Assembly (NCBI GenBank): GCA_934101175.1 | Contig: CAKOQC010000001.1 | Span: forward strand, 199,589 to 263,588 | Direction of reading: 5' to 3' | DNA length: 64,000 bases | Source of the DNA: an uncultured Bacilli bacterium | GTDB taxonomy: Bacteria > Bacillota_I > Bacilli_A > RF39 > UBA660 | In this document: positions 1 to 64,000 of the stretch, piece after piece | Layout of the letters: each line of letters opens with the position of its first letter | Numbering within the stretch: the stretch's first letter is position 1 | Position numbers and translations under genes: made by a program | The notes under the pieces: model-generated | Told to the model about the DNA's origin: nothing | Databases searched by the model: none | What the model saw: the letters and a program-made list of their open reading frames with translations, nothing else

Positions 1-24
1 AAATCATTATCATCACTTATCAAT

Positions 25-273
25 ATGTTAAAATACCTAAAATTAAAAAGTAAAGCCAAAAAAGAATATGATGCTCATGACTTAAAAATATATAAATATT
101 GTCTATTATCAATAAGTATCTTTACTACAACCATCAGTATCAATATTGGTGATACTAATCCAGAACCAATTATCACTAAAATTGCTGAAATAATCAGTAC
201 TGATAAAGAACTATTTGATAAAATAGATAAAGAAGAAGAAAAAACTATTACTAAAGAACTTAAATTATTCTAA
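25..273 (+). CDS. hypothetical small protein (82 aa)
   Basis: ORF with a start codon only; no recognisable motifs; AT-rich. Confidence 0.2.
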   Translation: MLKYLKLKSKAKKEYDAHDLKIYKYCLLSISIFTTTISINIGDTNPEPIITKIAEIISTDKELFDKIDKEEEKTITKELKLF

Positions 274-391
274 AAAACTAATACATTAAAAATATATATC
301 AAGATGCCTCCCCATAGACATCTTTTTCTATTTAACAGTAGCTATTTTTCTCATTTTTTAGTATAATTATAAATATGAAAAAGGAGAATTT

Positions 392-1045
392 ATGAAGAAA
401 AAGAACAAATCTGACAATAAATTACTTATTATAAATAATAAAAAATATATTATATTATTTATATCACTACTATTATTCGTTATTTTAACTTATTATATTT
501 TTAATAACAAAATTAACTATCTAGATACTAGTATTCAAGATTTAATGATAAGCATTAGAAGTGACAATCTCACTAACTTTATAACTATAATCACTGATCT
601 AGGAAGTCCTTATACTTTAATAACAATTACAGTATTATTATTCTTTATTAATAAAAACAAAAGAATTCCTATACTAATAACTCTTAATCTAATATGTTCA
701 GCTATAATTAGTAAACTAGTAGTCTTCTTATCAAAAAGAAACAACTTATTAGAAGCAAGCTTAATTGCTATTGAGGAAGGATCTAGTTATAAAGCAGGCC
801 ACCCAATGATAAGTATAGCTTTCTATATGTATCTATCTTATCTCATATATAAAAGTACTAAAAATAAGATATTTAAATCTTGTATAATTGCCCTTCTATT
901 TATTTTAATTATCATGATTAGTTTTAGTCATATATATTTAGGAACATATTATTTATCAGACATATTAAGTAGTCTTCTTCTATCAATATCATATCTTATG
1001 TTATTTATAAGTATTACTAAAAATTATTTAGAGAAGGTGAAATAA
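392..1045 (+). CDS. PAP2-superfamily-like integral membrane protein (degenerate phosphatase motifs)
   Basis: 5-6 predicted TM helices. C-terminal 'AGHP...SIAF' and 'SHIYLGTYYLSD' resemble PAP2 motifs 2 and 3 (PSGH; SRxxxxxHxxxD), with the motif-3 His replaced by Tyr. AAAGGAG RBS precedes the ATG; the stop overlaps the tmcAL start (ATGA). Confidence 0.45.
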   Translation: MKKKNKSDNKLLIINNKKYIILFISLLLFVILTYYIFNNKINYLDTSIQDLMISIRSDNLTNFITIITDLGSPYTLITITVLLFFINKNKRIPILITLNLICSAIISKLVVFLSKRNNLLEASLIAIEEGSSYKAGHPMISIAFYMYLSYLIYKSTKNKIFKSCIIALLFILIIMISFSHIYLGTYYLSDILSSLLLSISYLMLFISITKNYLEKVK

Positions 1046-2184
1046 TGAAAATTATAGGTATAATTGCTGAATACAATCCCTTTCATCTAGGACATCGCTA
1101 TCAGATAGAACAAATCAAAAAAATGTATCCTAATTCTTTAATTATCGCTATTATTAGTACTCATTATACAGAACGTGGAGACATTTCAATTATAAATAAA
1201 TGGAATAAAACTAAAATATGTCTTCAAGAAGGTATTGATTTAGTCGTAGAACTCCCTACTCTCTACGCTACGCAATCTGCTGATATGTTTGCTTATGGAG
1301 CTTTAAAAATATTAAATGAATTAAAAATAGATACTTTAGTATTTGGTAGTGAAAGTAATAATCTTGATAATCTTATAAACTTAGCTAATATTCAAATAAA
1401 TAATAAAGAATATGATGAATTAGTTAAAAATTATTTAGATAAAGGTTTAAACTATCCTACTGCTATGAGTAAAGCCCTAAAAGATATCACTAAAATAGAA
1501 ATAAATAAACCTAATGACTTATTAGGATTATCTTATATAAAACAAATTATAAAGAATAACTACCCTATTACTCCTATATCTATTAAAAGAACTAATAACT
1601 ATCATGACAAATCTATTACTTCTAATATTATAAATGCCAGTCTAATAAGAGAATTATACTTAAAAAAAGAAGATATCTCTCCTTACATTCCCAAAATAAC
1701 TAATGAATATCTTTATCAAAACCTATCATTAAATAATGCTTATCCATACTTACTATATAATATTATTAATAATAAAAATAATCTAAAAGATTATCTAGAT
1801 ATTGATGAAGGCATTGATAGTAGAATTCTTAAAAATATCAATTCTTCTAATACTTGGTCTGATTTAGTAATGAATATTAAAACTAAAAGATATACTTATA
1901 ATAAAATTAATCGTATGTTATTACATATCTTACTAAACATCAAAAAAGAAGATAATACTGGTGAAATATATTTAAGAATACTAGGATTTAACAATTCTGG
2001 AAGAAATTATTTAAATAAGATTAAAAAATCTTTAGATATTAAAATGTTTACAAGTTACAAACCGTCATTATTAGCGGTACTTGATCTTGAATATAATTCA
2101 ACATATATCTATTCAATTATCGTAAATGATCCATCTTTAATCGCTAAAGAATATCAAAGTAAGCCTATTATTTACAACAAATAG
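1045..2184 (+). CDS. tmcAL: tRNA(Met) cytidine acetate ligase TmcAL (UPF0348/YlbM nucleotidyltransferase)
   Basis: N-terminal 'IIAEYNPFHLGHRYQIEQ' HxGH nucleotidyltransferase signature; ~380 aa, typical of the TmcAL family. Confidence 0.8.
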   Translation: MKIIGIIAEYNPFHLGHRYQIEQIKKMYPNSLIIAIISTHYTERGDISIINKWNKTKICLQEGIDLVVELPTLYATQSADMFAYGALKILNELKIDTLVFGSESNNLDNLINLANIQINNKEYDELVKNYLDKGLNYPTAMSKALKDITKIEINKPNDLLGLSYIKQIIKNNYPITPISIKRTNNYHDKSITSNIINASLIRELYLKKEDISPYIPKITNEYLYQNLSLNNAYPYLLYNIINNKNNLKDYLDIDEGIDSRILKNINSSNTWSDLVMNIKTKRYTYNKINRMLLHILLNIKKEDNTGEIYLRILGFNNSGRNYLNKIKKSLDIKMFTSYKPSLLAVLDLEYNSTYIYSIIVNDPSLIAKEYQSKPIIYNK

Positions 2185-2605
2185 CTTGCTTTTTTAATAT
2201 CTCATTAAGTATATCAACTACTTCATCAGATAGAAATTTATGAGCATAGTCTATCATTTTATTTTTTCTTAATTTAAATAAATATCCTAATTTAATAATA
2301 TTATTTTCATAATTATCTTTATCTATATTCATAATATTAATATAGTTAACAAAAACATTATCTCTCTCTTCTATTTTAATCATACATTTTCCAGGAGAAA
2401 AACGATATACATATCTATTAAATCTATTATTACTAACATTATCATATATATCAATTATAATCATATTTCCCTCTTCCTTTATTCTAAACAAATAATTATA
2501 ATCATATAATTCTTGATAATTAAACATATCTTTAATAAATTGTGTCATTAGTTTTTTTCTATCTATCGTTTCTATAAACTCTTTCATTAATACCCTTTTA
2601 TTCAT
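2168..2605 (-). CDS. hypothetical protein (145 aa)
   Basis: ORF only; overlaps the tmcAL 3' end by 17 nt on the opposite strand. Confidence 0.35.
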   Translation of the reverse strand: MNKRVLMKEFIETIDRKKLMTQFIKDMFNYQELYDYNYLFRIKEEGNMIIIDIYDNVSNNRFNRYVYRFSPGKCMIKIEERDNVFVNYINIMNIDKDNYENNIIKLGYLFKLRKNKMIDYAHKFLSDEVVDILNEILKKQAICCK

Positions 2606-2866
2606 ACTCCATCTCCTATGTTATAAAAATATCATAATAATTATACTAAGTCAATTTTTAAGTTCAAAATATCATAAAATGTTAACTAATTGGTAACATT
2701 TTCATGCATAATCATCGTATTAGTATCCATAAAATATTAAATAAAAACTCAATATATTTTAATCATCTGTTTCTTACTTTAAGTGGTAAATATCAAACAG
2801 ATGTAATATATATTTATTTTTTCTATAATTTATGGTATAATAACAATCTCAGAAAGGAGTATGCTT

Positions 2867-4108
2867 ATGAAAATCATTGAATTAACGCAAAATCAATATA
2901 AAAACTATGCTAGTATTCATAAGAAGAGAAATATCGGTCAATCAATTGAATATGCTATGTTAGATTTTAATCGTGATAAAAAGAAAGTATTTCTAGGACT
3001 ATGTGATGAAAATAATAATATTTATGCTGCTACTTTAATTCTTATTCATAATGTATCTCCTAGTATTAAAGAAGCTATTGCTCCTAATGGTTTCTTAATT
3101 GATTATGCTAATTATAGTTTAGTAAGAACTTTCACTGAAGAATTAAAAAGATATCTATTAAAAGAACGTGTTACTTATTTAATAACTAACCCTATGTATA
3201 AACAAAGAGTATATAATAAGAAAAATCATATTATTGAAAACAATATTAGTATCACTGATAATCTTCTAAGTATTGGTTATGAAAGCCTAGGATATCTAGA
3301 TGATTTTGAAAAGTATGATATTATTATTGAAAATAATAATAGTTATTATGATATTTATAAGAACTTTAATCGTAATACTAAAAGAAATATTCAAGAAGCA
3401 CTAAATTATGGTATAACTCTTCATAAAGGTAAAAAAGAAGACCTAGAAGCTGCTTATAATATTTTTAAGAAAAAAACTTCTAACAACCTATCATACTATC
3501 AAAATCTATTTAATACATATAATGATGATAATAAAATGGAAATATTTATTGCTAAACTAAATCCTCATACTTATCTTGTTAATAGTAAGAAATTATACGA
3601 AAAAGAAAGAATAAGAAATGAACGTATTCATAATAAATTTAATAATTATGTTAATGCTATGCATGTTAATGAAAAATTATTAAATAAAAAGATTAATTCT
3701 GATAATCGTCTAGAAAAATATTCTCAAAATCTAAGTAATGCTATCAATATCAATCAATTATATCGAGATGATTTTATTATTGGTACTTCTATTATTATTA
3801 AAAATGGTCAAGAAATATATTTTCTAATTGATGGTTATAAAGAAGAATACCGTCGCATTCATTCTACTCATATTCTTAAATGGGCTATTATAAAAAAATA
3901 TTTTTCTAAAGGATATACCATCTTTAATCTAGGAGAAATACACAAAGACTATCTAGATAAATCAAGTAAATATCATGGTCAATACTTATATAAATTAGGT
4001 TTTGGTGGTAATATTGTAGAGTATCCTCCTAACTTATTATTAATAATTAATAAACCAGCCTATAATCTATATACTAAAATTAAATCATTTAAAAATAAGA
4101 ATAAATAA
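2867..4108 (+). CDS. FemAB-family aminoacyl-tRNA-dependent peptidoglycan interpeptide-bridge transferase
   Basis: ~413 aa with a central coiled-coil insert and a C-terminal 'IYFLIDGYKEEYRRIHSTHILKWAIIKKYFSKGYTIFNLGEI' GNAT-like fold typical of FemA/FemX. Start moved to the second ATG (2867), which has proper spacing to the AAAGGAG RBS; an extended -10 'TGgTATAAT' lies at 2833-2841. Confidence 0.65.
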   Translation: MKIIELTQNQYKNYASIHKKRNIGQSIEYAMLDFNRDKKKVFLGLCDENNNIYAATLILIHNVSPSIKEAIAPNGFLIDYANYSLVRTFTEELKRYLLKERVTYLITNPMYKQRVYNKKNHIIENNISITDNLLSIGYESLGYLDDFEKYDIIIENNNSYYDIYKNFNRNTKRNIQEALNYGITLHKGKKEDLEAAYNIFKKKTSNNLSYYQNLFNTYNDDNKMEIFIAKLNPHTYLVNSKKLYEKERIRNERIHNKFNNYVNAMHVNEKLLNKKINSDNRLEKYSQNLSNAININQLYRDDFIIGTSIIIKNGQEIYFLIDGYKEEYRRIHSTHILKWAIIKKYFSKGYTIFNLGEIHKDYLDKSSKYHGQYLYKLGFGGNIVEYPPNLLLIINKPAYNLYTKIKSFKNKNK

Positions 4109-4176
4109 TCTAATATGAACTGTTATCTTAAATGTTCAGTCCAATATTGATATTTATTCTTATTTTATTTTATATA

Positions 4177-5841
4177 TTATTTCTCAAAGTAACTTGTACC
4201 AATAAATTCTCTTATTATAGATAAAGAAGGTACTTCTTCACTAGGTAAAGGTAATACTAAGTCAAGCAATTTAATAAGTCTAACTGCTGTTAAGTATTGT
4301 GGATCATCTTCTTTAATTTGATATAATAAAGGTTCTGCATATACTTTCAAAACTGCTAATTCATATGCTAAGAAAGTATTAAAGATAACATCTGCTTGAT
4401 CTTGATATTTAAATACATACTTCTCTTCTCCATCTCTTACTTCACTCCAAGTAGATAGTGTATGTGAAGAAGAATATCCTCTAGTACGATTATCTCTTAT
4501 CATTCTTCTAAGTAATCTAACATCTGTTAAATTTATTCTATTATCATCATCTATATTTAAATATACTAATGGTGATATATATATTTTATATTTCTTATTT
4601 TTAGGAATATCTTTAAGTATTTCTTCTGATAAAGCATGTAATCCTTCTACTATAACAATATCATTCTCTTTCATTTGAAAAGTCTTATTAAATACTTTTT
4701 TTCCTTCAACGAAATCAAATGTTGGAGCTGATATTTTAGTCCCTTTAAGTAGTTTTCCCATCTGATTATTAAATAATTTAATATCTATTGCTCTTAAGCT
4801 TTCAAAATCAGGTTTACCATTTTCATTAAGTGGTGTTTCATCTCTATTAAGAAAATAATCATCTAATGATATAGGTACTGGATTAAGTCCCAATGTTTTT
4901 AGATACAATGATAATTTTCTAGCAGAAGTTGTCTTTCCTGAGGAAGAAGGTCCTGATAATAATACTATCTTTATATTATCTCTATTATTATATATTGTAC
5001 TAGCTATTTGTTGAAGTCGATAATTTTGTATTGTTTCTGATAAGTTAATAAGTTCTCCTGTTTTACTACTAATAATCTTATCATTAAGTTCTCCAATACT
5101 TCCTATATTAAGAATATTAGCCCATTCAGCATATTCATCTATATTATTAAAGAATTTATCATGATGTGTATATTTAACAATCTTTAAATTATCATACATT
5201 GATGGATATCTAAGAATAATTCCCTTTCCAGGAATAAGCGTCATATCATAATATTTTAATATAGAACTATCATTAGGTAAATTTCCTAATATATAATTAT
5301 AAATTCCATCAAATTTATATAAAGTAACATAACTATTCTTATTATAGAATAATGTTCTAACTTTATCTTCTCTTTTAATATTCTTAAAATATGCTATTGC
5401 TTCTGCCATTGTTGTTTCTACTTTAATAAAAGGTATAGCTTTATCTACTTTATCTTTCATTACCCTCTTTATTTCTATTATATCTTTATCAGTAATATCT
5501 TTCTTTATTTCAAAGAATACTCCCTTATCTATTGAATGTCTAATTCTTATTTCTGTATTTTTTCCTAATACTTCCATCGCTGAAGTCTTAAATAGTATTG
5601 TTAATCCTTTTTCATATATTCTATTTCCATAAGAACTATTAATATCATACAAAATTAGTGTTCCACTTCTATTAATTGAATCATCATAGTTAATAATTTG
5701 GTTTTGAAAATTACCACATATTATTTCTTCAGTTAATTCTTTATCTCGAATAATTTCTCCTAATTTTATTCCTTTACGATATTCTTTCTTTGTACCATCT
5801 TCAAATGTAATTATAATATTGTTCATTACATATACCTCCAT
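4177..5841 (-). CDS. TGS-domain / uridine-kinase-family P-loop nucleoside kinase (long form)
   Basis: N-terminal TGS-like segment; Walker A 'LLSGPSSSGKTTSARKL' and a PRK/UDK-like C-terminal half; 554 aa. Confidence 0.55.
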   Translation of the reverse strand: MEVYVMNNIIITFEDGTKKEYRKGIKLGEIIRDKELTEEIICGNFQNQIINYDDSINRSGTLILYDINSSYGNRIYEKGLTILFKTSAMEVLGKNTEIRIRHSIDKGVFFEIKKDITDKDIIEIKRVMKDKVDKAIPFIKVETTMAEAIAYFKNIKREDKVRTLFYNKNSYVTLYKFDGIYNYILGNLPNDSSILKYYDMTLIPGKGIILRYPSMYDNLKIVKYTHHDKFFNNIDEYAEWANILNIGSIGELNDKIISSKTGELINLSETIQNYRLQQIASTIYNNRDNIKIVLLSGPSSSGKTTSARKLSLYLKTLGLNPVPISLDDYFLNRDETPLNENGKPDFESLRAIDIKLFNNQMGKLLKGTKISAPTFDFVEGKKVFNKTFQMKENDIVIVEGLHALSEEILKDIPKNKKYKIYISPLVYLNIDDDNRINLTDVRLLRRMIRDNRTRGYSSSHTLSTWSEVRDGEEKYVFKYQDQADVIFNTFLAYELAVLKVYAEPLLYQIKEDDPQYLTAVRLIKLLDLVLPLPSEEVPSLSIIREFIGTSYFEK

Positions 5842-5894
5842 CTATTATATTAATTATATCATAATATTGAATTTTATGATAGAAAAAAGTATGT

Positions 5895-6410
5895 TTAGTT
5901 TTTATATTTAGAAACTTCACATACTTTATTTTCTTCTACACTCTTCTTACTATCGATTATTCTTTGATTAGAAGAACCTCTAAATGGTACATTATAACTC
6001 TTAAGACTAATTATAAATGGGGAATCTACTAAAACATCTATGTTTTTAAGTAATTCTCGTAAATTTTCTTCCTTCTCACATCTTCTAAGTAAAGCTTCCA
6101 TTGTATATCCTGTATAGCACCATACATTAAGTCCTATTGAGTGGCAATACTTAGCTATTTCTAAGCAAGCATCTATCTGTTCTAAAGGATCTCCTCCAGA
6201 CAAGGTTATTCCATCTTGAAATGGTACATTCTTTATCTCTTCACAAAGCTCTGTTACATCTTTTAAAAATCCTCCATCAAATGAATGCGTTGTTGGATTA
6301 TGACATTCTTTGCAATTATGACGGCATCCTTGTGTCCATATAACTGTCCTTATTCCTTCTCCATCTACAATACTCTCAGTTGTTATTTCTCCAGCTAATC
6401 TAATTTTCAT
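5895..6410 (-). CDS. nrdG: anaerobic ribonucleoside-triphosphate reductase activating protein (radical SAM)
   Basis: 'GCRHNCKECHNP' CxxxCxxC radical-SAM cluster motif typical of NrdG; ~170 aa; immediately downstream of nrdD. Confidence 0.85.
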   Translation of the reverse strand: MKIRLAGEITTESIVDGEGIRTVIWTQGCRHNCKECHNPTTHSFDGGFLKDVTELCEEIKNVPFQDGITLSGGDPLEQIDACLEIAKYCHSIGLNVWCYTGYTMEALLRRCEKEENLRELLKNIDVLVDSPFIISLKSYNVPFRGSSNQRIIDSKKSVEENKVCEVSKYKN

Positions 6411-6419
6411 TTTCTCTAT

Positions 6420-6593
6420 TTATTTTTGAATTAAACCTTCAGTACTATGTTTAACTCTATCTCTTTCTTCTGCTTTTTTACCATTGTTAAATCTATCAAC
6501 TGTACCTACTAAATAACCAGTAATTCTTCTAATTCTTTCGAATCCTACACCTTCTCCTACTGTTTTTTCTTCTTTAACTTCTACTTCTTTCAT
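6420..6593 (-). CDS. autonomous glycyl-radical domain protein of class III RNR (57 aa)
   Basis: Translation is MKEVEVKEEKTVGEGVGFERIRRITGYLVGTVDRFNNGKKAEERDRVKHSTEGLIQK. 'RRITGYLVG...NNGKKAEERDRVKH' matches the NrdD C-terminal glycyl-radical loop (E. coli, recalled from memory: RRVCGYLG...NAGKQEEVKRRVKH). It has its own GAAGGAAG RBS and ATG, lies 26 nt after a TAATAA double stop of nrdD, and is in a different frame. Confidence 0.7.
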   Translation of the reverse strand: MKEVEVKEEKTVGEGVGFERIRRITGYLVGTVDRFNNGKKAEERDRVKHSTEGLIQK

Positions 6594-6619
6594 AATTCTT
6601 CCTTCTTTCTTTTTAGTTA

Positions 6620-8923
6620 TTATTTACAAGTACTACAATTAGCACTAGCACTTCTTAATTTTTCAACTGAAACTCCCTCATATGCTCTTCTTCCACATCC
6701 TGGACATACATCTTTAATAACTCCCACATATCCGCATACAGGATCTCTATCTACTGGATGGTTAATTGCCCCATATCCAAAATTATTTTCTTTCATAAGT
6801 CTTATAATCTTTTCAAAAGCATCTATATTAGTAGTAACATCTCCATCAAGTTCTATATAACTAATATGTCCTGCATTAGTAAATGCATGATAAGGCCCCT
6901 CTATCTTAATCTTATTAGCAATAGAAATATTATAATATACTGGTACATGGAATGAATTAGTATAGTATTCTCTATCAGTAACTCCCTTAATCTTTCCATA
7001 TATCGCTCTATCTATATTAACAAATCTTCCAGATAATCCTTCTGCTGGTGTTGCTAAACAAGTAAAGTTCAAATTATATTCTTTTGAATATTCATCACAT
7101 TTATCTCTCATAAACTTAATAATCTTAAGTCCTAATTTTTGAGCTTCTGCATCCTCACCATGATGTTTTCCGATTAACGCTTTAAGTGTTTCAGCAAGTC
7201 CTATAAACCCAATACTAAGTGTTCCATGTTTAAGTACTTTTCTAAGTCTATCAGTAGGTTTAAGTTTATCTGAATCAATCCATACTCCTTGTTCAAGTAA
7301 GAATGGAAAATTATACATTCTCTTATTACATTGAATTTCAAATCTTTCAAGTAATTGATCTTTTACCATATCCATAGTTTCTTCAAGTTCTTTAAAGAAA
7401 CCTTTAATATCTGCTTTCTCTGCTCCAAGTACTATTCCATGTTTAATACCTAATCTAGGCAAGTTAATTGAAGTAAATGATAAGTTTCCTCTTCCTGGAG
7501 TAACTGCTTTATTTTCATCTACGACATTACCCATAACTCTAGTTCTACATCCCATATAAGCAACTTCTGTATTATAATCTCCTTTATAATATTGTTTATT
7601 AAATGGTGAATCCATAAATGAGAAGTTAGGGAAAAGTCTTTTTGCAGATACTTCACAAGATAATCTAAATAAATCATAGTTAGGATCTTCTTTATTATAG
7701 TTAACTCCCTCTTTTACTTTAAATATAGATATTGGGAATATTGGAGTTTCATTTTTACCAAGTCCTGCATCTACACTATGTAAATAGTTTTTCATAACCA
7801 TTCTTCCTTCAGGACTAGTATCTGTTCCAAAGTTAATTGAAGAAAATGGTACTTGTGCTCCCGCTCTTGAATGCATTGTATTTAAGTTATGTACAAACGC
7901 TTCCATTGCTTGATAAGTTCTTCTATCAGTTTTCTTATAAGCTATATCATATGCTTTACTAAATATTTCTTTAACTTTATCACTATCTTTAGCACATTCA
8001 TCCATGTATTCTAAATCAAATTCTATACTATCTAATTTATCTATCTTATCATTAATTTTATTCATATTTACAAAAGTATCAAATCCTGAATAATCTAAAA
8101 GTTCTTCTATTGCCATTTTATATTGTTTTTTAAATGTTTTAAGTACTCCAGGAGCCATATAATAATCAAATGCCGGTATTGCTTGTCCACCATGTTGATC
8201 GTTCTGATTAGATTGAATAGCTATTGCAGCAAGTGCTGAATAACTCATAATATCTTGTGGTTCTCTTAAATATCCATGTCCGGTAGAAAAACCATTCTTA
8301 AATAATTTATTTAAATCTATTTGTGTACAAGTAGTAGTACCCATTGCTAAAAAGTCCATATCATGAATATGTATATCCCCATTATCATGAGCATCAGCAA
8401 ACTTCTTTTTCATTAAATATGCTTTAGCAAATTCTTTAGATACTGTTGATCCATATTGAAGCATCGTACCCATTGCACTATTACCATCAATATTAGCATT
8501 TTCTCTCTTAGCATCTTCTTCAGCAGCACTTTTAAGTCCAAGTCCTTCAAGCGATTTTAAAAATTTATGAATTTTCTTCTCATCTGCAAATAATAATCTT
8601 GATTGTGCTCTTCTATCACGATATTCTGAAAAAGATTTAAAAACATCCTCATATCCGCATTTATTAAGTGCTTCTTCTATTAAATCTTGAATTTCTTCAA
8701 TCTTAATTTTTTCTTCATCTTTATATTCTTTCTCTATTTTTTTAATTACTGTTTGATAAACTTTTTGTACATCCTTAGAAGAATATACTGGTTCATCATC
8801 ACGCGTAATACTATCAAACCCTTTTTTAATAGCTAAAGCAATTTTAGTTCCATCAAAATCTACTTTCTTGCCATTCCTTTTAACAACTTTAAGTGTTGTT
8901 ACTAACTCTTCTGTGTTAACCAT
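6620..8923 (-). CDS. nrdD: anaerobic ribonucleoside-triphosphate reductase large subunit (class III RNR), lacking the glycyl-radical loop
   Basis: N-terminal ATP-cone and a class III RNR core. C-terminal residues 'VDRDPVCGYVG...CPGCG' form a Zn-ribbon-like segment. The protein ends '...EGVSVEKLRSASANCSTCK' without the RxxGY radical motif. Confidence 0.85.
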   Translation of the reverse strand: MVNTEELVTTLKVVKRNGKKVDFDGTKIALAIKKGFDSITRDDEPVYSSKDVQKVYQTVIKKIEKEYKDEEKIKIEEIQDLIEEALNKCGYEDVFKSFSEYRDRRAQSRLLFADEKKIHKFLKSLEGLGLKSAAEEDAKRENANIDGNSAMGTMLQYGSTVSKEFAKAYLMKKKFADAHDNGDIHIHDMDFLAMGTTTCTQIDLNKLFKNGFSTGHGYLREPQDIMSYSALAAIAIQSNQNDQHGGQAIPAFDYYMAPGVLKTFKKQYKMAIEELLDYSGFDTFVNMNKINDKIDKLDSIEFDLEYMDECAKDSDKVKEIFSKAYDIAYKKTDRRTYQAMEAFVHNLNTMHSRAGAQVPFSSINFGTDTSPEGRMVMKNYLHSVDAGLGKNETPIFPISIFKVKEGVNYNKEDPNYDLFRLSCEVSAKRLFPNFSFMDSPFNKQYYKGDYNTEVAYMGCRTRVMGNVVDENKAVTPGRGNLSFTSINLPRLGIKHGIVLGAEKADIKGFFKELEETMDMVKDQLLERFEIQCNKRMYNFPFLLEQGVWIDSDKLKPTDRLRKVLKHGTLSIGFIGLAETLKALIGKHHGEDAEAQKLGLKIIKFMRDKCDEYSKEYNLNFTCLATPAEGLSGRFVNIDRAIYGKIKGVTDREYYTNSFHVPVYYNISIANKIKIEGPYHAFTNAGHISYIELDGDVTTNIDAFEKIIRLMKENNFGYGAINHPVDRDPVCGYVGVIKDVCPGCGRRAYEGVSVEKLRSASANCSTCK

Positions 8924-8955
8924 TTTTCTTTACTCCTTCTCTTATTGTTAACATC

Positions 8956-8984
8956 ATTATATCGACTATTTTTTCTTCTGTCAA
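8956..8984 (-). promoter_or_regulatory. sigma-A-type promoter for nrdD (TTGACA-17-TATAAT)
   Basis: Minus strand reads ttgacagaagaaaaaatagtcgaTATAAT about 35 nt upstream of the GGAG RBS and ATG of nrdD. Confidence 0.5.
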
Positions 8985-9208
8985 TAGATTTTTGTTCGTT
9001 TTCTAAAATTAATTTTTTTCTATTTTTTATTTTTTCTATTTTTTGTCTTTTTTAATTTTTATAAATTATTTTAATAAACAATATTTTGTTTCTTTAATCA
9101 ATAATTCTCTTTATTTTCAAGGAATAATTGATATTTACAATCTATTGTTTGTGATATATTTTTTTGTTCTTTTTCTATTTTTTATAATTTTACAAAATGT
9201 GTAAAGTT

Positions 9209-9250
9209 ATAAAAAAACACTTTTTTGCATTTTTACTGCATTAAAGTGTT
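9209..9250 (-). terminator. rho-independent terminator downstream of ileS
   Basis: Minus strand AACACTTT...AAAGTGTT hairpin followed by a U7 tract, 12 nt after the ileS stop. Confidence 0.55.
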
Positions 9251-9261
9251 CGTGTTTATAA

Positions 9262-12200
9262 TTATATTTTATCTACTCTAATTTTAACCTTATATTCATT
9301 AATATCATAACTATCAGTTAAATCACTAGCTTCATTAAATTCTACTGCTAAAGTCTCATCCATAATATTAGTAATAAATTCACTAATAGCGTTCGTATAT
9401 TCCTTACTTCCTTCATAAAAGACTTTAACTCTATCAGTAATTTCAAAGCCATTATTCTTTCTAATTTGTTGAATTTTTGAAATAGTTTCTCTTGCTAATC
9501 CTTCATTAACTAATTCTGAAGTAAGAGTTGTATTAAGTACTATAAAGTTATTATCCTTATAAGTAGCATCAAATCCTTCTTTAGATTCTACTCTTATATC
9601 TACCATTCCAGGCTCTATTGTAAATTCTTCTCCTGATAAAGTAACAACTACCCCTTCATCATTTCTAAGTTTATTAACTTCATCCATTGATAACTTACTA
9701 AGTACTTCTTGGAATTCTTTAATTTTAGGCCCAAGTATCTTTCCTACTTCTTTAAAGTTAGGTTTAACTATAAAGTTAATATAAGTGCCAAGATTATCTT
9801 CAAATACTACTTCTTTAACATTAAGTTCTTCTTTAATAAGTTCTACTAAATCACTAATAATCTTCTTATTTTTACTATCGATTATTACTTCACTAATAGG
9901 TTGTCTTACTTTTATCTTAGCTTCTTCTCTAGCATTCCTGCCAAGACTAATCAAATCTCTTACTAAGTCCATCTTCTCTTCAATCTTATCTTGATATTTT
10001 GTCTTATCTACTACTGGATAATCCGCTAAGTGTACACTTTCACATCCTGTTAAATTACGATATATTTCTTCTGTAATAAATGGACTAATTGGAGCCATCA
10101 ATCTACATAATCCTTCTAATACTTGATAAGTAGTTTGATATACTGCCTTCTTACTATTATTAAGTTCACTACCCCAGAATCTTCTTCTATTTCTTCTAAT
10201 ATACCAATTAGATAAATCTTCATTTAAGAAATTATTAATAGCTCTAGTAGCTTTATTTAAATCATATTCATCCATTGCTTCTGTAACATATTCTACTAAC
10301 TTATTATATTTAGATAATAACCATTTATCTATCTCATCTATATCTTCATAAGCTACTTCAAAATCTTTAGGATCCAAGTTATCTGCATTAGCATACATTT
10401 GGAAGAATGTATAAGTATTTTTAAGTGTACTAAATGTTTTAGACTGTATTTCTTTAATTCCATCTTCATCAAATTTTAAAGGTGTCCATACTGGTGAAGC
10501 ATATAACATATAAAATCTAGTAGCATCTGCTCCATACTTATGTAAAACACTAAATGGTTCTACTGCATTGCCTTTACTCTTATGCATCTTTTGTCCAAAT
10601 TTATCAAGTACTAAATCATTAACTAAAACGTTCTTATATGGTGCACATCCTTCTAAGAATGTAGATATTACTATTAGTGAATAGAACCATCCTCTTGTTT
10701 GATCTATTCCTTCACAAATAAAATCTGCTGGAAATTGTTCTTTCCATAATTCTTTATTTTCAAATGGATAATGATATTGTGCAAAAGGCATACTACCAGA
10801 ATCAAACCAGCAGTCAATTACATCTTTAACCCTAGTCATTACTCCCCCACACTTAGGACATTTAATATGTACATCATCTACATAAGGTCTATGTAATTCG
10901 ATATTTTCATCTATCTTCTCTATTGCTCTTTCACATAGCTCACATCTAGAACCAATCATCTCATCATGTCCACATTCACATCTCCATAAAGGTATTGGTG
11001 TACCCCAATATCTATTTCTAGAAATAGCCCAATCATTCAAATTCTCAAGCCAATTACCAAATCTTTTTTCTCCAACAAACTCAGGATACCAATTAACTTT
11101 CTTATTAGCTTCAACTATTTTATCTTTAAATGCTGTAACTTTTATATATAAACTAGGTTTAGAATAATATACTAGTGGTGTCTTACATCTCCAACAATGA
11201 GGATAATTATGTACCATTTTTTGTTTCTTAAATAATTTATCTTCTCCTGCTAAATATTTAATTATTTCAAGTTCAAGTTCAGAATCTACTACAAGTCTTC
11301 CTTTCCAAGGCCCTTCTTTATAGCATCCTGCTTCATCTACTGGATTAATCATTGGTAAATTATATTTAAGTCCTACTTCGTAGTCATCTTGTCCAAAAGC
11401 TGGTGCAATATGTACTATACCAGTACCATCTTCCATTGTAACATAATCAGCACAAGTAATAAAGAAAGCTTTTCCTGGTACTTTTATTATTGGTAATAAT
11501 TGTTCATATTCCATATATTCAAGATCTTTACCTAAATATTCTTCTACTATTTCATATCCTTCTCCAAGAACCTTATCAGCTAATTTCTTAGCTACTATAA
11601 AGTTATATCCTTTACTAGCACATTTAACATACTCTTCATTAGGATTAACACAAGCTGCTACATTAGCAAGAAGTGTCCAAGGTGTAGTAGTCCATACAAG
11701 TAAATAAGTATTATCCATATTCTTTAATTTAAATGGTACTGTTACTGTATTAACTGATACTTCCTTGTATCCTTGTGCTACTTCATGACTAGCAAGCCCT
11801 GTTCCACATCTAGGACAATATGGTAGTATCTTAAGTCCATCATATATTAACCCTTCATCAAAGAATTTCTTTAGTATCCACCATTCAGTCTCAATATAAT
11901 TATTATCATATGTAATATAAGGATGTTCTAGATCAATAAATTGTCCTAATTCTTCAGTAAATTCACGAAAAGCCTTTTCATTTTTCCAAACAGATTCACG
12001 ACATTTCTCATTAAATTCTTTTATTCCATATTTTTCAATATCGTTCTTTCCTTCAAATCCTAGTTCTTTTTCTACTTGTACTTCAACAGGAAGTCCATGT
12101 GTATCCCAACCTATCTTTCTAAGTACACGATATCCTTTCATTGTTTTATATTTACAAAATGTATCTTTAAGTAATTTTGCTAATATATGATGTACTCCTG

Positions 12201-12363
12201 GCATTCCATTAGCAGTAGCAGGTCCATCATAGAAAACAAAATCTTCACTATCTTTTCTATTTTCTATTTGACGTTCAGTTATTTTATTAACTCCACCCCA
12301 AGATTCATCAATACTCTTCTCAACTTCACTTACTTCTCTTTTATCAAGTTCCTTAAATTTCAT
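9262..12363 (-). CDS. ileS: isoleucine--tRNA ligase (long 1033-aa form)
   Basis: Class I aaRS with 'KMHKSKGN' (KMSKS) and the CP1 editing domain. 'CPKCGG...CWFDSGSMPFAQ' and the overall length fit the type 2 IleRS lineage. Confidence 0.9.
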   Translation of the reverse strand: MKFKELDKREVSEVEKSIDESWGGVNKITERQIENRKDSEDFVFYDGPATANGMPGVHHILAKLLKDTFCKYKTMKGYRVLRKIGWDTHGLPVEVQVEKELGFEGKNDIEKYGIKEFNEKCRESVWKNEKAFREFTEELGQFIDLEHPYITYDNNYIETEWWILKKFFDEGLIYDGLKILPYCPRCGTGLASHEVAQGYKEVSVNTVTVPFKLKNMDNTYLLVWTTTPWTLLANVAACVNPNEEYVKCASKGYNFIVAKKLADKVLGEGYEIVEEYLGKDLEYMEYEQLLPIIKVPGKAFFITCADYVTMEDGTGIVHIAPAFGQDDYEVGLKYNLPMINPVDEAGCYKEGPWKGRLVVDSELELEIIKYLAGEDKLFKKQKMVHNYPHCWRCKTPLVYYSKPSLYIKVTAFKDKIVEANKKVNWYPEFVGEKRFGNWLENLNDWAISRNRYWGTPIPLWRCECGHDEMIGSRCELCERAIEKIDENIELHRPYVDDVHIKCPKCGGVMTRVKDVIDCWFDSGSMPFAQYHYPFENKELWKEQFPADFICEGIDQTRGWFYSLIVISTFLEGCAPYKNVLVNDLVLDKFGQKMHKSKGNAVEPFSVLHKYGADATRFYMLYASPVWTPLKFDEDGIKEIQSKTFSTLKNTYTFFQMYANADNLDPKDFEVAYEDIDEIDKWLLSKYNKLVEYVTEAMDEYDLNKATRAINNFLNEDLSNWYIRRNRRRFWGSELNNSKKAVYQTTYQVLEGLCRLMAPISPFITEEIYRNLTGCESVHLADYPVVDKTKYQDKIEEKMDLVRDLISLGRNAREEAKIKVRQPISEVIIDSKNKKIISDLVELIKEELNVKEVVFEDNLGTYINFIVKPNFKEVGKILGPKIKEFQEVLSKLSMDEVNKLRNDEGVVVTLSGEEFTIEPGMVDIRVESKEGFDATYKDNNFIVLNTTLTSELVNEGLARETISKIQQIRKNNGFEITDRVKVFYEGSKEYTNAISEFITNIMDETLAVEFNEASDLTDSYDINEYKVKIRVDKI

Positions 12364-12907
12364 TTTTATATTCCTCCTCTAATTTTAAATTATTTAATTC
12401 TTCTAATGTATATCCTTCTGATAAGTATATATCTTGTACATTATCATAAACAGCCATACTATAATCAAGTCCCAATCTATTAAATACCTTCTTAATATCT
12501 TCTTCACACTTACCTTCAAATTCTACATAGGTATTTAATCCAGGCCAAGTATCTATATCTATCTCTACTGTATCTAATATATATCGTATCCGTCTATTTT
12601 CCTGAATACTTCTCTTTATATATCCTAATTTTTCAAGTAATAAATCAGTCTTATCAAAATCATTTACTTCTATTTCTAATTCTTCTACTCCTGATACACT
12701 ATTTTCATGATATTCTTTAATAGTCAAAGTAGTCTTTTCTCCATTAGTTCTAAGTCTTATCCATCTATTTTCATCACCTGGTTTAAAATCATAAATATAT
12801 CTTCTCTGTATCCATTTTCCAATATATTCTGCCTGATTATCCTTAAGTATCTTTATAAAGTCTTCCATATTAATATTTAATAATCTTACTTCATATTCTT
12901 TATTCAT
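12353..12907 (-). CDS. CYTH-domain protein (class IV adenylyl cyclase / triphosphatase-like)
   Basis: 184 aa; an 'EVRL' N-terminal strand and an acidic E-x-E pattern typical of the CYTH tunnel fold. GGAGG RBS precedes the ATG; the 3' end overlaps the ileS start by 11 nt, so the two are co-transcribed. Confidence 0.6.
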   Translation of the reverse strand: MNKEYEVRLLNINMEDFIKILKDNQAEYIGKWIQRRYIYDFKPGDENRWIRLRTNGEKTTLTIKEYHENSVSGVEELEIEVNDFDKTDLLLEKLGYIKRSIQENRRIRYILDTVEIDIDTWPGLNTYVEFEGKCEEDIKKVFNRLGLDYSMAVYDNVQDIYLSEGYTLEELNNLKLEEEYKNEI

Positions 12908-12916
12908 TTTACCTCC

Positions 12917-13140
12917 AAAAAAAAGCCCTTAATTTCTAGGGACGACATCTATATCGCGGTACCACCCTAGTTCACTAAGTGCTCTCTTTATCTATAACGG
13001 TATTATACCGATTTAATCTACTTATCGATTAAATACATCAGAAGTGATTTAGATTATAACATCTATATAGTTTTCCACCAAACAACTACTCTCTATTATA
13101 TATTTATAATCTCGTCTTCGTCTCTTGTTTTAACAAATCT
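12917..13140 (-). promoter_or_regulatory. T-box riboswitch leader (Ile; AUC specifier) with intrinsic terminator
   Basis: Minus strand carries AACUAGGGUGGUACCGCG (the T-box motif), an F-box CCGUUA and AGAGA elements. Stem I (GAUUAUAA/UUAUAAUC) has a specifier loop UAAAUCA, i.e. AUC followed by a purine. A terminator hairpin GUCCCUAG...AAGGGC plus U8 ends directly at the RBS of the CYTH gene. Confidence 0.8.
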
Positions 13141-13145
13141 CTTTA

Positions 13146-13174
13146 ATTATATAATAACTTAATATTTATGTCAA
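13146..13174 (-). promoter_or_regulatory. consensus sigma-A promoter driving the T-box leader (TTGACA-17-TATAAT)
   Basis: Minus strand reads ttgacataaatattaagttattaTATAAT immediately 5' of the leader. Confidence 0.5.
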
Positions 13175-13229
13175 CCATCTTTTTCTTCTTCTGTAATTAT
13201 TAAGTATTTTTCTATATCATTTAATTATA

Positions 13230-13553
13230 TTATTTATATCCTAATCTTTCTAAAGCCATCCAAGTAAAAGGAGTTACTTTATCTTTATCTATATCTTTAA
13301 TATCTACCCATACACCTCCAAGAGAATCTATTCCATCTCCCGTTTCCCTTAATTTATTATCATCTATTTCTACTAAATAAAGTATTCCTATATGATGCAA
13401 ATCTTCTATTAAATTATCGTCTACTTGCCACTTAAACGTCTTAGAAACAACATCTAATAATTGTTCTTTAACTACTCCTACTGAAACTTCTTCCATAAGT
13501 TCTCTATATAAAGCCTCTTTAGGTTCTTCATCATGTTCTATACCTCCACCAGG
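13230..13553 (-). pseudogene. Nudix hydrolase gene fragment (C-terminal ~108 aa, N-terminus missing)
   Basis: Extending the 88-aa ORF upstream in frame gives 'PGGGIEHDEEPKEALYRELMEEVSVGV', a Nudix box GX5EX7REUXEEXGU, preceded directly by an in-frame TAG. There is no N-terminal half or start codon. Confidence 0.45.
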
Positions 13554-13925
13554 CTAAATGATTTTAAAATATTAGTTGCCCATCTTCTAAATTGTGTAGC
13601 TCTTATTGAATTTACTCTATATCCAACAGAGATTATTGCATCTAGATTATAATATTCTGTTTGATACTTCTTACCATCAGCAGCAGTATGTTCCATTTTG
13701 GAACATACTGAATTTTTGTCTAATTCATTATCTTCAAATATATTTAATAAATGCTTTGTAATAGCAGGTCTTTGAACATCAAACAATTCCGCTATTGCTC
13801 TTTGTGTCATCCATAAGGTTTCATTTTCATATCTAACTTGAATACCTTTATCCTTCTCCTGAAGTTTAAATGTTATAAATTCTTCAGTACTACTTCTAAT
13901 AATTAAATCCTTTGCTAATTATATC
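13538..13925 (-). pseudogene. RhuM-family virulence-protein gene remnant (N-terminal ~130 aa only)
   Basis: Frame reads 'LAKDLIIRSSTEEFITFKLQEKDKGIQVRYENETLWMTQRAIAELFDVQRPAITKHLLNIF...AADGKKYQTEYYNLDAIISVGYRVNSIRATQFRRWAT', the conserved RhuM N-terminal domain. There is no ATG at the 5' end (a stop lies immediately upstream), and the protein stops about 200 aa short of full-length RhuM (~330 aa). Confidence 0.5.
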
Positions 13926-14027
13926 ACCCCTAGCAACATAAGTATATAATATGAACAAACGTTTGTCAATGCATTTTACGTAATTTAATAAAAATTAATA
14001 AAGATTATTATTGCATAAAATAAATAA

Positions 14028-14417
14028 TCATTTATTCTTCTTAATTTTTCTTATTTTCTTCTTACTATTACCAAAATTATTCTCTTTTTTATTATCCATA
14101 GTAGGTCTATTTCTTATAATAATTCCATCACTTACTCTTATTAATTGATAATCACTTAAAGGATTAATTAAATATTCATCCATCTCTTTCCTTAATGGTA
14201 TCTTATCAAAGAACTTTATTAAATATTTTTCTTCATTTCTAGATATCATGTAATAGTCTTCATCCCCAATTTGTCTTCCGTCAGGAAGTATTATTCTAGT
14301 TGTACTATTATTACATTTCAAGCAATCTATTACTGAACACATTAAAGATGGATCATAATAACTGCAATCATCATTTATCATTGTCTTAATTTTAAGTACT
14401 CCCTCATTTTCTTTCAT
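14028..14417 (-). CDS. hypothetical Cys-containing small protein (129 aa, basic C-terminal tail)
   Basis: ORF with a GGAGGAG RBS. Cys cluster 'DCSYYDPSLMCSVIDCLKC'. Lies downstream of, and on the same strand as, the topoisomerase B gene. Confidence 0.35.
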   Translation of the reverse strand: MKENEGVLKIKTMINDDCSYYDPSLMCSVIDCLKCNNSTTRIILPDGRQIGDEDYYMISRNEEKYLIKFFDKIPLRKEMDEYLINPLSDYQLIRVSDGIIIRNRPTMDNKKENNFGNSKKKIRKIKKNK

Positions 14418-14483
14418 ATTTTCTCCTCCTTATTAATTTATATGTGAAAAGAAATATCAATTTCTATCTATGATATTTCTTGT

Positions 14484-16385
14484 CTATATTTTATATGCAT
14501 CTTCTAATGAAAACTCTACATTTTCATTAATCCAATTCTTTCTAGGTTCAACAGCATCTCCCATTAGTATTGATACTCTCTTCTCAGCTAATGCTCCGTC
14601 AATAATATTTACTTTTACTAAATTTCTATATTTTGGATCCATTGTTGTATCACATAATTGATCTGCATTCATTTCTCCTAGTCCTTTATATCTTTGTATT
14701 TTATAATTACTTTTTCCTGCTGTCATCTTTTTAAGTTCTTCATTAGTCCAAAGGTAATTATCATGTCCTCCTATACTAAGCTTATATAATGGTGGCATTG
14801 CTATAAATAATCTACCATTCTCTATAAGTGGCCTCATATATCTATAGAAGAATGTTAATAATAAACATTGAATATGTGCTCCATCATCATCAGCATCGGT
14901 CATAATAATTACTTTTCCATAATTACATTCTTTTATATCAAAATCATTTCCAATACCAGCTCCAATAGTATGTATCAAGGTATTAATTTCTTCATTCTTA
15001 AATATATCTTCTAATTTAGCTTTCTCTGTATTAATAACTTTTCCTCTTAAAGGTAATATTGCCTGGGTTTTTCTATCTCTTCCTTGTTTAGCAGATCCAC
15101 CAGCAGAATCTCCCTCTACGATAAATAATTCGCATTTCTCTCTATCTCTACTTTGAGCAGGAGTTAACTTACCACTAAGAATTTTTTCTATCTTCTTATT
15201 ATCTTTTCCTTTACGAGTTTCTTCTCTTGCTTTTCTAGCAGCTTCTCTTGCTTCTTTACCTTTTAATGCTTTGCTAACTATCTGAGTTGCTACTGCATTA
15301 TTTTCTTCTAAGAAAAATCTAAGTTTTTCTGTAACAATTGCTTCTACTATTGTTCTTGCTACTGGTGTTCCTAATTTAGATTTTGTCTGTCCTTCAAATT
15401 GTAAAATTGCTTCTGGTATTTGTACTGAAATAATTGCTGTAAGTCCTTCTCTAACATCAGATCCTTCAAAAGCTTTATCTTTTCCCTTAACAAAGCCTTT
15501 TTCTTTAGCATAATCATTAAGTACTTTTGTAATAGCGGTCTTAAATCCTACTTCATGTGTACCACCATCAGGTGTCTTAACATTATTAACAAATGAAATA
15601 ATATTTTCGCTATAACTATCTGTATATTGCATTCCAATACTAACATTGACCTTATCTTTTACAGCACTAAAGCAAAGTATTTTATGAAGTGGTGTCTTTC
15701 CTTCATTTAAATATTCACAAAAAGCATGAAGTCCATTCTCATAACAATATTTTTCTGATCTATCTTCTATTTCATCAACTATCTCTATTGTAAGTCCATT
15801 AATCAAAAAAGCACATTCTTGCATTCTCTCACATATCGTTGAATAATTAAAAGTAGTTGTCTCAAAAATGGTCTTATCTGGTTTAAATCTAACTGTTGTA
15901 CCTGTTCTTGAACTAGTACCAATCTTCTTAAGAGGAACTTCTACATGTCCTCCATTAGAAAACTTAATATAGTATTCTCCCTTATCTCTTCTAGTAGTAA
16001 CTTCCATCCATTCTGATAATGCATTAACTACAGAAGCACCAACGCCATGTAGTCCTCCAGACACTTTATATCCACCATCAGAAAACTTACCACCAGCATG
16101 TAGTACTGTATATATAACCTCAGGTGTACTCTTCCCTGAAGAATGCATTCCTGTAGGAATTCCTCTACCTCTATCACTAACACTAATAGAACCATCAGTA
16201 TGCATTATAATCTTTATATAATCTCCAAATCCATTTAACGCTTCATCTACACAGTTATCTACTATTTCCCAAATAAGATGATGAAGACCTCTCTTATCCG
16301 TTGATCCTATATACATACCAGGTCTTTTTCTAACTGCTTCAAGACCTTCTAATATTTTTATACTATTTTCATTGTAATTATCCAT
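14484..16385 (-). CDS. type IIA DNA topoisomerase subunit B (GyrB/ParE family)
   Basis: GHKL ATPase 'RKRPGMYIGS', a transducer domain, and Toprim 'IVEGDSAGGS' with 'PLRGK'. Start moved to the second ATG (MDNYNENSIKILEGLE), which has a GGGAAGAG RBS. There is no gyrA/parC neighbour. Confidence 0.85.
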   Translation of the reverse strand: MDNYNENSIKILEGLEAVRKRPGMYIGSTDKRGLHHLIWEIVDNCVDEALNGFGDYIKIIMHTDGSISVSDRGRGIPTGMHSSGKSTPEVIYTVLHAGGKFSDGGYKVSGGLHGVGASVVNALSEWMEVTTRRDKGEYYIKFSNGGHVEVPLKKIGTSSRTGTTVRFKPDKTIFETTTFNYSTICERMQECAFLINGLTIEIVDEIEDRSEKYCYENGLHAFCEYLNEGKTPLHKILCFSAVKDKVNVSIGMQYTDSYSENIISFVNNVKTPDGGTHEVGFKTAITKVLNDYAKEKGFVKGKDKAFEGSDVREGLTAIISVQIPEAILQFEGQTKSKLGTPVARTIVEAIVTEKLRFFLEENNAVATQIVSKALKGKEAREAARKAREETRKGKDNKKIEKILSGKLTPAQSRDREKCELFIVEGDSAGGSAKQGRDRKTQAILPLRGKVINTEKAKLEDIFKNEEINTLIHTIGAGIGNDFDIKECNYGKVIIMTDADDDGAHIQCLLLTFFYRYMRPLIENGRLFIAMPPLYKLSIGGHDNYLWTNEELKKMTAGKSNYKIQRYKGLGEMNADQLCDTTMDPKYRNLVKVNIIDGALAEKRVSILMGDAVEPRKNWINENVEFSLEDAYKI

Positions 16386-16499
16386 CTGTATCACTCTTCC
16401 CAAGTATAATTTTATCATATATTTTATCTTTTTTCAAATTACTTTACAAATATTTTTATATATTATGTAAATATCTATATTTAAAAAGAAAAAGAGAAT

Positions 16500-17603
16500 C
16501 TACATTTCTCTTATTTCATCCTTAATACTTCTTATTTTCTTTTTAAATCCAGGACTAACTAGTTCTGTATCTTTAGGTACTAATGTATAATTAATAATCC
16601 CTCTAAAGGTATTTAGTGATGTATGAGAGCTTCTAGAAGTACCTTCACACATCATAAATTCACTAGCAGATAATTCTAGATAACTTTTAACTGCTTCTCT
16701 AAATACTTCTTCATTCATCTCTTCATATTTAAATACTGCTATCTTAGTATATTTAATTCCATTATATGGTTCCATTATAAGTACATACATCTTATCATAT
16801 ATTTCATATAAATAATTCATATAGCTAATCTCTCTATTATCATTAGTATAAGCATAATCTTTATATAAATAATCATAGCTATCTAATATTTCTAATCTTG
16901 CTGAAGCTTCAATTACTGGATTAATTCTCTCTTTACTCTTATCACTAGTTACCCCTTTATCTCTCCTAATAACAGTATCTTTTTTGGGTTCTAAATAACA
17001 AATACCCTTCATTACATCATTATTTTTAGTTACATCTTCTTGATACATCCCATTTAAATAATCAATATACTTCTTAATTTTATCTACACACTCTTCTAAT
17101 TCTTCTTGATAATCAACTAAATCTAAGATACTAATCCCACTATTACGTAATCTATAATAATTATTAGTAGCCATCTTTCTAACTCTTTTATTCTCTAATA
17201 AAACTTTATCCTTCAAGCTTAAATTCATCTTCTTAATATCTTCCCTTATAGTCATTCTTTCTTCTTCTAAAGTTCTAAGCATATAAGCTTCTTCAAGAAG
17301 TCTCTTCTCAGATATTCCCCCAAAAGAAAAGTCTACTGATAAATTATTACAATTAGATATTATAACATTAGCAACACATTTTTTATCTTTAGCATGTAAA
17401 TATAAATTTCCTATCTTATCATATTCAAGTATATATTCTTCAACTCCAAGTTCAAAAAAACTAGTACTTTTTCTTAATTGATCTAATATTACTTGATTAA
17501 TTACATCAGGAAAATATGAATAATTAACTATAATATTCTTAAAAGGTATTCCCTTTTCTTTAATATATTTATCTATTTCATCTAAAAATGAATAATACAT
17601 CAA
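16500..17603 (-). CDS. hypothetical protein (367 aa), upstream of and co-oriented with the topoisomerase B gene
   Basis: ORF only; no recognisable motifs. Confidence 0.35.
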   Translation of the reverse strand: MMYYSFLDEIDKYIKEKGIPFKNIIVNYSYFPDVINQVILDQLRKSTSFFELGVEEYILEYDKIGNLYLHAKDKKCVANVIISNCNNLSVDFSFGGISEKRLLEEAYMLRTLEEERMTIREDIKKMNLSLKDKVLLENKRVRKMATNNYYRLRNSGISILDLVDYQEELEECVDKIKKYIDYLNGMYQEDVTKNNDVMKGICYLEPKKDTVIRRDKGVTSDKSKERINPVIEASARLEILDSYDYLYKDYAYTNDNREISYMNYLYEIYDKMYVLIMEPYNGIKYTKIAVFKYEEMNEEVFREAVKSYLELSASEFMMCEGTSRSSHTSLNTFRGIINYTLVPKDTELVSPGFKKKIRSIKDEIREM

Positions 17604-17886
17604 AATTCCTTCTTTCTAATCCTTTTTTCTCATTCGTCCAAATATAATAGCATACTTTAGTTCGCCTGTCAAGAAAAACATCTCATGATTATTATTCTCA
17701 TAATAAATTTATTCTCATATCACTTTCATAACATTGTTTAACTAAATATATTGTGATATAATAATACTACTTAAGAAATATTAATATGATATAAAGTATC
17801 TTATATATAATACCTAATATTAATCAAAAAAATACTCATATTATGTCATATATTAATTTTTATAAATAGAAAGGACAAAACTTATT

Positions 17887-19089
17887 ATGGAAGAATTATT
17901 AGCTACTAAAATGCGTCCCAAAAATTTATCTGAGGTAATTGGTCAAACTCATCTTATTGGTAAAGATAAAATTATCTCTAATCTTGTTAAAAATAAGAAA
18001 ATATTTTCTATGATTTTATATGGTAAACCAGGTACTGGTAAAACTTCTATTGCTCTAGCTATCGTATCTGAATTAGATGTTAAATATCGTCTATTAAATG
18101 CTGTTAGTAATAATAAAAAAGATTTTGATACCGTCATAAATGAAGCTAAAATGTATAATGGTCTTATCCTAATAATTGATGAAATTCATCGTATGAATAA
18201 AGATAAACAAGACTTACTACTTCCTGTATTAGAAAGTGGTCTCATAACTCTAATAGGTCTAACTACCTCTAATCCCTATCACAGTATCAATCCTGCTATA
18301 AGAAGTAGATGTCAACTATTTGAACTAAAAGATTTATCTAAAGAAGATATTATTCTAGCTATAAATAATGTCAAATCTTCTAACTATCTTCCTGATTTGC
18401 AAATAGATAATGATGCTATCGAATATATCGCTAATTTATCTAAAAATGATTTAAGATATGCTTATAATCTTCTTGAAGTAGCTTATTATTCTACAGAAGA
18501 TTATCACATAACTACTGATAAATTAATTAAGATAAGTAATAAGCCTAATATCTTTCATGATAAAAATCAAGATGGTTATTATGATTTACTTAGTGCTTTT
18601 CAAAAATCTATTCGCGGTAGTGATGTTCATGCCTCAGTATATTATCTTGCTAGATTAATTGAAGGCGGTGAATTAGAAGCCATCACCAGAAGAATGGCTG
18701 TTATTGTCTATGAAGATATTGGTCTTGCTAATCCCGGTATGGGTCCTAAAGTCATGGCTGCTATTGATAGTGCTTTAATGTTAGGTCTACCAGAAGCAAG
18801 AATTCCCTTATCTGCTGCTGTAATCGAAATGGCCCTATCTCCAAAAAGTAATAGTGCTGAAGCTGCTATAGATACCGCCATTAGTCTTATTGATAATACC
18901 GGTAGCGGTAATGTTCCAAGTCACTTAAAGAACCCAAGCAAAGATTATAAATACCCCCATGATTATAAAAATAGTTACGTTAAGCAACAATATCTTCCAG
19001 ATAATATTAAAAATACTAAAATATATAAACCAAGAGAAAATAAAAATGAACTTATCTTAAAAGATATCATGGAGCGTCTTGAAAAATAA
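17887..19089 (+). CDS. rarA: replication-associated recombination protein A (AAA+ ATPase)
   Basis: Walker A 'YGKPGTGKTS', Walker B 'ILIIDEIHR', sensor motifs and the MgsA C-terminal domain; 400 aa. Confidence 0.8.
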   Translation: MEELLATKMRPKNLSEVIGQTHLIGKDKIISNLVKNKKIFSMILYGKPGTGKTSIALAIVSELDVKYRLLNAVSNNKKDFDTVINEAKMYNGLILIIDEIHRMNKDKQDLLLPVLESGLITLIGLTTSNPYHSINPAIRSRCQLFELKDLSKEDIILAINNVKSSNYLPDLQIDNDAIEYIANLSKNDLRYAYNLLEVAYYSTEDYHITTDKLIKISNKPNIFHDKNQDGYYDLLSAFQKSIRGSDVHASVYYLARLIEGGELEAITRRMAVIVYEDIGLANPGMGPKVMAAIDSALMLGLPEARIPLSAAVIEMALSPKSNSAEAAIDTAISLIDNTGSGNVPSHLKNPSKDYKYPHDYKNSYVKQQYLPDNIKNTKIYKPRENKNELILKDIMERLEK

Positions 19090-19094
19090 TAAAA

Positions 19095-19132
19095 ATAACA
19101 GAGTAAAGTCTAACTCTAACTCTGTTATTTTT
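19095..19132 (+). terminator. putative intrinsic terminator after rarA
   Basis: AACAGAG...CTCTGTT inverted repeat followed by a T8 run. Confidence 0.4.
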
Positions 19133-19134
19133 TT

Positions 19135-20073
19135 CTACTTAAATAAACTCATCTGATCAGGATCTATCTTTCTAGTTCTCTTCTTACATCTTGAAAAACT
19201 ATTCTTCCTAACAATATATTCTATTTTATCAATCCCATCATAGTATTCTTCAGAAGGATATACTGCTGGTGCTCCAAAAATAATCTTATCCATATCATCT
19301 TCTTCCACTAAAGTCTCATCATAAGTAAGATAATCTTCCTGAAACATACTCATCTGGTATTCTTCATCTAATACCTCTTCTTGATATTTCCTAGAAACCT
19401 TTTGTTCCTTACAACTATTCCTATTATCATCATAATTATTCATAAAAGCTAAAATATCATGAAAATTCCTATAATTTAAACTATCACCATTATTATCATA
19501 CATAAGTTTTTTAATTATTCTAGTTACTCCATTATTTCCAAATCTATCACGTCTTGTTAAGTATTCTCTTTCTTTTCCTTGATATGATAAAACATCTTTA
19601 AAACGAATTAAGTTATTTATATAATTAATAGTTTCTGCTATTTCTGCTTCTGCTCTATGATGATGAGAAAAATGATTAAGTAAATCTCTTAAAAACTCAT
19701 AATCTTCCTTTATTAATCTATATTCTATTTCTCTAATAAGTAATCTTGGATTTGCTAAATATTCTATATCTCTTTGATACATTAAATCATACATAACTTT
19801 CTTAAACAAACCATTACTATTATATCTAACAGCTAACTTTTTATCAATTAAATTAACTGATAGCATTCCTCTACTAACTAAGAACTCTCTTAATTCAGAA
19901 CCATCATTAAAGTTCTTTGTAAATTCATCTATCTCTTTTAAAGAACAATATCCATCTTGCTTATATCTAGTATTCTTATCACGAATAAACAATCCTATTT
20001 CCATAAATTTATTTATTGGTAAAATAATATAATTACCTCTACTTTTTTCTACTGTTAAAAAATATGCCATCAT
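19135..20073 (-). CDS. hypothetical protein (312 aa)
   Basis: ORF only; an HHHR segment; no confident family assignment. Confidence 0.35.
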   Translation of the reverse strand: MMAYFLTVEKSRGNYIILPINKFMEIGLFIRDKNTRYKQDGYCSLKEIDEFTKNFNDGSELREFLVSRGMLSVNLIDKKLAVRYNSNGLFKKVMYDLMYQRDIEYLANPRLLIREIEYRLIKEDYEFLRDLLNHFSHHHRAEAEIAETINYINNLIRFKDVLSYQGKEREYLTRRDRFGNNGVTRIIKKLMYDNNGDSLNYRNFHDILAFMNNYDDNRNSCKEQKVSRKYQEEVLDEEYQMSMFQEDYLTYDETLVEEDDMDKIIFGAPAVYPSEEYYDGIDKIEYIVRKNSFSRCKKRTRKIDPDQMSLFK

Positions 20074-20184
20074 ATCCCCCTTAGTTGGTTCTTATAATAG
20101 CATATTATTCATTCTATGTCAAACATTTATATCATCATTATATTAATATATTTCACTTAATTATTACTTCATTATCGAATATTA

Positions 20185-21093
20185 TTATACTGCTTCATTA
20201 CTTTTAATTCTATTAAGTCTATTTATTGATACTTTAACACTTTGAAATTCTGCATTAATTGTTCCTAATACTTCAAAGTTATTAATTATCTTAGCATAAT
20301 AAGAATATATAAGAAGTACTGTACCAATTTCCATCTTACCAAGACTTACTAAATATATTGCATAAATAATTATTCCATATCTTGCAAGCTCTAAAAATCC
20401 TAATACTAAGTATATCATTCCATTAACAAACAAATTAAATTTAGCATTAGATTGTAAATACATAATAGTACTTTTAATAAATCCATTATCACTACTATTA
20501 ACCTTCTTATTATTCTTAAGTACATCATAAATATTATGTATATTAATTGTCTTATAATCAAGACTATCTTTTCTATTCTTATTCTCAATCTCTATCTTAG
20601 AACCAAAATATATTATTATTATTACCATAAATATTGAAATAATCAAGGTTACTAAAAATATATAAAAGTCTATTGATAAAAAATACATATATATAATTAA
20701 GAATTCAAATATTTGAATAATTCTTGTAACAGCATTTCCAATAAATGTTCCTATTATATCGATATCATTATTAATAATATTAGTATATTCTCCTAAGGTT
20801 ATATTCTTAACATTAGCAGATGTTACTAAATTAGTATATTCTAAATATAATTTATTATAATAGTTATACCATGCTTTTTGATTAAAGTAATTCCATAGGT
20901 AATATAAAAGAGATAATACTAGTGTAATAACAATTAACTTAAAAGCTTTTTCATATTCTAAATCTGTTGCATGATTAATACTTTTAGTATAATATACTGG
21001 TATAACTAATAATAGTCCCTGTATAATAACTGAAGTAATTATCTTATTAATAAGTTCTTTTTTCGTTCTTTTAAGAATTGTTACTATATCCAT
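20185..21093 (-). CDS. ABC-exporter-type transmembrane domain protein with no ATPase domain
   Basis: Six TM helices laid out like a type I ABC exporter membrane domain (ABC_membrane-like). The ORF ends where the NBD would begin, and the downstream gene is not an ATPase. Confidence 0.4.
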   Translation of the reverse strand: MDIVTILKRTKKELINKIITSVIIQGLLLVIPVYYTKSINHATDLEYEKAFKLIVITLVLSLLYYLWNYFNQKAWYNYYNKLYLEYTNLVTSANVKNITLGEYTNIINNDIDIIGTFIGNAVTRIIQIFEFLIIYMYFLSIDFYIFLVTLIISIFMVIIIIYFGSKIEIENKNRKDSLDYKTINIHNIYDVLKNNKKVNSSDNGFIKSTIMYLQSNAKFNLFVNGMIYLVLGFLELARYGIIIYAIYLVSLGKMEIGTVLLIYSYYAKIINNFEVLGTINAEFQSVKVSINRLNRIKSNEAV

Positions 21094-21112
21094 ATTATCT
21101 CCTTATATATAT

Positions 21113-21661
21113 TTATTCTAAGTCGATATAGTCTCCATTCTCAAGTCCATATAATGAAGCATCACTTCTATCAATATGTAATTCTAATTTAAAATTATCT
21201 CCCATCTTTATATGAACATTATCCATCTCTTTACCATTAGCCATAACTTTAACTATATCTCTATTATTATGACCAATATTATCTAATTTATTACAATGAA
21301 TATGTCTAGTTGCCTTAATACAGCAATTTTTTTTAAATATTTTTCCTTTAGGTCCTTCTATATATACACTCTCACTACCGTCTAAATTCCCAGAATCTCT
21401 AATTGGAGGATTTATTCCTAATAATTCTGCATCATCTTGTGATACTTCTACTTGTGTATAATCTCTAATTGGCCCCATTACTCTTACATGTGGAAACTCA
21501 TATTTATCAGTACTAATTTTTACTACTTCTTCGCAAGCATATTCTCCTATTTGTGATAAATCATTACGTTTTTTAAATACATAATCACATCCAAATAAAA
21601 TATCAGCATCACTCTTACATAAATGTATATGTCTATTAGATACTCCTACTCTTACTTTCAT
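21113..21661 (-). CDS. pduL: PduL/EutD-type phosphate propanoyl/acetyl-transferase
   Basis: Duplicated 'VSNRHIHL' / 'ATRHIHC' PduL signature repeats. Start set at the internal ATG (MKVRVGVSNRHIHL), which has a GAAGGTGA RBS; the ORF-track N-terminal extension is probably not translated. Confidence 0.65.
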   Translation of the reverse strand: MKVRVGVSNRHIHLCKSDADILFGCDYVFKKRNDLSQIGEYACEEVVKISTDKYEFPHVRVMGPIRDYTQVEVSQDDAELLGINPPIRDSGNLDGSESVYIEGPKGKIFKKNCCIKATRHIHCNKLDNIGHNNRDIVKVMANGKEMDNVHIKMGDNFKLELHIDRSDASLYGLENGDYIDLE

Positions 21662-21789
21662 TCTATCACCTTCTCTATTAATAATTTTATCATTATCTTT
21701 ATATATTGTAAATATCTCTAATTCTTTTAATAAATTATTATGAATAATTAGTAAACTAATAAATATATTTATAAAGAAAGGATGATTAT

Positions 21790-22218
21790 ATGAACGGAAG
21801 TTATTATAATAATGCATTTCCTAATCAGCCATTAACTGATAATAGTTCTTCTTTTAATAGTTCTACTACTGATACTACTCCTTTTCCTGGAATAGGTCTA
21901 AATAATAATACTATTCCTAATCAGCAGTCTATTCCTCTATCAAATTCTCAGTACACTACTGACTATGACGAGCAATCTTATATTGAAAACATTCTTAGAT
22001 TAAATCGTGGTAAAAAAGCTCGTCTACATGTTACAGTTCCTGGCTCTATCGAATGGCAAGACCGTGTTTTTGATGGTGTAATTGAACAAGCCGGAAAAGA
22101 TCATGTTATCTTATCTAATCCTCAAACTGGTGAATGGTATTTAATATTAATAATATACTTAGACTTTGTTACTTTTGAAGAACCTATCAATTATAATAAG
22201 CAATTTATAAAATACTAA
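21790..22218 (+). CDS. gerQ: GerQ-like spore coat protein
   Basis: N-terminal Q/N/S/T-rich region followed by 'ENILRLNRGKKARLHVTV...QDRVFDGVIEQAGKDHVILSNPQTGEWYLILIIYLDFVTFEE', matching the GerQ/YwdL conserved C-terminal domain. Confidence 0.5.
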   Translation: MNGSYYNNAFPNQPLTDNSSSFNSSTTDTTPFPGIGLNNNTIPNQQSIPLSNSQYTTDYDEQSYIENILRLNRGKKARLHVTVPGSIEWQDRVFDGVIEQAGKDHVILSNPQTGEWYLILIIYLDFVTFEEPINYNKQFIKY

Positions 22219-22280
22219 TTTATAATTATAAGTTATTGTCATAAATAAAATTATTTGTTATAATTACTATAGGTGATAAT

Positions 22281-22826
22281 ATGAATTCCTTAACAATCCT
22301 ATTTATAATTATAACTTGTTTAATTATCTTAGCAATTATCTATGTTTATCTATATAATAAAATTAATGAAACTATCATAAGAGTAGATGAAGCAGAATCT
22401 AGAATAGATACTAATCTAAGAGATAAATATGATTTACTTAATCGTTCTGTATCTCTTATTAAAAATATTATTAAACTAGATGAAAATTCTTTTAAAGATA
22501 TTATTAAATTAAGAGCTAGAAAGATAAGTAATTTTGAATTAGATAGAACTCTAACTAATTCTTATAATGAATTTCTATCTTTATATGATAAACATAAAGA
22601 ATTAAGAGATAATGATGAAATATTTAAAATAAACAAGAAAATAATTTTAATTGATGAAGAGCTAATAACTTTAAGAAACTACTACAATGCTAATATTACT
22701 ACTTATAATTCTTATATTAAGAAGTTTCCTACTAACATTGTAGCAGAAATCAAAAAATATAAAGAAAGACCATTTTATGATTTAAAAGATATGACTGATG
22801 ATGATTATGAAGATTTTAAATTATAA
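22281..22826 (+). CDS. lemA: LemA family protein
   Basis: N-terminal TM helix plus 'LRNYYNANITTYNSYIKKFPTNIVA', the characteristic LemA C-terminal motif; 181 aa. Confidence 0.7.
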   Translation: MNSLTILFIIITCLIILAIIYVYLYNKINETIIRVDEAESRIDTNLRDKYDLLNRSVSLIKNIIKLDENSFKDIIKLRARKISNFELDRTLTNSYNEFLSLYDKHKELRDNDEIFKINKKIILIDEELITLRNYYNANITTYNSYIKKFPTNIVAEIKKYKERPFYDLKDMTDDDYEDFKL

Positions 22827-22875
22827 GTCTTCTTTTTTTCTATATTTTATATTATAATTAAGATGGTGATCATAT

Positions 22876-23523
22876 ATGAAAAAAATATTAATAATAATTA
22901 GTCTTCTTTTATTAACTGCTTGTTCTAACCAGTCTAATTCTCCTAAGAATATTGATTTAGATAAACAATTAGATATTTCTATAAATACTTATCAAGATAA
23001 TAATCCTATAACTATAGGCCTATATGAAGATGAACATCTAATAAAAGACTATCATGTAAAACTTACTAATATGAAAGATATTACCGTATTTAATATTTAC
23101 TATACTAATCAAGACCCTTTAGAAAATAATTATATTAAATATAATTGGAATAAATACTATAAAAATTATGAAAATATTGATAAATATAAAATTGGTTTTA
23201 TTATTTCTTTTGAAGCCGAAGGTAAACTTTACAAAGAGCAAATTTTAACTCCTGATTGTGAATATATTTTTGCTCCATATCTCTATGTTTATCTATATGA
23301 TGATATTAATCAACCAAACGGTTCTTGGTATTCTCATCTTTTACCAGAAGAAGTTACCGATAAGACTATTTTCTCTTCAATAAAATTATTCATGGCTAAT
23401 AAAGCTACTGATATATCGTCTCCTATTACCCTAACTGTCTTTACTTATGATGAAGATGATTTTGATAGTTCTAATAATTATATTGGTAAAAGTAAATATA
23501 CCACTACTATTATTCCAGATTAA
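22876..23523 (+). CDS. putative lipoprotein (lipobox LLTAC)
   Basis: Signal peptide with 'LLLTAC|S' lipobox; no other domain recognised. Confidence 0.5.
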   Translation: MKKILIIISLLLLTACSNQSNSPKNIDLDKQLDISINTYQDNNPITIGLYEDEHLIKDYHVKLTNMKDITVFNIYYTNQDPLENNYIKYNWNKYYKNYENIDKYKIGFIISFEAEGKLYKEQILTPDCEYIFAPYLYVYLYDDINQPNGSWYSHLLPEEVTDKTIFSSIKLFMANKATDISSPITLTVFTYDEDDFDSSNNYIGKSKYTTTIIPD

Positions 23524-23626
23524 AATTAATATTAAAAGACTTTACTCATGATATCTTACATTTAAGTATCATAAACAAAGTCTTTTTCTTATATTTTTAT
23601 TATAATTTATTATATATATTAATATC

Positions 23627-24157
23627 TTATCCATTTATTGTTTTTCTTCTTATCATAGTCATAATATCATCATCTTCTAGCATTCTCTTCATCTTAACAA
23701 TTAGTTTATTATAAAAGGCATTTCCATATATATTAGCATCCCATTTTTCACTAACTTTAGGACTATCCAAGTTATCACCATATCTTAAATATAATAGTTT
23801 TAAATCATTTGGAGTAAGTGCTAGTATAACATTATCTATATCTTCTCTTGAATGTGGACTAAGAAGTTCATATATAGTTTTAATATTACCATTTCCAGGT
23901 ACTTTTTTTCTCTCTTCTAATCTAGTATTATTCATACCATACCCTCTTATTATATCGTCATTTCTATCACGTAAATTTCTTATTGCCTTATCAGGGTTAT
24001 CCATATAAATAGCCATTTTTTCTATTTGTTTATTTCTTCCTAACTTCATTATTGCCTTATTTTCAATTTGTCTTATTCTTTCTTTAGTAACCCCATACAT
24101 ATCTCCTATTTCTTCAAGTGTCATCTTCTTATTACCAGCAATTCCAAATCTAAGCAT
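23627..24157 (-). CDS. sigma-70 region 4 (HTH) plus ~115-aa C-terminal extension; in-frame continuation of the preceding sigma ORF
   Basis: Upstream in-frame reading from TAA(24218-24220) gives 'RETIELINNSNLTEKEKTVLMLRFGIAGNKKMTLEEIGDMYGVTKERIRQIENKAIMKL', sigma region 3.2/4.1-4.2. Only the single TAA separates the two halves. Confidence 0.55.
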   Translation of the reverse strand: MLRFGIAGNKKMTLEEIGDMYGVTKERIRQIENKAIMKLGRNKQIEKMAIYMDNPDKAIRNLRDRNDDIIRGYGMNNTRLEERKKVPGNGNIKTIYELLSPHSREDIDNVILALTPNDLKLLYLRYGDNLDSPKVSEKWDANIYGNAFYNKLIVKMKRMLEDDDIMTMIRRKTING

Positions 24158-24217
24158 TAAAACAGTTTTCTCTTTTTCAGTTAGGTTACTATTATTAATA
24201 AGTTCTATTGTCTCACG

Positions 24218-25429
24218 TTACATATCAGATAATTCTATATCACTATCAAATGAAACTTCATCAGCTGGAATAAGTGTTTCAAGCTCATCATCATAATCAT
24301 CCCCTATTGGTACATTAAGACTAACAGCATCATTTTGTAAATTATATAATTTCTCTGATTCTAAAGTAGAAATTCCTAATTCTAAAGCCATTTCTTTAAT
24401 CGTAGGATTTCTTCCATATGCTGTAGTAAAATCTTGACTAGCCTTTTTATATTGAACAACTTTATTATGTAAGTTAACTGGTATTCTTATTTTTCTTCCA
24501 TAATTAGCTATTGCTCTTGTTAATGCCTGAACTATCCAAAAATAAGCATAAGTTGAAAATCTATAATCTTTGCTTCCATCATATCTTTCTACTGCTTTAA
24601 TTAATCCTAAATTTCCTTCTTGTATTAAATCTTGAAAAGATAATCCTCGTCCCATATATGTTTTAGCTATATTAACTACTAATCTTAAATTACTTTCTAC
24701 AAAGATATTTTTAGCTTCTTCATCACCATTCTTAACTCGGTTATATAATTCTAATTCTTCTTCTTTAGTTAGTAATGGCATTTTTATTTCTTTTAAATAT
24801 AAATCTAATGTATTAACTCCTCTTGTAGAATCATCAGTATTATTATTATTATTTCTTTCTAAATTATCCGTACCATCAAATAATTCTACATTATTAATCA
24901 TACAATACATTCTAATTAAAATAACAAAAGTATCATTATCATATATATCTTCTATTTTCTTTTTCTTTAAAACTTCTTTTTTATTATCTACTATTATTTT
25001 TAAGATATTTTGTAATCTATTATTTTTATTTAGTAATTCCATACATACATCAGGTTCTATAACATATCCTATTTTTGAAAAGAATTCACTTATCATTTTT
25101 AATTGTTTTAAAGCATCATTATATGTTAGACATTCTGTATCAATAAATTCTAAATAATTATTAAATACTTGTTTAAATACACTTTTATTTGTTTTAATAT
25201 ATTTATTTATATATTCTTTTAGTCTTCCTTCAAAGAAAACATTAAACTTTTTCATATCTAATCTATCTATATCTTTAGAAATAGCCATAACAGTAGCTTT
25301 AACTATTCTCTTATACTCAGTTTTATCTATTTTAGCATAACTATATTCTAGATATACTTTTTCTGTTATTGGTTCTAACATATCATATAATTTCTTAATA
25401 TTCTCATTATTATTCTTTTTTTCTTCCAT
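24218..25429 (-). CDS. sigma-70 family RNA polymerase sigma factor, N-terminal part (unique ~230-aa N-domain + regions 2 and 3), ending at an in-frame TAA
   Basis: 'LIQEGNLGLIKAVERYDGSKDYRFSTYAYFWIVQALTRAI...RKIRIPVNLHNK' is sigma-70 region 2.1-2.4/3.0. The ORF ends at TAA 24218-24220, in the same frame as the next ORF. Confidence 0.6.
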   Translation of the reverse strand: MEEKKNNNENIKKLYDMLEPITEKVYLEYSYAKIDKTEYKRIVKATVMAISKDIDRLDMKKFNVFFEGRLKEYINKYIKTNKSVFKQVFNNYLEFIDTECLTYNDALKQLKMISEFFSKIGYVIEPDVCMELLNKNNRLQNILKIIVDNKKEVLKKKKIEDIYDNDTFVILIRMYCMINNVELFDGTDNLERNNNNNTDDSTRGVNTLDLYLKEIKMPLLTKEEELELYNRVKNGDEEAKNIFVESNLRLVVNIAKTYMGRGLSFQDLIQEGNLGLIKAVERYDGSKDYRFSTYAYFWIVQALTRAIANYGRKIRIPVNLHNKVVQYKKASQDFTTAYGRNPTIKEMALELGISTLESEKLYNLQNDAVSLNVPIGDDYDDELETLIPADEVSFDSDIELSDM

Positions 25430-25569
25430 ATTACCACCCTTTTAAATCTAATTAATATTTCCAAGGAAACATTTAAAAGCAGTTATATATAATACTATTT
25501 AATTGTAAAAAAGTCAAATATAACTATCATTTATTAGGCCTAAACACTCTAAAAAGTAATTAAAATATC

Positions 25570-25603
25570 AAAAAATGAATGTATTTATACTAATACATTC
25601 ATT
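25570..25603 (-). terminator. intrinsic terminator after the Nudix gene
   Basis: Minus strand AATGAATGTA-10 nt-TACATTCATT hairpin followed by TTTTT. Confidence 0.55.
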
Positions 25604-25618
25604 CTATTACTATATTAA

Positions 25619-26026
25619 TCATTTTTCTGAAAGATAAATCTTTATTTCTTCAATAATATGTCCTATGTTTCCTTCTCCTGCATATTTATTCATATTAAAG
25701 AAATTATCATCTATCTTAACCCATTCAAGTTTATTAACTTCTTCTATTAACTGAACTTCTTTATTTAGAATACCATAGTATACTTCAATCATTTTATCAA
25801 ATGATATATATTCTATATTCATAAAATGTTCTAAAGAAATATCTTCATTACTTATGTTAGTCTCTTCATAAAGTTCACGATATGCTTCATTTAGTCCATC
25901 ATTCTCCTTTTCTATTTTCCCACCAACTAAATTATACATTCCTTTATAAGGTTCCTTAGTCCTTTTACACATTAACGTATTCTCAAAATTCTTATCAAAC
26001 ACCACTACTACATTATACTTTTTCAT
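25619..26026 (-). CDS. Nudix hydrolase
   Basis: Nudix box 'GGKIEKENDGLNEAYRELYEETNIS'; 135 aa. Confidence 0.7.
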   Translation of the reverse strand: MKKYNVVVVFDKNFENTLMCKRTKEPYKGMYNLVGGKIEKENDGLNEAYRELYEETNISNEDISLEHFMNIEYISFDKMIEVYYGILNKEVQLIEEVNKLEWVKIDDNFFNMNKYAGEGNIGHIIEEIKIYLSEK

Positions 26027-26050
26027 TTAATTACCTCCCATATTTATCAA

Positions 26051-26947
26051 TTACTTATTTTCTAAATTAGCAATTATCTCATCTATTTCACTATCTGATA
26101 ATTTAATATTTTCTCCAATCAAGCCTATTATCGGTCTAATTCCATCATCTTTATGAAAATCAGATCCTATAGTTGTCTTTAAATTATATCTATAAGCAAA
26201 TTCTCTCCAATAATCACACTCGTTAATCTTTTTATTATTCTTATCCACATAAACATAATTAGCTTCAATCATTTCTACTTTCATATCATTAACTAAATTT
26301 ACAATATCTTCATCAGTCAAATTATTTTCATATTTGTAAGCTACTGGGTGAGCTAACACTGCTACTCCTGATGCACCTTCTATTAATTCTACTGCCTCTC
26401 TTGGAGTTATTGTATTTTTCTTAACATAAGCCAGACAGCCCTCATTCATAATTGTCTCAATAAATTCTCCTTTATTAGGAATATGTCCAAATTCTCTCAT
26501 TAATATATCTTTATTTTTATCATTAGATATTACATCTAAAGCTATATGTGCTTTAGTAACTGCTTCAATCTTATCAAGAGAGGTAACATCAATAATATAT
26601 CCTAGTATATTAAGTTTATCAGCTACTTGATGCAAATATTCATGTCTTGAATTACGAAGTTTTTCTAATTTATTTTGAAATTCTTTATTATTTAAATCAA
26701 TATTATATCCTAGTACATGTATTCCACATCTATCACTTTTAGTAGATATTTCTACCCCCGGTATAATCTTTATATTATTATCTTTTGCATAATCAAATAG
26801 CTCTTTTTGATAAGCCCATATCGTATCATGATCCGTAATAGAAATAACTGATACTCTATTCTTTATTGCTACATCAATTACTTCCTTAGGAGTTAATTCT
26901 CCATCTGAACAAGTTGTATGTATATGTAAATCTATTATTTTCTTCAT
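26051..26947 (-). CDS. PHP-domain metal-dependent phosphoesterase (TrpH/YciV-like)
   Basis: 'IDLHIHTTCSDGELTP' PHP N-terminal His motif, plus later H/D metal ligands. Confidence 0.7.
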   Translation of the reverse strand: MKKIIDLHIHTTCSDGELTPKEVIDVAIKNRVSVISITDHDTIWAYQKELFDYAKDNNIKIIPGVEISTKSDRCGIHVLGYNIDLNNKEFQNKLEKLRNSRHEYLHQVADKLNILGYIIDVTSLDKIEAVTKAHIALDVISNDKNKDILMREFGHIPNKGEFIETIMNEGCLAYVKKNTITPREAVELIEGASGVAVLAHPVAYKYENNLTDEDIVNLVNDMKVEMIEANYVYVDKNNKKINECDYWREFAYRYNLKTTIGSDFHKDDGIRPIIGLIGENIKLSDSEIDEIIANLENK

Positions 26948-27088
26948 AATTCAACCATCCTTTATAATATTTTTTAAATTATGTAACACCAAACATCCCA
27001 ATAATAAAACTAAATAATATCATCGAAAATATATCTACTAGTTCACATTATAAAAAAGTTTCATTTCTTTTTTAATTCAAATTAATCA

Positions 27089-27691
27089 TTATAATCGTTT
27101 TAATGTTCTTGACAGTCTGTTACGTTTTTCATAATTATTAATTATTATTGATAATGCTTTTTCATATTTATCTTTAATCTTAAAATATTCTATTCTTTTA
27201 TTTTCTAGTTCATCAAATAGATTTAATTGAGGTAAAAAATCACCATCAGTTATATCAAATTCTAATCTTTCATCATCGTAATATTCCTGGGATATTTCAA
27301 CAATTTCTAACATATTTTTTCTTTTCATATCATTTTCAAACTGTTCAAAAACAATTGTTCTAAATGTTTCATGATCTAAAATTATATCCAATAATTCGAA
27401 GTTTTCTGCTAATAATTTTATATTTTTCTTGGAGGGTGAAATTTCAAAAGGAATTATTTTTCTTAAATATGCATAGTAAATTAATTCTATGCAATCTTGT
27501 GTAGCTGTTTTTCTAAAATTTGAATATAACTTTATTCCTTCATTATTCAAATCATTAAATACAGGAATTATATATTCAAGTGCCATAGTATATTTAATAT
27601 TTTTCTCCAATTCATTTTTTAATTTTATAACTATTTCCTCATTCGTTAAACTATCGTATTTTGTTTTTACTTCTTCTTTAAATTTTCCCAT
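27089..27691 (-). CDS. hypothetical protein (200 aa)
   Basis: ORF only. Confidence 0.35.
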   Translation of the reverse strand: MGKFKEEVKTKYDSLTNEEIVIKLKNELEKNIKYTMALEYIIPVFNDLNNEGIKLYSNFRKTATQDCIELIYYAYLRKIIPFEISPSKKNIKLLAENFELLDIILDHETFRTIVFEQFENDMKRKNMLEIVEISQEYYDDERLEFDITDGDFLPQLNLFDELENKRIEYFKIKDKYEKALSIIINNYEKRNRLSRTLKRL

Positions 27692-27963
27692 ATTAACTCT
27701 CCTTAATTAACCTCTCCTAAATATAGTTTAATATATTTTTAAAGCAATTGCAAGTTATAGTAAATTATCAAAATTATATTAAAAACTTAAAACAATTTTT
27801 TTAATTTAGACATCACTAAAAAAATAATGTTTCTTAATCCTATAATTTATATCAGACAAGTTTAATATAATTATTTTATTATACAAAAAAGATTGAAATA
27901 TAAAGGTAAAAGTACCATATTTCAATCTTTAAAATAACATTTTTTAATAGTATCTCAATCAGA

Positions 27964-30588
27964 CTATTTGTTTAACTGTGATTGCGCTGCCGCCAACCTT
28001 GCGATAGGAACTCTGTAAGGTGAGCATGATACATAATCAAGTCCTACTTTATTACAGAAATCTATTGAACTAGGTTCTCCACCATGTTCTCCACAAATAC
28101 CTAAATGTAAATCTGGTCTTGTTTCTCTTCCTAATTTAGCAGCCATTTCAACTAATTTTCCAACGCCATGTTGGTCTAATTTAGCAAATGGATCAAATTC
28201 ATAAATTTTATTTTGATAATAAGAATCTAAGAATTTACCAGCATCATCTCTAGAAAAACCAAATGTCATTTGAGTTAAGTCATTTGTACCAAATGAGAAG
28301 AATTCTGCTTCAGTAGCAATTTCATCAGCAAGAAGTGCTGCTCTTGGTATTTCAATCATTGTACCAATATGATATTGAATATCAGATTTCTTTTCTTTCT
28401 TAACTTGTTCTGCTACTTCAATAACTATATCTTTAACAAATTTAAGTTCTTTCTTTTCTCCTACTAATGGTATCATAATTTCTGGAGTAATATCATATCC
28501 ATCTTCTTCTGATACTTCAATAGCAGCTTCAATTAAAGCTCTTGTTTGCATCTTAGCAATTTCTGGATAAGTAACTGCTAAACGACATCCTCTATGTCCC
28601 ATCATTGGGTTAAATTCATGTAATTCATCAATCTTATTTTTAAGATGTTCTACTGTAACTCCCATATCTTTAGCTAAAGCTTTAATATCTTCTTCTAATG
28701 TAGGTAAGAATTCATGTAGTGGTGGATCTAAATATCTAACAGTCATAGGTAGACCTTTTAGTTCCTTATACATTGCTTTAAAGTCACCTTTTTGGAAAGG
28801 AATAAGTTCATTTAAAGCTGCTTCTCTAGCTTCTACTGTTTCAGCTAAAATCATCTTTCTTATTTTTGGAATACGATCAGCTTCGAAGAACATGTGTTCT
28901 GTACGACATAATCCAATACCTTCTGCTCCAAGTTCAATAGCCTTCTTAGTATCTCTTGGATTATCAGCATTAGTTCTAATTTGAAGTCTTCTGAATTCAT
29001 CAGCCCATGCCATAATTCTACCGAAGTTTCCTGATACTGTTGCATCTACTGTTTTAATATCTCCATTATAAATTTTACCTGTTGAGCCATCTAAAGAAAT
29101 ATAGTCTCCTTCTTTAAATGTATGTCCTCCTAAAGTAAATGTTTTATTTGCTTCATCAATTACGATTTCTCCGCATCCTGATACACAACAAGTTCCCATA
29201 CCACGAGCTACTACTGCTGCATGGCTTGTCATTCCTCCACGAACTGTAAGAACTCCTTGGCTAGCTACCATTCCTTCAATATCTTCTGGTGTTGTTTCAA
29301 GTCTAACAAGAATAACTCTTTCTCCAAGTCCACCTTTACCATGTTTCTTAGCTTCTTCTGCTGTAAAGTATACCCTACCTGCAGCTGCACCTGGAGATGC
29401 TGGTAATGCTGAACCAATAACTTCGCCATTTTTTAGTGCTTCAGTATCAAACATTGGATGAAGTAATTGATCTAGACTTTTAGCATCTATTCTCATAATA
29501 GCTTCTTCTGGAGTAATCATTCCTTCATCAACTAAATCACAAGCAATATTAATTGCTGCTCTAGCTGTTCTCTTACCATTTCTTGTTTGTAAGAAATATA
29601 ATTTACCTTCTTGAATAGTAAATTCCATATCTTGCATATCTTTATAATGATTTTCAAGCTTAGTAGCTATCTCTATAAATTCTTTATAGCATTCTGGTAA
29701 ATCTTCTTCAAGTTTAGTAATTGGTTGTGGTGTTCTAACACCTGCAACAACATCTTCTCCTTGAGCATTAATTAAGTATTCACCATAAATACCTTTTTCT
29801 CCAGTAGATGGATTACGAGTAAATGCTACTCCTGTTCCAGAAGTATTACCCATATTGCCAAATACCATTGCTTGAACGTTTACAGCAGTTCCCCAATCAC
29901 CAGGAATATCATTCATTCTACGATATACGATTGCTCTTGGGTTATCCCATGATCTAAATACTGCTTTAACAGCTCCCATAAGTTGTGTTTTAGCATCTTG
30001 TGGGAATTCTTCACCATTCATGTGATCACTATATACTTTTTTAAATCTCTTAACTAATTCTTTTAAATCTTCAACTGTAAGTTCAGTATCATATTTAATT
30101 CCTTTTTCTTCTTTTAATTCATCAATAATCTTTTCAAAGAAAGATTTATTAACTTCCATAACTACGTCAGAATACATTTGAATAAATCTACGATAGCTAT
30201 CATATGCAAATCTAGGATTATTTGTTTTTTTAGCAAATCCTTCAACTGCTTCATCATTTAGTCCCAAATTTAAGATAGTATCCATCATACCTGGCATACT
30301 AGCTCTAGCACCACTTCTAACAGATACAAGTAATGGATCATTAACATCTCCAAACTTCTTGCCTTGTAATTTTTCTAGCTCTGCTAAAGCATCAAAAATT
30401 TGTTTTTCAATCTCTGAAGAAATTTTCTTTCCTTGATTGTAGTATTCAGTACATGCTTCTGTTGTAACTGTAAATCCTTGAGGTATTGGTAATCCTAAAA
30501 CAGTCATTTCTGCTAAGTTAGCACCTTTACCACCAAGTAAGTTTCTCATACTAGCATTTCCTTCTTTAAACGCATAAACATACTTCAT
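27964..30588 (-). CDS. ppdK: pyruvate, phosphate dikinase
   Basis: 'GGKGANLAEM' ATP-grasp motif, 'GGMTSHAAVVARGMG' phosphohistidine domain and a PEP-utilising C-terminal domain. Start set at the second ATG (MKYVYAF), 9 nt after an AGGAAAGGA RBS. Confidence 0.9.
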   Translation of the reverse strand: MKYVYAFKEGNASMRNLLGGKGANLAEMTVLGLPIPQGFTVTTEACTEYYNQGKKISSEIEKQIFDALAELEKLQGKKFGDVNDPLLVSVRSGARASMPGMMDTILNLGLNDEAVEGFAKKTNNPRFAYDSYRRFIQMYSDVVMEVNKSFFEKIIDELKEEKGIKYDTELTVEDLKELVKRFKKVYSDHMNGEEFPQDAKTQLMGAVKAVFRSWDNPRAIVYRRMNDIPGDWGTAVNVQAMVFGNMGNTSGTGVAFTRNPSTGEKGIYGEYLINAQGEDVVAGVRTPQPITKLEEDLPECYKEFIEIATKLENHYKDMQDMEFTIQEGKLYFLQTRNGKRTARAAINIACDLVDEGMITPEEAIMRIDAKSLDQLLHPMFDTEALKNGEVIGSALPASPGAAAGRVYFTAEEAKKHGKGGLGERVILVRLETTPEDIEGMVASQGVLTVRGGMTSHAAVVARGMGTCCVSGCGEIVIDEANKTFTLGGHTFKEGDYISLDGSTGKIYNGDIKTVDATVSGNFGRIMAWADEFRRLQIRTNADNPRDTKKAIELGAEGIGLCRTEHMFFEADRIPKIRKMILAETVEAREAALNELIPFQKGDFKAMYKELKGLPMTVRYLDPPLHEFLPTLEEDIKALAKDMGVTVEHLKNKIDELHEFNPMMGHRGCRLAVTYPEIAKMQTRALIEAAIEVSEEDGYDITPEIMIPLVGEKKELKFVKDIVIEVAEQVKKEKKSDIQYHIGTMIEIPRAALLADEIATEAEFFSFGTNDLTQMTFGFSRDDAGKFLDSYYQNKIYEFDPFAKLDQHGVGKLVEMAAKLGRETRPDLHLGICGEHGGEPSSIDFCNKVGLDYVSCSPYRVPIARLAAAQSQLNK

Positions 30589-30782
30589 ATATATCAATCC
30601 TTTCCTATGCACTTTTAATCATATCAAAATAAGTATAATTTATCAATAATTATTTAAAAAATTTACATCTATTTAACTACTTTTTAAAACATTTAAGAAA
30701 AATATAACTAAAGTAATTTTAAACAAAAGTCATGTTCTAAAATTTATTTTAAAACATGACTTTAAACTCCTAGTTAACAAAA

Positions 30783-31397
30783 CTATTTATTATTTTTATA
30801 TTTTATAATATCTTTTTTTAATTTCTTATAGCAAACACGACATACAGAATCATATTCAGCATCAATTCCATCTATTGATACCTGTTCTCCAGAAAATACT
30901 GGAACTAATTCACCATCAATTCTATTAAGTCTTAAATTATATGTAGCTTTTGATTTACATACACATATAGCTTTTAACTCTTCAATTACATCTGCTATTT
31001 CAAACAATCTCTTGCTTCCTGGAAATAAATGTGTAAATGCATCAGCTCTAAGTCCATAACAAAGTACTGGAATATCTAAATTATCTACCACATCAGATAA
31101 TTCATCTACTTGTTTTTCAGTTAAAAACTGTGCTTCATCAACAATAATACAATCTAAATTATTTTCTATTATATGATTAGCTATCAAATAATAAATATTT
31201 TCATCCTTTCCTACTACATAATCACATTCAAGTGAAGATCCAGATCTACTAAGAATACTACCACCAGCCTTCTTATCATCACCAGGTTTCACAATTAAAA
31301 CTTTAAGTCCTTTCTCTTGATAATTATAATATGTCTTTATTATATCTGTCGTTTTACCACTTTTCATTGCTCCATATTTATAATATAGTTTTGCCAT
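30783..31397 (-). CDS. tdk: thymidine kinase
   Basis: P-loop 'GAMKSGKTT', 'IVDEAQF' and a C-terminal Zn-ribbon CxxC...CxxC; 204 aa. Confidence 0.85.
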   Translation of the reverse strand: MAKLYYKYGAMKSGKTTDIIKTYYNYQEKGLKVLIVKPGDDKKAGGSILSRSGSSLECDYVVGKDENIYYLIANHIIENNLDCIIVDEAQFLTEKQVDELSDVVDNLDIPVLCYGLRADAFTHLFPGSKRLFEIADVIEELKAICVCKSKATYNLRLNRIDGELVPVFSGEQVSIDGIDAEYDSVCRVCYKKLKKDIIKYKNNK

Positions 31398-31417
31398 TAT
31401 TTCACTCCTTATATAAA

Positions 31418-32296
31418 CTACTCTTTATGTGCTCTTGGATGAGCCATTTCATATATTTCTCTAATCTTATCATCTGATACATGTGTATAAATACTAGTGG
31501 TATTAAGAGATTCATGTCCTAATAAATCTTTTACACAAACTAAATCTGCTCCGTTATTAAGCATTTGTGTTGCAAAAGTATGTCTTAACATATGTGGACT
31601 AACATGCATTTCAATACTAGCCTTTATAATAATATCGTCGATTATTTTTCTAACATACCTATCACTTAACTTATTTCCATCTTTATTAAGTAGCAAATAT
31701 TCACTATGTTTTTTATCTAATTCCTTACGACCATCTTTTAAATATTTCTTCAAATCATCTTCAGTATATTCCCCAAAGATAACCATTCTCTCTTTACTAC
31801 CTTTACCCATTATTCTTATCGTATGATCATATATATTAATATCTTTAATTTTTATATCAACTAATTCTGATACTCTTATACCAGTAGCATACAGCATTCT
31901 AATAACAAGTAAATTTCTCTGTCCAATTGCTTTTCTCGTATCAGGAATTAAAAACATTTTCTGAACATCATTATCTTTAACTAGTTTTGGTAACACTTTA
32001 TCTTTTTTAGGATTTTTAATATTCTTAAAATAGTTTTCCTCTATTATATTCATATCAACTAAATAATCATAAAACATTCTTAAACTAGTAAGCTTTCTTG
32101 CTATTGAACTTTTACTAAGTTTTTCTTCATAAAGTTTATTCAAATATTCACTAACATTATCTTTTGAAATATTTAAAATATCATGGTTAACATATTCATA
32201 AAAATCTACTATATCACCTTGATAATTTATAATTGTATTTTTACTATGTTTTTTAATAACTTCTATATATTCTAAAAAATCATTGATATACTTCAT
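31418..32296 (-). CDS. tyrosine-type site-specific recombinase (XerC/XerD-like)
   Basis: C-terminal catalytic 'HMLRHTFAT...LLGHESLNTTSIYTHV' (R-H-R-Y pattern); 292 aa; sits in a housekeeping operon, not in a mobile-element context. Confidence 0.75.
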   Translation of the reverse strand: MKYINDFLEYIEVIKKHSKNTIINYQGDIVDFYEYVNHDILNISKDNVSEYLNKLYEEKLSKSSIARKLTSLRMFYDYLVDMNIIEENYFKNIKNPKKDKVLPKLVKDNDVQKMFLIPDTRKAIGQRNLLVIRMLYATGIRVSELVDIKIKDINIYDHTIRIMGKGSKERMVIFGEYTEDDLKKYLKDGRKELDKKHSEYLLLNKDGNKLSDRYVRKIIDDIIIKASIEMHVSPHMLRHTFATQMLNNGADLVCVKDLLGHESLNTTSIYTHVSDDKIREIYEMAHPRAHKE

Positions 32297-32301
32297 AATA
32301 T

Positions 32302-33618
32302 CTACTCTACTGGCTTTTCTTTCATAGCTTTAAACATTTTCTTCCAAAGTCCACTTTGTGAATAATTTAAAATTCCTACTTTATAAATTCTAAGTCCATA
32401 TTTTATAAGTAAATATATTGTTCCTATTAAAAGTACTATACTACCTATTAAATCATATAAAGTTATCTCTCCCATTACATATAATGTAGGTGTTAACATA
32501 ACTGATACAAATGGAATATAACTCATTATTCTAACAAATAAACTTCCTTTAAAGAAACTAGCCATCATTGATAAATAATATCCTGCTAAAGACACAATTA
32601 CGATTGGTGTTTGTAATTGTTGAAAATCTTCTAAATTAGTAGTCATACTAGCAAGTACACCTGCTAATAATGAATAAGCTACAAATGTTAAAAGCATCAT
32701 AATTAAAATTATTGGTATCATGTAACTTAAAGTATTAGTAACTCCTGCTAAAGACAAAGAACTAACTACATTAGTAATTTCTGAATCAAACTCTCCCATT
32801 AAAGATCCACCACATAAAATATATCTAAGTACTACACCTATAACAACATAAACTATTAATAATAATCCTTGAATAATTACAAATAAATTTGAAGAGATAA
32901 CTTTAGACATAAAATGAATTTTAGGACTTACATTAGAAATAATAATTTCCATACTCTTAGTAGACTTCTCTTCATTCACTTCTGCTCCAATCATTTGTAC
33001 TAAAAACATAATAAGCATAAATATTGGTAACATTAATATTTGCATAACACTAGCAACTGCTAAATTATCTTCACTATTTTCTTCATCTAGCACAACATTT
33101 TCAATATCAATACCCGAATTAATCTTTTGATACATTTCACTAGAAATATTATATTCTTTCAAAAGAGCTTCACTTTTTACTGAAGTTAGTGCTGAAGAAA
33201 GAAGTGTACTAGTTATTTTACTAAGTGATTGATTACTAATTATTTTTGCTTTCAAATAATTTTCATCATCCGAAGTTATAACTAATAAAACTTTATCATT
33301 ATCTTTTACTTCTTTTTCTCCTTCATCATAACTCTTATCATATTTAGTAAATGTAACATCATCATAATCACTAACATACTTTTGATACATTAAATAGCTT
33401 GTCTTAAGTTCATCGAAAGTATTCATCTCATCAATAACTAAAATTTCTTGAGTTTCATTAAAATCTCCGCCAAAAACTTTTATTACAGAGTCAATATTAA
33501 TAAGACCTACTATTAAAACAGCAAAAATCAAATTAGCTATCAAAAACCACTTCGTTTTAATTTTCTTTTCTAAACTCATCTTAGATAAAAAGAATAACTT
33601 ATTTTTCATAACTATCAC
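32302..33618 (-). CDS. ABC-2 type transporter permease
   Basis: N-terminal TM helix, a large extracytoplasmic loop and a C-terminal multi-TM bundle. Start overlaps the upstream ATPase gene. Confidence 0.55.
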   Translation of the reverse strand: MIVMKNKLFFLSKMSLEKKIKTKWFLIANLIFAVLIVGLINIDSVIKVFGGDFNETQEILVIDEMNTFDELKTSYLMYQKYVSDYDDVTFTKYDKSYDEGEKEVKDNDKVLLVITSDDENYLKAKIISNQSLSKITSTLLSSALTSVKSEALLKEYNISSEMYQKINSGIDIENVVLDEENSEDNLAVASVMQILMLPIFMLIMFLVQMIGAEVNEEKSTKSMEIIISNVSPKIHFMSKVISSNLFVIIQGLLLIVYVVIGVVLRYILCGGSLMGEFDSEITNVVSSLSLAGVTNTLSYMIPIILIMMLLTFVAYSLLAGVLASMTTNLEDFQQLQTPIVIVSLAGYYLSMMASFFKGSLFVRIMSYIPFVSVMLTPTLYVMGEITLYDLIGSIVLLIGTIYLLIKYGLRIYKVGILNYSQSGLWKKMFKAMKEKPVE

Positions 33619-34498
33619 CTACTGTACTAATAAATATTTCATTAAGAGTCGGATCTTCTACACTAAACTTAGTAATATTATCATATTTAGCTATTTCCTT
33701 AAATATATTTGGAACATAACTATCATCCTTAATCGAAATAATATATTCATCCTTAATAGTATCTATCTTTTCTACTCCATCAAGTTTACCAATTTTATCT
33801 TTAGAAATATCTCCCTTTACAATAATATTCTTCTTTTTATAATCTCTCTTAATATCTTTTAAATATCCTGATAGAACACTTCTACCTTTAACTAAAACTA
33901 CTAACCTATCGCAAAAAAGTTCTACATGTTCCATCCTATGAGAAGAAAATATTATACTAGTGCCTTTTTCTTTTAATTCTAAAATAACATTCTTAAAAAG
34001 TTCTACATTTATTGGATCAAGTCCTGAAAATGGTTCATCTAATATAAGTAATTTAGGTTCATTAATAATTGCTGATATAAATTGAATTTTCTGCTGATTT
34101 CCTTTAGATAATTCTTTAATTTTTTTATTTTTATATTCTGATATTCCAAACTTTTCTAACCAATAATCTAATTTTTTCTCTATTTCTGATTCTGGAATAG
34201 ACTTAAGTACTCCATAATAAATAATTTGTTCTAACACTGTTAACTTAGTTAAAAGACTTCTTTCTTCTGTTAAAAAACCAATCTTATCAGTAACACTATA
34301 ATCTATTTTCTTACCATCTAAAGTTATTGTACCAACATAATCATCAATAAGCCCCAAAATCATCCTAAAAGTTGTTGTTTTTCCAGCCCCATTTAATCCT
34401 AATAGTCCAAATATTTCACCATTATTTACTTCAAAGCTTAAATTATTTACTGCTACTAAATCACCATATTTCTTTGTAACATTACATACCTTTAACAT
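33599..34498 (-). CDS. ABC transporter ATP-binding protein
   Basis: Walker A 'GLNGAGKTT', signature 'LSKGNQQK', Walker B 'LLILDEP'. Confidence 0.8.
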   Translation of the reverse strand: MLKVCNVTKKYGDLVAVNNLSFEVNNGEIFGLLGLNGAGKTTTFRMILGLIDDYVGTITLDGKKIDYSVTDKIGFLTEERSLLTKLTVLEQIIYYGVLKSIPESEIEKKLDYWLEKFGISEYKNKKIKELSKGNQQKIQFISAIINEPKLLILDEPFSGLDPINVELFKNVILELKEKGTSIIFSSHRMEHVELFCDRLVVLVKGRSVLSGYLKDIKRDYKKKNIIVKGDISKDKIGKLDGVEKIDTIKDEYIISIKDDSYVPNIFKEIAKYDNITKFSVEDPTLNEIFISTVGDSYEK

Positions 34499-34510
34499 TC
34501 TTCTTTCTCC

Positions 34511-35158
34511 TTATTTAGCTTGTTTAGCTAGTGCTTCCTTAGCTGCCGCTTGTTCAGCTGTTTTCTTACTACTTCCTACTCCTTTACCAAGAATATGTCC
34601 ATCTACCTTAACTATACACTCAAAAGTTCTATTATGTGCCGGTCCATCTTCTTTAACAATCTCATAAACAACGCTCTTCTTATCAGTCTGTACTAATTCT
34701 TGTAAAGTAGACTTATAATCATGTAAGAAATCTACATTTTTATCAATATACTTAGTAATAATGTTTAGTACCATTTCTTTAGTAAAATCAAGTCCCATAT
34801 CTAAATAAGTAGCTGCTACAAAAGCTTCAAATACATCTGCTAAAATAGTATCATTAGGAACTGTCTCACAACCTCCAAGTTTAATATCACTCTCAAATTT
34901 CAAATCATGAGCATAAGTAGCTAGAGCTTCTTCACAAACATACCTAGCTCTCATCTTAGTCATAACACCTTCTGCTAAATGTCTTTCTTTATAAAGATAA
35001 TCACTAATTATAAATTCTAAAATAGCATCTCCTAAAAACTCTAATCTCTCATAACTAGCAAAAGAAGGATTCTCATTGCTATAAGAAGTATGAGTAAATG
35101 CTTCGTAGTATAAATTAATATTTGTTGGATTAAATTTTAAAGTTTTAAATATTTTCAT
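34511..35158 (-). CDS. rnc: ribonuclease III
   Basis: 'ERLEFLGDAILEF' RNase III signature and a C-terminal dsRBD. Confidence 0.85.
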   Translation of the reverse strand: MKIFKTLKFNPTNINLYYEAFTHTSYSNENPSFASYERLEFLGDAILEFIISDYLYKERHLAEGVMTKMRARYVCEEALATYAHDLKFESDIKLGGCETVPNDTILADVFEAFVAATYLDMGLDFTKEMVLNIITKYIDKNVDFLHDYKSTLQELVQTDKKSVVYEIVKEDGPAHNRTFECIVKVDGHILGKGVGSSKKTAEQAAAKEALAKQAK

Positions 35159-35460
35159 TACTTATCACACCTTCTAAAAAAATTATAGCATTTATCACTT
35201 TCATAATCAATAAAGATTTACACATTTATATCATTTAACTTTACATAATAACTTATATTAATTATCACCAACCTAAATTATCTCTTCATAATAATCATTA
35301 CCATGTTTTCTTATCTTTTCTTTTACTTGTAAACATTTATACCAACATTCTTATTTTATTACCAAAAAATTCTCATAAATTACTAAAGACATTTTTATTT
35401 TATCATAGACAAATAACATTATTTTTGATAAAATATACTTATAATGAAAAGAGGTCTAAA

Positions 35461-36471
35461 ATGAAAAAAATATTTACTTTTATTATACTTATAGGAGTTA
35501 TCATTCTATTACCAGGATGTAACATTTTAAAAAATGATGTTATGGAAGATATTAATGTTTATACTACTACCTATCCAAATAATTATTTAATCAAATATCT
35601 ATATAAAAACCATTCTAACGTTTATAGTATCTATCCTAATGGTGTTAACTTTAAAGAATATGAATTATCTGATAAGAAAATAAATGAATTCTCTAAAAGT
35701 GATTTATTTGTATTTAACAGTCAAGATCAAGATAGAAATTATGCAGTAGCTATGATTAACAAGAATAAAAACTTAAAGTTAATCGATACCGCTCTAGGTA
35801 TGAAATATAATTATTCTATTGAAGAATTATGGTTAAACCCTTATAACTATCTTATGATGGCTAAAAATATTAAAGATAGCCTAAATGAATATATTACTAA
35901 CCCCTACTTAGTAGAAGAAATAAATAATAATTATGAAGAATTAAAATATGAATTATCTAAATTAGATGCTACTTATAAAGAAACTTTAAAAGACACTTCT
36001 TATAAAACTATTGTAGCAGATAATTCTCTCTTTAAATTCCTAGAAAAATATAATATTGAAGTTATCTCTTTAGAAGAAAATATCAAAACCATTACTATTA
36101 AAAATGGTGATAATTTATCAGACATTTCTAAAGAATATAATATATCAAGTAGTGATATTCTAACTTATAATAATAAAACTGATGATACTCTAAAAATTGG
36201 TGAAACTATCAAAATTCCTATTAAAACAATTGATTCATCAGATATCCAACTAGTAAAAAAACTAATTAATGAAAATAAAATAAAATATATATACTCTGCT
36301 AACGTTGAAACTAATAGTACTGTAAATAATTTAATCAAAGATTATAACCTAGAATTAGTAACCATTAATGACATGTATAGTATTGATGGTGGTATTACTA
36401 ATACTAATGAATCATATATTACTATTATGAATGACAATCTAGAATTACTAAAAAAAGAATTATATAAATAA
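35461..36471 (+). CDS. lipoprotein with a TroA/ZnuA-like solute-binding fold and an inserted LysM domain
   Basis: Start set at the internal ATG (MKKIFTFIILIGVIILLPGC, lipobox) preceded by an AAAGAGG RBS. N-terminal 'VYTTTYP...SDLFVFNS' resembles cluster A-1 SBPs but the protein has only one His. 'ITIKNGDNLSDISKEYNISSSDILTYNNKTDDTLKIGETIKIP' is a LysM motif. Confidence 0.5.
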   Translation: MKKIFTFIILIGVIILLPGCNILKNDVMEDINVYTTTYPNNYLIKYLYKNHSNVYSIYPNGVNFKEYELSDKKINEFSKSDLFVFNSQDQDRNYAVAMINKNKNLKLIDTALGMKYNYSIEELWLNPYNYLMMAKNIKDSLNEYITNPYLVEEINNNYEELKYELSKLDATYKETLKDTSYKTIVADNSLFKFLEKYNIEVISLEENIKTITIKNGDNLSDISKEYNISSSDILTYNNKTDDTLKIGETIKIPIKTIDSSDIQLVKKLINENKIKYIYSANVETNSTVNNLIKDYNLELVTINDMYSIDGGITNTNESYITIMNDNLELLKKELYK

Positions 36472-36482
36472 GGGGGAATTAC

Positions 36483-37385
36483 ATGAAATATATTACTGCT
36501 ATCTTTGGAATTATCTCTATAATATTTGTTACTATTCTTAATTTTTACCCAGATAAAGTAAGAGATTTTATTGATGAAAAAATATTAAAAAAAGAATTTA
36601 TAATTGCTAAAGCTAATGATTATTATCTTAATAGTAATTTTGAATATTTACAAAATTATACTGATGATGTCTCAAATAAAGAAGAATTATTAAATTATAT
36701 CTATTATGTTGTTAATACCGGAAGTGATTATGCTGATGGTGAATGTACTAAAGAATATACTGATTGTACTAAAGATTTAACTGAAATCAGTGCTGATGAA
36801 GAAGCATTATCTATCATAAATAATTTTGTTCATCCATATAATAGTTTTAAAACAATATCTTTTACTTTCAATAATCAAGGAAAATTCTCTCTTATCATAG
36901 AACACATCTATAGTAAAGAAGAAATAACTGAAATAAACTATATTGTTAATTTAAAAATTCAAGAATTAACTAATGATAAGATGACTAATGAAGAAAAAAT
37001 AAAAAACATTCATGATTTTATCATTAATAATACTGAATATGATCAATTAAAAACTGAAAATATACATGATACTACATACAAATCTAATACCGCATATGGT
37101 GTACTACTTCAAGGATATGGTATATGTAGTGGATATTCCGATACCATGGCAATCTTTTTAAACAGATTAGGTATTACTAATTACAAGATAAGTAATGATA
37201 CTCACATCTGGAATTTAGTATATATAAATGGTATATGGCGTCATCTTGATGCTACCTGGGATGATCCAATAAGTGAATATAATGAAAATCGTGATACTTA
37301 TTTCTTAATCAGTTATGAAGATTTACAAAAACTAGATGATAAAACTCACAATTTTGATAAATCTATCTATAAAGAAGCATACTAA
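36483..37385 (+). CDS. transglutaminase-like cysteine protease superfamily protein (membrane anchored)
   Basis: N-terminal TM helix; 'GICSGYSDTMAIFLNRLGI...HIWNLVYINGIWRHLDATWDD' gives the Cys-His-Asp transglutaminase-like core. Confidence 0.6.
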   Translation: MKYITAIFGIISIIFVTILNFYPDKVRDFIDEKILKKEFIIAKANDYYLNSNFEYLQNYTDDVSNKEELLNYIYYVVNTGSDYADGECTKEYTDCTKDLTEISADEEALSIINNFVHPYNSFKTISFTFNNQGKFSLIIEHIYSKEEITEINYIVNLKIQELTNDKMTNEEKIKNIHDFIINNTEYDQLKTENIHDTTYKSNTAYGVLLQGYGICSGYSDTMAIFLNRLGITNYKISNDTHIWNLVYINGIWRHLDATWDDPISEYNENRDTYFLISYEDLQKLDDKTHNFDKSIYKEAY

Positions 37386-37410
37386 AAGACACTTCCAAAG
37401 TGTCTTTTAT
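37384..37410. terminator. bidirectional intrinsic terminator between convergent genes
   Basis: AAAGACACTT-cca-AAGTGTCTTT perfect hairpin flanked by A/T runs. Lies between the + strand gene ending at 37385 and the - strand giant gene ending at 37432. Confidence 0.6.
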
Positions 37411-37431
37411 TTCATATTTAATTCTATATTT

Positions 37432-40400
37432 TTATCTGACATTACGAATAATGACTATTCCTGAACCGCCAGCATAACTAGCAGCTCCACCACCACCTCT
37501 ATTATCAGTACCTTTTGCGTCAGTACCGCCGCCGCCTTTTCCACCACTATTACAAACTGTTCCAAGTGTAGAATTGTAGTAGCAATGTTGAGCACCAGAA
37601 CCACCGCCAGAATAAGCATAATCATCACCGTTAGTGCATCCAGAAGTAGTACCCTCACCAAATTCACAAGTGGTTGTCCATTGACCTTTACCACCAGATG
37701 CTCCATTTACATACATACTACTACTGCCACCGCCGCCATTGGTACCATAAGAACCGCCTGAGCCGCCGCCATCATAACCATAATTATATGAAGCTTGACC
37801 GCCGCCACCTGAGCCACCAGCTCCGCCAGCACCGGAACCCGGAGAGCCGCCATTAGCGAAATATAATGTTTTATCATCGAAATAACTTATATTGCCAGCA
37901 ACACCAACAGCTCCACCAGCTCCAACTACAATCGAATATTCTTTAGCAGTTAAAGTTATATTTTTATATGTATTAGTATATCCACCACCACCACCGCCAC
38001 CAACATTTCCGCCTCCGCCGCCACCAACCAAGAAGGCATCAATTACTACACTATCACTAAATTTCAATGTTCCACTAGTTAAAAACTTAATTCTCCAATT
38101 ATTATTACTGTCATTTACTACTTCACAATTTCCGGTATAAGTCATGTATGGATTAGTACCCGCTGAATTGTTGGCACACTTATAATTTGATATTAACATT
38201 GAATATGTATATTTTGTTGTATTAATTGTAATAGTATTATTAATAGTATTAGTATTTCCAACTTTATCAGTAATCTTAACGCACACTCTATAAGTACCTG
38301 ATAATGTAGTATTAAATGTATATTGTGCATTATTGCTAGTTGTGTATCCATTAGTAGGACAACTACTTTCTGTTGTTATTAAATATCCATAATTTTTTAT
38401 TCCACTACCAACGTCACTAGCAGATATTACAGCAGTAATAGTATTATTTTTAGCAGTTAAAGCAATTGTTCCTGTAGGCTTAGTATTATCTACATAAAAT
38501 GGATTTGATATTGTTTTTGTACATTTTCCATTAACATCACAAGCTTGAACTATTAAATAATATGTTCCAGTAGCTGCTTTTAACTGATATGAATTACCTG
38601 ATGTAAATCCTACTGATGGGGCAGTATTTTTATCTTTAGAATAAATATACTTAAATGTTGATGAATTTAATTCATTACTTCCCTTACTTACATTTATTTT
38701 GCTAGAAATATCTCCACTTACATAACTAACATTACCATTTGGATTAAAGGCTATTACTGGGTTAGTACTTGCAGTCCAGTGAGCATATATTGTTTGATTA
38801 GTTGCTGCAATTATACTTGTTGATGCAGTAATCAATGTTCCACCATTTGCTTGAGTATACCAACCCGAAAAACTATATCCATCTCTTATCGGTGTACATA
38901 ATTCCCCATAAACATTTCCATTTATAATCGTTTTTGATGAACATCCTGAACCACCATTATTATTATACGTAATAATTAATGAATCAACATTCAAAGAAAT
39001 TGCAGTTATTCTTGCGGCCCCTGCTCCACTTTTTGCATAATTAGTAGTAGGTGTTGATGATACATTAGTAGTAGTATATGTCTTAGTAGCAGTATCACTT
39101 GATGCCGTACAATTATAGCAATACATATATTTATCTGTAAGTAAACTATTTCCTATATAGCCGGAACCTCCTGCTCCACCTTTAACACCACCGACTCCGC
39201 CGCCATAATACCCGCCGCCAGCTCCACCGCCACCATATCCGCCATTATCACCAGTCGAAGAATCGGCAGAAGCACCTAAACCAAATTTACCAGTATATGT
39301 TGAATTATTACTTCCAGCATTCAAAACACCGTTGGATATTCCTTGTCCACCAGCTGTTTGTGTTCCTCCCTTACCATAATGATTAGTTGTAGTCCATGAA
39401 CCTAATTTATCTATTATTGGTGGCATACCTTTTATACCACCACCAGATCCACCTGATGAATAAGCATAGCTACTATCAGACCAATACCAACTACTACCAC
39501 CACCACCAGATCCAGCAACAATTAAAATATTACTAGTTTTTGAAGATAATGTTGATAAAAGTCCGCTAACTATAGCTATGTGTGTTGCTCCGCCGCCGCC
39601 GCCACTATTAGTAGAAGAACCTTGTGTATAGCCGGAACCGCCTCCATTATAGCCGCCAGTTGTAATACCTACTGTCCCATTTATTCCGCTTGTGCCTTGA
39701 CCTCCTATATTTATGTATAATTTATCACCCTTTTCTAAATTTACCTTTCCTGTTGAATATCCTCCATATCCTCCTAGATAACTATTTGCAGATCCACCTT
39801 GTGCTCCCCACACTTCTAATTTATAAGTTCCAGTAGTTGGCACTGTATAAACTTGTTCAGTACCACTATACCCAATTTCTTCATAGTCACCATTAGAAAA
39901 TTTTGTATAATTATAATCAGTTGAAATAAATGATATTTTTGCATGTCCATTTCCTTGTTTAGAACAATTTTCTGTAGCAGCTGCATTTGTACATGTTGTA
40001 GATATTGTTTTTGTAGAATAACTTCCAGATTCCGTACAATTATAACAATACATATATTTATCAGTAAGTAAATCATTTCCGATATAACCTGAGCCACCGC
40101 CGCCGGCTCCAACACCATTGTCAACGATACCACCGCCGCCACCACCGTAATATCCACCGCCGCCGCCAGCTCCAAAATAAGCACTATTTCCTCCTAGGCC
40201 AAATGTTCCAGCACTACCATTTCCCGCTCCTGTTCCACCGGAACCACCACCAGTTTGAGTTCCCGGATATGCTAATCCAGGAGAAACAGTCCCTGCATAT
40301 AAGCCTTGATTACCACTTATACCGCCACCAGAACCGCCTCCTCCAGAATAATTAGACCACACAGCTTTTCCACCACCGCCGCCGGCAACAATTAATATAT

Positions 40401-43400
40401 TACTAGTCTTTGAAGATAATGTTGATAAAAGCCCACTAACTGTAGCTATATGCGTTGCTCCGCCGCCGCCGCCACTTACACCATAATTTGATACACCGGT
40501 GCCGCCTCCATTATATCCACCAGTTGTATCTGTTGTCGTGCTGCCAATATTGACATATAAAATTGTGTTTTTCTCCAAATATACTAAGCCTTTTGAATAA
40601 CCACCATATCCACCTGAAACGCCACCTTGTGCTCCCCATACCTCAAGTTTATAGTAACCTGATACAGGAACAACATATGTATATTCTCCACTATCTGAAT
40701 ATTCCGTAGGTATCCCCACATGAATTATACTATCCGAAATTACAGTTTCATTTTGAACATTATCAATAATTTTTGCACATACATAATATGTTCCTGAAGT
40801 CCCCACATTGAAAGTATAAACATTATTATTACTCTTTGTATATCCAGAAGTAGGACAACTACTATCTGTTGTTATTAAATATCCATATTCTTTTATTCCA
40901 CTTCCATTATCATGAGCATTTATTGTTATATCAATACTACCAGTACTGTTAGAAGCTAATGACAACGTCCCCGTTGGTGATTCATTATCAACATGAAATG
41001 GATTTGATACATTCTTTGTACAATTTCCATTAACATCACAAGCTTGCGCTATTAAGTAATATATCCCTGTTGCTGCTTTTAATTGATATGAACTACCTAA
41101 AGTAAATTCTACTGAAGGGGTAGTATTTTTATCCTTAGAATAAATATACTTAAATGTTGATGAATTTAATTCATTGCTTCCTTTACTTACATTTATTGTG
41201 CTAGAAATATCTCCGCTTACATAACTAACATTACCATTTGGATTAAAGGTTACTACTGGATTAGTACTTGCAGTCCAATGAGCATATATTGTTTGGTTAG
41301 CTGTAACCGTTACACTTGTTGATGCAGTAATTTGTGTTCCTCCACTTGCTTGAGTATACCAGCCAGCAAAACTATATCCATCTCTCACTGGGGTACATAG
41401 TTCTCCATATGTACTACCATTTACTATTGTTTTTGAATAACAACCTAATCCACCATTATTATTATACGTAAGAATTAATGAAGCAGCATTCATATAAAAT
41501 GTAGCAGTTATTCTTGCTGCTCCATTTACGCTCTTTGCATAATTAGCAGTAGGTGTTGCTGATACATTAGTAGTGGTATTTGTCTTAGTAGCAGTAGCGG
41601 TAGATGTTGTGCAATTATAGCAATACATATATTTATCTGTAAGTAAACTATTTCCTATATAGCCTGAACCACCACCACCGCCTGCGCCATGGCCACCACC
41701 ACCGCCGTAATATCCGCCGCCACCACCGCCACTCCAAGAATTTCCATTTCCACCTTGTCCAAAACTTCCATTATCGCCATAGTTTCCTTTACTTCCACCA
41801 GTTGTTTGCGTTCCTCCTGTTGGATTTTTATAATTTGATGTTGAACTTATTGCATTATTACCTATATAGCCACCACCGGAACCACCTGAAGAAGAATTAT
41901 TATCTCCAACTACACCGCCGCCGCCACCGCCGGCTGCTATTAATATATTGCTAGTTTTTGAGGATAACGTTGATAATAGTCCGCTAACTGTGGCTATATG
42001 GGTTGCACCGCCGCCGCCACCGCCAGAATATGTTGTAGAGCCACTAACTCCACCGCCATTATAGCCCCCGTTAGTAACCTCACCCTTACCACCAACATTT
42101 ATATATATTATATCGTCTTTTGACAAATTAACATTTCCTACGGAATACCCTCCATAGCCCCCTATATATGTACTATTTGCACTTCCGCCTTGAGCGCCCC
42201 ATACCTCTAATTTATAGATTCCAGTTTTCGGTATTGTATATGTCTGTTCTCCACTAGTAGTATATAATTGATTAACATTAATGTAACTATATTTAACACC
42301 AATTGATGATAAATAAGCGATATTACCAGCTTTGTCAGTTAACTTTATACAGCCATAATATGTGGCATCATTCGTATAACTTCCAGAATATTCTTTTGAT
42401 ACTCCTGTTTGATTTGCATACGTAGCAGCACTACAATTACTATTCGTAGTTAAAGCAAAACCATACGTTCCAGTTAATCCTGAACCATCATCACCTTGAT
42501 TAGATAATTTTAAAGTAAACTTACCATTAGTTAATGACAATGATGCTGTTCCATATGGTAAAACATTATCTTTCCATTTTGCATATAATGTCTGATTAGC
42601 TGTGGTTGTTACTTTAGTGCTATCTGTTATTTTAGTACCTGTTCCTTTTTCGCCAGTATACCATCCATCAAAGGTAAATCCTAATCTTTTAGGTATTGGT
42701 AGCGATCCATAAGTACTTCCATATGCTACGTTTTTAGTATCATTCTTAATAAAGTTGACTTTTATCTTATAATTAGTAAATGTTTGTTTAGCAGGTTCTT
42801 TCGCCCACATCCAAAATCTAAAACCAGATCCATCAGTACCTGCTAAATCACTTGCAGTAAGTGTAATAGATTTGCTTCCACTTGTAAAGTATGTTAAGCC
42901 CTCAGCGTTTCTTGTCGCTAAATTACCAGTGCCAGCAGCATTAGCTACATCTACTACAAATGATGGCACCCCTGTTCCGGTATATGCATAACTACCTGAT
43001 ACATAAGTAATTGTCAGTGTATATTTATCGCCTGATGTAAAACTTAATCCTGTAAAATTTGTTAACAACGATGATGTTGAAGTAGGTGTTCCATTTATAG
43101 TTAAATATGAATTATCATAATCATATGTTAAAGTTAGACCATTTATTGTTTTACTTGTAGTACTAAACATATTACCATTAAAATCTACTTTATATGTATT
43201 TGCGGTCCATTTAGCATATAATGTTACATTACTTGTTTTATCAAAATTTTTTGCTGATGTACCACTTGCTGTATAATATTGTGTTCCGCTACCATTTTTC
43301 TCACTGTAATAACCATTAAAGGTATAGCCTGTTTTACTTGGTTTTGTTATGCTTGGCATTGCACTTTGATATGTTGCTGTAACCGATGTTGTACCAGCAC

Positions 43401-46305
43401 TCGTAGCACCTTGATTATCTAATGTTACGGTATATGTACTTGCTTTCCAATTTGCATATAAAGTAATTGATGATGTTGGTGTATAACTTGCACCTTTATC
43501 ACCTATCTTTGTACCTCCACTACTTGCATTATACCAACCATTAAAGGTATATCCTGCTCTTGTTGGTACTGTTTGACTTAATGTTATTGTTTGATTATAT
43601 GTATTTATACCGCCACTCTTAGACACATATGTCCTTTTTGATGTTTGATTACTTGGTGCTCCACTTCCTCCATTAGCATTATAACTAACAGTAAATGTCT
43701 TCTCATATATCGCATATAATGCATTTGTACCTGTTCCTAGTGGTACTCTCCTATAATCATTGGAATAATTAGAAGAATCATATGTCCATGCTACATAACT
43801 AGCTCCATCATAACTACTTGGTACTACCTCTGCTTCACTTAAAGAATTATTATAACTTGTTCCATCACTAAGCATTCTTCTTGTTACTGTTTTACTTACA
43901 TGACTACTGCCATTATAATAATAAAAAGTTAATGGTTCTGTATATACAGCATAAAATTTTGTATTAGCTGTTGAAGGTGTAACTATTGTTGCACTATTTA
44001 TAGCAGTTGCCACCCCAATATAGTTTTCAGCTGATGCTCCACCTGTACTAGTTGTTACTGCACTAGGAACAGTATAATTAGATTGAATATATGTTCCTTT
44101 ATAATTCATATATCTTATAGCAGTAGTTGTTACACTAGCTTGTGTACCACTTTTATATATGTAATCATCTTTTGTTAATTTTGAATAATAAAATGTTCCC
44201 GTTATGGTAGTTTGATATGAAGCATAATAAGTTTGATCAGCACTAAGAGTAACTGTTTTTCCACTAGTTACTGCTACATTAGCATTACCAGTATTACTTG
44301 TACTCCATCCTCTAGCTGTATAGGTAACACTACTTACAGTTTGATTACCAATAGTAGGTGTCGTTATTGTTGCCGTAGTGGCTCTATTATAAATAGTACT
44401 AGATACTTTAGTATTCTGATTATTATAGTAATTAAAAGTTCCCGTTATAGTCTTTTTATAAATGGCATATAAAGTTATATTGCTTGTTCCCATTTTTAAG
44501 GTACTTAAACCACTCGTAGCATCTTTATTTGTATTCCAACCAACAAAAGTCCAATTAGACTTTGTTGCTGTTGGTGTTAAATCTATATTAGCATTATAAT
44601 TCACATTAGCACTTGTCTTAGTAGCCCCACTACCACCATTAGTGGCATAATCATAAGTTACGATATAGCTATTAACACTCCATTTAGCATATAACACTAT
44701 GTTACCAGTTTGCGTAGATGATATTTTAGTTACTGCATTACCACTACCATCTTGTGTTAAATACCAACCACTAAAAGTATAACCTGTTTTGCTTGGATTA
44801 ACTAAAGTAGTTTCTTTCCCATATGTATATTTTATTGGATATCCATTTCCATGAGTTCCTGTAAATGTAGTATTTCCGACATCTTTATAACTAATAGTAT
44901 ATGTATTTACTGTCCATTTAGCATATAGTACTAATTCTCCTGAATGTGTACTACCATCTATTTCAGTAATTGCCGTTCCACTACCATCTTGTGCTAAGTA
45001 CCAGCCATTAAAGGTATAACCTGTTTTACTTGGATTAACTAATTTTGTTATACTCTTTGTAGTATATGTAAGAGGATAATTATCTCCATGTACTCCACTA
45101 AATTCAGTACCTCCTACATCTTTATAAGTTATTGCATAAGTTTTGACTGCATCTACTGAAATATTATCAGATACTGTTTCAATATTATGGTTATTTACTT
45201 TATCACTTAACTTATCTTTAGGTAGAGTAATTGTAGTTTCTCCTGAAGTATTTCCTCCTACTACTGTAAGAGTATATTTATATCCATTAGTAATATTACT
45301 TTTCTCTACTTTACTAATAGTTATTATATTATTTGAAATAGTAAAATCACTTACTACTAGATCTTTAGATACCATACCAGTTTCACTATCTGTACATAGT
45401 AAACTAATCGTTGCAGTTTCTTTTTCATCTAGATTATTTTTACTAATATTATCCCACGTACATACAGGTCCTGTTATATCTATCTTATCTACATTTAAAT
45501 TTTTACTAATTATTTTATTATTCTTATCTTTAAACCATATATAATATGTTCCAGTATTATTAACTGTATATTCTAAATTATAGATATTATTCTGTTCATT
45601 CTCAGGAATACTTATCCATGTACTAGGTTCTGTATTACTATCAGTTACTTGATATCCTATGATTTTCTTACCAGAATTAACTGCTATAGCTTTAATAATT
45701 TGATAGTTATTAGTTAATTTTGTTATTTCAAATTTATCTACTACTATTTGATCTACTTGTGTCCATATAGATACATCGGCTGTTTCTCCTGTCATAGAGC
45801 TATCTGCTAATGTTTCATCTAACCAGATCCATATCGTATATTCTGTTAAAGTAGTAGTTACTTCAAAATTAGGAAGTATTGCCATTTCACTACCAGTAGA
45901 TAATAAAGAAAAATTTCCACTTGCTAATACTTTACCATTACTAGTAGCATTACCTAAAGTAACTGTCCACTTTAATGCTTCACTATTATTAAGATTTTCT
46001 CCTATCTCTTTTACTTTCATATTAATAGTAGCATATAGCATCTTATCACTTATTTTATCACTTTTATAAATAGATACTGTAGTATGTACTCCAGAAGTAT
46101 AACTAGTTCCTACTTGAAAGTCTCCAACAAATTTAGATTCTCCTGAATCATAAATTATATATTCTTGTAATCCTTTACTAGTATTAAATACTACTTCTTT
46201 ATTTTCTCCACTTCTCCATGAAAAGTATGCAAATGTACTTCCAAGTAATATCATTATTACTCCAAGTACCATAAGTAATATCAATGTTTTATTCTTCTTA
46301 TTCAT
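37432..46305 (-). CDS. giant (2957 aa) secreted or surface repeat protein: SipW-type signal peptide, Ig-like domains, >=8 Listeria-Bacteroides (Flg_new) repeats, and four glycine-rich modules
   Basis: N-terminus 'LILLMVLGVIMILLGSTFAYFSW' resembles SipW-cognate signal peptides. Repeated '[ST]GY[TS]F.GWY......LYAKW' units are Listeria-Bacteroides repeats. Three roughly 300-aa modules read 'YTIPKTGIYKLEVWGAQGG...GGGGGATHIATVSGLLSTLSSKTSNILI.AGGGGG...GGGGGYYGGGGG...SGYIGNSLLTDKYMYCYNCT'. No LPXTG motif. Confidence 0.8.
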   Translation of the reverse strand: MNKKNKTLILLMVLGVIMILLGSTFAYFSWRSGENKEVVFNTSKGLQEYIIYDSGESKFVGDFQVGTSYTSGVHTTVSIYKSDKISDKMLYATINMKVKEIGENLNNSEALKWTVTLGNATSNGKVLASGNFSLLSTGSEMAILPNFEVTTTLTEYTIWIWLDETLADSSMTGETADVSIWTQVDQIVVDKFEITKLTNNYQIIKAIAVNSGKKIIGYQVTDSNTEPSTWISIPENEQNNIYNLEYTVNNTGTYYIWFKDKNNKIISKNLNVDKIDITGPVCTWDNISKNNLDEKETATISLLCTDSETGMVSKDLVVSDFTISNNIITISKVEKSNITNGYKYTLTVVGGNTSGETTITLPKDKLSDKVNNHNIETVSDNISVDAVKTYAITYKDVGGTEFSGVHGDNYPLTYTTKSITKLVNPSKTGYTFNGWYLAQDGSGTAITEIDGSTHSGELVLYAKWTVNTYTISYKDVGNTTFTGTHGNGYPIKYTYGKETTLVNPSKTGYTFSGWYLTQDGSGNAVTKISSTQTGNIVLYAKWSVNSYIVTYDYATNGGSGATKTSANVNYNANIDLTPTATKSNWTFVGWNTNKDATSGLSTLKMGTSNITLYAIYKKTITGTFNYYNNQNTKVSSTIYNRATTATITTPTIGNQTVSSVTYTARGWSTSNTGNANVAVTSGKTVTLSADQTYYASYQTTITGTFYYSKLTKDDYIYKSGTQASVTTTAIRYMNYKGTYIQSNYTVPSAVTTSTGGASAENYIGVATAINSATIVTPSTANTKFYAVYTEPLTFYYYNGSSHVSKTVTRRMLSDGTSYNNSLSEAEVVPSSYDGASYVAWTYDSSNYSNDYRRVPLGTGTNALYAIYEKTFTVSYNANGGSGAPSNQTSKRTYVSKSGGINTYNQTITLSQTVPTRAGYTFNGWYNASSGGTKIGDKGASYTPTSSITLYANWKASTYTVTLDNQGATSAGTTSVTATYQSAMPSITKPSKTGYTFNGYYSEKNGSGTQYYTASGTSAKNFDKTSNVTLYAKWTANTYKVDFNGNMFSTTSKTINGLTLTYDYDNSYLTINGTPTSTSSLLTNFTGLSFTSGDKYTLTITYVSGSYAYTGTGVPSFVVDVANAAGTGNLATRNAEGLTYFTSGSKSITLTASDLAGTDGSGFRFWMWAKEPAKQTFTNYKIKVNFIKNDTKNVAYGSTYGSLPIPKRLGFTFDGWYTGEKGTGTKITDSTKVTTTANQTLYAKWKDNVLPYGTASLSLTNGKFTLKLSNQGDDGSGLTGTYGFALTTNSNCSAATYANQTGVSKEYSGSYTNDATYYGCIKLTDKAGNIAYLSSIGVKYSYINVNQLYTTSGEQTYTIPKTGIYKLEVWGAQGGSANSTYIGGYGGYSVGNVNLSKDDIIYINVGGKGEVTNGGYNGGGVSGSTTYSGGGGGGATHIATVSGLLSTLSSKTSNILIAAGGGGGGVVGDNNSSSGGSGGGYIGNNAISSTSNYKNPTGGTQTTGGSKGNYGDNGSFGQGGNGNSWSGGGGGGYYGGGGGHGAGGGGGSGYIGNSLLTDKYMYCYNCTTSTATATKTNTTTNVSATPTANYAKSVNGAARITATFYMNAASLILTYNNNGGLGCYSKTIVNGSTYGELCTPVRDGYSFAGWYTQASGGTQITASTSVTVTANQTIYAHWTASTNPVVTFNPNGNVSYVSGDISSTINVSKGSNELNSSTFKYIYSKDKNTTPSVEFTLGSSYQLKAATGIYYLIAQACDVNGNCTKNVSNPFHVDNESPTGTLSLASNSTGSIDITINAHDNGSGIKEYGYLITTDSSCPTSGYTKSNNNVYTFNVGTSGTYYVCAKIIDNVQNETVISDSIIHVGIPTEYSDSGEYTYVVPVSGYYKLEVWGAQGGVSGGYGGYSKGLVYLEKNTILYVNIGSTTTDTTGGYNGGGTGVSNYGVSGGGGGATHIATVSGLLSTLSSKTSNILIVAGGGGGKAVWSNYSGGGGSGGGISGNQGLYAGTVSPGLAYPGTQTGGGSGGTGAGNGSAGTFGLGGNSAYFGAGGGGGYYGGGGGGIVDNGVGAGGGGSGYIGNDLLTDKYMYCYNCTESGSYSTKTISTTCTNAAATENCSKQGNGHAKISFISTDYNYTKFSNGDYEEIGYSGTEQVYTVPTTGTYKLEVWGAQGGSANSYLGGYGGYSTGKVNLEKGDKLYINIGGQGTSGINGTVGITTGGYNGGGSGYTQGSSTNSGGGGGATHIAIVSGLLSTLSSKTSNILIVAGSGGGGSSWYWSDSSYAYSSGGSGGGIKGMPPIIDKLGSWTTTNHYGKGGTQTAGGQGISNGVLNAGSNNSTYTGKFGLGASADSSTGDNGGYGGGGAGGGYYGGGVGGVKGGAGGSGYIGNSLLTDKYMYCYNCTASSDTATKTYTTTNVSSTPTTNYAKSGAGAARITAISLNVDSLIITYNNNGGSGCSSKTIINGNVYGELCTPIRDGYSFSGWYTQANGGTLITASTSIIAATNQTIYAHWTASTNPVIAFNPNGNVSYVSGDISSKINVSKGSNELNSSTFKYIYSKDKNTAPSVGFTSGNSYQLKAATGTYYLIVQACDVNGKCTKTISNPFYVDNTKPTGTIALTAKNNTITAVISASDVGSGIKNYGYLITTESSCPTNGYTTSNNAQYTFNTTLSGTYRVCVKITDKVGNTNTINNTITINTTKYTYSMLISNYKCANNSAGTNPYMTYTGNCEVVNDSNNNWRIKFLTSGTLKFSDSVVIDAFLVGGGGGGNVGGGGGGGYTNTYKNITLTAKEYSIVVGAGGAVGVAGNISYFDDKTLYFANGGSPGSGAGGAGGSGGGGQASYNYGYDGGGSGGSYGTNGGGGSSSMYVNGASGGKGQWTTTCEFGEGTTSGCTNGDDYAYSGGGSGAQHCYYNSTLGTVCNSGGKGGGGTDAKGTDNRGGGGAASYAGGSGIVIIRNVR
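38330..39200. repeat. intragenic long direct repeat, copy 1 (~870 bp, ~90% identical to 40830-41700)
   Basis: Aligning the text directly shows near-identical runs such as 'gcagtattttt atctttagaataaatatacttaaatgttgatgaatttaattcatt' at 38620 and again at 41120, exactly 2500 bp apart. Confidence 0.7.
39511..39605. repeat. three-copy ~95-bp direct repeat (also at 40391-40485 and 41940-42030) encoding 'GGGGGATHIATVSGLLSTLSSKTSNILI'
   Basis: 'attactagt(t/c)tttgaagataatgttgataaaag(t/c)cc(g/a)ctaact(a/g)tagctat(g/a)tg(t/c)gttgctccgccgccgccgcc' recurs three times. Confidence 0.7.
40830..41700. repeat. intragenic long direct repeat, copy 2
   Basis: See copy 1. The unit encodes the Ig-like domain plus the Listeria-Bacteroides repeat. 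Confidence 0.7.
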
Positions 46306-46533
46306 ACACTTACACTCCCAAAAAAATCCTCAAGTATTCTACTTGATAATTCTTGAAAAGTGTTATAAACCCTTGAAAATACTGACTTTATCTAAAATAT
46401 ATTGGAATTTAAAAGTATATTTTTTCTTACAAAAATATAACTGTAAATATTGCATAATCCCTTTATTTATAGTATAATTTAATCATAGTAAAAAATAATA
46501 AAGTAGAATACTTTATAACTTTTTAAGTCATAC

Positions 46534-46567
46534 TAAAAGACACCAATCAAAAGTGTCTTTTTTTCTA
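46534..46567. terminator. intrinsic terminator hairpin (AAAGACAC...GTGTCTTT + T7)
   Basis: Perfect 8-bp stem followed by TTTTTTT, downstream of the minus-strand gene ending at 46575. This separates it from the giant gene's promoter region. Confidence 0.5.
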
Positions 46568-46574
46568 TTCATAA

Positions 46575-47177
46575 TTATTCTGTAGCAATAATAGTAATAT
46601 CATCTATTAACCAACGATTATCTACAAGTACTACTCTTATTGTAGCTAAAGTATTCTTACTATTACTAGTCCATTTCTCATAAATAATTCCATTTATTTC
46701 TTTATCTAAAGCAGATGTAATACTAATCTTTGTATTATCTCCTCTAAAATAATATGTTTGATAAGTAACTAAATTACCTGCTAAATAATATCCATTTTCA
46801 GTATAAGCAAAATAATTTCCTAAATCAGAAATATATTTCTTTATTCCATTTTCAGTAAATAAATTATTCATAACTTCATCAAAATTAGTTATCTTTTTAT
46901 AAGTAATATCTCCAATAACTATAATATCATCTTGACTAACTTTAAATTTGTTATTAACAACATCATATAGTATTCTAACATTATCATAAAGTCCTTTAAT
47001 AATAGCTATTTCCTTATCATTATTATTAGTATCACCAATAACTGTATTATTATCAATTAAAGACTTATTTTCATTACCTTTAGCTAAAAAGAAATCAGCT
47101 ATAAAATAAAATAATACAAATAATACTATTAATATTAACATTCCTATTTTATTCATTTTCTTCATAATTCTAATCAC
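46575..47177 (-). CDS. hypothetical membrane-anchored protein (200 aa)
   Basis: N-terminal TM helix; no recognisable domain. Confidence 0.4.
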   Translation of the reverse strand: MIRIMKKMNKIGMLILIVLFVLFYFIADFFLAKGNENKSLIDNNTVIGDTNNNDKEIAIIKGLYDNVRILYDVVNNKFKVSQDDIIVIGDITYKKITNFDEVMNNLFTENGIKKYISDLGNYFAYTENGYYLAGNLVTYQTYYFRGDNTKISITSALDKEINGIIYEKWTSNSKNTLATIRVVLVDNRWLIDDITIIATE

Positions 47178-47261
47178 CTATATAAATTATAACTTATATT
47201 TCAAAAAAAGCAAACACTCTATTTATCTATTTACTAATATTTTACTTTCTTTTATTACAAA

Positions 47262-47310
47262 CAAAAATAAATTAGTAAAGTTTTATTCCTCTACTAATTT
47301 ATTTTTTATT
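47262..47310. terminator. putative terminator after gpmI
   Basis: AATTAGTA...TACTAATT inverted repeat flanked by T runs. Confidence 0.35.
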
Positions 47311-47355
47311 TCATTATCTTCTAATTTTTTTCTAACTTTATATTAATAATATTAT

Positions 47356-48861
47356 CTATTTAATTAATATGTTACCAGTCATCTCTTTAGGAATATCTAA
47401 TCCCATTATTTTAAGAATAGTTGGTGCTATATCAGATAATTTACCTACTTCTTTAGTTAAAGTTATATCTTTATCTATAACAATAAATGGTACTAAATTA
47501 GTAGTGTGTGCTGTATTAATTGTTCCATCATCATTAATCATTTGTTCACAATTGCCATGATCTGCTGTAATTATCATTGTATATTCCATATCTTTAATCT
47601 TATCAAGTAATCTTTTTATTGATTTATCTACTGTTTCTACTGCTATTATTCCTTTTTCATATACTCCTGTATGTCCTACCATATCTCCATTAGCATAGTT
47701 AAGTACTACTAAATCCGGTTCATTATCTAACTCTTTTATTAATGCATCTGTTATTTTTACTGCAGACATTTCTGGCATCATATCATAAGTAGCTACTTTA
47801 GGACTAGGAATAAGTATTCTCTTACAGTTATCAAGCTCTAGTTCTTTACCACCATCGAAAAAGTAAGTTACATGTGCATATTTTTCTGTTTCTGCTATTC
47901 TAAGTTGACTAAGTCCGTTATCAGCAATTACTTGTCCTAAAACATTATCTAAATTTTCATATCCATATGCATTCTCACATATAACATTACTATCTACTGG
48001 CATCATTGTAACTAACTTAATATCTTTAGGAACTACTCTATCAAAAGAATTAAAATTTTTATTAGTAAGACATGCATATAATTCTCTTAAACGATCAGGT
48101 CTAAAATTATATGCAATAACTGCATCCCTATCCTTAATAATTCCTTCTTTATCTATTATACTAGGTAAAATAAACTCATCTGTTACCCCTTTATCTTGAT
48201 TAGTCTTCCAAGCTATTTCTATATTTTCATATTCATCCGCTATTCCTTTAGTTATCATATCATATCCAAGTTTAACACGATCATAATTATTATCTCTATC
48301 CATCATATAATATCTTCCACATAAAGTAGCTATCTTTCCAAATCCTAATTCTTTTATTTTATTTTCAAGCATTTTAATATATTTAATTCCACTATCAATA
48401 GCTGTATCTCTTCCATCAGTAATAACATGTATATATACTGAGTAAAACTCTTCTTTTTTACACATTTCTAATAATGAGAATAAATGATTAATATGTGAAT
48501 GTATTCCTCCATCACTAAGTAATCCTATTAGATGAATATTACTATTATTTTTCTTAGCATAATTTATTGCTCCAAGTAATTTTTCATTTGTAAAAAAACT
48601 TCCATCTTTGATACTTTTATTTATTTTTTCTAAAGATTGATAAATTATTCTTCCTGATCCTATTGAAGAGTGTCCTACTTCTGAATTTCCCATCTGTCCT
48701 TTAGGTAATCCTACATATTCTCCTGAAGCCTCTAAATAAGTATGTGGATATTCTCTCATAAGGCTATCTAATACTGGTGTATCTGCATTCTTATAGGCAT
48801 TTCCTAAAGAGTTCTCTCTTATTCCTACACCATCCATAATACATAATAATACTTTCTTCAT
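47356..48861 (-). CDS. gpmI: 2,3-bisphosphoglycerate-independent phosphoglycerate mutase
   Basis: 'MKKVLLCIMDGVGI' and a catalytic Ser ('EVGHSSIGSG') within the alkaline-phosphatase-like iPGM fold; 501 aa. Confidence 0.9.
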   Translation of the reverse strand: MKKVLLCIMDGVGIRENSLGNAYKNADTPVLDSLMREYPHTYLEASGEYVGLPKGQMGNSEVGHSSIGSGRIIYQSLEKINKSIKDGSFFTNEKLLGAINYAKKNNSNIHLIGLLSDGGIHSHINHLFSLLEMCKKEEFYSVYIHVITDGRDTAIDSGIKYIKMLENKIKELGFGKIATLCGRYYMMDRDNNYDRVKLGYDMITKGIADEYENIEIAWKTNQDKGVTDEFILPSIIDKEGIIKDRDAVIAYNFRPDRLRELYACLTNKNFNSFDRVVPKDIKLVTMMPVDSNVICENAYGYENLDNVLGQVIADNGLSQLRIAETEKYAHVTYFFDGGKELELDNCKRILIPSPKVATYDMMPEMSAVKITDALIKELDNEPDLVVLNYANGDMVGHTGVYEKGIIAVETVDKSIKRLLDKIKDMEYTMIITADHGNCEQMINDDGTINTAHTTNLVPFIVIDKDITLTKEVGKLSDIAPTILKIMGLDIPKEMTGNILIK

Positions 48862-48963
48862 TTTATCACCCTAATCTAATTTTACCTCACTTTATTAAGA
48901 TTGTAAATCAAAAAAATGGACTATTGCAAAATTAGATAATTAATTTTGTAATAATCCTAATCT

Positions 48964-49209
48964 TTAATTATTTTCAGTATATATTTTATTTTGTTCATTA
49001 AATAAATATAATAATTTATCTAATAATTCTAAATCAAAAAATTCAACTAACTCATTTCCTTCTTGTCTTACTATTTTTAAATCTTTATTATCATTTAAAT
49101 TACATATTTCAAAATAAGTGTTATTTTCATAGTTTAATTTATTAACTACTAAATAGTCAGCATCATTATCTAATGTTATTACATTATCTACTTCTACCTT
49201 CACTATCAA
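48964..49209 (-). CDS. DUF1292 (YrzB/UPF0473)-like small acidic protein
   Basis: 81 aa with the 'VITLDNDADYLVVNKL...YFEICNLNDNKDLKIVRQEGNELVEF' pattern resembling DUF1292. Confidence 0.35.
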   Translation of the reverse strand: MIVKVEVDNVITLDNDADYLVVNKLNYENNTYFEICNLNDNKDLKIVRQEGNELVEFFDLELLDKLLYLFNEQNKIYTENN

Positions 49210-49510
49210 TTACCCTTTCTTCTTCTTTAATATTTAGTTCATTATATGTTTCGTTTAAACAACTTCCCATTTTTTTACGTTTTCTTTTTGCAGCTGCAAG
49301 CATCCAAATATTTGATATCATTAATGCTGACCAGCCAAGTGAGACAGGTATAAAAACTGGATTCATACAAACTAATGCTGCATTTAAAGCACTAAATGAT
49401 ACTAAAATAGCATTAGTTTTCGTATGAACTATACATTTCCTATCGTATTTTTGATAAGCCTCCTCTAATGTTTTTACGCTTTTTATTGCATACCTTTTTT
49501 CATTTTCCAT
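49184..49510 (-). CDS. hypothetical small membrane protein (2 TM helices, basic KRKRKK patch)
   Basis: ORF only; overlaps the downstream ORF by 26 nt. Confidence 0.3.
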   Translation of the reverse strand: MENEKRYAIKSVKTLEEAYQKYDRKCIVHTKTNAILVSFSALNAALVCMNPVFIPVSLGWSALMISNIWMLAAAKRKRKKMGSCLNETYNELNIKEEERVIDSEGRSR

Positions 49511-49541
49511 AATACCCTCCTATTAAATCTTAAAATAATTC

Positions 49542-50474
49542 CTATCTTTTTCTTTTATCATATTTATCATAATTATTATATATATTATAATTTTCATATA
49601 TATTATTATATTTTTCTTCATTATAATACTTATAATCATTATATATATTATTACGTTCTTTTGCTTCACGAGAACGTCTTTCATATTCTTTTACTTTATT
49701 AGGGTGTGCTTTATAACCACTAGTTATTTCTTCTTGTGAAAATTTTACTTTATACTGTAACCATTCAAAGAATGAAATATCTGATGAAGTCTTAAGAACT
49801 AAATTTAAATATTGTGAATATAATTTTTCTTTTGTTGTATTTAATGATTGACAAACACTCTGAATTATAATCTCATCTCTTAACCAATCAATAAAAATAA
49901 TTCCCTCTTTTTTAGTATTATCATTTAAAAATTCCTTATATAACTCTTCTTGATCTTTTCCTAATTTATTACAAAATTCTTTTTGTGCCGTATATAATTT
50001 CTTTAATACTTCAATAAATTGTTTAGAATTAATCCCTTTATCCATTTTTCTTATTGAACGGTATAATTGATAAATATTTCTTCTAGCTTTAAGTTTATCT
50101 GCATAAAATACCATTACTGCAAAATCTCCTTCAAGGAAATCTACTAAAGTATCTTTAGATAATTCTAAATACATGTTCAAAAAATCTAAATATGTGATAC
50201 TTATATGATAAAATTTAGCATATCTTTCATAAATTGTTTTAGCATCTAATGTTTGATTATTATTACTATTATTATTAAAATTTTTAATCTCATTATAATG
50301 TTTCTTTATAAAGTCATATGCTAAATTAACTTCTTGCATCTTTTCTTTAGCATCTTTTAATGTACATACATCTGGGTGATATTTTCTAACTTGTTCACGA
50401 TATTTTACTCTTATTTGTTCTAAAGTATCTCCACTATTTACTCCTAGTATTCTCATAGCCTCTATCATTGTCAT
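49542..50474 (-). CDS. J-domain (DnaJ-like) protein
   Basis: N-terminal 'ILGVNSGDTLEQIRVKYREQVRKYHPDV' J-domain with HPD; 310 aa. Confidence 0.6.
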   Translation of the reverse strand: MTMIEAMRILGVNSGDTLEQIRVKYREQVRKYHPDVCTLKDAKEKMQEVNLAYDFIKKHYNEIKNFNNNSNNNQTLDAKTIYERYAKFYHISITYLDFLNMYLELSKDTLVDFLEGDFAVMVFYADKLKARRNIYQLYRSIRKMDKGINSKQFIEVLKKLYTAQKEFCNKLGKDQEELYKEFLNDNTKKEGIIFIDWLRDEIIIQSVCQSLNTTKEKLYSQYLNLVLKTSSDISFFEWLQYKVKFSQEEITSGYKAHPNKVKEYERRSREAKERNNIYNDYKYYNEEKYNNIYENYNIYNNYDKYDKRKR

Positions 50475-50590
50475 AATAGTATCCCCTCTTTCATAGCAAC
50501 TATAATACCATACATTTGTTTATTTGTCAAGAAAAATCTATAGTTGTGTTAATCTATATGATACTACACTAAATAAAGAAAGAATTTGAA

Positions 50591-51313
50591 CTATTCGCCC
50601 AAATTCTTCTTAAATAACCTAAGTTCTCTTTTTAAACTTCCTATTTCTTTTATTTCTTTATCTTCTATTTGATTTTCTATCTCTACAAGTCTCTTAATAA
50701 ATTCCATTTGTATACTATATTCATTATCTACCATAAGTATATTCTTATTTTCTCTAAGTTCTATCATCTTATTAACATATTCTTCTCCAAGTATTTCAAG
50801 TTCTAAAGTAATATTCTCTTTATCTTCATCACTTAATTCCATTTCTTGAACCTTCTTATTAGTCTCTAGTATTAAATTCAATATATTATCAGTAACTTTA
50901 TCATTATCTTTACTATTATTTTCTTCTTTAGGTTTATTAAGTGATACATAAAGTTTATGAATTTCTCTTCCACTAATATTTTCTTTAGGTTTTGTAAGTA
51001 CTTGTTCTATTGGAAAATATTTACATATTGCATATCCAGATAAACAGCACTTAACTAAAGCCGTATATTCATTACCACTCCATAATAAATACTTTTTACC
51101 TGTAACTATATCTATTCCATAATTAATAAAATTCTGATGAAATTCATATCTCCTATCAGTATCAAGTTTTAAAGAAACATGTTTAAAAATTATAAATCTA
51201 TTATTAACTTTACTAGGATCTATCTTTATATTATTCTTATCTTTTCTACTTACATATCCTAATTCACCAACATATAATTCTTCTGTTTTATATAATAATT
51301 TCATCTTTATCAC
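50591..51313 (-). CDS. hypothetical protein (240 aa)
   Basis: ORF only. Confidence 0.35.
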   Translation of the reverse strand: MIKMKLLYKTEELYVGELGYVSRKDKNNIKIDPSKVNNRFIIFKHVSLKLDTDRRYEFHQNFINYGIDIVTGKKYLLWSGNEYTALVKCCLSGYAICKYFPIEQVLTKPKENISGREIHKLYVSLNKPKEENNSKDNDKVTDNILNLILETNKKVQEMELSDEDKENITLELEILGEEYVNKMIELRENKNILMVDNEYSIQMEFIKRLVEIENQIEDKEIKEIGSLKRELRLFKKNLGE

Positions 51314-51449
51314 CTAATCTATTATTTACTACTATATACCATCACAGCTTCCAACTAAAAAGTATTCTATCATCTAAACCGCCTTTAGTCAATAACCACT
51401 ATTCACACATAAAAATCAGTAACATTTATATTACTGATTTATTAATTTT

Positions 51450-53249
51450 TTAATCTTTCTTTATTTCTGTAGCTCTAAGTACTGATAAGAATGCTTCCTT
51501 AGGAATATCTACTCTTCCTATTGTCTTCATCTTTTTCTTACCTTCCTTTTGCTTCTCTAATAACTTTCTCTTTCTAGTAATATCTCCACCATAACATTTA
51601 GCAAGTACATCTTTTCTCATAGCTTTAATATCTGACCTTGCTATTACTTTACTACCAATTACTGCTTGTACAGGTACTTCAAATAGCTGTCTAGGAATAA
51701 TTTCTTTAAGATTATCTACAATTACTCTTCCTCTTTTATAAGCAAAATCTCTATGTACTATTACCGATAAGGCATCTACTACTTCACCATTTAACATTAC
51801 ATCCATCTTAACTAAATCACTAACTTTATATCCAATAAGTTCATAATCAAATGAAGCATATCCCTTAGTATAGCTCTTAAGTCTATCAAAAAAGTCATAT
51901 ACTATTTCTGATAAAGGTATTTCATAATGAATATTAACTCTAGTAGTATCTATATAATCGGTACTAATATATGTTCCTCTCTTATCCTGACATAGTTCCA
52001 TAATAGAACCAATATATTCATTAGGAACATATATATTAGTCCTAATATAAGGTTCTTTAATCATACTAATTCTAACTTTCTCAGGAAATTCTGCTGGATT
52101 ATCTACATAAATTACTGATCCGTCTGTTAAAGTAATTTCATATATTACTGAAGGTGCTGTTGCTATAATATCTATATTAAATTCTCTTTCTATTCTCTCA
52201 GTAATAATATCTAAGTGTAATAATCCTAAAAATCCTGTTCTAAATCCAAATCCTAATGTTCCTGATGTTTCTGGTTCAAATGTAAGTGATGCATCATTAA
52301 GTTTAAGTTTCTCTAAAGCTTCTCTTAAATTAGGATATTTTTTACTATCAATAGGATATATTCCACAAAAGACCATTGGTTTTAATGCTTTATATCCTGG
52401 AAGCCCTTCTTCACAAGGATTATTTTCTAAAGTAATAGTGTCTCCTACTCTTACATTATCTATAGATTTAATTGAAGCCCCCAAATATCCTACTTCTCCT
52501 ACTCCTAGTTCTGATACTTTTACTTCTCTAGGAGTATGATATCCAAGTTCTACTACTTGATAACTTGCTCCAGTAGTAACCATCTTAACTATATCTTTAT
52601 CTGTTACTTTACCACTAACTACTCTAATTAAAGATACTACTCCTCTATAAGAATCAAAATAACTATCAAATATTAAACATCTAAGTTTATTATCATTATA
52701 TTCACATCTAGGACTAGGAATTCTCTCTATTATTGCTTCTACTAAAGAAGGAATACCTACTCCTGTCTTAGCTGATGTAAGTATTATTTCTTCTCTTTTA
52801 AATCCAAAAGTCTTATTAAGTTCTTCTACTCTTTTATCTATATCAGCACTAGGTAAATCTATCTTATTAATAACTGGTATTATCTCTAAGTTATTCTCAA
52901 GTGCTAAATATACATTAGATAATGTTTGTGCTTCTATTCCTTGTGCCGCATCTACTATTAAGATTGCCCCTTCACAAGCAGCCATACTTCTAGATACTTC
53001 ATAGGTAAAGTCAACATGTCCTGGTGTATCTATTAAGTTAAGTATATAATCTTTATAATTAATTCTTACTGCATTAAGCTTAATAGTAATTCCTCTTTCT
53101 CTTTCTAAGTCCATACTATCAAGTAACTGTTCTTTCATATCTCTTTTATCTACTGCTCCAGTATATTCAAGTATTCTATCTGCTAAAGTACTTTTTCCAT
53201 GATCTATATGTGCAATAATACAAAAGTTTCTAATTTTATTTATATTCAT
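51450..53249 (-). CDS. lepA: translation elongation factor 4
   Basis: GTPase G1 'AHIDHGKST', G3 'DTPGHVDF', and the LepA-specific C-terminal domain; 599 aa. Confidence 0.9.
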
Positions 53250-53333
53250 ACTATCAGTCCTCAGGTAAAATTATATCAAATAATATTAAAACTCTCAAGA
53301 AATTCCTTGAAAGTTTTATATATCTAATTATTT

Positions 53334-54347
53334 TTATTCTTCATTATATAGTGTATCTACTGCCATTGCATTTTGTTCTAAGTTACCAATAATCCCTTTT
53401 TTATAAGCATAATATGCTGCTGCTCCAATCATTGCAGCATTATCTGTACAATATGCCATTCTAGGATAACTAAAATCTATTCCTCGTAATGAGCATTCCT
53501 TTAAAAGGCATTCTCTTAAATAACTATTAGCAGCTACTCCTCCAGCTAATACCAAGGTTTTAACATTATATTCTGATACTGCTCTTAAAGTCTTCTTAAC
53601 AAGAACATCTACACATCTATCTTGAAAAGATTTACACATATCTGCTACTCTTATTTCATTACCTCTTTGTTTTTCATTATGTACTAAATTAACTACTGCT
53701 GACTTAATTCCACTAAAACTAAAATTATAACTATCATCATTTAAAGGATAAGGTAAATCATAACTATCAACGCCTTCCTTAGCTAGTTTATCTACCTTAG
53801 GTCCTCCAGGATATTCTAATCCACATATCTTAGCTACTTTATCATACGCTTCTCCAATAGCATCATCTAAAGTACCTCCAATCTTCTTAAAAAAATAATC
53901 TTCTTTCATATAAACTAAATCAGTATGTCCTCCTGATACTACTAAGGCAATAAGTGGAAATGATAATCTTTTTTCTAAATTATTAGCATATATATGTCCT
54001 GCTATATGATGAACTGGTATAAGTGGCTTTCCTGTTACTAAAGATATTGTCTTAGCACATTGAAGTCCTATTAATAATGATCCTATAAGTCCAGGCCCAT
54101 AAGTAACTCCAATAATATCTATCTCATCCATTGAAATATTACTTCTTTCAAATAATTCTGCTAATACTATTGTTACATTTTCTATATGACTTCTACTAGC
54201 AACTTCTGGTACTACTCCTCCAAATTCTTTATGAATATCTATTTGTGTATTTGTAACTGTACATACTTCATAAGTACCATTCTTAATAATACTCATGCTC
54301 ATCTCATCACAAGAAGATTCTATTGCTAAACAATAAATATCTTTCAT
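53334..54347 (-). CDS. tsaD: tRNA N6-adenosine threonylcarbamoyltransferase
   Basis: Kae1/Gcp/TsaD family; 'LAIESSCDE', and 'HIAGH' metal ligands. Confidence 0.9.
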   Translation of the reverse strand: MKDIYCLAIESSCDEMSMSIIKNGTYEVCTVTNTQIDIHKEFGGVVPEVASRSHIENVTIVLAELFERSNISMDEIDIIGVTYGPGLIGSLLIGLQCAKTISLVTGKPLIPVHHIAGHIYANNLEKRLSFPLIALVVSGGHTDLVYMKEDYFFKKIGGTLDDAIGEAYDKVAKICGLEYPGGPKVDKLAKEGVDSYDLPYPLNDDSYNFSFSGIKSAVVNLVHNEKQRGNEIRVADMCKSFQDRCVDVLVKKTLRAVSEYNVKTLVLAGGVAANSYLRECLLKECSLRGIDFSYPRMAYCTDNAAMIGAAAYYAYKKGIIGNLEQNAMAVDTLYNEE

Positions 54348-54359
54348 TCTACCACTTCC

Positions 54360-54713
54360 CTACATTATATTTTTTTCCATTAAAATACCATCTTCATCTC
54401 CATAATAATATTTTCTTAATGCTACTTCATGAAATCCAAATTTCTTATACATTTTTCTTGCAATCTCATTACTAACTCTAACTTCCAAGGTAATATTAAT
54501 TACTCTAAGATTAATAGCTTCTTGTACTAAATAGGCCATAAGTTTCGTTCCTATTCCCTTACTTCTCTCTACTTCTTCTACAAATATATTATCTATCTCT
54601 ATTCTATCGTATATTAATGAATATTCTAAATAACCTAATACTTTATCTGAAATTACATATTCTATCTTTCTTCCAAAAGGATTAATTGTCATAAGATCTA
54701 CTTCTCTTATCAT
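54360..54713 (-). CDS. rimI: ribosomal-protein-alanine N-acetyltransferase (GNAT)
   Basis: GNAT motif A 'VEEVERSKGIGTKLM'; sits between tsaB and tsaD as in Firmicutes. Confidence 0.65.
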   Translation of the reverse strand: MIREVDLMTINPFGRKIEYVISDKVLGYLEYSLIYDRIEIDNIFVEEVERSKGIGTKLMAYLVQEAINLRVINITLEVRVSNEIARKMYKKFGFHEVALRKYYYGDEDGILMEKNIM

Positions 54714-54724
54714 AATTCACCATC

Positions 54725-55348
54725 TTACTTCTTATCTTCAACTGCTTGTGGTAATTTTAAATAATTAGGTACTAATTTATAATAATTAACTCTTTCTTTA
54801 TCTTGATAATAATCTATAATCTTCACTATATTTAATTCTACTTTATTAATCTTTCTATTACCAATAACATCTTGGTTAACTGATACCATATATGGTTCAT
54901 ACTTATTAGCTAATTCTAATACTTCTTCTTTAGAAACAAACTTCTCATCATAAAGAATATTATAATCATTATCATATACTCCTACATAATAATGACTCTT
55001 ATTAGCAGGTATAATACTCATAATAACTCCATCAGTATTACTACTAATAGCTAACATTTTCAAAGTAGATACTGGTATTATATCTTTCTTTATCAAGTAT
55101 CCATATGTCTTAGCTATTGTAACTCCTATTCTAAGTCCTGTAAAAGATCCTGGTCCATTAACTACATATATTTCATCTATTAAATTAGCATCTATTTTAG
55201 CAATATCTAATACCTGCTTAACAAAACTAACTGCATATACTGAATGCATATTAGGAATACTCTTACTAATAGTAGCTAATTCTTCTTTATCTTTGATAAC
55301 AGAAATAGATACATTAGCTAAAGATGTATCTATAAATAATCTAATCAT
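54725..55348 (-). CDS. tsaB: tRNA threonylcarbamoyladenosine biosynthesis protein TsaB
   Basis: Inactive-Kae1 (YeaZ) fold 'MIRLFIDTS...'; operon context. Confidence 0.8.
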   Translation of the reverse strand: MIRLFIDTSLANVSISVIKDKEELATISKSIPNMHSVYAVSFVKQVLDIAKIDANLIDEIYVVNGPGSFTGLRIGVTIAKTYGYLIKKDIIPVSTLKMLAISSNTDGVIMSIIPANKSHYYVGVYDNDYNILYDEKFVSKEEVLELANKYEPYMVSVNQDVIGNRKINKVELNIVKIIDYYQDKERVNYYKLVPNYLKLPQAVEDKK

Positions 55349-55794
55349 AAAATATCCTCACAAGCTCTAATATAATCTTCTCCATAAGCTTTCATTATTA
55401 ATACTCTAGTATTCTCATCTATTACTTTAAATTTTATATCAAGTCTTTCTTCAGGTAAATAATCTTTAATTAGATCTGCCCATTCTATAATAGTAACTCC
55501 ACCTTTTTCGAAGTATTCTTCTATTCCTAATCCTTCTACATTATCATCTACTCTATATACATCCATATGATATAAAGGTAATTCTCCATTATATTCTTTT
55601 ATTATATTAAAGGTACTAGAAGTAACTCCATCTATTCCCATAGCATGGGCAAAAGCTTTTGCAAAAACTGTCTTTCCACTACCTAATTCTCCGTACAAAC
55701 AAATAACCATATTAGGAAATTTTTCTGATTCTAAATTTTGTGCTAATGTAATTGTTTCTTCTTCATCATGCATAGTTAATTTGTATTCTTCCAT
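55345..55794 (-). CDS. tsaE: tRNA threonylcarbamoyladenosine biosynthesis ATPase TsaE
   Basis: P-loop 'LYGELGSGKTVFAK'; ~150 aa; 4-nt overlap with tsaB. Confidence 0.8.
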   Translation of the reverse strand: MEEYKLTMHDEEETITLAQNLESEKFPNMVICLYGELGSGKTVFAKAFAHAMGIDGVTSSTFNIIKEYNGELPLYHMDVYRVDDNVEGLGIEEYFEKGGVTIIEWADLIKDYLPEERLDIKFKVIDENTRVLIMKAYGEDYIRACEDIL

Positions 55795-55894
55795 AAAATT
55801 TCTTCCTTTCTTACTTACTATTTAATTATATCAATCTATACTCTTTATGACAATACTTTTTAATTATTTTTCTAAAGAAAAAAACCTTAAAGGT

Positions 55895-56437
55895 CTAATT
55901 CTTTTCTACTAATTCTACATATTTACGATAATAATTATTAATAGTATCTTTATCAAATGGCATTTCTCTAACTCTTACCATATCTATTAAATTTCCAAGT
56001 TCATATTTTAATATAAAGTCTAATCTATTTGAATAATGCATTTGTTTACGATGATATTTATATTCCATTCTATCTAATATTTTAAAGCTTCCATTAGGAA
56101 ATACTCTTAAATCTAGATCATAGTCTATATATTTTATAATTTTATTATCTATTAGTACTGGTGTTGCTATATTACAGTAAAAGTATATTCCGTAATCTTT
56201 TAATTGTCCTATTATATTAAACCATCTATCTTTAAAGAAAAACATTACTGCTGGTTCTCTTGTTTTCCATATTTTTCCATCAGAATCTATTACTGTTGTT
56301 CTATTATTACCAAACACTAAGTAATCATCAAAGATATCTAATACTACTGCTTCATCCCATTTCCTATGTAAAGAACCATCGTGTTTATAACAATGTATTT
56401 GTAATTTATCTCCAACTTTTATATTTAAATTATTCAC
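55895..56437 (-). CDS. DUF402-family protein (Ntdp-like nucleoside di/triphosphatase)
   Basis: 'HCYKHDGSLHRKWDEAVVL...WFNIIGQL...YIDYDLDLRV' matches the DUF402/FomD-like pattern. Confidence 0.6.
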   Translation of the reverse strand: MNNLNIKVGDKLQIHCYKHDGSLHRKWDEAVVLDIFDDYLVFGNNRTTVIDSDGKIWKTREPAVMFFFKDRWFNIIGQLKDYGIYFYCNIATPVLIDNKIIKYIDYDLDLRVFPNGSFKILDRMEYKYHRKQMHYSNRLDFILKYELGNLIDMVRVREMPFDKDTINNYYRKYVELVEKN

Positions 56438-56559
56438 TCACTTCACCTCGATTTCCTAAAACTAACGTTATTATACAACATTTTTCTCTAATTTAAAAGT
56501 AAATATACCATTTTTTATCAATTTATGTTATACTTGATATATATCCTAGGAGGTGAGTA

Positions 56560-57477
56560 ATGTTAAATATCTTTAAATGGTTCTTTCTAGGACTATACAC
56601 AGTTATTACCATTATCCCTCGTTATTTAATAATAGGTATTATATGTATTATTAATCCTAAAAAAGGTAACATACTAAGATATAAAGGTAAACCAGTAATC
56701 CCTATCATAATTATTACTCTCTGCCTAACAGTATACTTTATCTGTATCTTTATATCTTCCAGGTGGTATGTTCAAAATCTAAAAATCAAGTATCTTTCTA
56801 GTGATATCATCTCAAGTACTAAAGTCTTAGAACAAGAACAAAAAGAAATTATAAGTAAAGAAGAATATAATCCTAAAGATAACGATAAATATTCTGATGT
56901 TTCTTTCATCTCTGTAAACTTTGATGATTTAATTGCTAAGAATAATGAAACTGTTGGTTGGATTAAAGTAAATAATACTAATGTTAATTATTCTATTTTA
57001 AAACATACTGATAATGAATATTATTTAAAACATGATTTTAATAAAAATTATAATATTTATGGTTGGGTTTTTGCTGATTATCGTGATGACTTTGAATATT
57101 TTGGTAATAATACTATTGTCTATGCTCACAATATGACTGATAGATCAATGTTTGGTTCTTTAGTATGGTGTCTAAAAGAATCATGGTATACTAATAATGA
57201 AAATCAATTTATTAAAATATCTACTCCTAAATCTAACACTGTTTGGAAAATATTCTCTATTTATACTATAAAACCAGAAGTATATTATTTAAAAACCTAC
57301 TTTGAATCCCCTGAAGAACATCAAATCTTCCTAGATGTCTTAAAAGGTCGTAGTATTCATAATTTTAATGAAGATGTAACTCCAAATGATAAAATTCTAA
57401 CGTTATCTACTTGTTCTGATGATGGTACTAAAAGAGTAGTTATTCATGCTAAAATGGTTAAAGTAGAATATCGCTAA
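56560..57477 (+). CDS. srtB: class B sortase
   Basis: N-terminal membrane anchor; catalytic 'IVYAHNM' His and 'TLSTCSDDG' (TLxTC) Cys motifs typical of SrtB. Confidence 0.75.
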   Translation: MLNIFKWFFLGLYTVITIIPRYLIIGIICIINPKKGNILRYKGKPVIPIIIITLCLTVYFICIFISSRWYVQNLKIKYLSSDIISSTKVLEQEQKEIISKEEYNPKDNDKYSDVSFISVNFDDLIAKNNETVGWIKVNNTNVNYSILKHTDNEYYLKHDFNKNYNIYGWVFADYRDDFEYFGNNTIVYAHNMTDRSMFGSLVWCLKESWYTNNENQFIKISTPKSNTVWKIFSIYTIKPEVYYLKTYFESPEEHQIFLDVLKGRSIHNFNEDVTPNDKILTLSTCSDDGTKRVVIHAKMVKVEYR

Positions 57478-57525
57478 AAAAATAGGACTAACTTTTAAAG
57501 AAGTCCTATTTTATTTTACTCAAAA

Positions 57526-59091
57526 TTATTTCTTTTTCTTTTTCTTATTACTCTTATTAACTACTTGCTTATCAGTATTATCTTCTACTTCTGCTGTTTC
57601 TTTCTCCAATTTCTCATCAGTCTTTATTTCCAAACTCTCATCCTTTATAGGTAAATCATCAAAAGAAAACTTATCCTCATTCTCACTCGTATCTTCTTTC
57701 ATAGTATCCACTATCTCTTTAGGTTTATTCTCTTTAACTAAGTTAACTTTCTTCTTATTTTTCTTTCCCTTTCCTATTAGAATAATTGAAAATAATACTA
57801 TTACTAATCCTAATAATAAGATACTACCAAGTAAACAAATATAATATTTATCACTCTGTTCTTTATATAAATCTAATACCAAAGTATTATATCTTTGAAC
57901 AGTCTTTTCTTTAGCATCATATTGATATAATTCCTCTTTACCAGTTTCAATATTCTTTGCATAAAACAAATAAAACTGATTACCAGATATATCATTATTA
58001 TCAAGAGCATAAGTATTCTTAATAATATCTAATTTAACCTCTTGATAACTATCTATTTTATCTCCATCATAAGTAAATGTTGTCTTCTTACCACCATCTA
58101 CTACTTTATCTAATATTTGTAAAGTAGTACCATTAAAAGTATATTCTAAATATCTAATATATTTATTATTAGCATATATATAATACTCTATCTTTCCATT
58201 AGTATCTTTAAGTCCTACTACAGTATATTTTAAAGTATCATTATAATATCCTTCTACTTTCTCACCTTTAATATCTACTTCTTTTTCACAGAAATATTCA
58301 CTTATTTTAGGTAAATCTTTTCTTTTTCTAACTACATTATAAGTATTATTATCTATTTTTACTTGAATTGGTTTCTCTGCTTCTACTGTTACTTTTAAAA
58401 CATAAGTTCTCTTACTTCCATTTTCTGCTGTAACTACTATTTCAAATGTATTTAATCCTTCACTAACATTAACTTCTCCAGTACCTGTAGCTTTAGCAGA
58501 ATCTTCTGCTAATTGAGCATTAATTTTAATCTTTTCTGTATTAGCAGGTACTGTTAAAGTATATTCAAGACTTTCTTTATCAAAATTCTCATTAAGTTCA
58601 AAACCATCTACTGTTAAACTAGCTAAATAACTATTTGAAGATTTTGGTCTAGGTTTAGAACTAGATCCTCCATTTGATGAACTTCCTCCATTATTACCAG
58701 TATTATTACTAGGTTTTGGATTAACTGTAATATTAACAGTTCTAGCTGGTAATGTTATATCCTTAGGATCATCTGTTGCTGTTGTCTTACTAGAAGTTAT
58801 TGTTAAAGTAGCTGTCCCCGTATTCTTCGTATTAATAGTAATATATTGTGTATCATTTTCTACCCACACACTTGCTACCGCCGGACTAGCTACATTCGCA
58901 TTAGAAGATGTAATATTAAATCTTCCTGCTACATTATTTCCTGTTATTCTTAAAGTAACCGTATTCCCAACTACTACAGTATCACTAGTAAGTGATATAC
59001 TATAATCTGCTGCAAATACACTATTAGTAAATCCAAACAGTACCACTAGTCCCAATATTAAACTATTCTTAATCTTATTTATAATTTTCAT
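57526..59091 (-). CDS. type I membrane surface protein with Ig-like and cadherin-like beta-sandwich domains
   Basis: Signal peptide; 'SNSYLASLTVDGFELNENFD...YTLTV...GSKRTYVLKVT' cadherin-like domain (also present in the next gene); C-terminal TM helix followed by a K/E-rich cytoplasmic tail ending in K7. Confidence 0.55.
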   Translation of the reverse strand: MKIINKIKNSLILGLVVLFGFTNSVFAADYSISLTSDTVVVGNTVTLRITGNNVAGRFNITSSNANVASPAVASVWVENDTQYITINTKNTGTATLTITSSKTTATDDPKDITLPARTVNITVNPKPSNNTGNNGGSSSNGGSSSKPRPKSSNSYLASLTVDGFELNENFDKESLEYTLTVPANTEKIKINAQLAEDSAKATGTGEVNVSEGLNTFEIVVTAENGSKRTYVLKVTVEAEKPIQVKIDNNTYNVVRKRKDLPKISEYFCEKEVDIKGEKVEGYYNDTLKYTVVGLKDTNGKIEYYIYANNKYIRYLEYTFNGTTLQILDKVVDGGKKTTFTYDGDKIDSYQEVKLDIIKNTYALDNNDISGNQFYLFYAKNIETGKEELYQYDAKEKTVQRYNTLVLDLYKEQSDKYYICLLGSILLLGLVIVLFSIILIGKGKKNKKKVNLVKENKPKEIVDTMKEDTSENEDKFSFDDLPIKDESLEIKTDEKLEKETAEVEDNTDKQVVNKSNKKKKKK

Positions 59092-59102
59092 TCTATCACT
59101 TC

Positions 59103-61082
59103 CTATTGTACTATCTTCTTAACATCCATAATGTCATTCTTAATCATCATATAATCTGTTGCTGTTATCTTTCCATCACGACTAACATCTGCACATACTT
59201 TCTCTAATTCATTAAGTTTCTTAACATCCATAATATCATTCTTAATCATTATATAATCTGTTGCTGTTATCTTTCCATCTCCATTAACATCTCCATATAT
59301 AATAATCGTATACCTCTTCTCTTCACGATCAGTCTTAATATTAATTACATCTCCAGAAGCAATAATACCATTCTTTTTTATCTTTCCATCTTTTGAAGAT
59401 GCTGTTACTACTGCTTTACTCTCTTTATCTGTAATACTCTTAATAATACTACTAATATCTGTTTCTAATTCATATCCATATATATAATTACCATCATTCT
59501 TAATATTTAATGTTCTAAGTATTTCACTTATATCTAAAGAAACATCTACATTTCTTGTTATATTTATTTTATAAGTTCTAGTACTTCCATTTTCTGCTGT
59601 AACTATTATTGGTATTTCTTGTTTTTCTCCCTTTAATGCTATACTACCAGTTCCACTAATAGTAGATCTATTAGATACTTTAGTAGCATCTATTACTATT
59701 GATGATGATGTTGTATCCAAGTTCAAATGAAATATTGTTTGATGTGTAGCACTCTCAAATAAGTAATTTCCATTAACAGATAAACTAGATAAATAATTAT
59801 TTGGGTTTCCTTTACTAGGTAAGCTTGTACTACTAGGCATATCTTTAAATACTGGTATTATAAAAGTAAATCCACTATTAATTAAATTAACATTATTATA
59901 ACTTGCATATGTCTTATAAGATTCACTTGCAGGAGCCTGTATATTTTGCATATATTGGTGTCTTCCATACATTGGTCCAAACAAATCCCACTTCTGTAAA
60001 TATAATGTATTTTGTCCTTGATCTATATAATCATTAACTAAAAATTTAGCTCCTCCTACTACTGCTTTATAAGGTGTCGACCAATCTTGTTCTTTAGCAT
60101 AAGCTAGTCCATTACGTATAGTCTCATCATTTGTATTACCAAAAGCTTTAATATTATAGAAATTATAATATCCTTCATAACCAGATACACTACCACTAAC
60201 AATAGTACTACCATTTGCTCCTACTTCCTGAATAACTCTAGATACTAATAAGAATGGATTGACATTATATGTCTTAGCTCCCTCTATAAAGGCATCAGCA
60301 TAACTTAACTTATTCTCCTCATCAGCCATCTTACCATCCATAAAAGTCCCTTTAAGAGCTAATTCTACTCCTTCTTTAGTATGATAATTCTCATTAAAAG
60401 TTAATGGTTCAAACATAAATATCTGTTGATCATTTAAGAAGTTTCTTGGATCTAAATAATATCCTATTACTTGCTTATTAGCAGCATACCATCTATATCC
60501 TCCACCTTCATAATTATTTCTAAATACATTATTTAAATAATTATAAGCCCAACTATCAGTAGATTTATATCCATCATAATCACTACCATAGTCTTCAATT
60601 AAACTCCATCCTTGTGAATACCCATCATATTCAAGAGATATCATCTTATCAAAAGTAATATCTACATTCATTACTTGAAATTTCCATTCAGGATGTCTTT
60701 TATGTAATTCTAATAAATAAGGTATATAACTATCAGGAAATCCTAATTTATTTAAATATTCTTTATATTCATTATCATCTATTTTAGTACTATCATCTAA
60801 TTTTAATATAGCAAAATCACTACATATATATCCTTTAGTACCATTATATTCTGCCTTATACCAAGGCCCACTACATCCTAGTCCACTCTTACTTTCTATA
60901 TAAGTAAGTTCATCTCCTTTATTAAGTTCTGTAATTATTCCACTATCTGTAGTACTATCGGTTCTAAATCTAACACTATATCCATTTATTATAACTTTAC
61001 TACTAGCGTATACTTGAATAGAAAAACAGCAAAATGCTATCAAAAATATTCCAATATATGACATTTTTCTCATTCTATACAC
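59103..61082 (-). CDS. SH3-like + GH73 glucosaminidase (autolysin-type) + cadherin-like domain + C-terminal dockerin
   Basis: Signal peptide. 'YSVRFRTDSTTDSGII...GDELTY' is SH3b-like. 'YADAFIEGAKTYNVNPFLLVSRVIQEVG' is the GH73 glucosaminidase core. The C-terminus carries two 'DVNGDGKITATDY..IKNDIMDV' Ca-binding dockerin repeats. Confidence 0.65.
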   Translation of the reverse strand: MYRMRKMSYIGIFLIAFCCFSIQVYASSKVIINGYSVRFRTDSTTDSGIITELNKGDELTYIESKSGLGCSGPWYKAEYNGTKGYICSDFAILKLDDSTKIDDNEYKEYLNKLGFPDSYIPYLLELHKRHPEWKFQVMNVDITFDKMISLEYDGYSQGWSLIEDYGSDYDGYKSTDSWAYNYLNNVFRNNYEGGGYRWYAANKQVIGYYLDPRNFLNDQQIFMFEPLTFNENYHTKEGVELALKGTFMDGKMADEENKLSYADAFIEGAKTYNVNPFLLVSRVIQEVGANGSTIVSGSVSGYEGYYNFYNIKAFGNTNDETIRNGLAYAKEQDWSTPYKAVVGGAKFLVNDYIDQGQNTLYLQKWDLFGPMYGRHQYMQNIQAPASESYKTYASYNNVNLINSGFTFIIPVFKDMPSSTSLPSKGNPNNYLSSLSVNGNYLFESATHQTIFHLNLDTTSSSIVIDATKVSNRSTISGTGSIALKGEKQEIPIIVTAENGSTRTYKINITRNVDVSLDISEILRTLNIKNDGNYIYGYELETDISSIIKSITDKESKAVVTASSKDGKIKKNGIIASGDVINIKTDREEKRYTIIIYGDVNGDGKITATDYIMIKNDIMDVKKLNELEKVCADVSRDGKITATDYMMIKNDIMDVKKIVQ

Positions 61083-61222
61083 CTACTTCCTATTATTAAA
61101 TAATTATATCAAAAAATATTATATTTTACCACCCTTATTTATCACTTTACACATAAAAAATCTATAAGCCTCTTTTTAATATAACTCATATAGAGTTTCT
61201 ATTAATAAATTTCTTATAGATT

Positions 61223-63220
61223 TTAATTATTAACCCCATGTCTTATCATATAAGTATCATTTTCTATTTTCTTAAAAGTATATCCATTATTTTTACCATA
61301 TCTTATAATATCTCTAATAGCATCTTTTGTCTGATATTTAATATCATGCATTAAAACCATATTAGCTCTATTATAAGATAAATGATTTACTACATTATTA
61401 TATACTTGACTACTACTATAGGCATGTCCTGCATCATCAGCATCTACATTCCAATCATAGTATCTATATCCTTTTTCTATAACCATATTAGTAAGTTGGC
61501 TCATAATTCCATATTGATAACTTCTACTAATAGTATTACTACTTCCTCCTGGAAAACGTATTATCTTACTATCATATCCTGTAATATTTTTAACTCTATT
61601 TCTAACTTTTTCTAAATCATTAAAGTAATTATCTACTGATGAATATACGTAAGAATAATTATGACTAGCTGTATGAAGTGCTACTGTATGTCCTTCATCA
61701 TACATTCTCTTAATAAGATAATCTGGTCCATTACAAGTAACAAAGAATGTTGCTTTAACTCCTTCTTCTTTTAATACATCTAATATATATCCTGTTGTAT
61801 CTTCACTAGGTCCATCATCAAAAGTTAAATATATTTCTCCATTATGTATATATCCATTATTTGAAGGAATACTACTATTCTTTCTAATAACTTTTCTAGT
61901 AATTACACTTTTATTATTAGAACTATCTACTACTGTATAATTAATTGTATATTCTCCTATATCATCTAATACTTCTCCTGATACCACTACTTTATCTGTT
62001 ATATCTCCATCACAGTTATCTTCTGCACTATATCCTGGTTCTTGATATTTAGTATTACCATATAAATATATTACACTATCACCCTTTAAATTAATAACTG
62101 GTTTATCTTCATCTATTCTAATTAGTTTAACTTTTAATATATCTTCATTTAAAGAACTATCTTTAACTTTAAACGTTACATAATCTTTATCTTCCATAAC
62201 TATTACACTACTAGTTATATCTCCATCATATTCATCATATGAATAATATTCTATTTCCTCAAGATTATCTAAAGGACATATCTTAATAGGATTATTATCT
62301 ACTCTAATTATTGGTTTATCTTTATCTATTATATTTACTTTTCTTATTTTCTTTATATTAAAGAATAAATATTTTATTGAATATTCAACTTGATATTCTC
62401 CTACTTTATGTTCTTCTATATTATTATTTATATTTACTTCTTTATTATAGTCTTTTCCTATATTTTTAACTATATATCCATCTTCTTTATATTCATCTTT
62501 ATAGCTAAGATTTATTTCTTTATCTCCTATTAGTTTTATTTTAGGTATACTTAAGTAGCTTAATATTATTAGTAGTAATAATATACTACTAATAATAATT
62601 GTTAGTATATTATTTTTCTTTTTATTTATATTTATATCTATATCATTATCTTCAAAATCTTCATAATTATATTTATCATTAATAGTTAAGTTTCTAGTTT
62701 GTTTATTTTTTAAGTATTCTGCAACTTCTTCTCTTTTTACTACAGGTATCTCTCTAGTTAATTCTTCTTTTATATTATTTTCTTCTATTAATGCATCTTC
62801 TTGTTCTAAGATAATATTTTCTTTATCTAAAGTAATATTCTCTTTATTATCTTCTTCTACTTTATTATCTTCTATTTTCTCTTCTTTAGTAATATCTTTA
62901 TTTAATATATTATTATTTACTATTTCTTTATTATTATTTTGTTTTTTCTTCTTCTTTTTCTTTTTAGTATTACTACTAACATTCTTATTATTTTCTTCTA
63001 CCTTTTTATTATCATTACCCTCATTTATTTTATTATCTTTCTTATCAGATATTATTTCATTATTCTTATGTTCTTCTTTATCTATATTAATACTTTGTGT
63101 CTTATCATTAATATTCTGTTTATTATTATTTTTATTACTATTCTGTTTATTGTTACTATTATTCTTAATATTATTATTTTGTTTATTAATATTTTTATTC
63201 TCTTTACTTTCTACTTCCAT
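61223..63220 (-). CDS. NodB-domain (CE4) polysaccharide deacetylase with N/K-rich low-complexity N-terminus and a TM anchor
   Basis: 'IYLTFDDGPSEDTTGYILDVLKEEGVKATFFV' NodB motifs 1 and 2, plus 'H..SH' motifs later. N-terminal 200 aa is low-complexity (N, K, E) and includes a K10 run; one TM helix. Confidence 0.7.
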   Translation of the reverse strand: MEVESKENKNINKQNNNIKNNSNNKQNSNKNNNKQNINDKTQSINIDKEEHKNNEIISDKKDNKINEGNDNKKVEENNKNVSSNTKKKKKKKKQNNNKEIVNNNILNKDITKEEKIEDNKVEEDNKENITLDKENIILEQEDALIEENNIKEELTREIPVVKREEVAEYLKNKQTRNLTINDKYNYEDFEDNDIDININKKKNNILTIIISSILLLLIILSYLSIPKIKLIGDKEINLSYKDEYKEDGYIVKNIGKDYNKEVNINNNIEEHKVGEYQVEYSIKYLFFNIKKIRKVNIIDKDKPIIRVDNNPIKICPLDNLEEIEYYSYDEYDGDITSSVIVMEDKDYVTFKVKDSSLNEDILKVKLIRIDEDKPVINLKGDSVIYLYGNTKYQEPGYSAEDNCDGDITDKVVVSGEVLDDIGEYTINYTVVDSSNNKSVITRKVIRKNSSIPSNNGYIHNGEIYLTFDDGPSEDTTGYILDVLKEEGVKATFFVTCNGPDYLIKRMYDEGHTVALHTASHNYSYVYSSVDNYFNDLEKVRNRVKNITGYDSKIIRFPGGSSNTISRSYQYGIMSQLTNMVIEKGYRYYDWNVDADDAGHAYSSSQVYNNVVNHLSYNRANMVLMHDIKYQTKDAIRDIIRYGKNNGYTFKKIENDTYMIRHGVNN

Positions 63221-63420
63221 TACTTTCTACTACCCTTTTAATAATTATTTTCTATTTTTAAACATATTTAATGTTCTTATTTTCTTATATTTTGTATTAA
63301 TTTCTCCCCAGTTATCTAGACCATCACTCCCTATATTATATTTTAACAAATATTATTCTTAAAAGCTATAAAATATCATTTATTTTTTATAATTTACTTT
63401 ATATATGTTAAGAGAAAGTA

Positions 63421-63942
63421 TTATTTCATACTTTCTCTATCTTTTAAGAATTCTAAACTATTAACTTTTTTATATTTAGTATTTTCTATTCCAAAGCCAT
63501 CTTTATTATCATTATTTTTATTAAAGAATATTGATATTCCTCCTGCTTCATTCCATTCATCTAAGTTAAATAATAAATCATCTATTAGTATATTTCCTTT
63601 TACTGGTACTATATCTATCTTCTTAAGGTCATATGGTACTAATATAATAGGACATTTTACTCCTAATTCTCTTAAGAATTTAACTTTATTACTTCCTTCA
63701 TTAGTAAGTGAATGAACTCTTGTTAAAATACTAACTTTATTTATATCTAAGCTTTTAATAATATCTATTGAGTTATTAATAATTAAGCTTTCTTTTAATA
63801 CTTTATTCCAATCTTTATTTTTTACATGTAATATATCATCTATAAATTCTCCATTAGCATCTGTTTTTTGATAATCTCCAAATACTGCTTGGTATGTATC
63901 CATAATTACATCATCAAAATCTATATATGTCATACAGTTCAC
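63421..63942 (-). CDS. HAD-superfamily 5'(3')-deoxyribonucleotidase-like protein
   Basis: 'YIDFDDVIMDT' HAD motif I (DxDxV); ~173 aa, similar in size to YorS/NT5C-type nucleotidases. Confidence 0.45.
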   Translation of the reverse strand: MNCMTYIDFDDVIMDTYQAVFGDYQKTDANGEFIDDILHVKNKDWNKVLKESLIINNSIDIIKSLDINKVSILTRVHSLTNEGSNKVKFLRELGVKCPIILVPYDLKKIDIVPVKGNILIDDLLFNLDEWNEAGGISIFFNKNNDNKDGFGIENTKYKKVNSLEFLKDRESMK

Positions 63943-64000
63943 CTAATCTCTTTCTTTATTGATATTCATATCACTTAGTTTAACTGATACTTTTTTAGAT

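Follow-up and report, generated by a model that had tools for sequence, protein, structure and literature searches.

The whole stretch of DNA that was analysed (64 kb, referred to below as the window) carries on its reverse strand, flanked by housekeeping genes that offer no clue to its function, an 8.9-kb gene whose domains and flanking signals are listed in Table 1. The original prediction of a 2957-aa product held up: the open reading frame starts with ATG, is uninterrupted and has the length claimed, and gene calling on the scaffold of origin (ENA ERZ28614378 scaffold_30, 230 kb) gives an identical protein. At a genomic GC content of ∼ 26%, a frame of this length without stops cannot be attributed to chance. 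The gene had also been described as richer in GC than its surroundings owing to its glycine codons, which proved correct: its GC content is 0.347, compared with 0.259 elsewhere in the window, and leaving out the 459 Gly codons brings it down to 0.274. Since its GC3 (0.145) is near that of the housekeeping genes and the excess disappears without the Gly codons, the raised GC content reflects composition and not foreign origin, and horizontal transfer was rejected as its cause.

Table 1. Features of the gene and of the encoded protein (coordinates in the window; aa, residues of the protein).
Feature	aa	Coordinates	Strand	Evidence and remarks
Whole gene, 2957-aa exported multi-domain protein		37432..46305	-	ORF list, domain searches; stop codon 37432-37434
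Shine-Dalgarno-like GGGAG		46315..46319	-	9 nt 5' of ATG, read from sequence
12-bp hairpin, likely bidirectional terminator		37383..37409	.	Separates the convergent stops of the gene and of a transglutaminase-like gene
Sec-type signal peptide or signal anchor	1-26	46228..46305	-	n-region MNKKNK, h-region TLILLMVLGVIMILLG, c-region STFA
Conserved jelly-roll beta-sandwich module	27-190	45736..46227	-	Motifs NK.VVFNTSK..YI.Y..GESKF.GDF ... LKW ... WIWLD
Two Ig-like beta-sandwich domains	191-390	45136..45735	-	Big_12 20.6 bits vs 27; Cys pair in each
Stalk	391-1250	42556..45135	-	Six Pfam-significant Flg_new repeats, cores aa 429, 508, 585, 918, 993, 1209
Ig-like domain	1251-1340	42286..42555	-	Sub-threshold Big_13
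GRD1, predicted TNF-like + polyglycine-II module	1341-1606	41488..42285	-	PF12810 profile 6-242 of 243; copy modelled
Flg_new repeat + two Ig-like domains with Cys pairs	1607-1860	40726..41487	-	Repeat core aa 1643
GRD2	1861-2130	39916..40725	-	PF12810 99.8 bits, profile 7-243
GRD3, longer variable loops	2131-2436	38998..39915	-	PF12810 113.1 bits, profile 6-242
Flg_new repeat + two Ig-like domains	2437-2700	38206..38997	-	Repeat core aa 2476
C-terminal Gly_rich_2 domain	2701-2957	37435..38205	-	PF21722, cutoff 24.3 bits

The protein contains three glycine-rich domains (GRD1–3), which correspond to the module of roughly 300 aa that had been predicted to occur three times. They are 266–306 aa long and 54–62% identical in pairwise comparisons, and all three contain the motifs EVWGAQGG, ATHIA[TI]VSGLLSTLSSKTSNILI and YMYCYNCT picked out in that prediction. 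The whole protein scores 281.4 bits in three stretches against PF12810 (ALK_LTK_GRD; gathering threshold 24.5). A structural model of GRD1 (pLDDT 96) superposes on the solved GRDs of ALK and LTK with 36–38% identity in the structural alignment; 65% of its residues are neither helix nor strand at pLDDT > 90, and these include 64 of its 70 glycines. The nearly full-length PF12810 matches and the position of the GRD1 model on the ALK fold bear out the idea of compact Gly-helix domains as opposed to disordered linkers. We consider the assignment of the GRDs to the compact 'TG' fold, which is predicted to combine a TNF-like sandwich with a polyglycine-II (PGII) lattice, to be solid; the PGII geometry of the Gly tracts is probable from the match to ALK.

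Across the homologues, seven segments between the conserved Gly motifs range in length from 1 to 24 residues, and it is mainly in such inter-motif segments that GRD1–3 differ from one another. By contrast, a 23-residue core is identical in the three copies at the protein level despite synonymous differences in the DNA, which points to a scaffold maintained by purifying selection. The synonymous differences between the copies also led us to reject recent gene conversion as the origin of the identical core.

The C-terminal domain had been interpreted as a divergent fourth copy of the module. There is indeed a Gly-rich domain at about aa 2700–2957, and it matches PF21722 with 34.6 bits within the full protein and 41.8 bits when aa 2697–2957 are searched alone (profile positions 15–224 of 226), but its kinship to the GRDs was not established: hhalign gave a probability of 57% over 59 aligned columns, and the BLAST similarity between the two is of the low-complexity type. 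We found at least 1084 homologues of this domain, all of them belonging to PF21722. It matches phrog_2295 at 1e-12, and sequence and profile searches of the PDB with it returned only noise.

Between the glycine-rich domains and upstream of them lie Flg_new repeats and Ig-like segments. The expected eight or more Listeria-Bacteroides repeats are present as eight Flg_new repeats (PF09479; 292.4 bits, E = 7e-89, eight stretches), recognized also by TIGR02543 (List_Bact_rpt; 156.6 bits, eight stretches), and the core motif G[YF][TS]F.G[WY] can be located in every one of them. The stalk includes, in addition, about three degenerate repeat-like units at aa ∼ 620–880 and an insert of ∼ 160 aa at aa 1037–1198; PDB sequence searches with this insert and with one Ig-like pair gave no significant match. 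The segments that we call Ig-like score below threshold against Big_12, Big_13 and Big_7, are beta-rich and contain a Cys pair each; the 30 Cys residues of the protein form 15 close pairs. Part of the architecture is the product of duplication, with the block at aa 2386–2682 being a 77% identical duplicate of aa 1552–1850. Flg_new repeats, eight of them significant here, are a trait shared with the internalin-type surface proteins of Listeria and the Flg_new surface proteins of Bacteroides, and the NCBIfam models of InlA and InlH matched partially, in their repeat regions, with scores far below the cutoffs (114.6 against 1600). Unlike the Listeria internalins, the protein has neither LRR domains nor LPXTG or GW anchors.

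At the N-terminus, aa 3–30 make up the sole hydrophobic segment of the 2957-aa protein, and a candidate cleavage site lies between TFA and YFSW. The proposal that this signal is of the SipW type could not be established: the cutoff of TIGR04088 is 19 bits, whereas the first 40 aa reach 11.5 bits (E = 0.26) and the full-length protein gives no match. Profile searches of all window ORFs with 90 aa or more found no Peptidase_S24/S26, and none was found up to 10 kb away from the gene or from its relative P0157. There is some likeness to TasA and CalY (camelysin), in that a motif resembling G-x-T-F-A-[FY]-F-S ends the hydrophobic helix of the signal and a beta-sandwich domain comes next. Unlike in those proteins, however, the match falls below the TIGR04088 cutoff, sipW was not found nearby and the mature protein is ∼ 10 times larger; the domain after the signal is a generic jelly roll without a sequence match to Peptidase_M73/TasA. 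The N-terminus MNKKNKTLILLMVLGV also lacks the prepilin motif GF..E and gave no match to PF07963 (N_methyl), whereas three GRD homologues (P0059, P0087 and P0097) do carry a prepilin-type N-terminus recognized by PF07963.

As stated in the original prediction, there is no LPXTG anchor: the motifs LP.T[GAS] and NP.T are absent throughout the protein, and its end (...GSGIVIIRNVR) includes no C-terminal hydrophobic segment. Nor did we find in it any other sortase signal, a further transmembrane segment or a wall-binding domain of a known kind. The sortase B reported 10 kb away is a class-B-like sortase encoded by ORF 56560–57477, which reaches 151.4 bits against TIGR03064 (cutoff 153.75).

Ig-like domains had been placed directly after the signal. 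This was only partly right: the first domain is a jelly roll of ∼ 160 aa and not an Ig domain, and the segments that may be Ig-like are recognized only at sub-threshold level. The region aa 27–190 was modelled as a beta-sandwich (pLDDT 82–92) and has ∼ 55 detected homologues, in which the motif G[ST][YF]A[YLF][WF][ST]W that ends the signal helix is conserved along with it. This N-terminal module precedes Ig/Flg_new passengers in some relatives, stands directly before a GRD in another (P0175) and is followed by an unrelated domain of ∼ 430 aa in a group of proteins of 619–644 aa. Because it is the only part common to relatives with quite different passengers, the module has the look of a shared unit for export, attachment or assembly.

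The GRDs themselves belong to a very large family. At least 3085 homologues were found in a 90%-clustered collection and 16 735 GRD representatives (E ≤ 1e-3) in a 50%-clustered one, the latter including giants of 2000–7700 aa with 5–14 GRD stretches. Most relatives come from metagenome-assembled genomes (MAGs) of uncultured Bacilli/'Tenericutes' living in the gut of humans (Hadza), rabbits and ruminants; outlying members belong to Bacteroidales, Saccharibacteria and Clostridia. PF12810 already includes bacteria, and the NCBI name for the relatives is 'glycine rich domain-containing protein'. The single-GRD proteins of this name share the motifs, have GRDs that are 50–58% identical and in some cases carry Flg_new or Ig-like domains; they differ in being mostly 300–460 aa long and in having a single GRD and a different N-terminus, in some cases of the prepilin type, whereas in the present protein the jelly-roll N-terminal module, three GRDs and a terminal Gly_rich_2 domain come together. 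Stalk length varies, with some 500 aa of the stalk missing from the homologue P0121. The fold and the multi-copy giant architecture have thus been catalogued before, and the combination seen here is a rare domain shuffle. The best GTDB match is 54% identical, which indicates that the species is absent from the GTDB representatives. A full-text literature search for functional studies of bacterial PF12810/GRD proteins returned one unrelated fungal genome paper and no such study.

The TG domain (PF12810) occurs in the receptors ALK and LTK (PDB 7LRZ, 7N00, 7NX3, 7NX1 and 7LIR), where it binds ALKAL cytokines, which are metazoan proteins. The domain is all that our protein shares with this receptor family: it has the GRD fold, but no tyrosine kinase, EGF, MAM or LDLa domains were found in it and its only hydrophobic segment is N-terminal. 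Its modules are smaller (266–306 aa) than those of ALK and LTK and occur in three tandemly dispersed copies on a bacterial Flg_new/Ig stalk. The bacterial GRD clade is further distinguished from ALK/LTK by an invariant YCYNC CxxC motif and a C-terminal strand region, TKT..TT...P..NYAK.GNG.

Outside the ALK family, the structures nearest to the GRD1 model are phage fibre proteins, namely gp24 of cyanophage Pam3 (PDB 7YPX/7YFW) and the 'tail wing brush' gp33 of mycobacteriophage Bxb1 (PDB 9D93), at an identity of ∼ 21–22%. The tip of the Pam3 fibre consists of a TNF-like and a glycine-rich domain, recognizes a host receptor and resembles Caenorhabditis elegans ALK (PMC9608196); PPII-helix bundles are present in Pam3 and in gp33 and gp29 of Bxb1 (PMC13243192). 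As a fibre subunit, Pam3 gp24 is trimeric and needs a dedicated chaperone, unlike the module described here, which is internal, is repeated within one Sec-exported cellular protein and has no conserved chaperone-like partner gene. The suggested kinship with the gp38 adhesin tip of Salmonella phage S16 and T2-type phages was not established, as no structural match to PDB 6F45 was obtained, and the likeness is one of design principle, a PGII lattice presenting hypervariable loops. Ordered PGII domains are rare among known structures: the reviews that we found name only those of ALK/LTK, of some phage fibre tips, of the antifreeze proteins of snow fleas, of Obg and of acetophenone carboxylase, and the reviews on PPII bundles among them mention no bacterial cellular cases.

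Taken together, these features suggest, with a probability that we put at roughly 60%, a very long extracellular, adhesin-like and ligand-binding protein of a low-GC, spore-forming and so far uncultured member of the Bacillota from a Bacilli-type MAG lineage. Its tripartite N-terminal signal would direct Sec export and be either cleaved after Ala26 (between T-F-A and Y) or kept as a membrane anchor, and the jelly-roll module would keep the protein attached to the cell or mediate its assembly. Some 8–11 Flg_new repeats and ∼ 7 Ig-like domains, nearly all with a Cys pair, could then form an extended stalk displaying the three TG modules, whose fold is evident from HMM matches and from the high-confidence model superposed on ALK, together with the terminal Gly_rich_2 domain. 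By analogy with characterized members of the fold, the invariant Gly motifs would serve as a rigid core and the variable segments as exposed ligand-recognizing loops; three non-identical heads, if they act like ALK/LTK and Pam3 gp24, might provide multivalent or multi-specific binding.

The idea of binding heads draws on several observations: ALK/LTK use this fold to bind ALKAL cytokines, and Pam3 uses it to bind host receptors; the Gly motifs alternate with seven length-variable segments; the three copies differ mainly in these segments while their core shows the pattern of purifying selection; and homologous GRDs sit on prepilin N-termini and other anchors, as would be expected of a portable tip. 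The variable loops could, on the other hand, reflect relaxed constraint and not ligand recognition. As to whether the Gly-rich stretches fold at all, their glycine content (25–28% in the GRDs) and the low-complexity type of the BLAST similarity between C-terminal domain and GRDs might invite their interpretation as disordered spacers, with the domain matches as compositional artefacts; yet the alignment of 99 homologues contains many invariant non-glycine residues, so that the GRD signal is not compositional, and for the three PF12810 modules such an interpretation is effectively refuted and its overall probability is close to nil.

Other roles can be envisaged for heads that do fold. The protein might be a fibre or matrix subunit with a true SipW-type signal like that of TasA and CalY, its N-terminal jelly roll polymerizing by donor-strand exchange as in TasA and the GRD heads decorating the fibres; we regard this as unlikely. 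Quite unlikely, too, is a phage-derived or antagonism-related receptor-binding protein, with GRD heads that recognize other bacteria in the manner of a tail-fibre tip and act in inter-bacterial targeting or as phage decoys instead of adhering to a host or substrate. The phage fibre proteins closest to the GRD1 model do point in this direction, as do the PHROG matches of the C-terminal domain and of GRD1 (families 7388, 1589 and 5811, E = 5e-34 to 9e-28), but the 64-kb window has no phage, toxin or immunity genes near the gene, GC3 is native and the Sec signal and overall architecture are those of a cellular surface protein. A tblastn search with GRD1 against 50 697 annotated phage genomes also yielded no match, a negative result that is probably weakened by low-complexity masking, since the PHROG HMMs do match. 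Finally, since the organism is a spore-former, one could think of a structural protein of the spore surface, similar to the exosporium nap. BclA has a TNF/C1q-like head on a Gly-rich stalk. Exosporium and coat proteins, however, are assembled in the mother-cell cytoplasm and, to our knowledge, lack Sec signals, whereas an N-terminal signal or anchor is evident in our protein; it also lacks collagen-like GXX repeats, and resembles BclA only through the generic TNF-like sandwich, so that this role appears highly improbable.

Returning to the preferred reading, that of a stalked, ligand-binding surface protein, it would add a member to a large class of candidate adhesins of interest to microbiome biology, within which this particular protein is not exceptional. 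Uncultured Bacilli of the gut and rumen are rich in the ALK-type PGII domain, which accounts for > 16 000 sequence clusters and is found on long stalks, pilins and other anchors. Modules of 266 aa modelled at pLDDT 96 could offer an easily expressed bacterial system for studying the folding of PGII lattices and the presentation of loops, and bacterial GRDs allow one to ask about the origin of the ligand-binding domain of ALK and LTK. We consider it doubtful that the bacterial TG modules function in ligand binding as direct homologues of the metazoan cytokine-binding domain. Were this so, the glycine-rich domain of ALK/LTK would derive from a bacterial or phage receptor-binding module, gut Bacilli would deploy many copies of it on stalks, pilins and a dedicated N-terminal anchoring or polymerizing module, and the TG module would represent a programmable adhesin scaffold analogous to the gp38 or gp24 tips. 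In a stronger version, which would require the N-terminal signal and module to be TasA-like, such proteins would build a surface fibre of a new type.

With respect to gene context, no recurring neighbour (chaperone, pilus or secretion gene) was found around GRD genes at 80 GTDB loci, except further GRD genes. A partly syntenic locus in a spore-forming relative is occupied by one shorter protein with the N-terminal module; it is flanked on one side by an orthologue of the small upstream ORF 46575–47177 and on the other by genes for transglutaminase, ZnuA-LysM and RNase III. This upstream ORF was considered as a dedicated partner of the protein, but, while 65% identical in the syntenic locus (L001), it is replaced by an unrelated upstream ORF in that of the closest orthologue (L083), and is a syntenic neighbour.

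The nearest relative of the N-terminus of the giant 2957-aa protein is P0121, which is 91% identical to it across aa 1-387 and is itself cut off by a contig end. Approximately 500 aa of the stalk of Flg_new and Ig-like domains (aa ~545-1035 of the giant protein) are missing from P0121, an indication that stalk length varies among close strains. The genomic surroundings of P0121 (locus L083) differ from those of the giant protein, with two prepilin-type genes, carrying MKKKKNNKGFTLIELLAVV... and ...KKGFMMAEVIVV..., located immediately upstream. The 639-aa homologue P0157, encoded on a 985-kb contig of a spore-forming relative (locus L001), shares its signal and N-terminal module (the jelly-roll beta-sandwich) with the giant protein, whereas its passenger is unrelated and has no Pfam match. 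Positions 8233-11920 of L001 are partly syntenic with window 37432-47177: the small TM protein at L001 shows 65% identity to the product of ORF 46575-47177 in the window, and the two loci also have in common the transglutaminase-like, ZnuA-LysM, RNase III and ABC genes. It looks as though passengers have been swapped onto a constant N-terminal module.

Within the giant protein, the 23-aa core ATHIA[TI]VSGLLSTLSSKTSNILI is identical or nearly so across the three PF12810 glycine-rich modules (GRD1, GRD2 and GRD3), and the DNA of the three copies differs at many synonymous sites. The core is under within-protein constraint, although the segment varies elsewhere, its 'STLSSKTSN' part being variable in other species. 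None of the 99 GRD homologues in the alignment departs from the CxxC motif (YCYNC; C222 and C225 in the query sequence), which would be a vicinal disulfide or else a metal site.

Coordinates of the features discussed (window positions unless a locus is named)
Feature	Giant protein (aa)	Nucleotide position	Strand
RhuM-family fragment		13538-13810	
GerQ gene		21790-22218	
Sigma-70 ORF with region 4		23627-24157	-
Sigma-70 ORF up to region 3		24218-25429	-
23-aa GRD core, copy 1	1434-1456	about 41938-42006	
23-aa GRD core, copy 2	1950-1972	about 40390-40458	
23-aa GRD core, copy 3	2240-2262	about 39520-39588	
YCYNC Cys pairs	1562/1565, 2087/2090, 2396/2399		
Class-B-like sortase		56560-57477	+
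ORF with Cadherin-like domain		57526-59091	
ORF with SH3_3, SagB-like glucosaminidase region, Cadherin-like domain and type I dockerin		59103-61082	
ORF with Bact_surface_Ig-like and polysaccharide deacetylase domains		61223-63220	
P0121 locus		L083 4247-7192 (ENA ERZ28573684 scaffold_17866)	

Both glycine-rich families are also found behind a type IV prepilin N-terminus (PF07963, G|FTLIE), PF12810 in the homologues P0059, P0087 and P0097 and PF21722 (Gly_rich_2) in P0330. These fusions suggest that GRD-tipped pilins or pseudopilins exist in uncultured Bacilli. Among the phage families listed as 'unknown function', PHROG 7388, 1589 and 5811 have matches to GRD1, with E from 5e-34 to 9e-28, and PHROG 2295 matches the C-terminal Gly_rich_2 domain of the giant protein (E 1e-12); a probable annotation for all four would be that of a TNF-like/PGII receptor-binding fibre module.

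A cluster of further surface-protein genes adjoins the class-B-like sortase (window 56560-63220). The dockerin encoded there is unusual for a Bacilli-type MAG.

The sigma-70 (RpoD-like) gene (window 23627-25429, minus strand) is broken by an in-frame TAA at 24218-24220 that falls between regions 3 and 4 (...DIELSDM*RETIELINNSNLTEKEKTVLMLRFGIAG), and the downstream ORF runs ~137 aa past region 4. The split may mark a pseudogene, stem from an error in the assembly or be bridged by readthrough. The gene for a RhuM-family virulence protein is represented by a fragment of 90 aa that has the appearance of a remnant. The window also carries the gene for the spore-coat protein GerQ, which shows that the organism is, or was, a spore-former.
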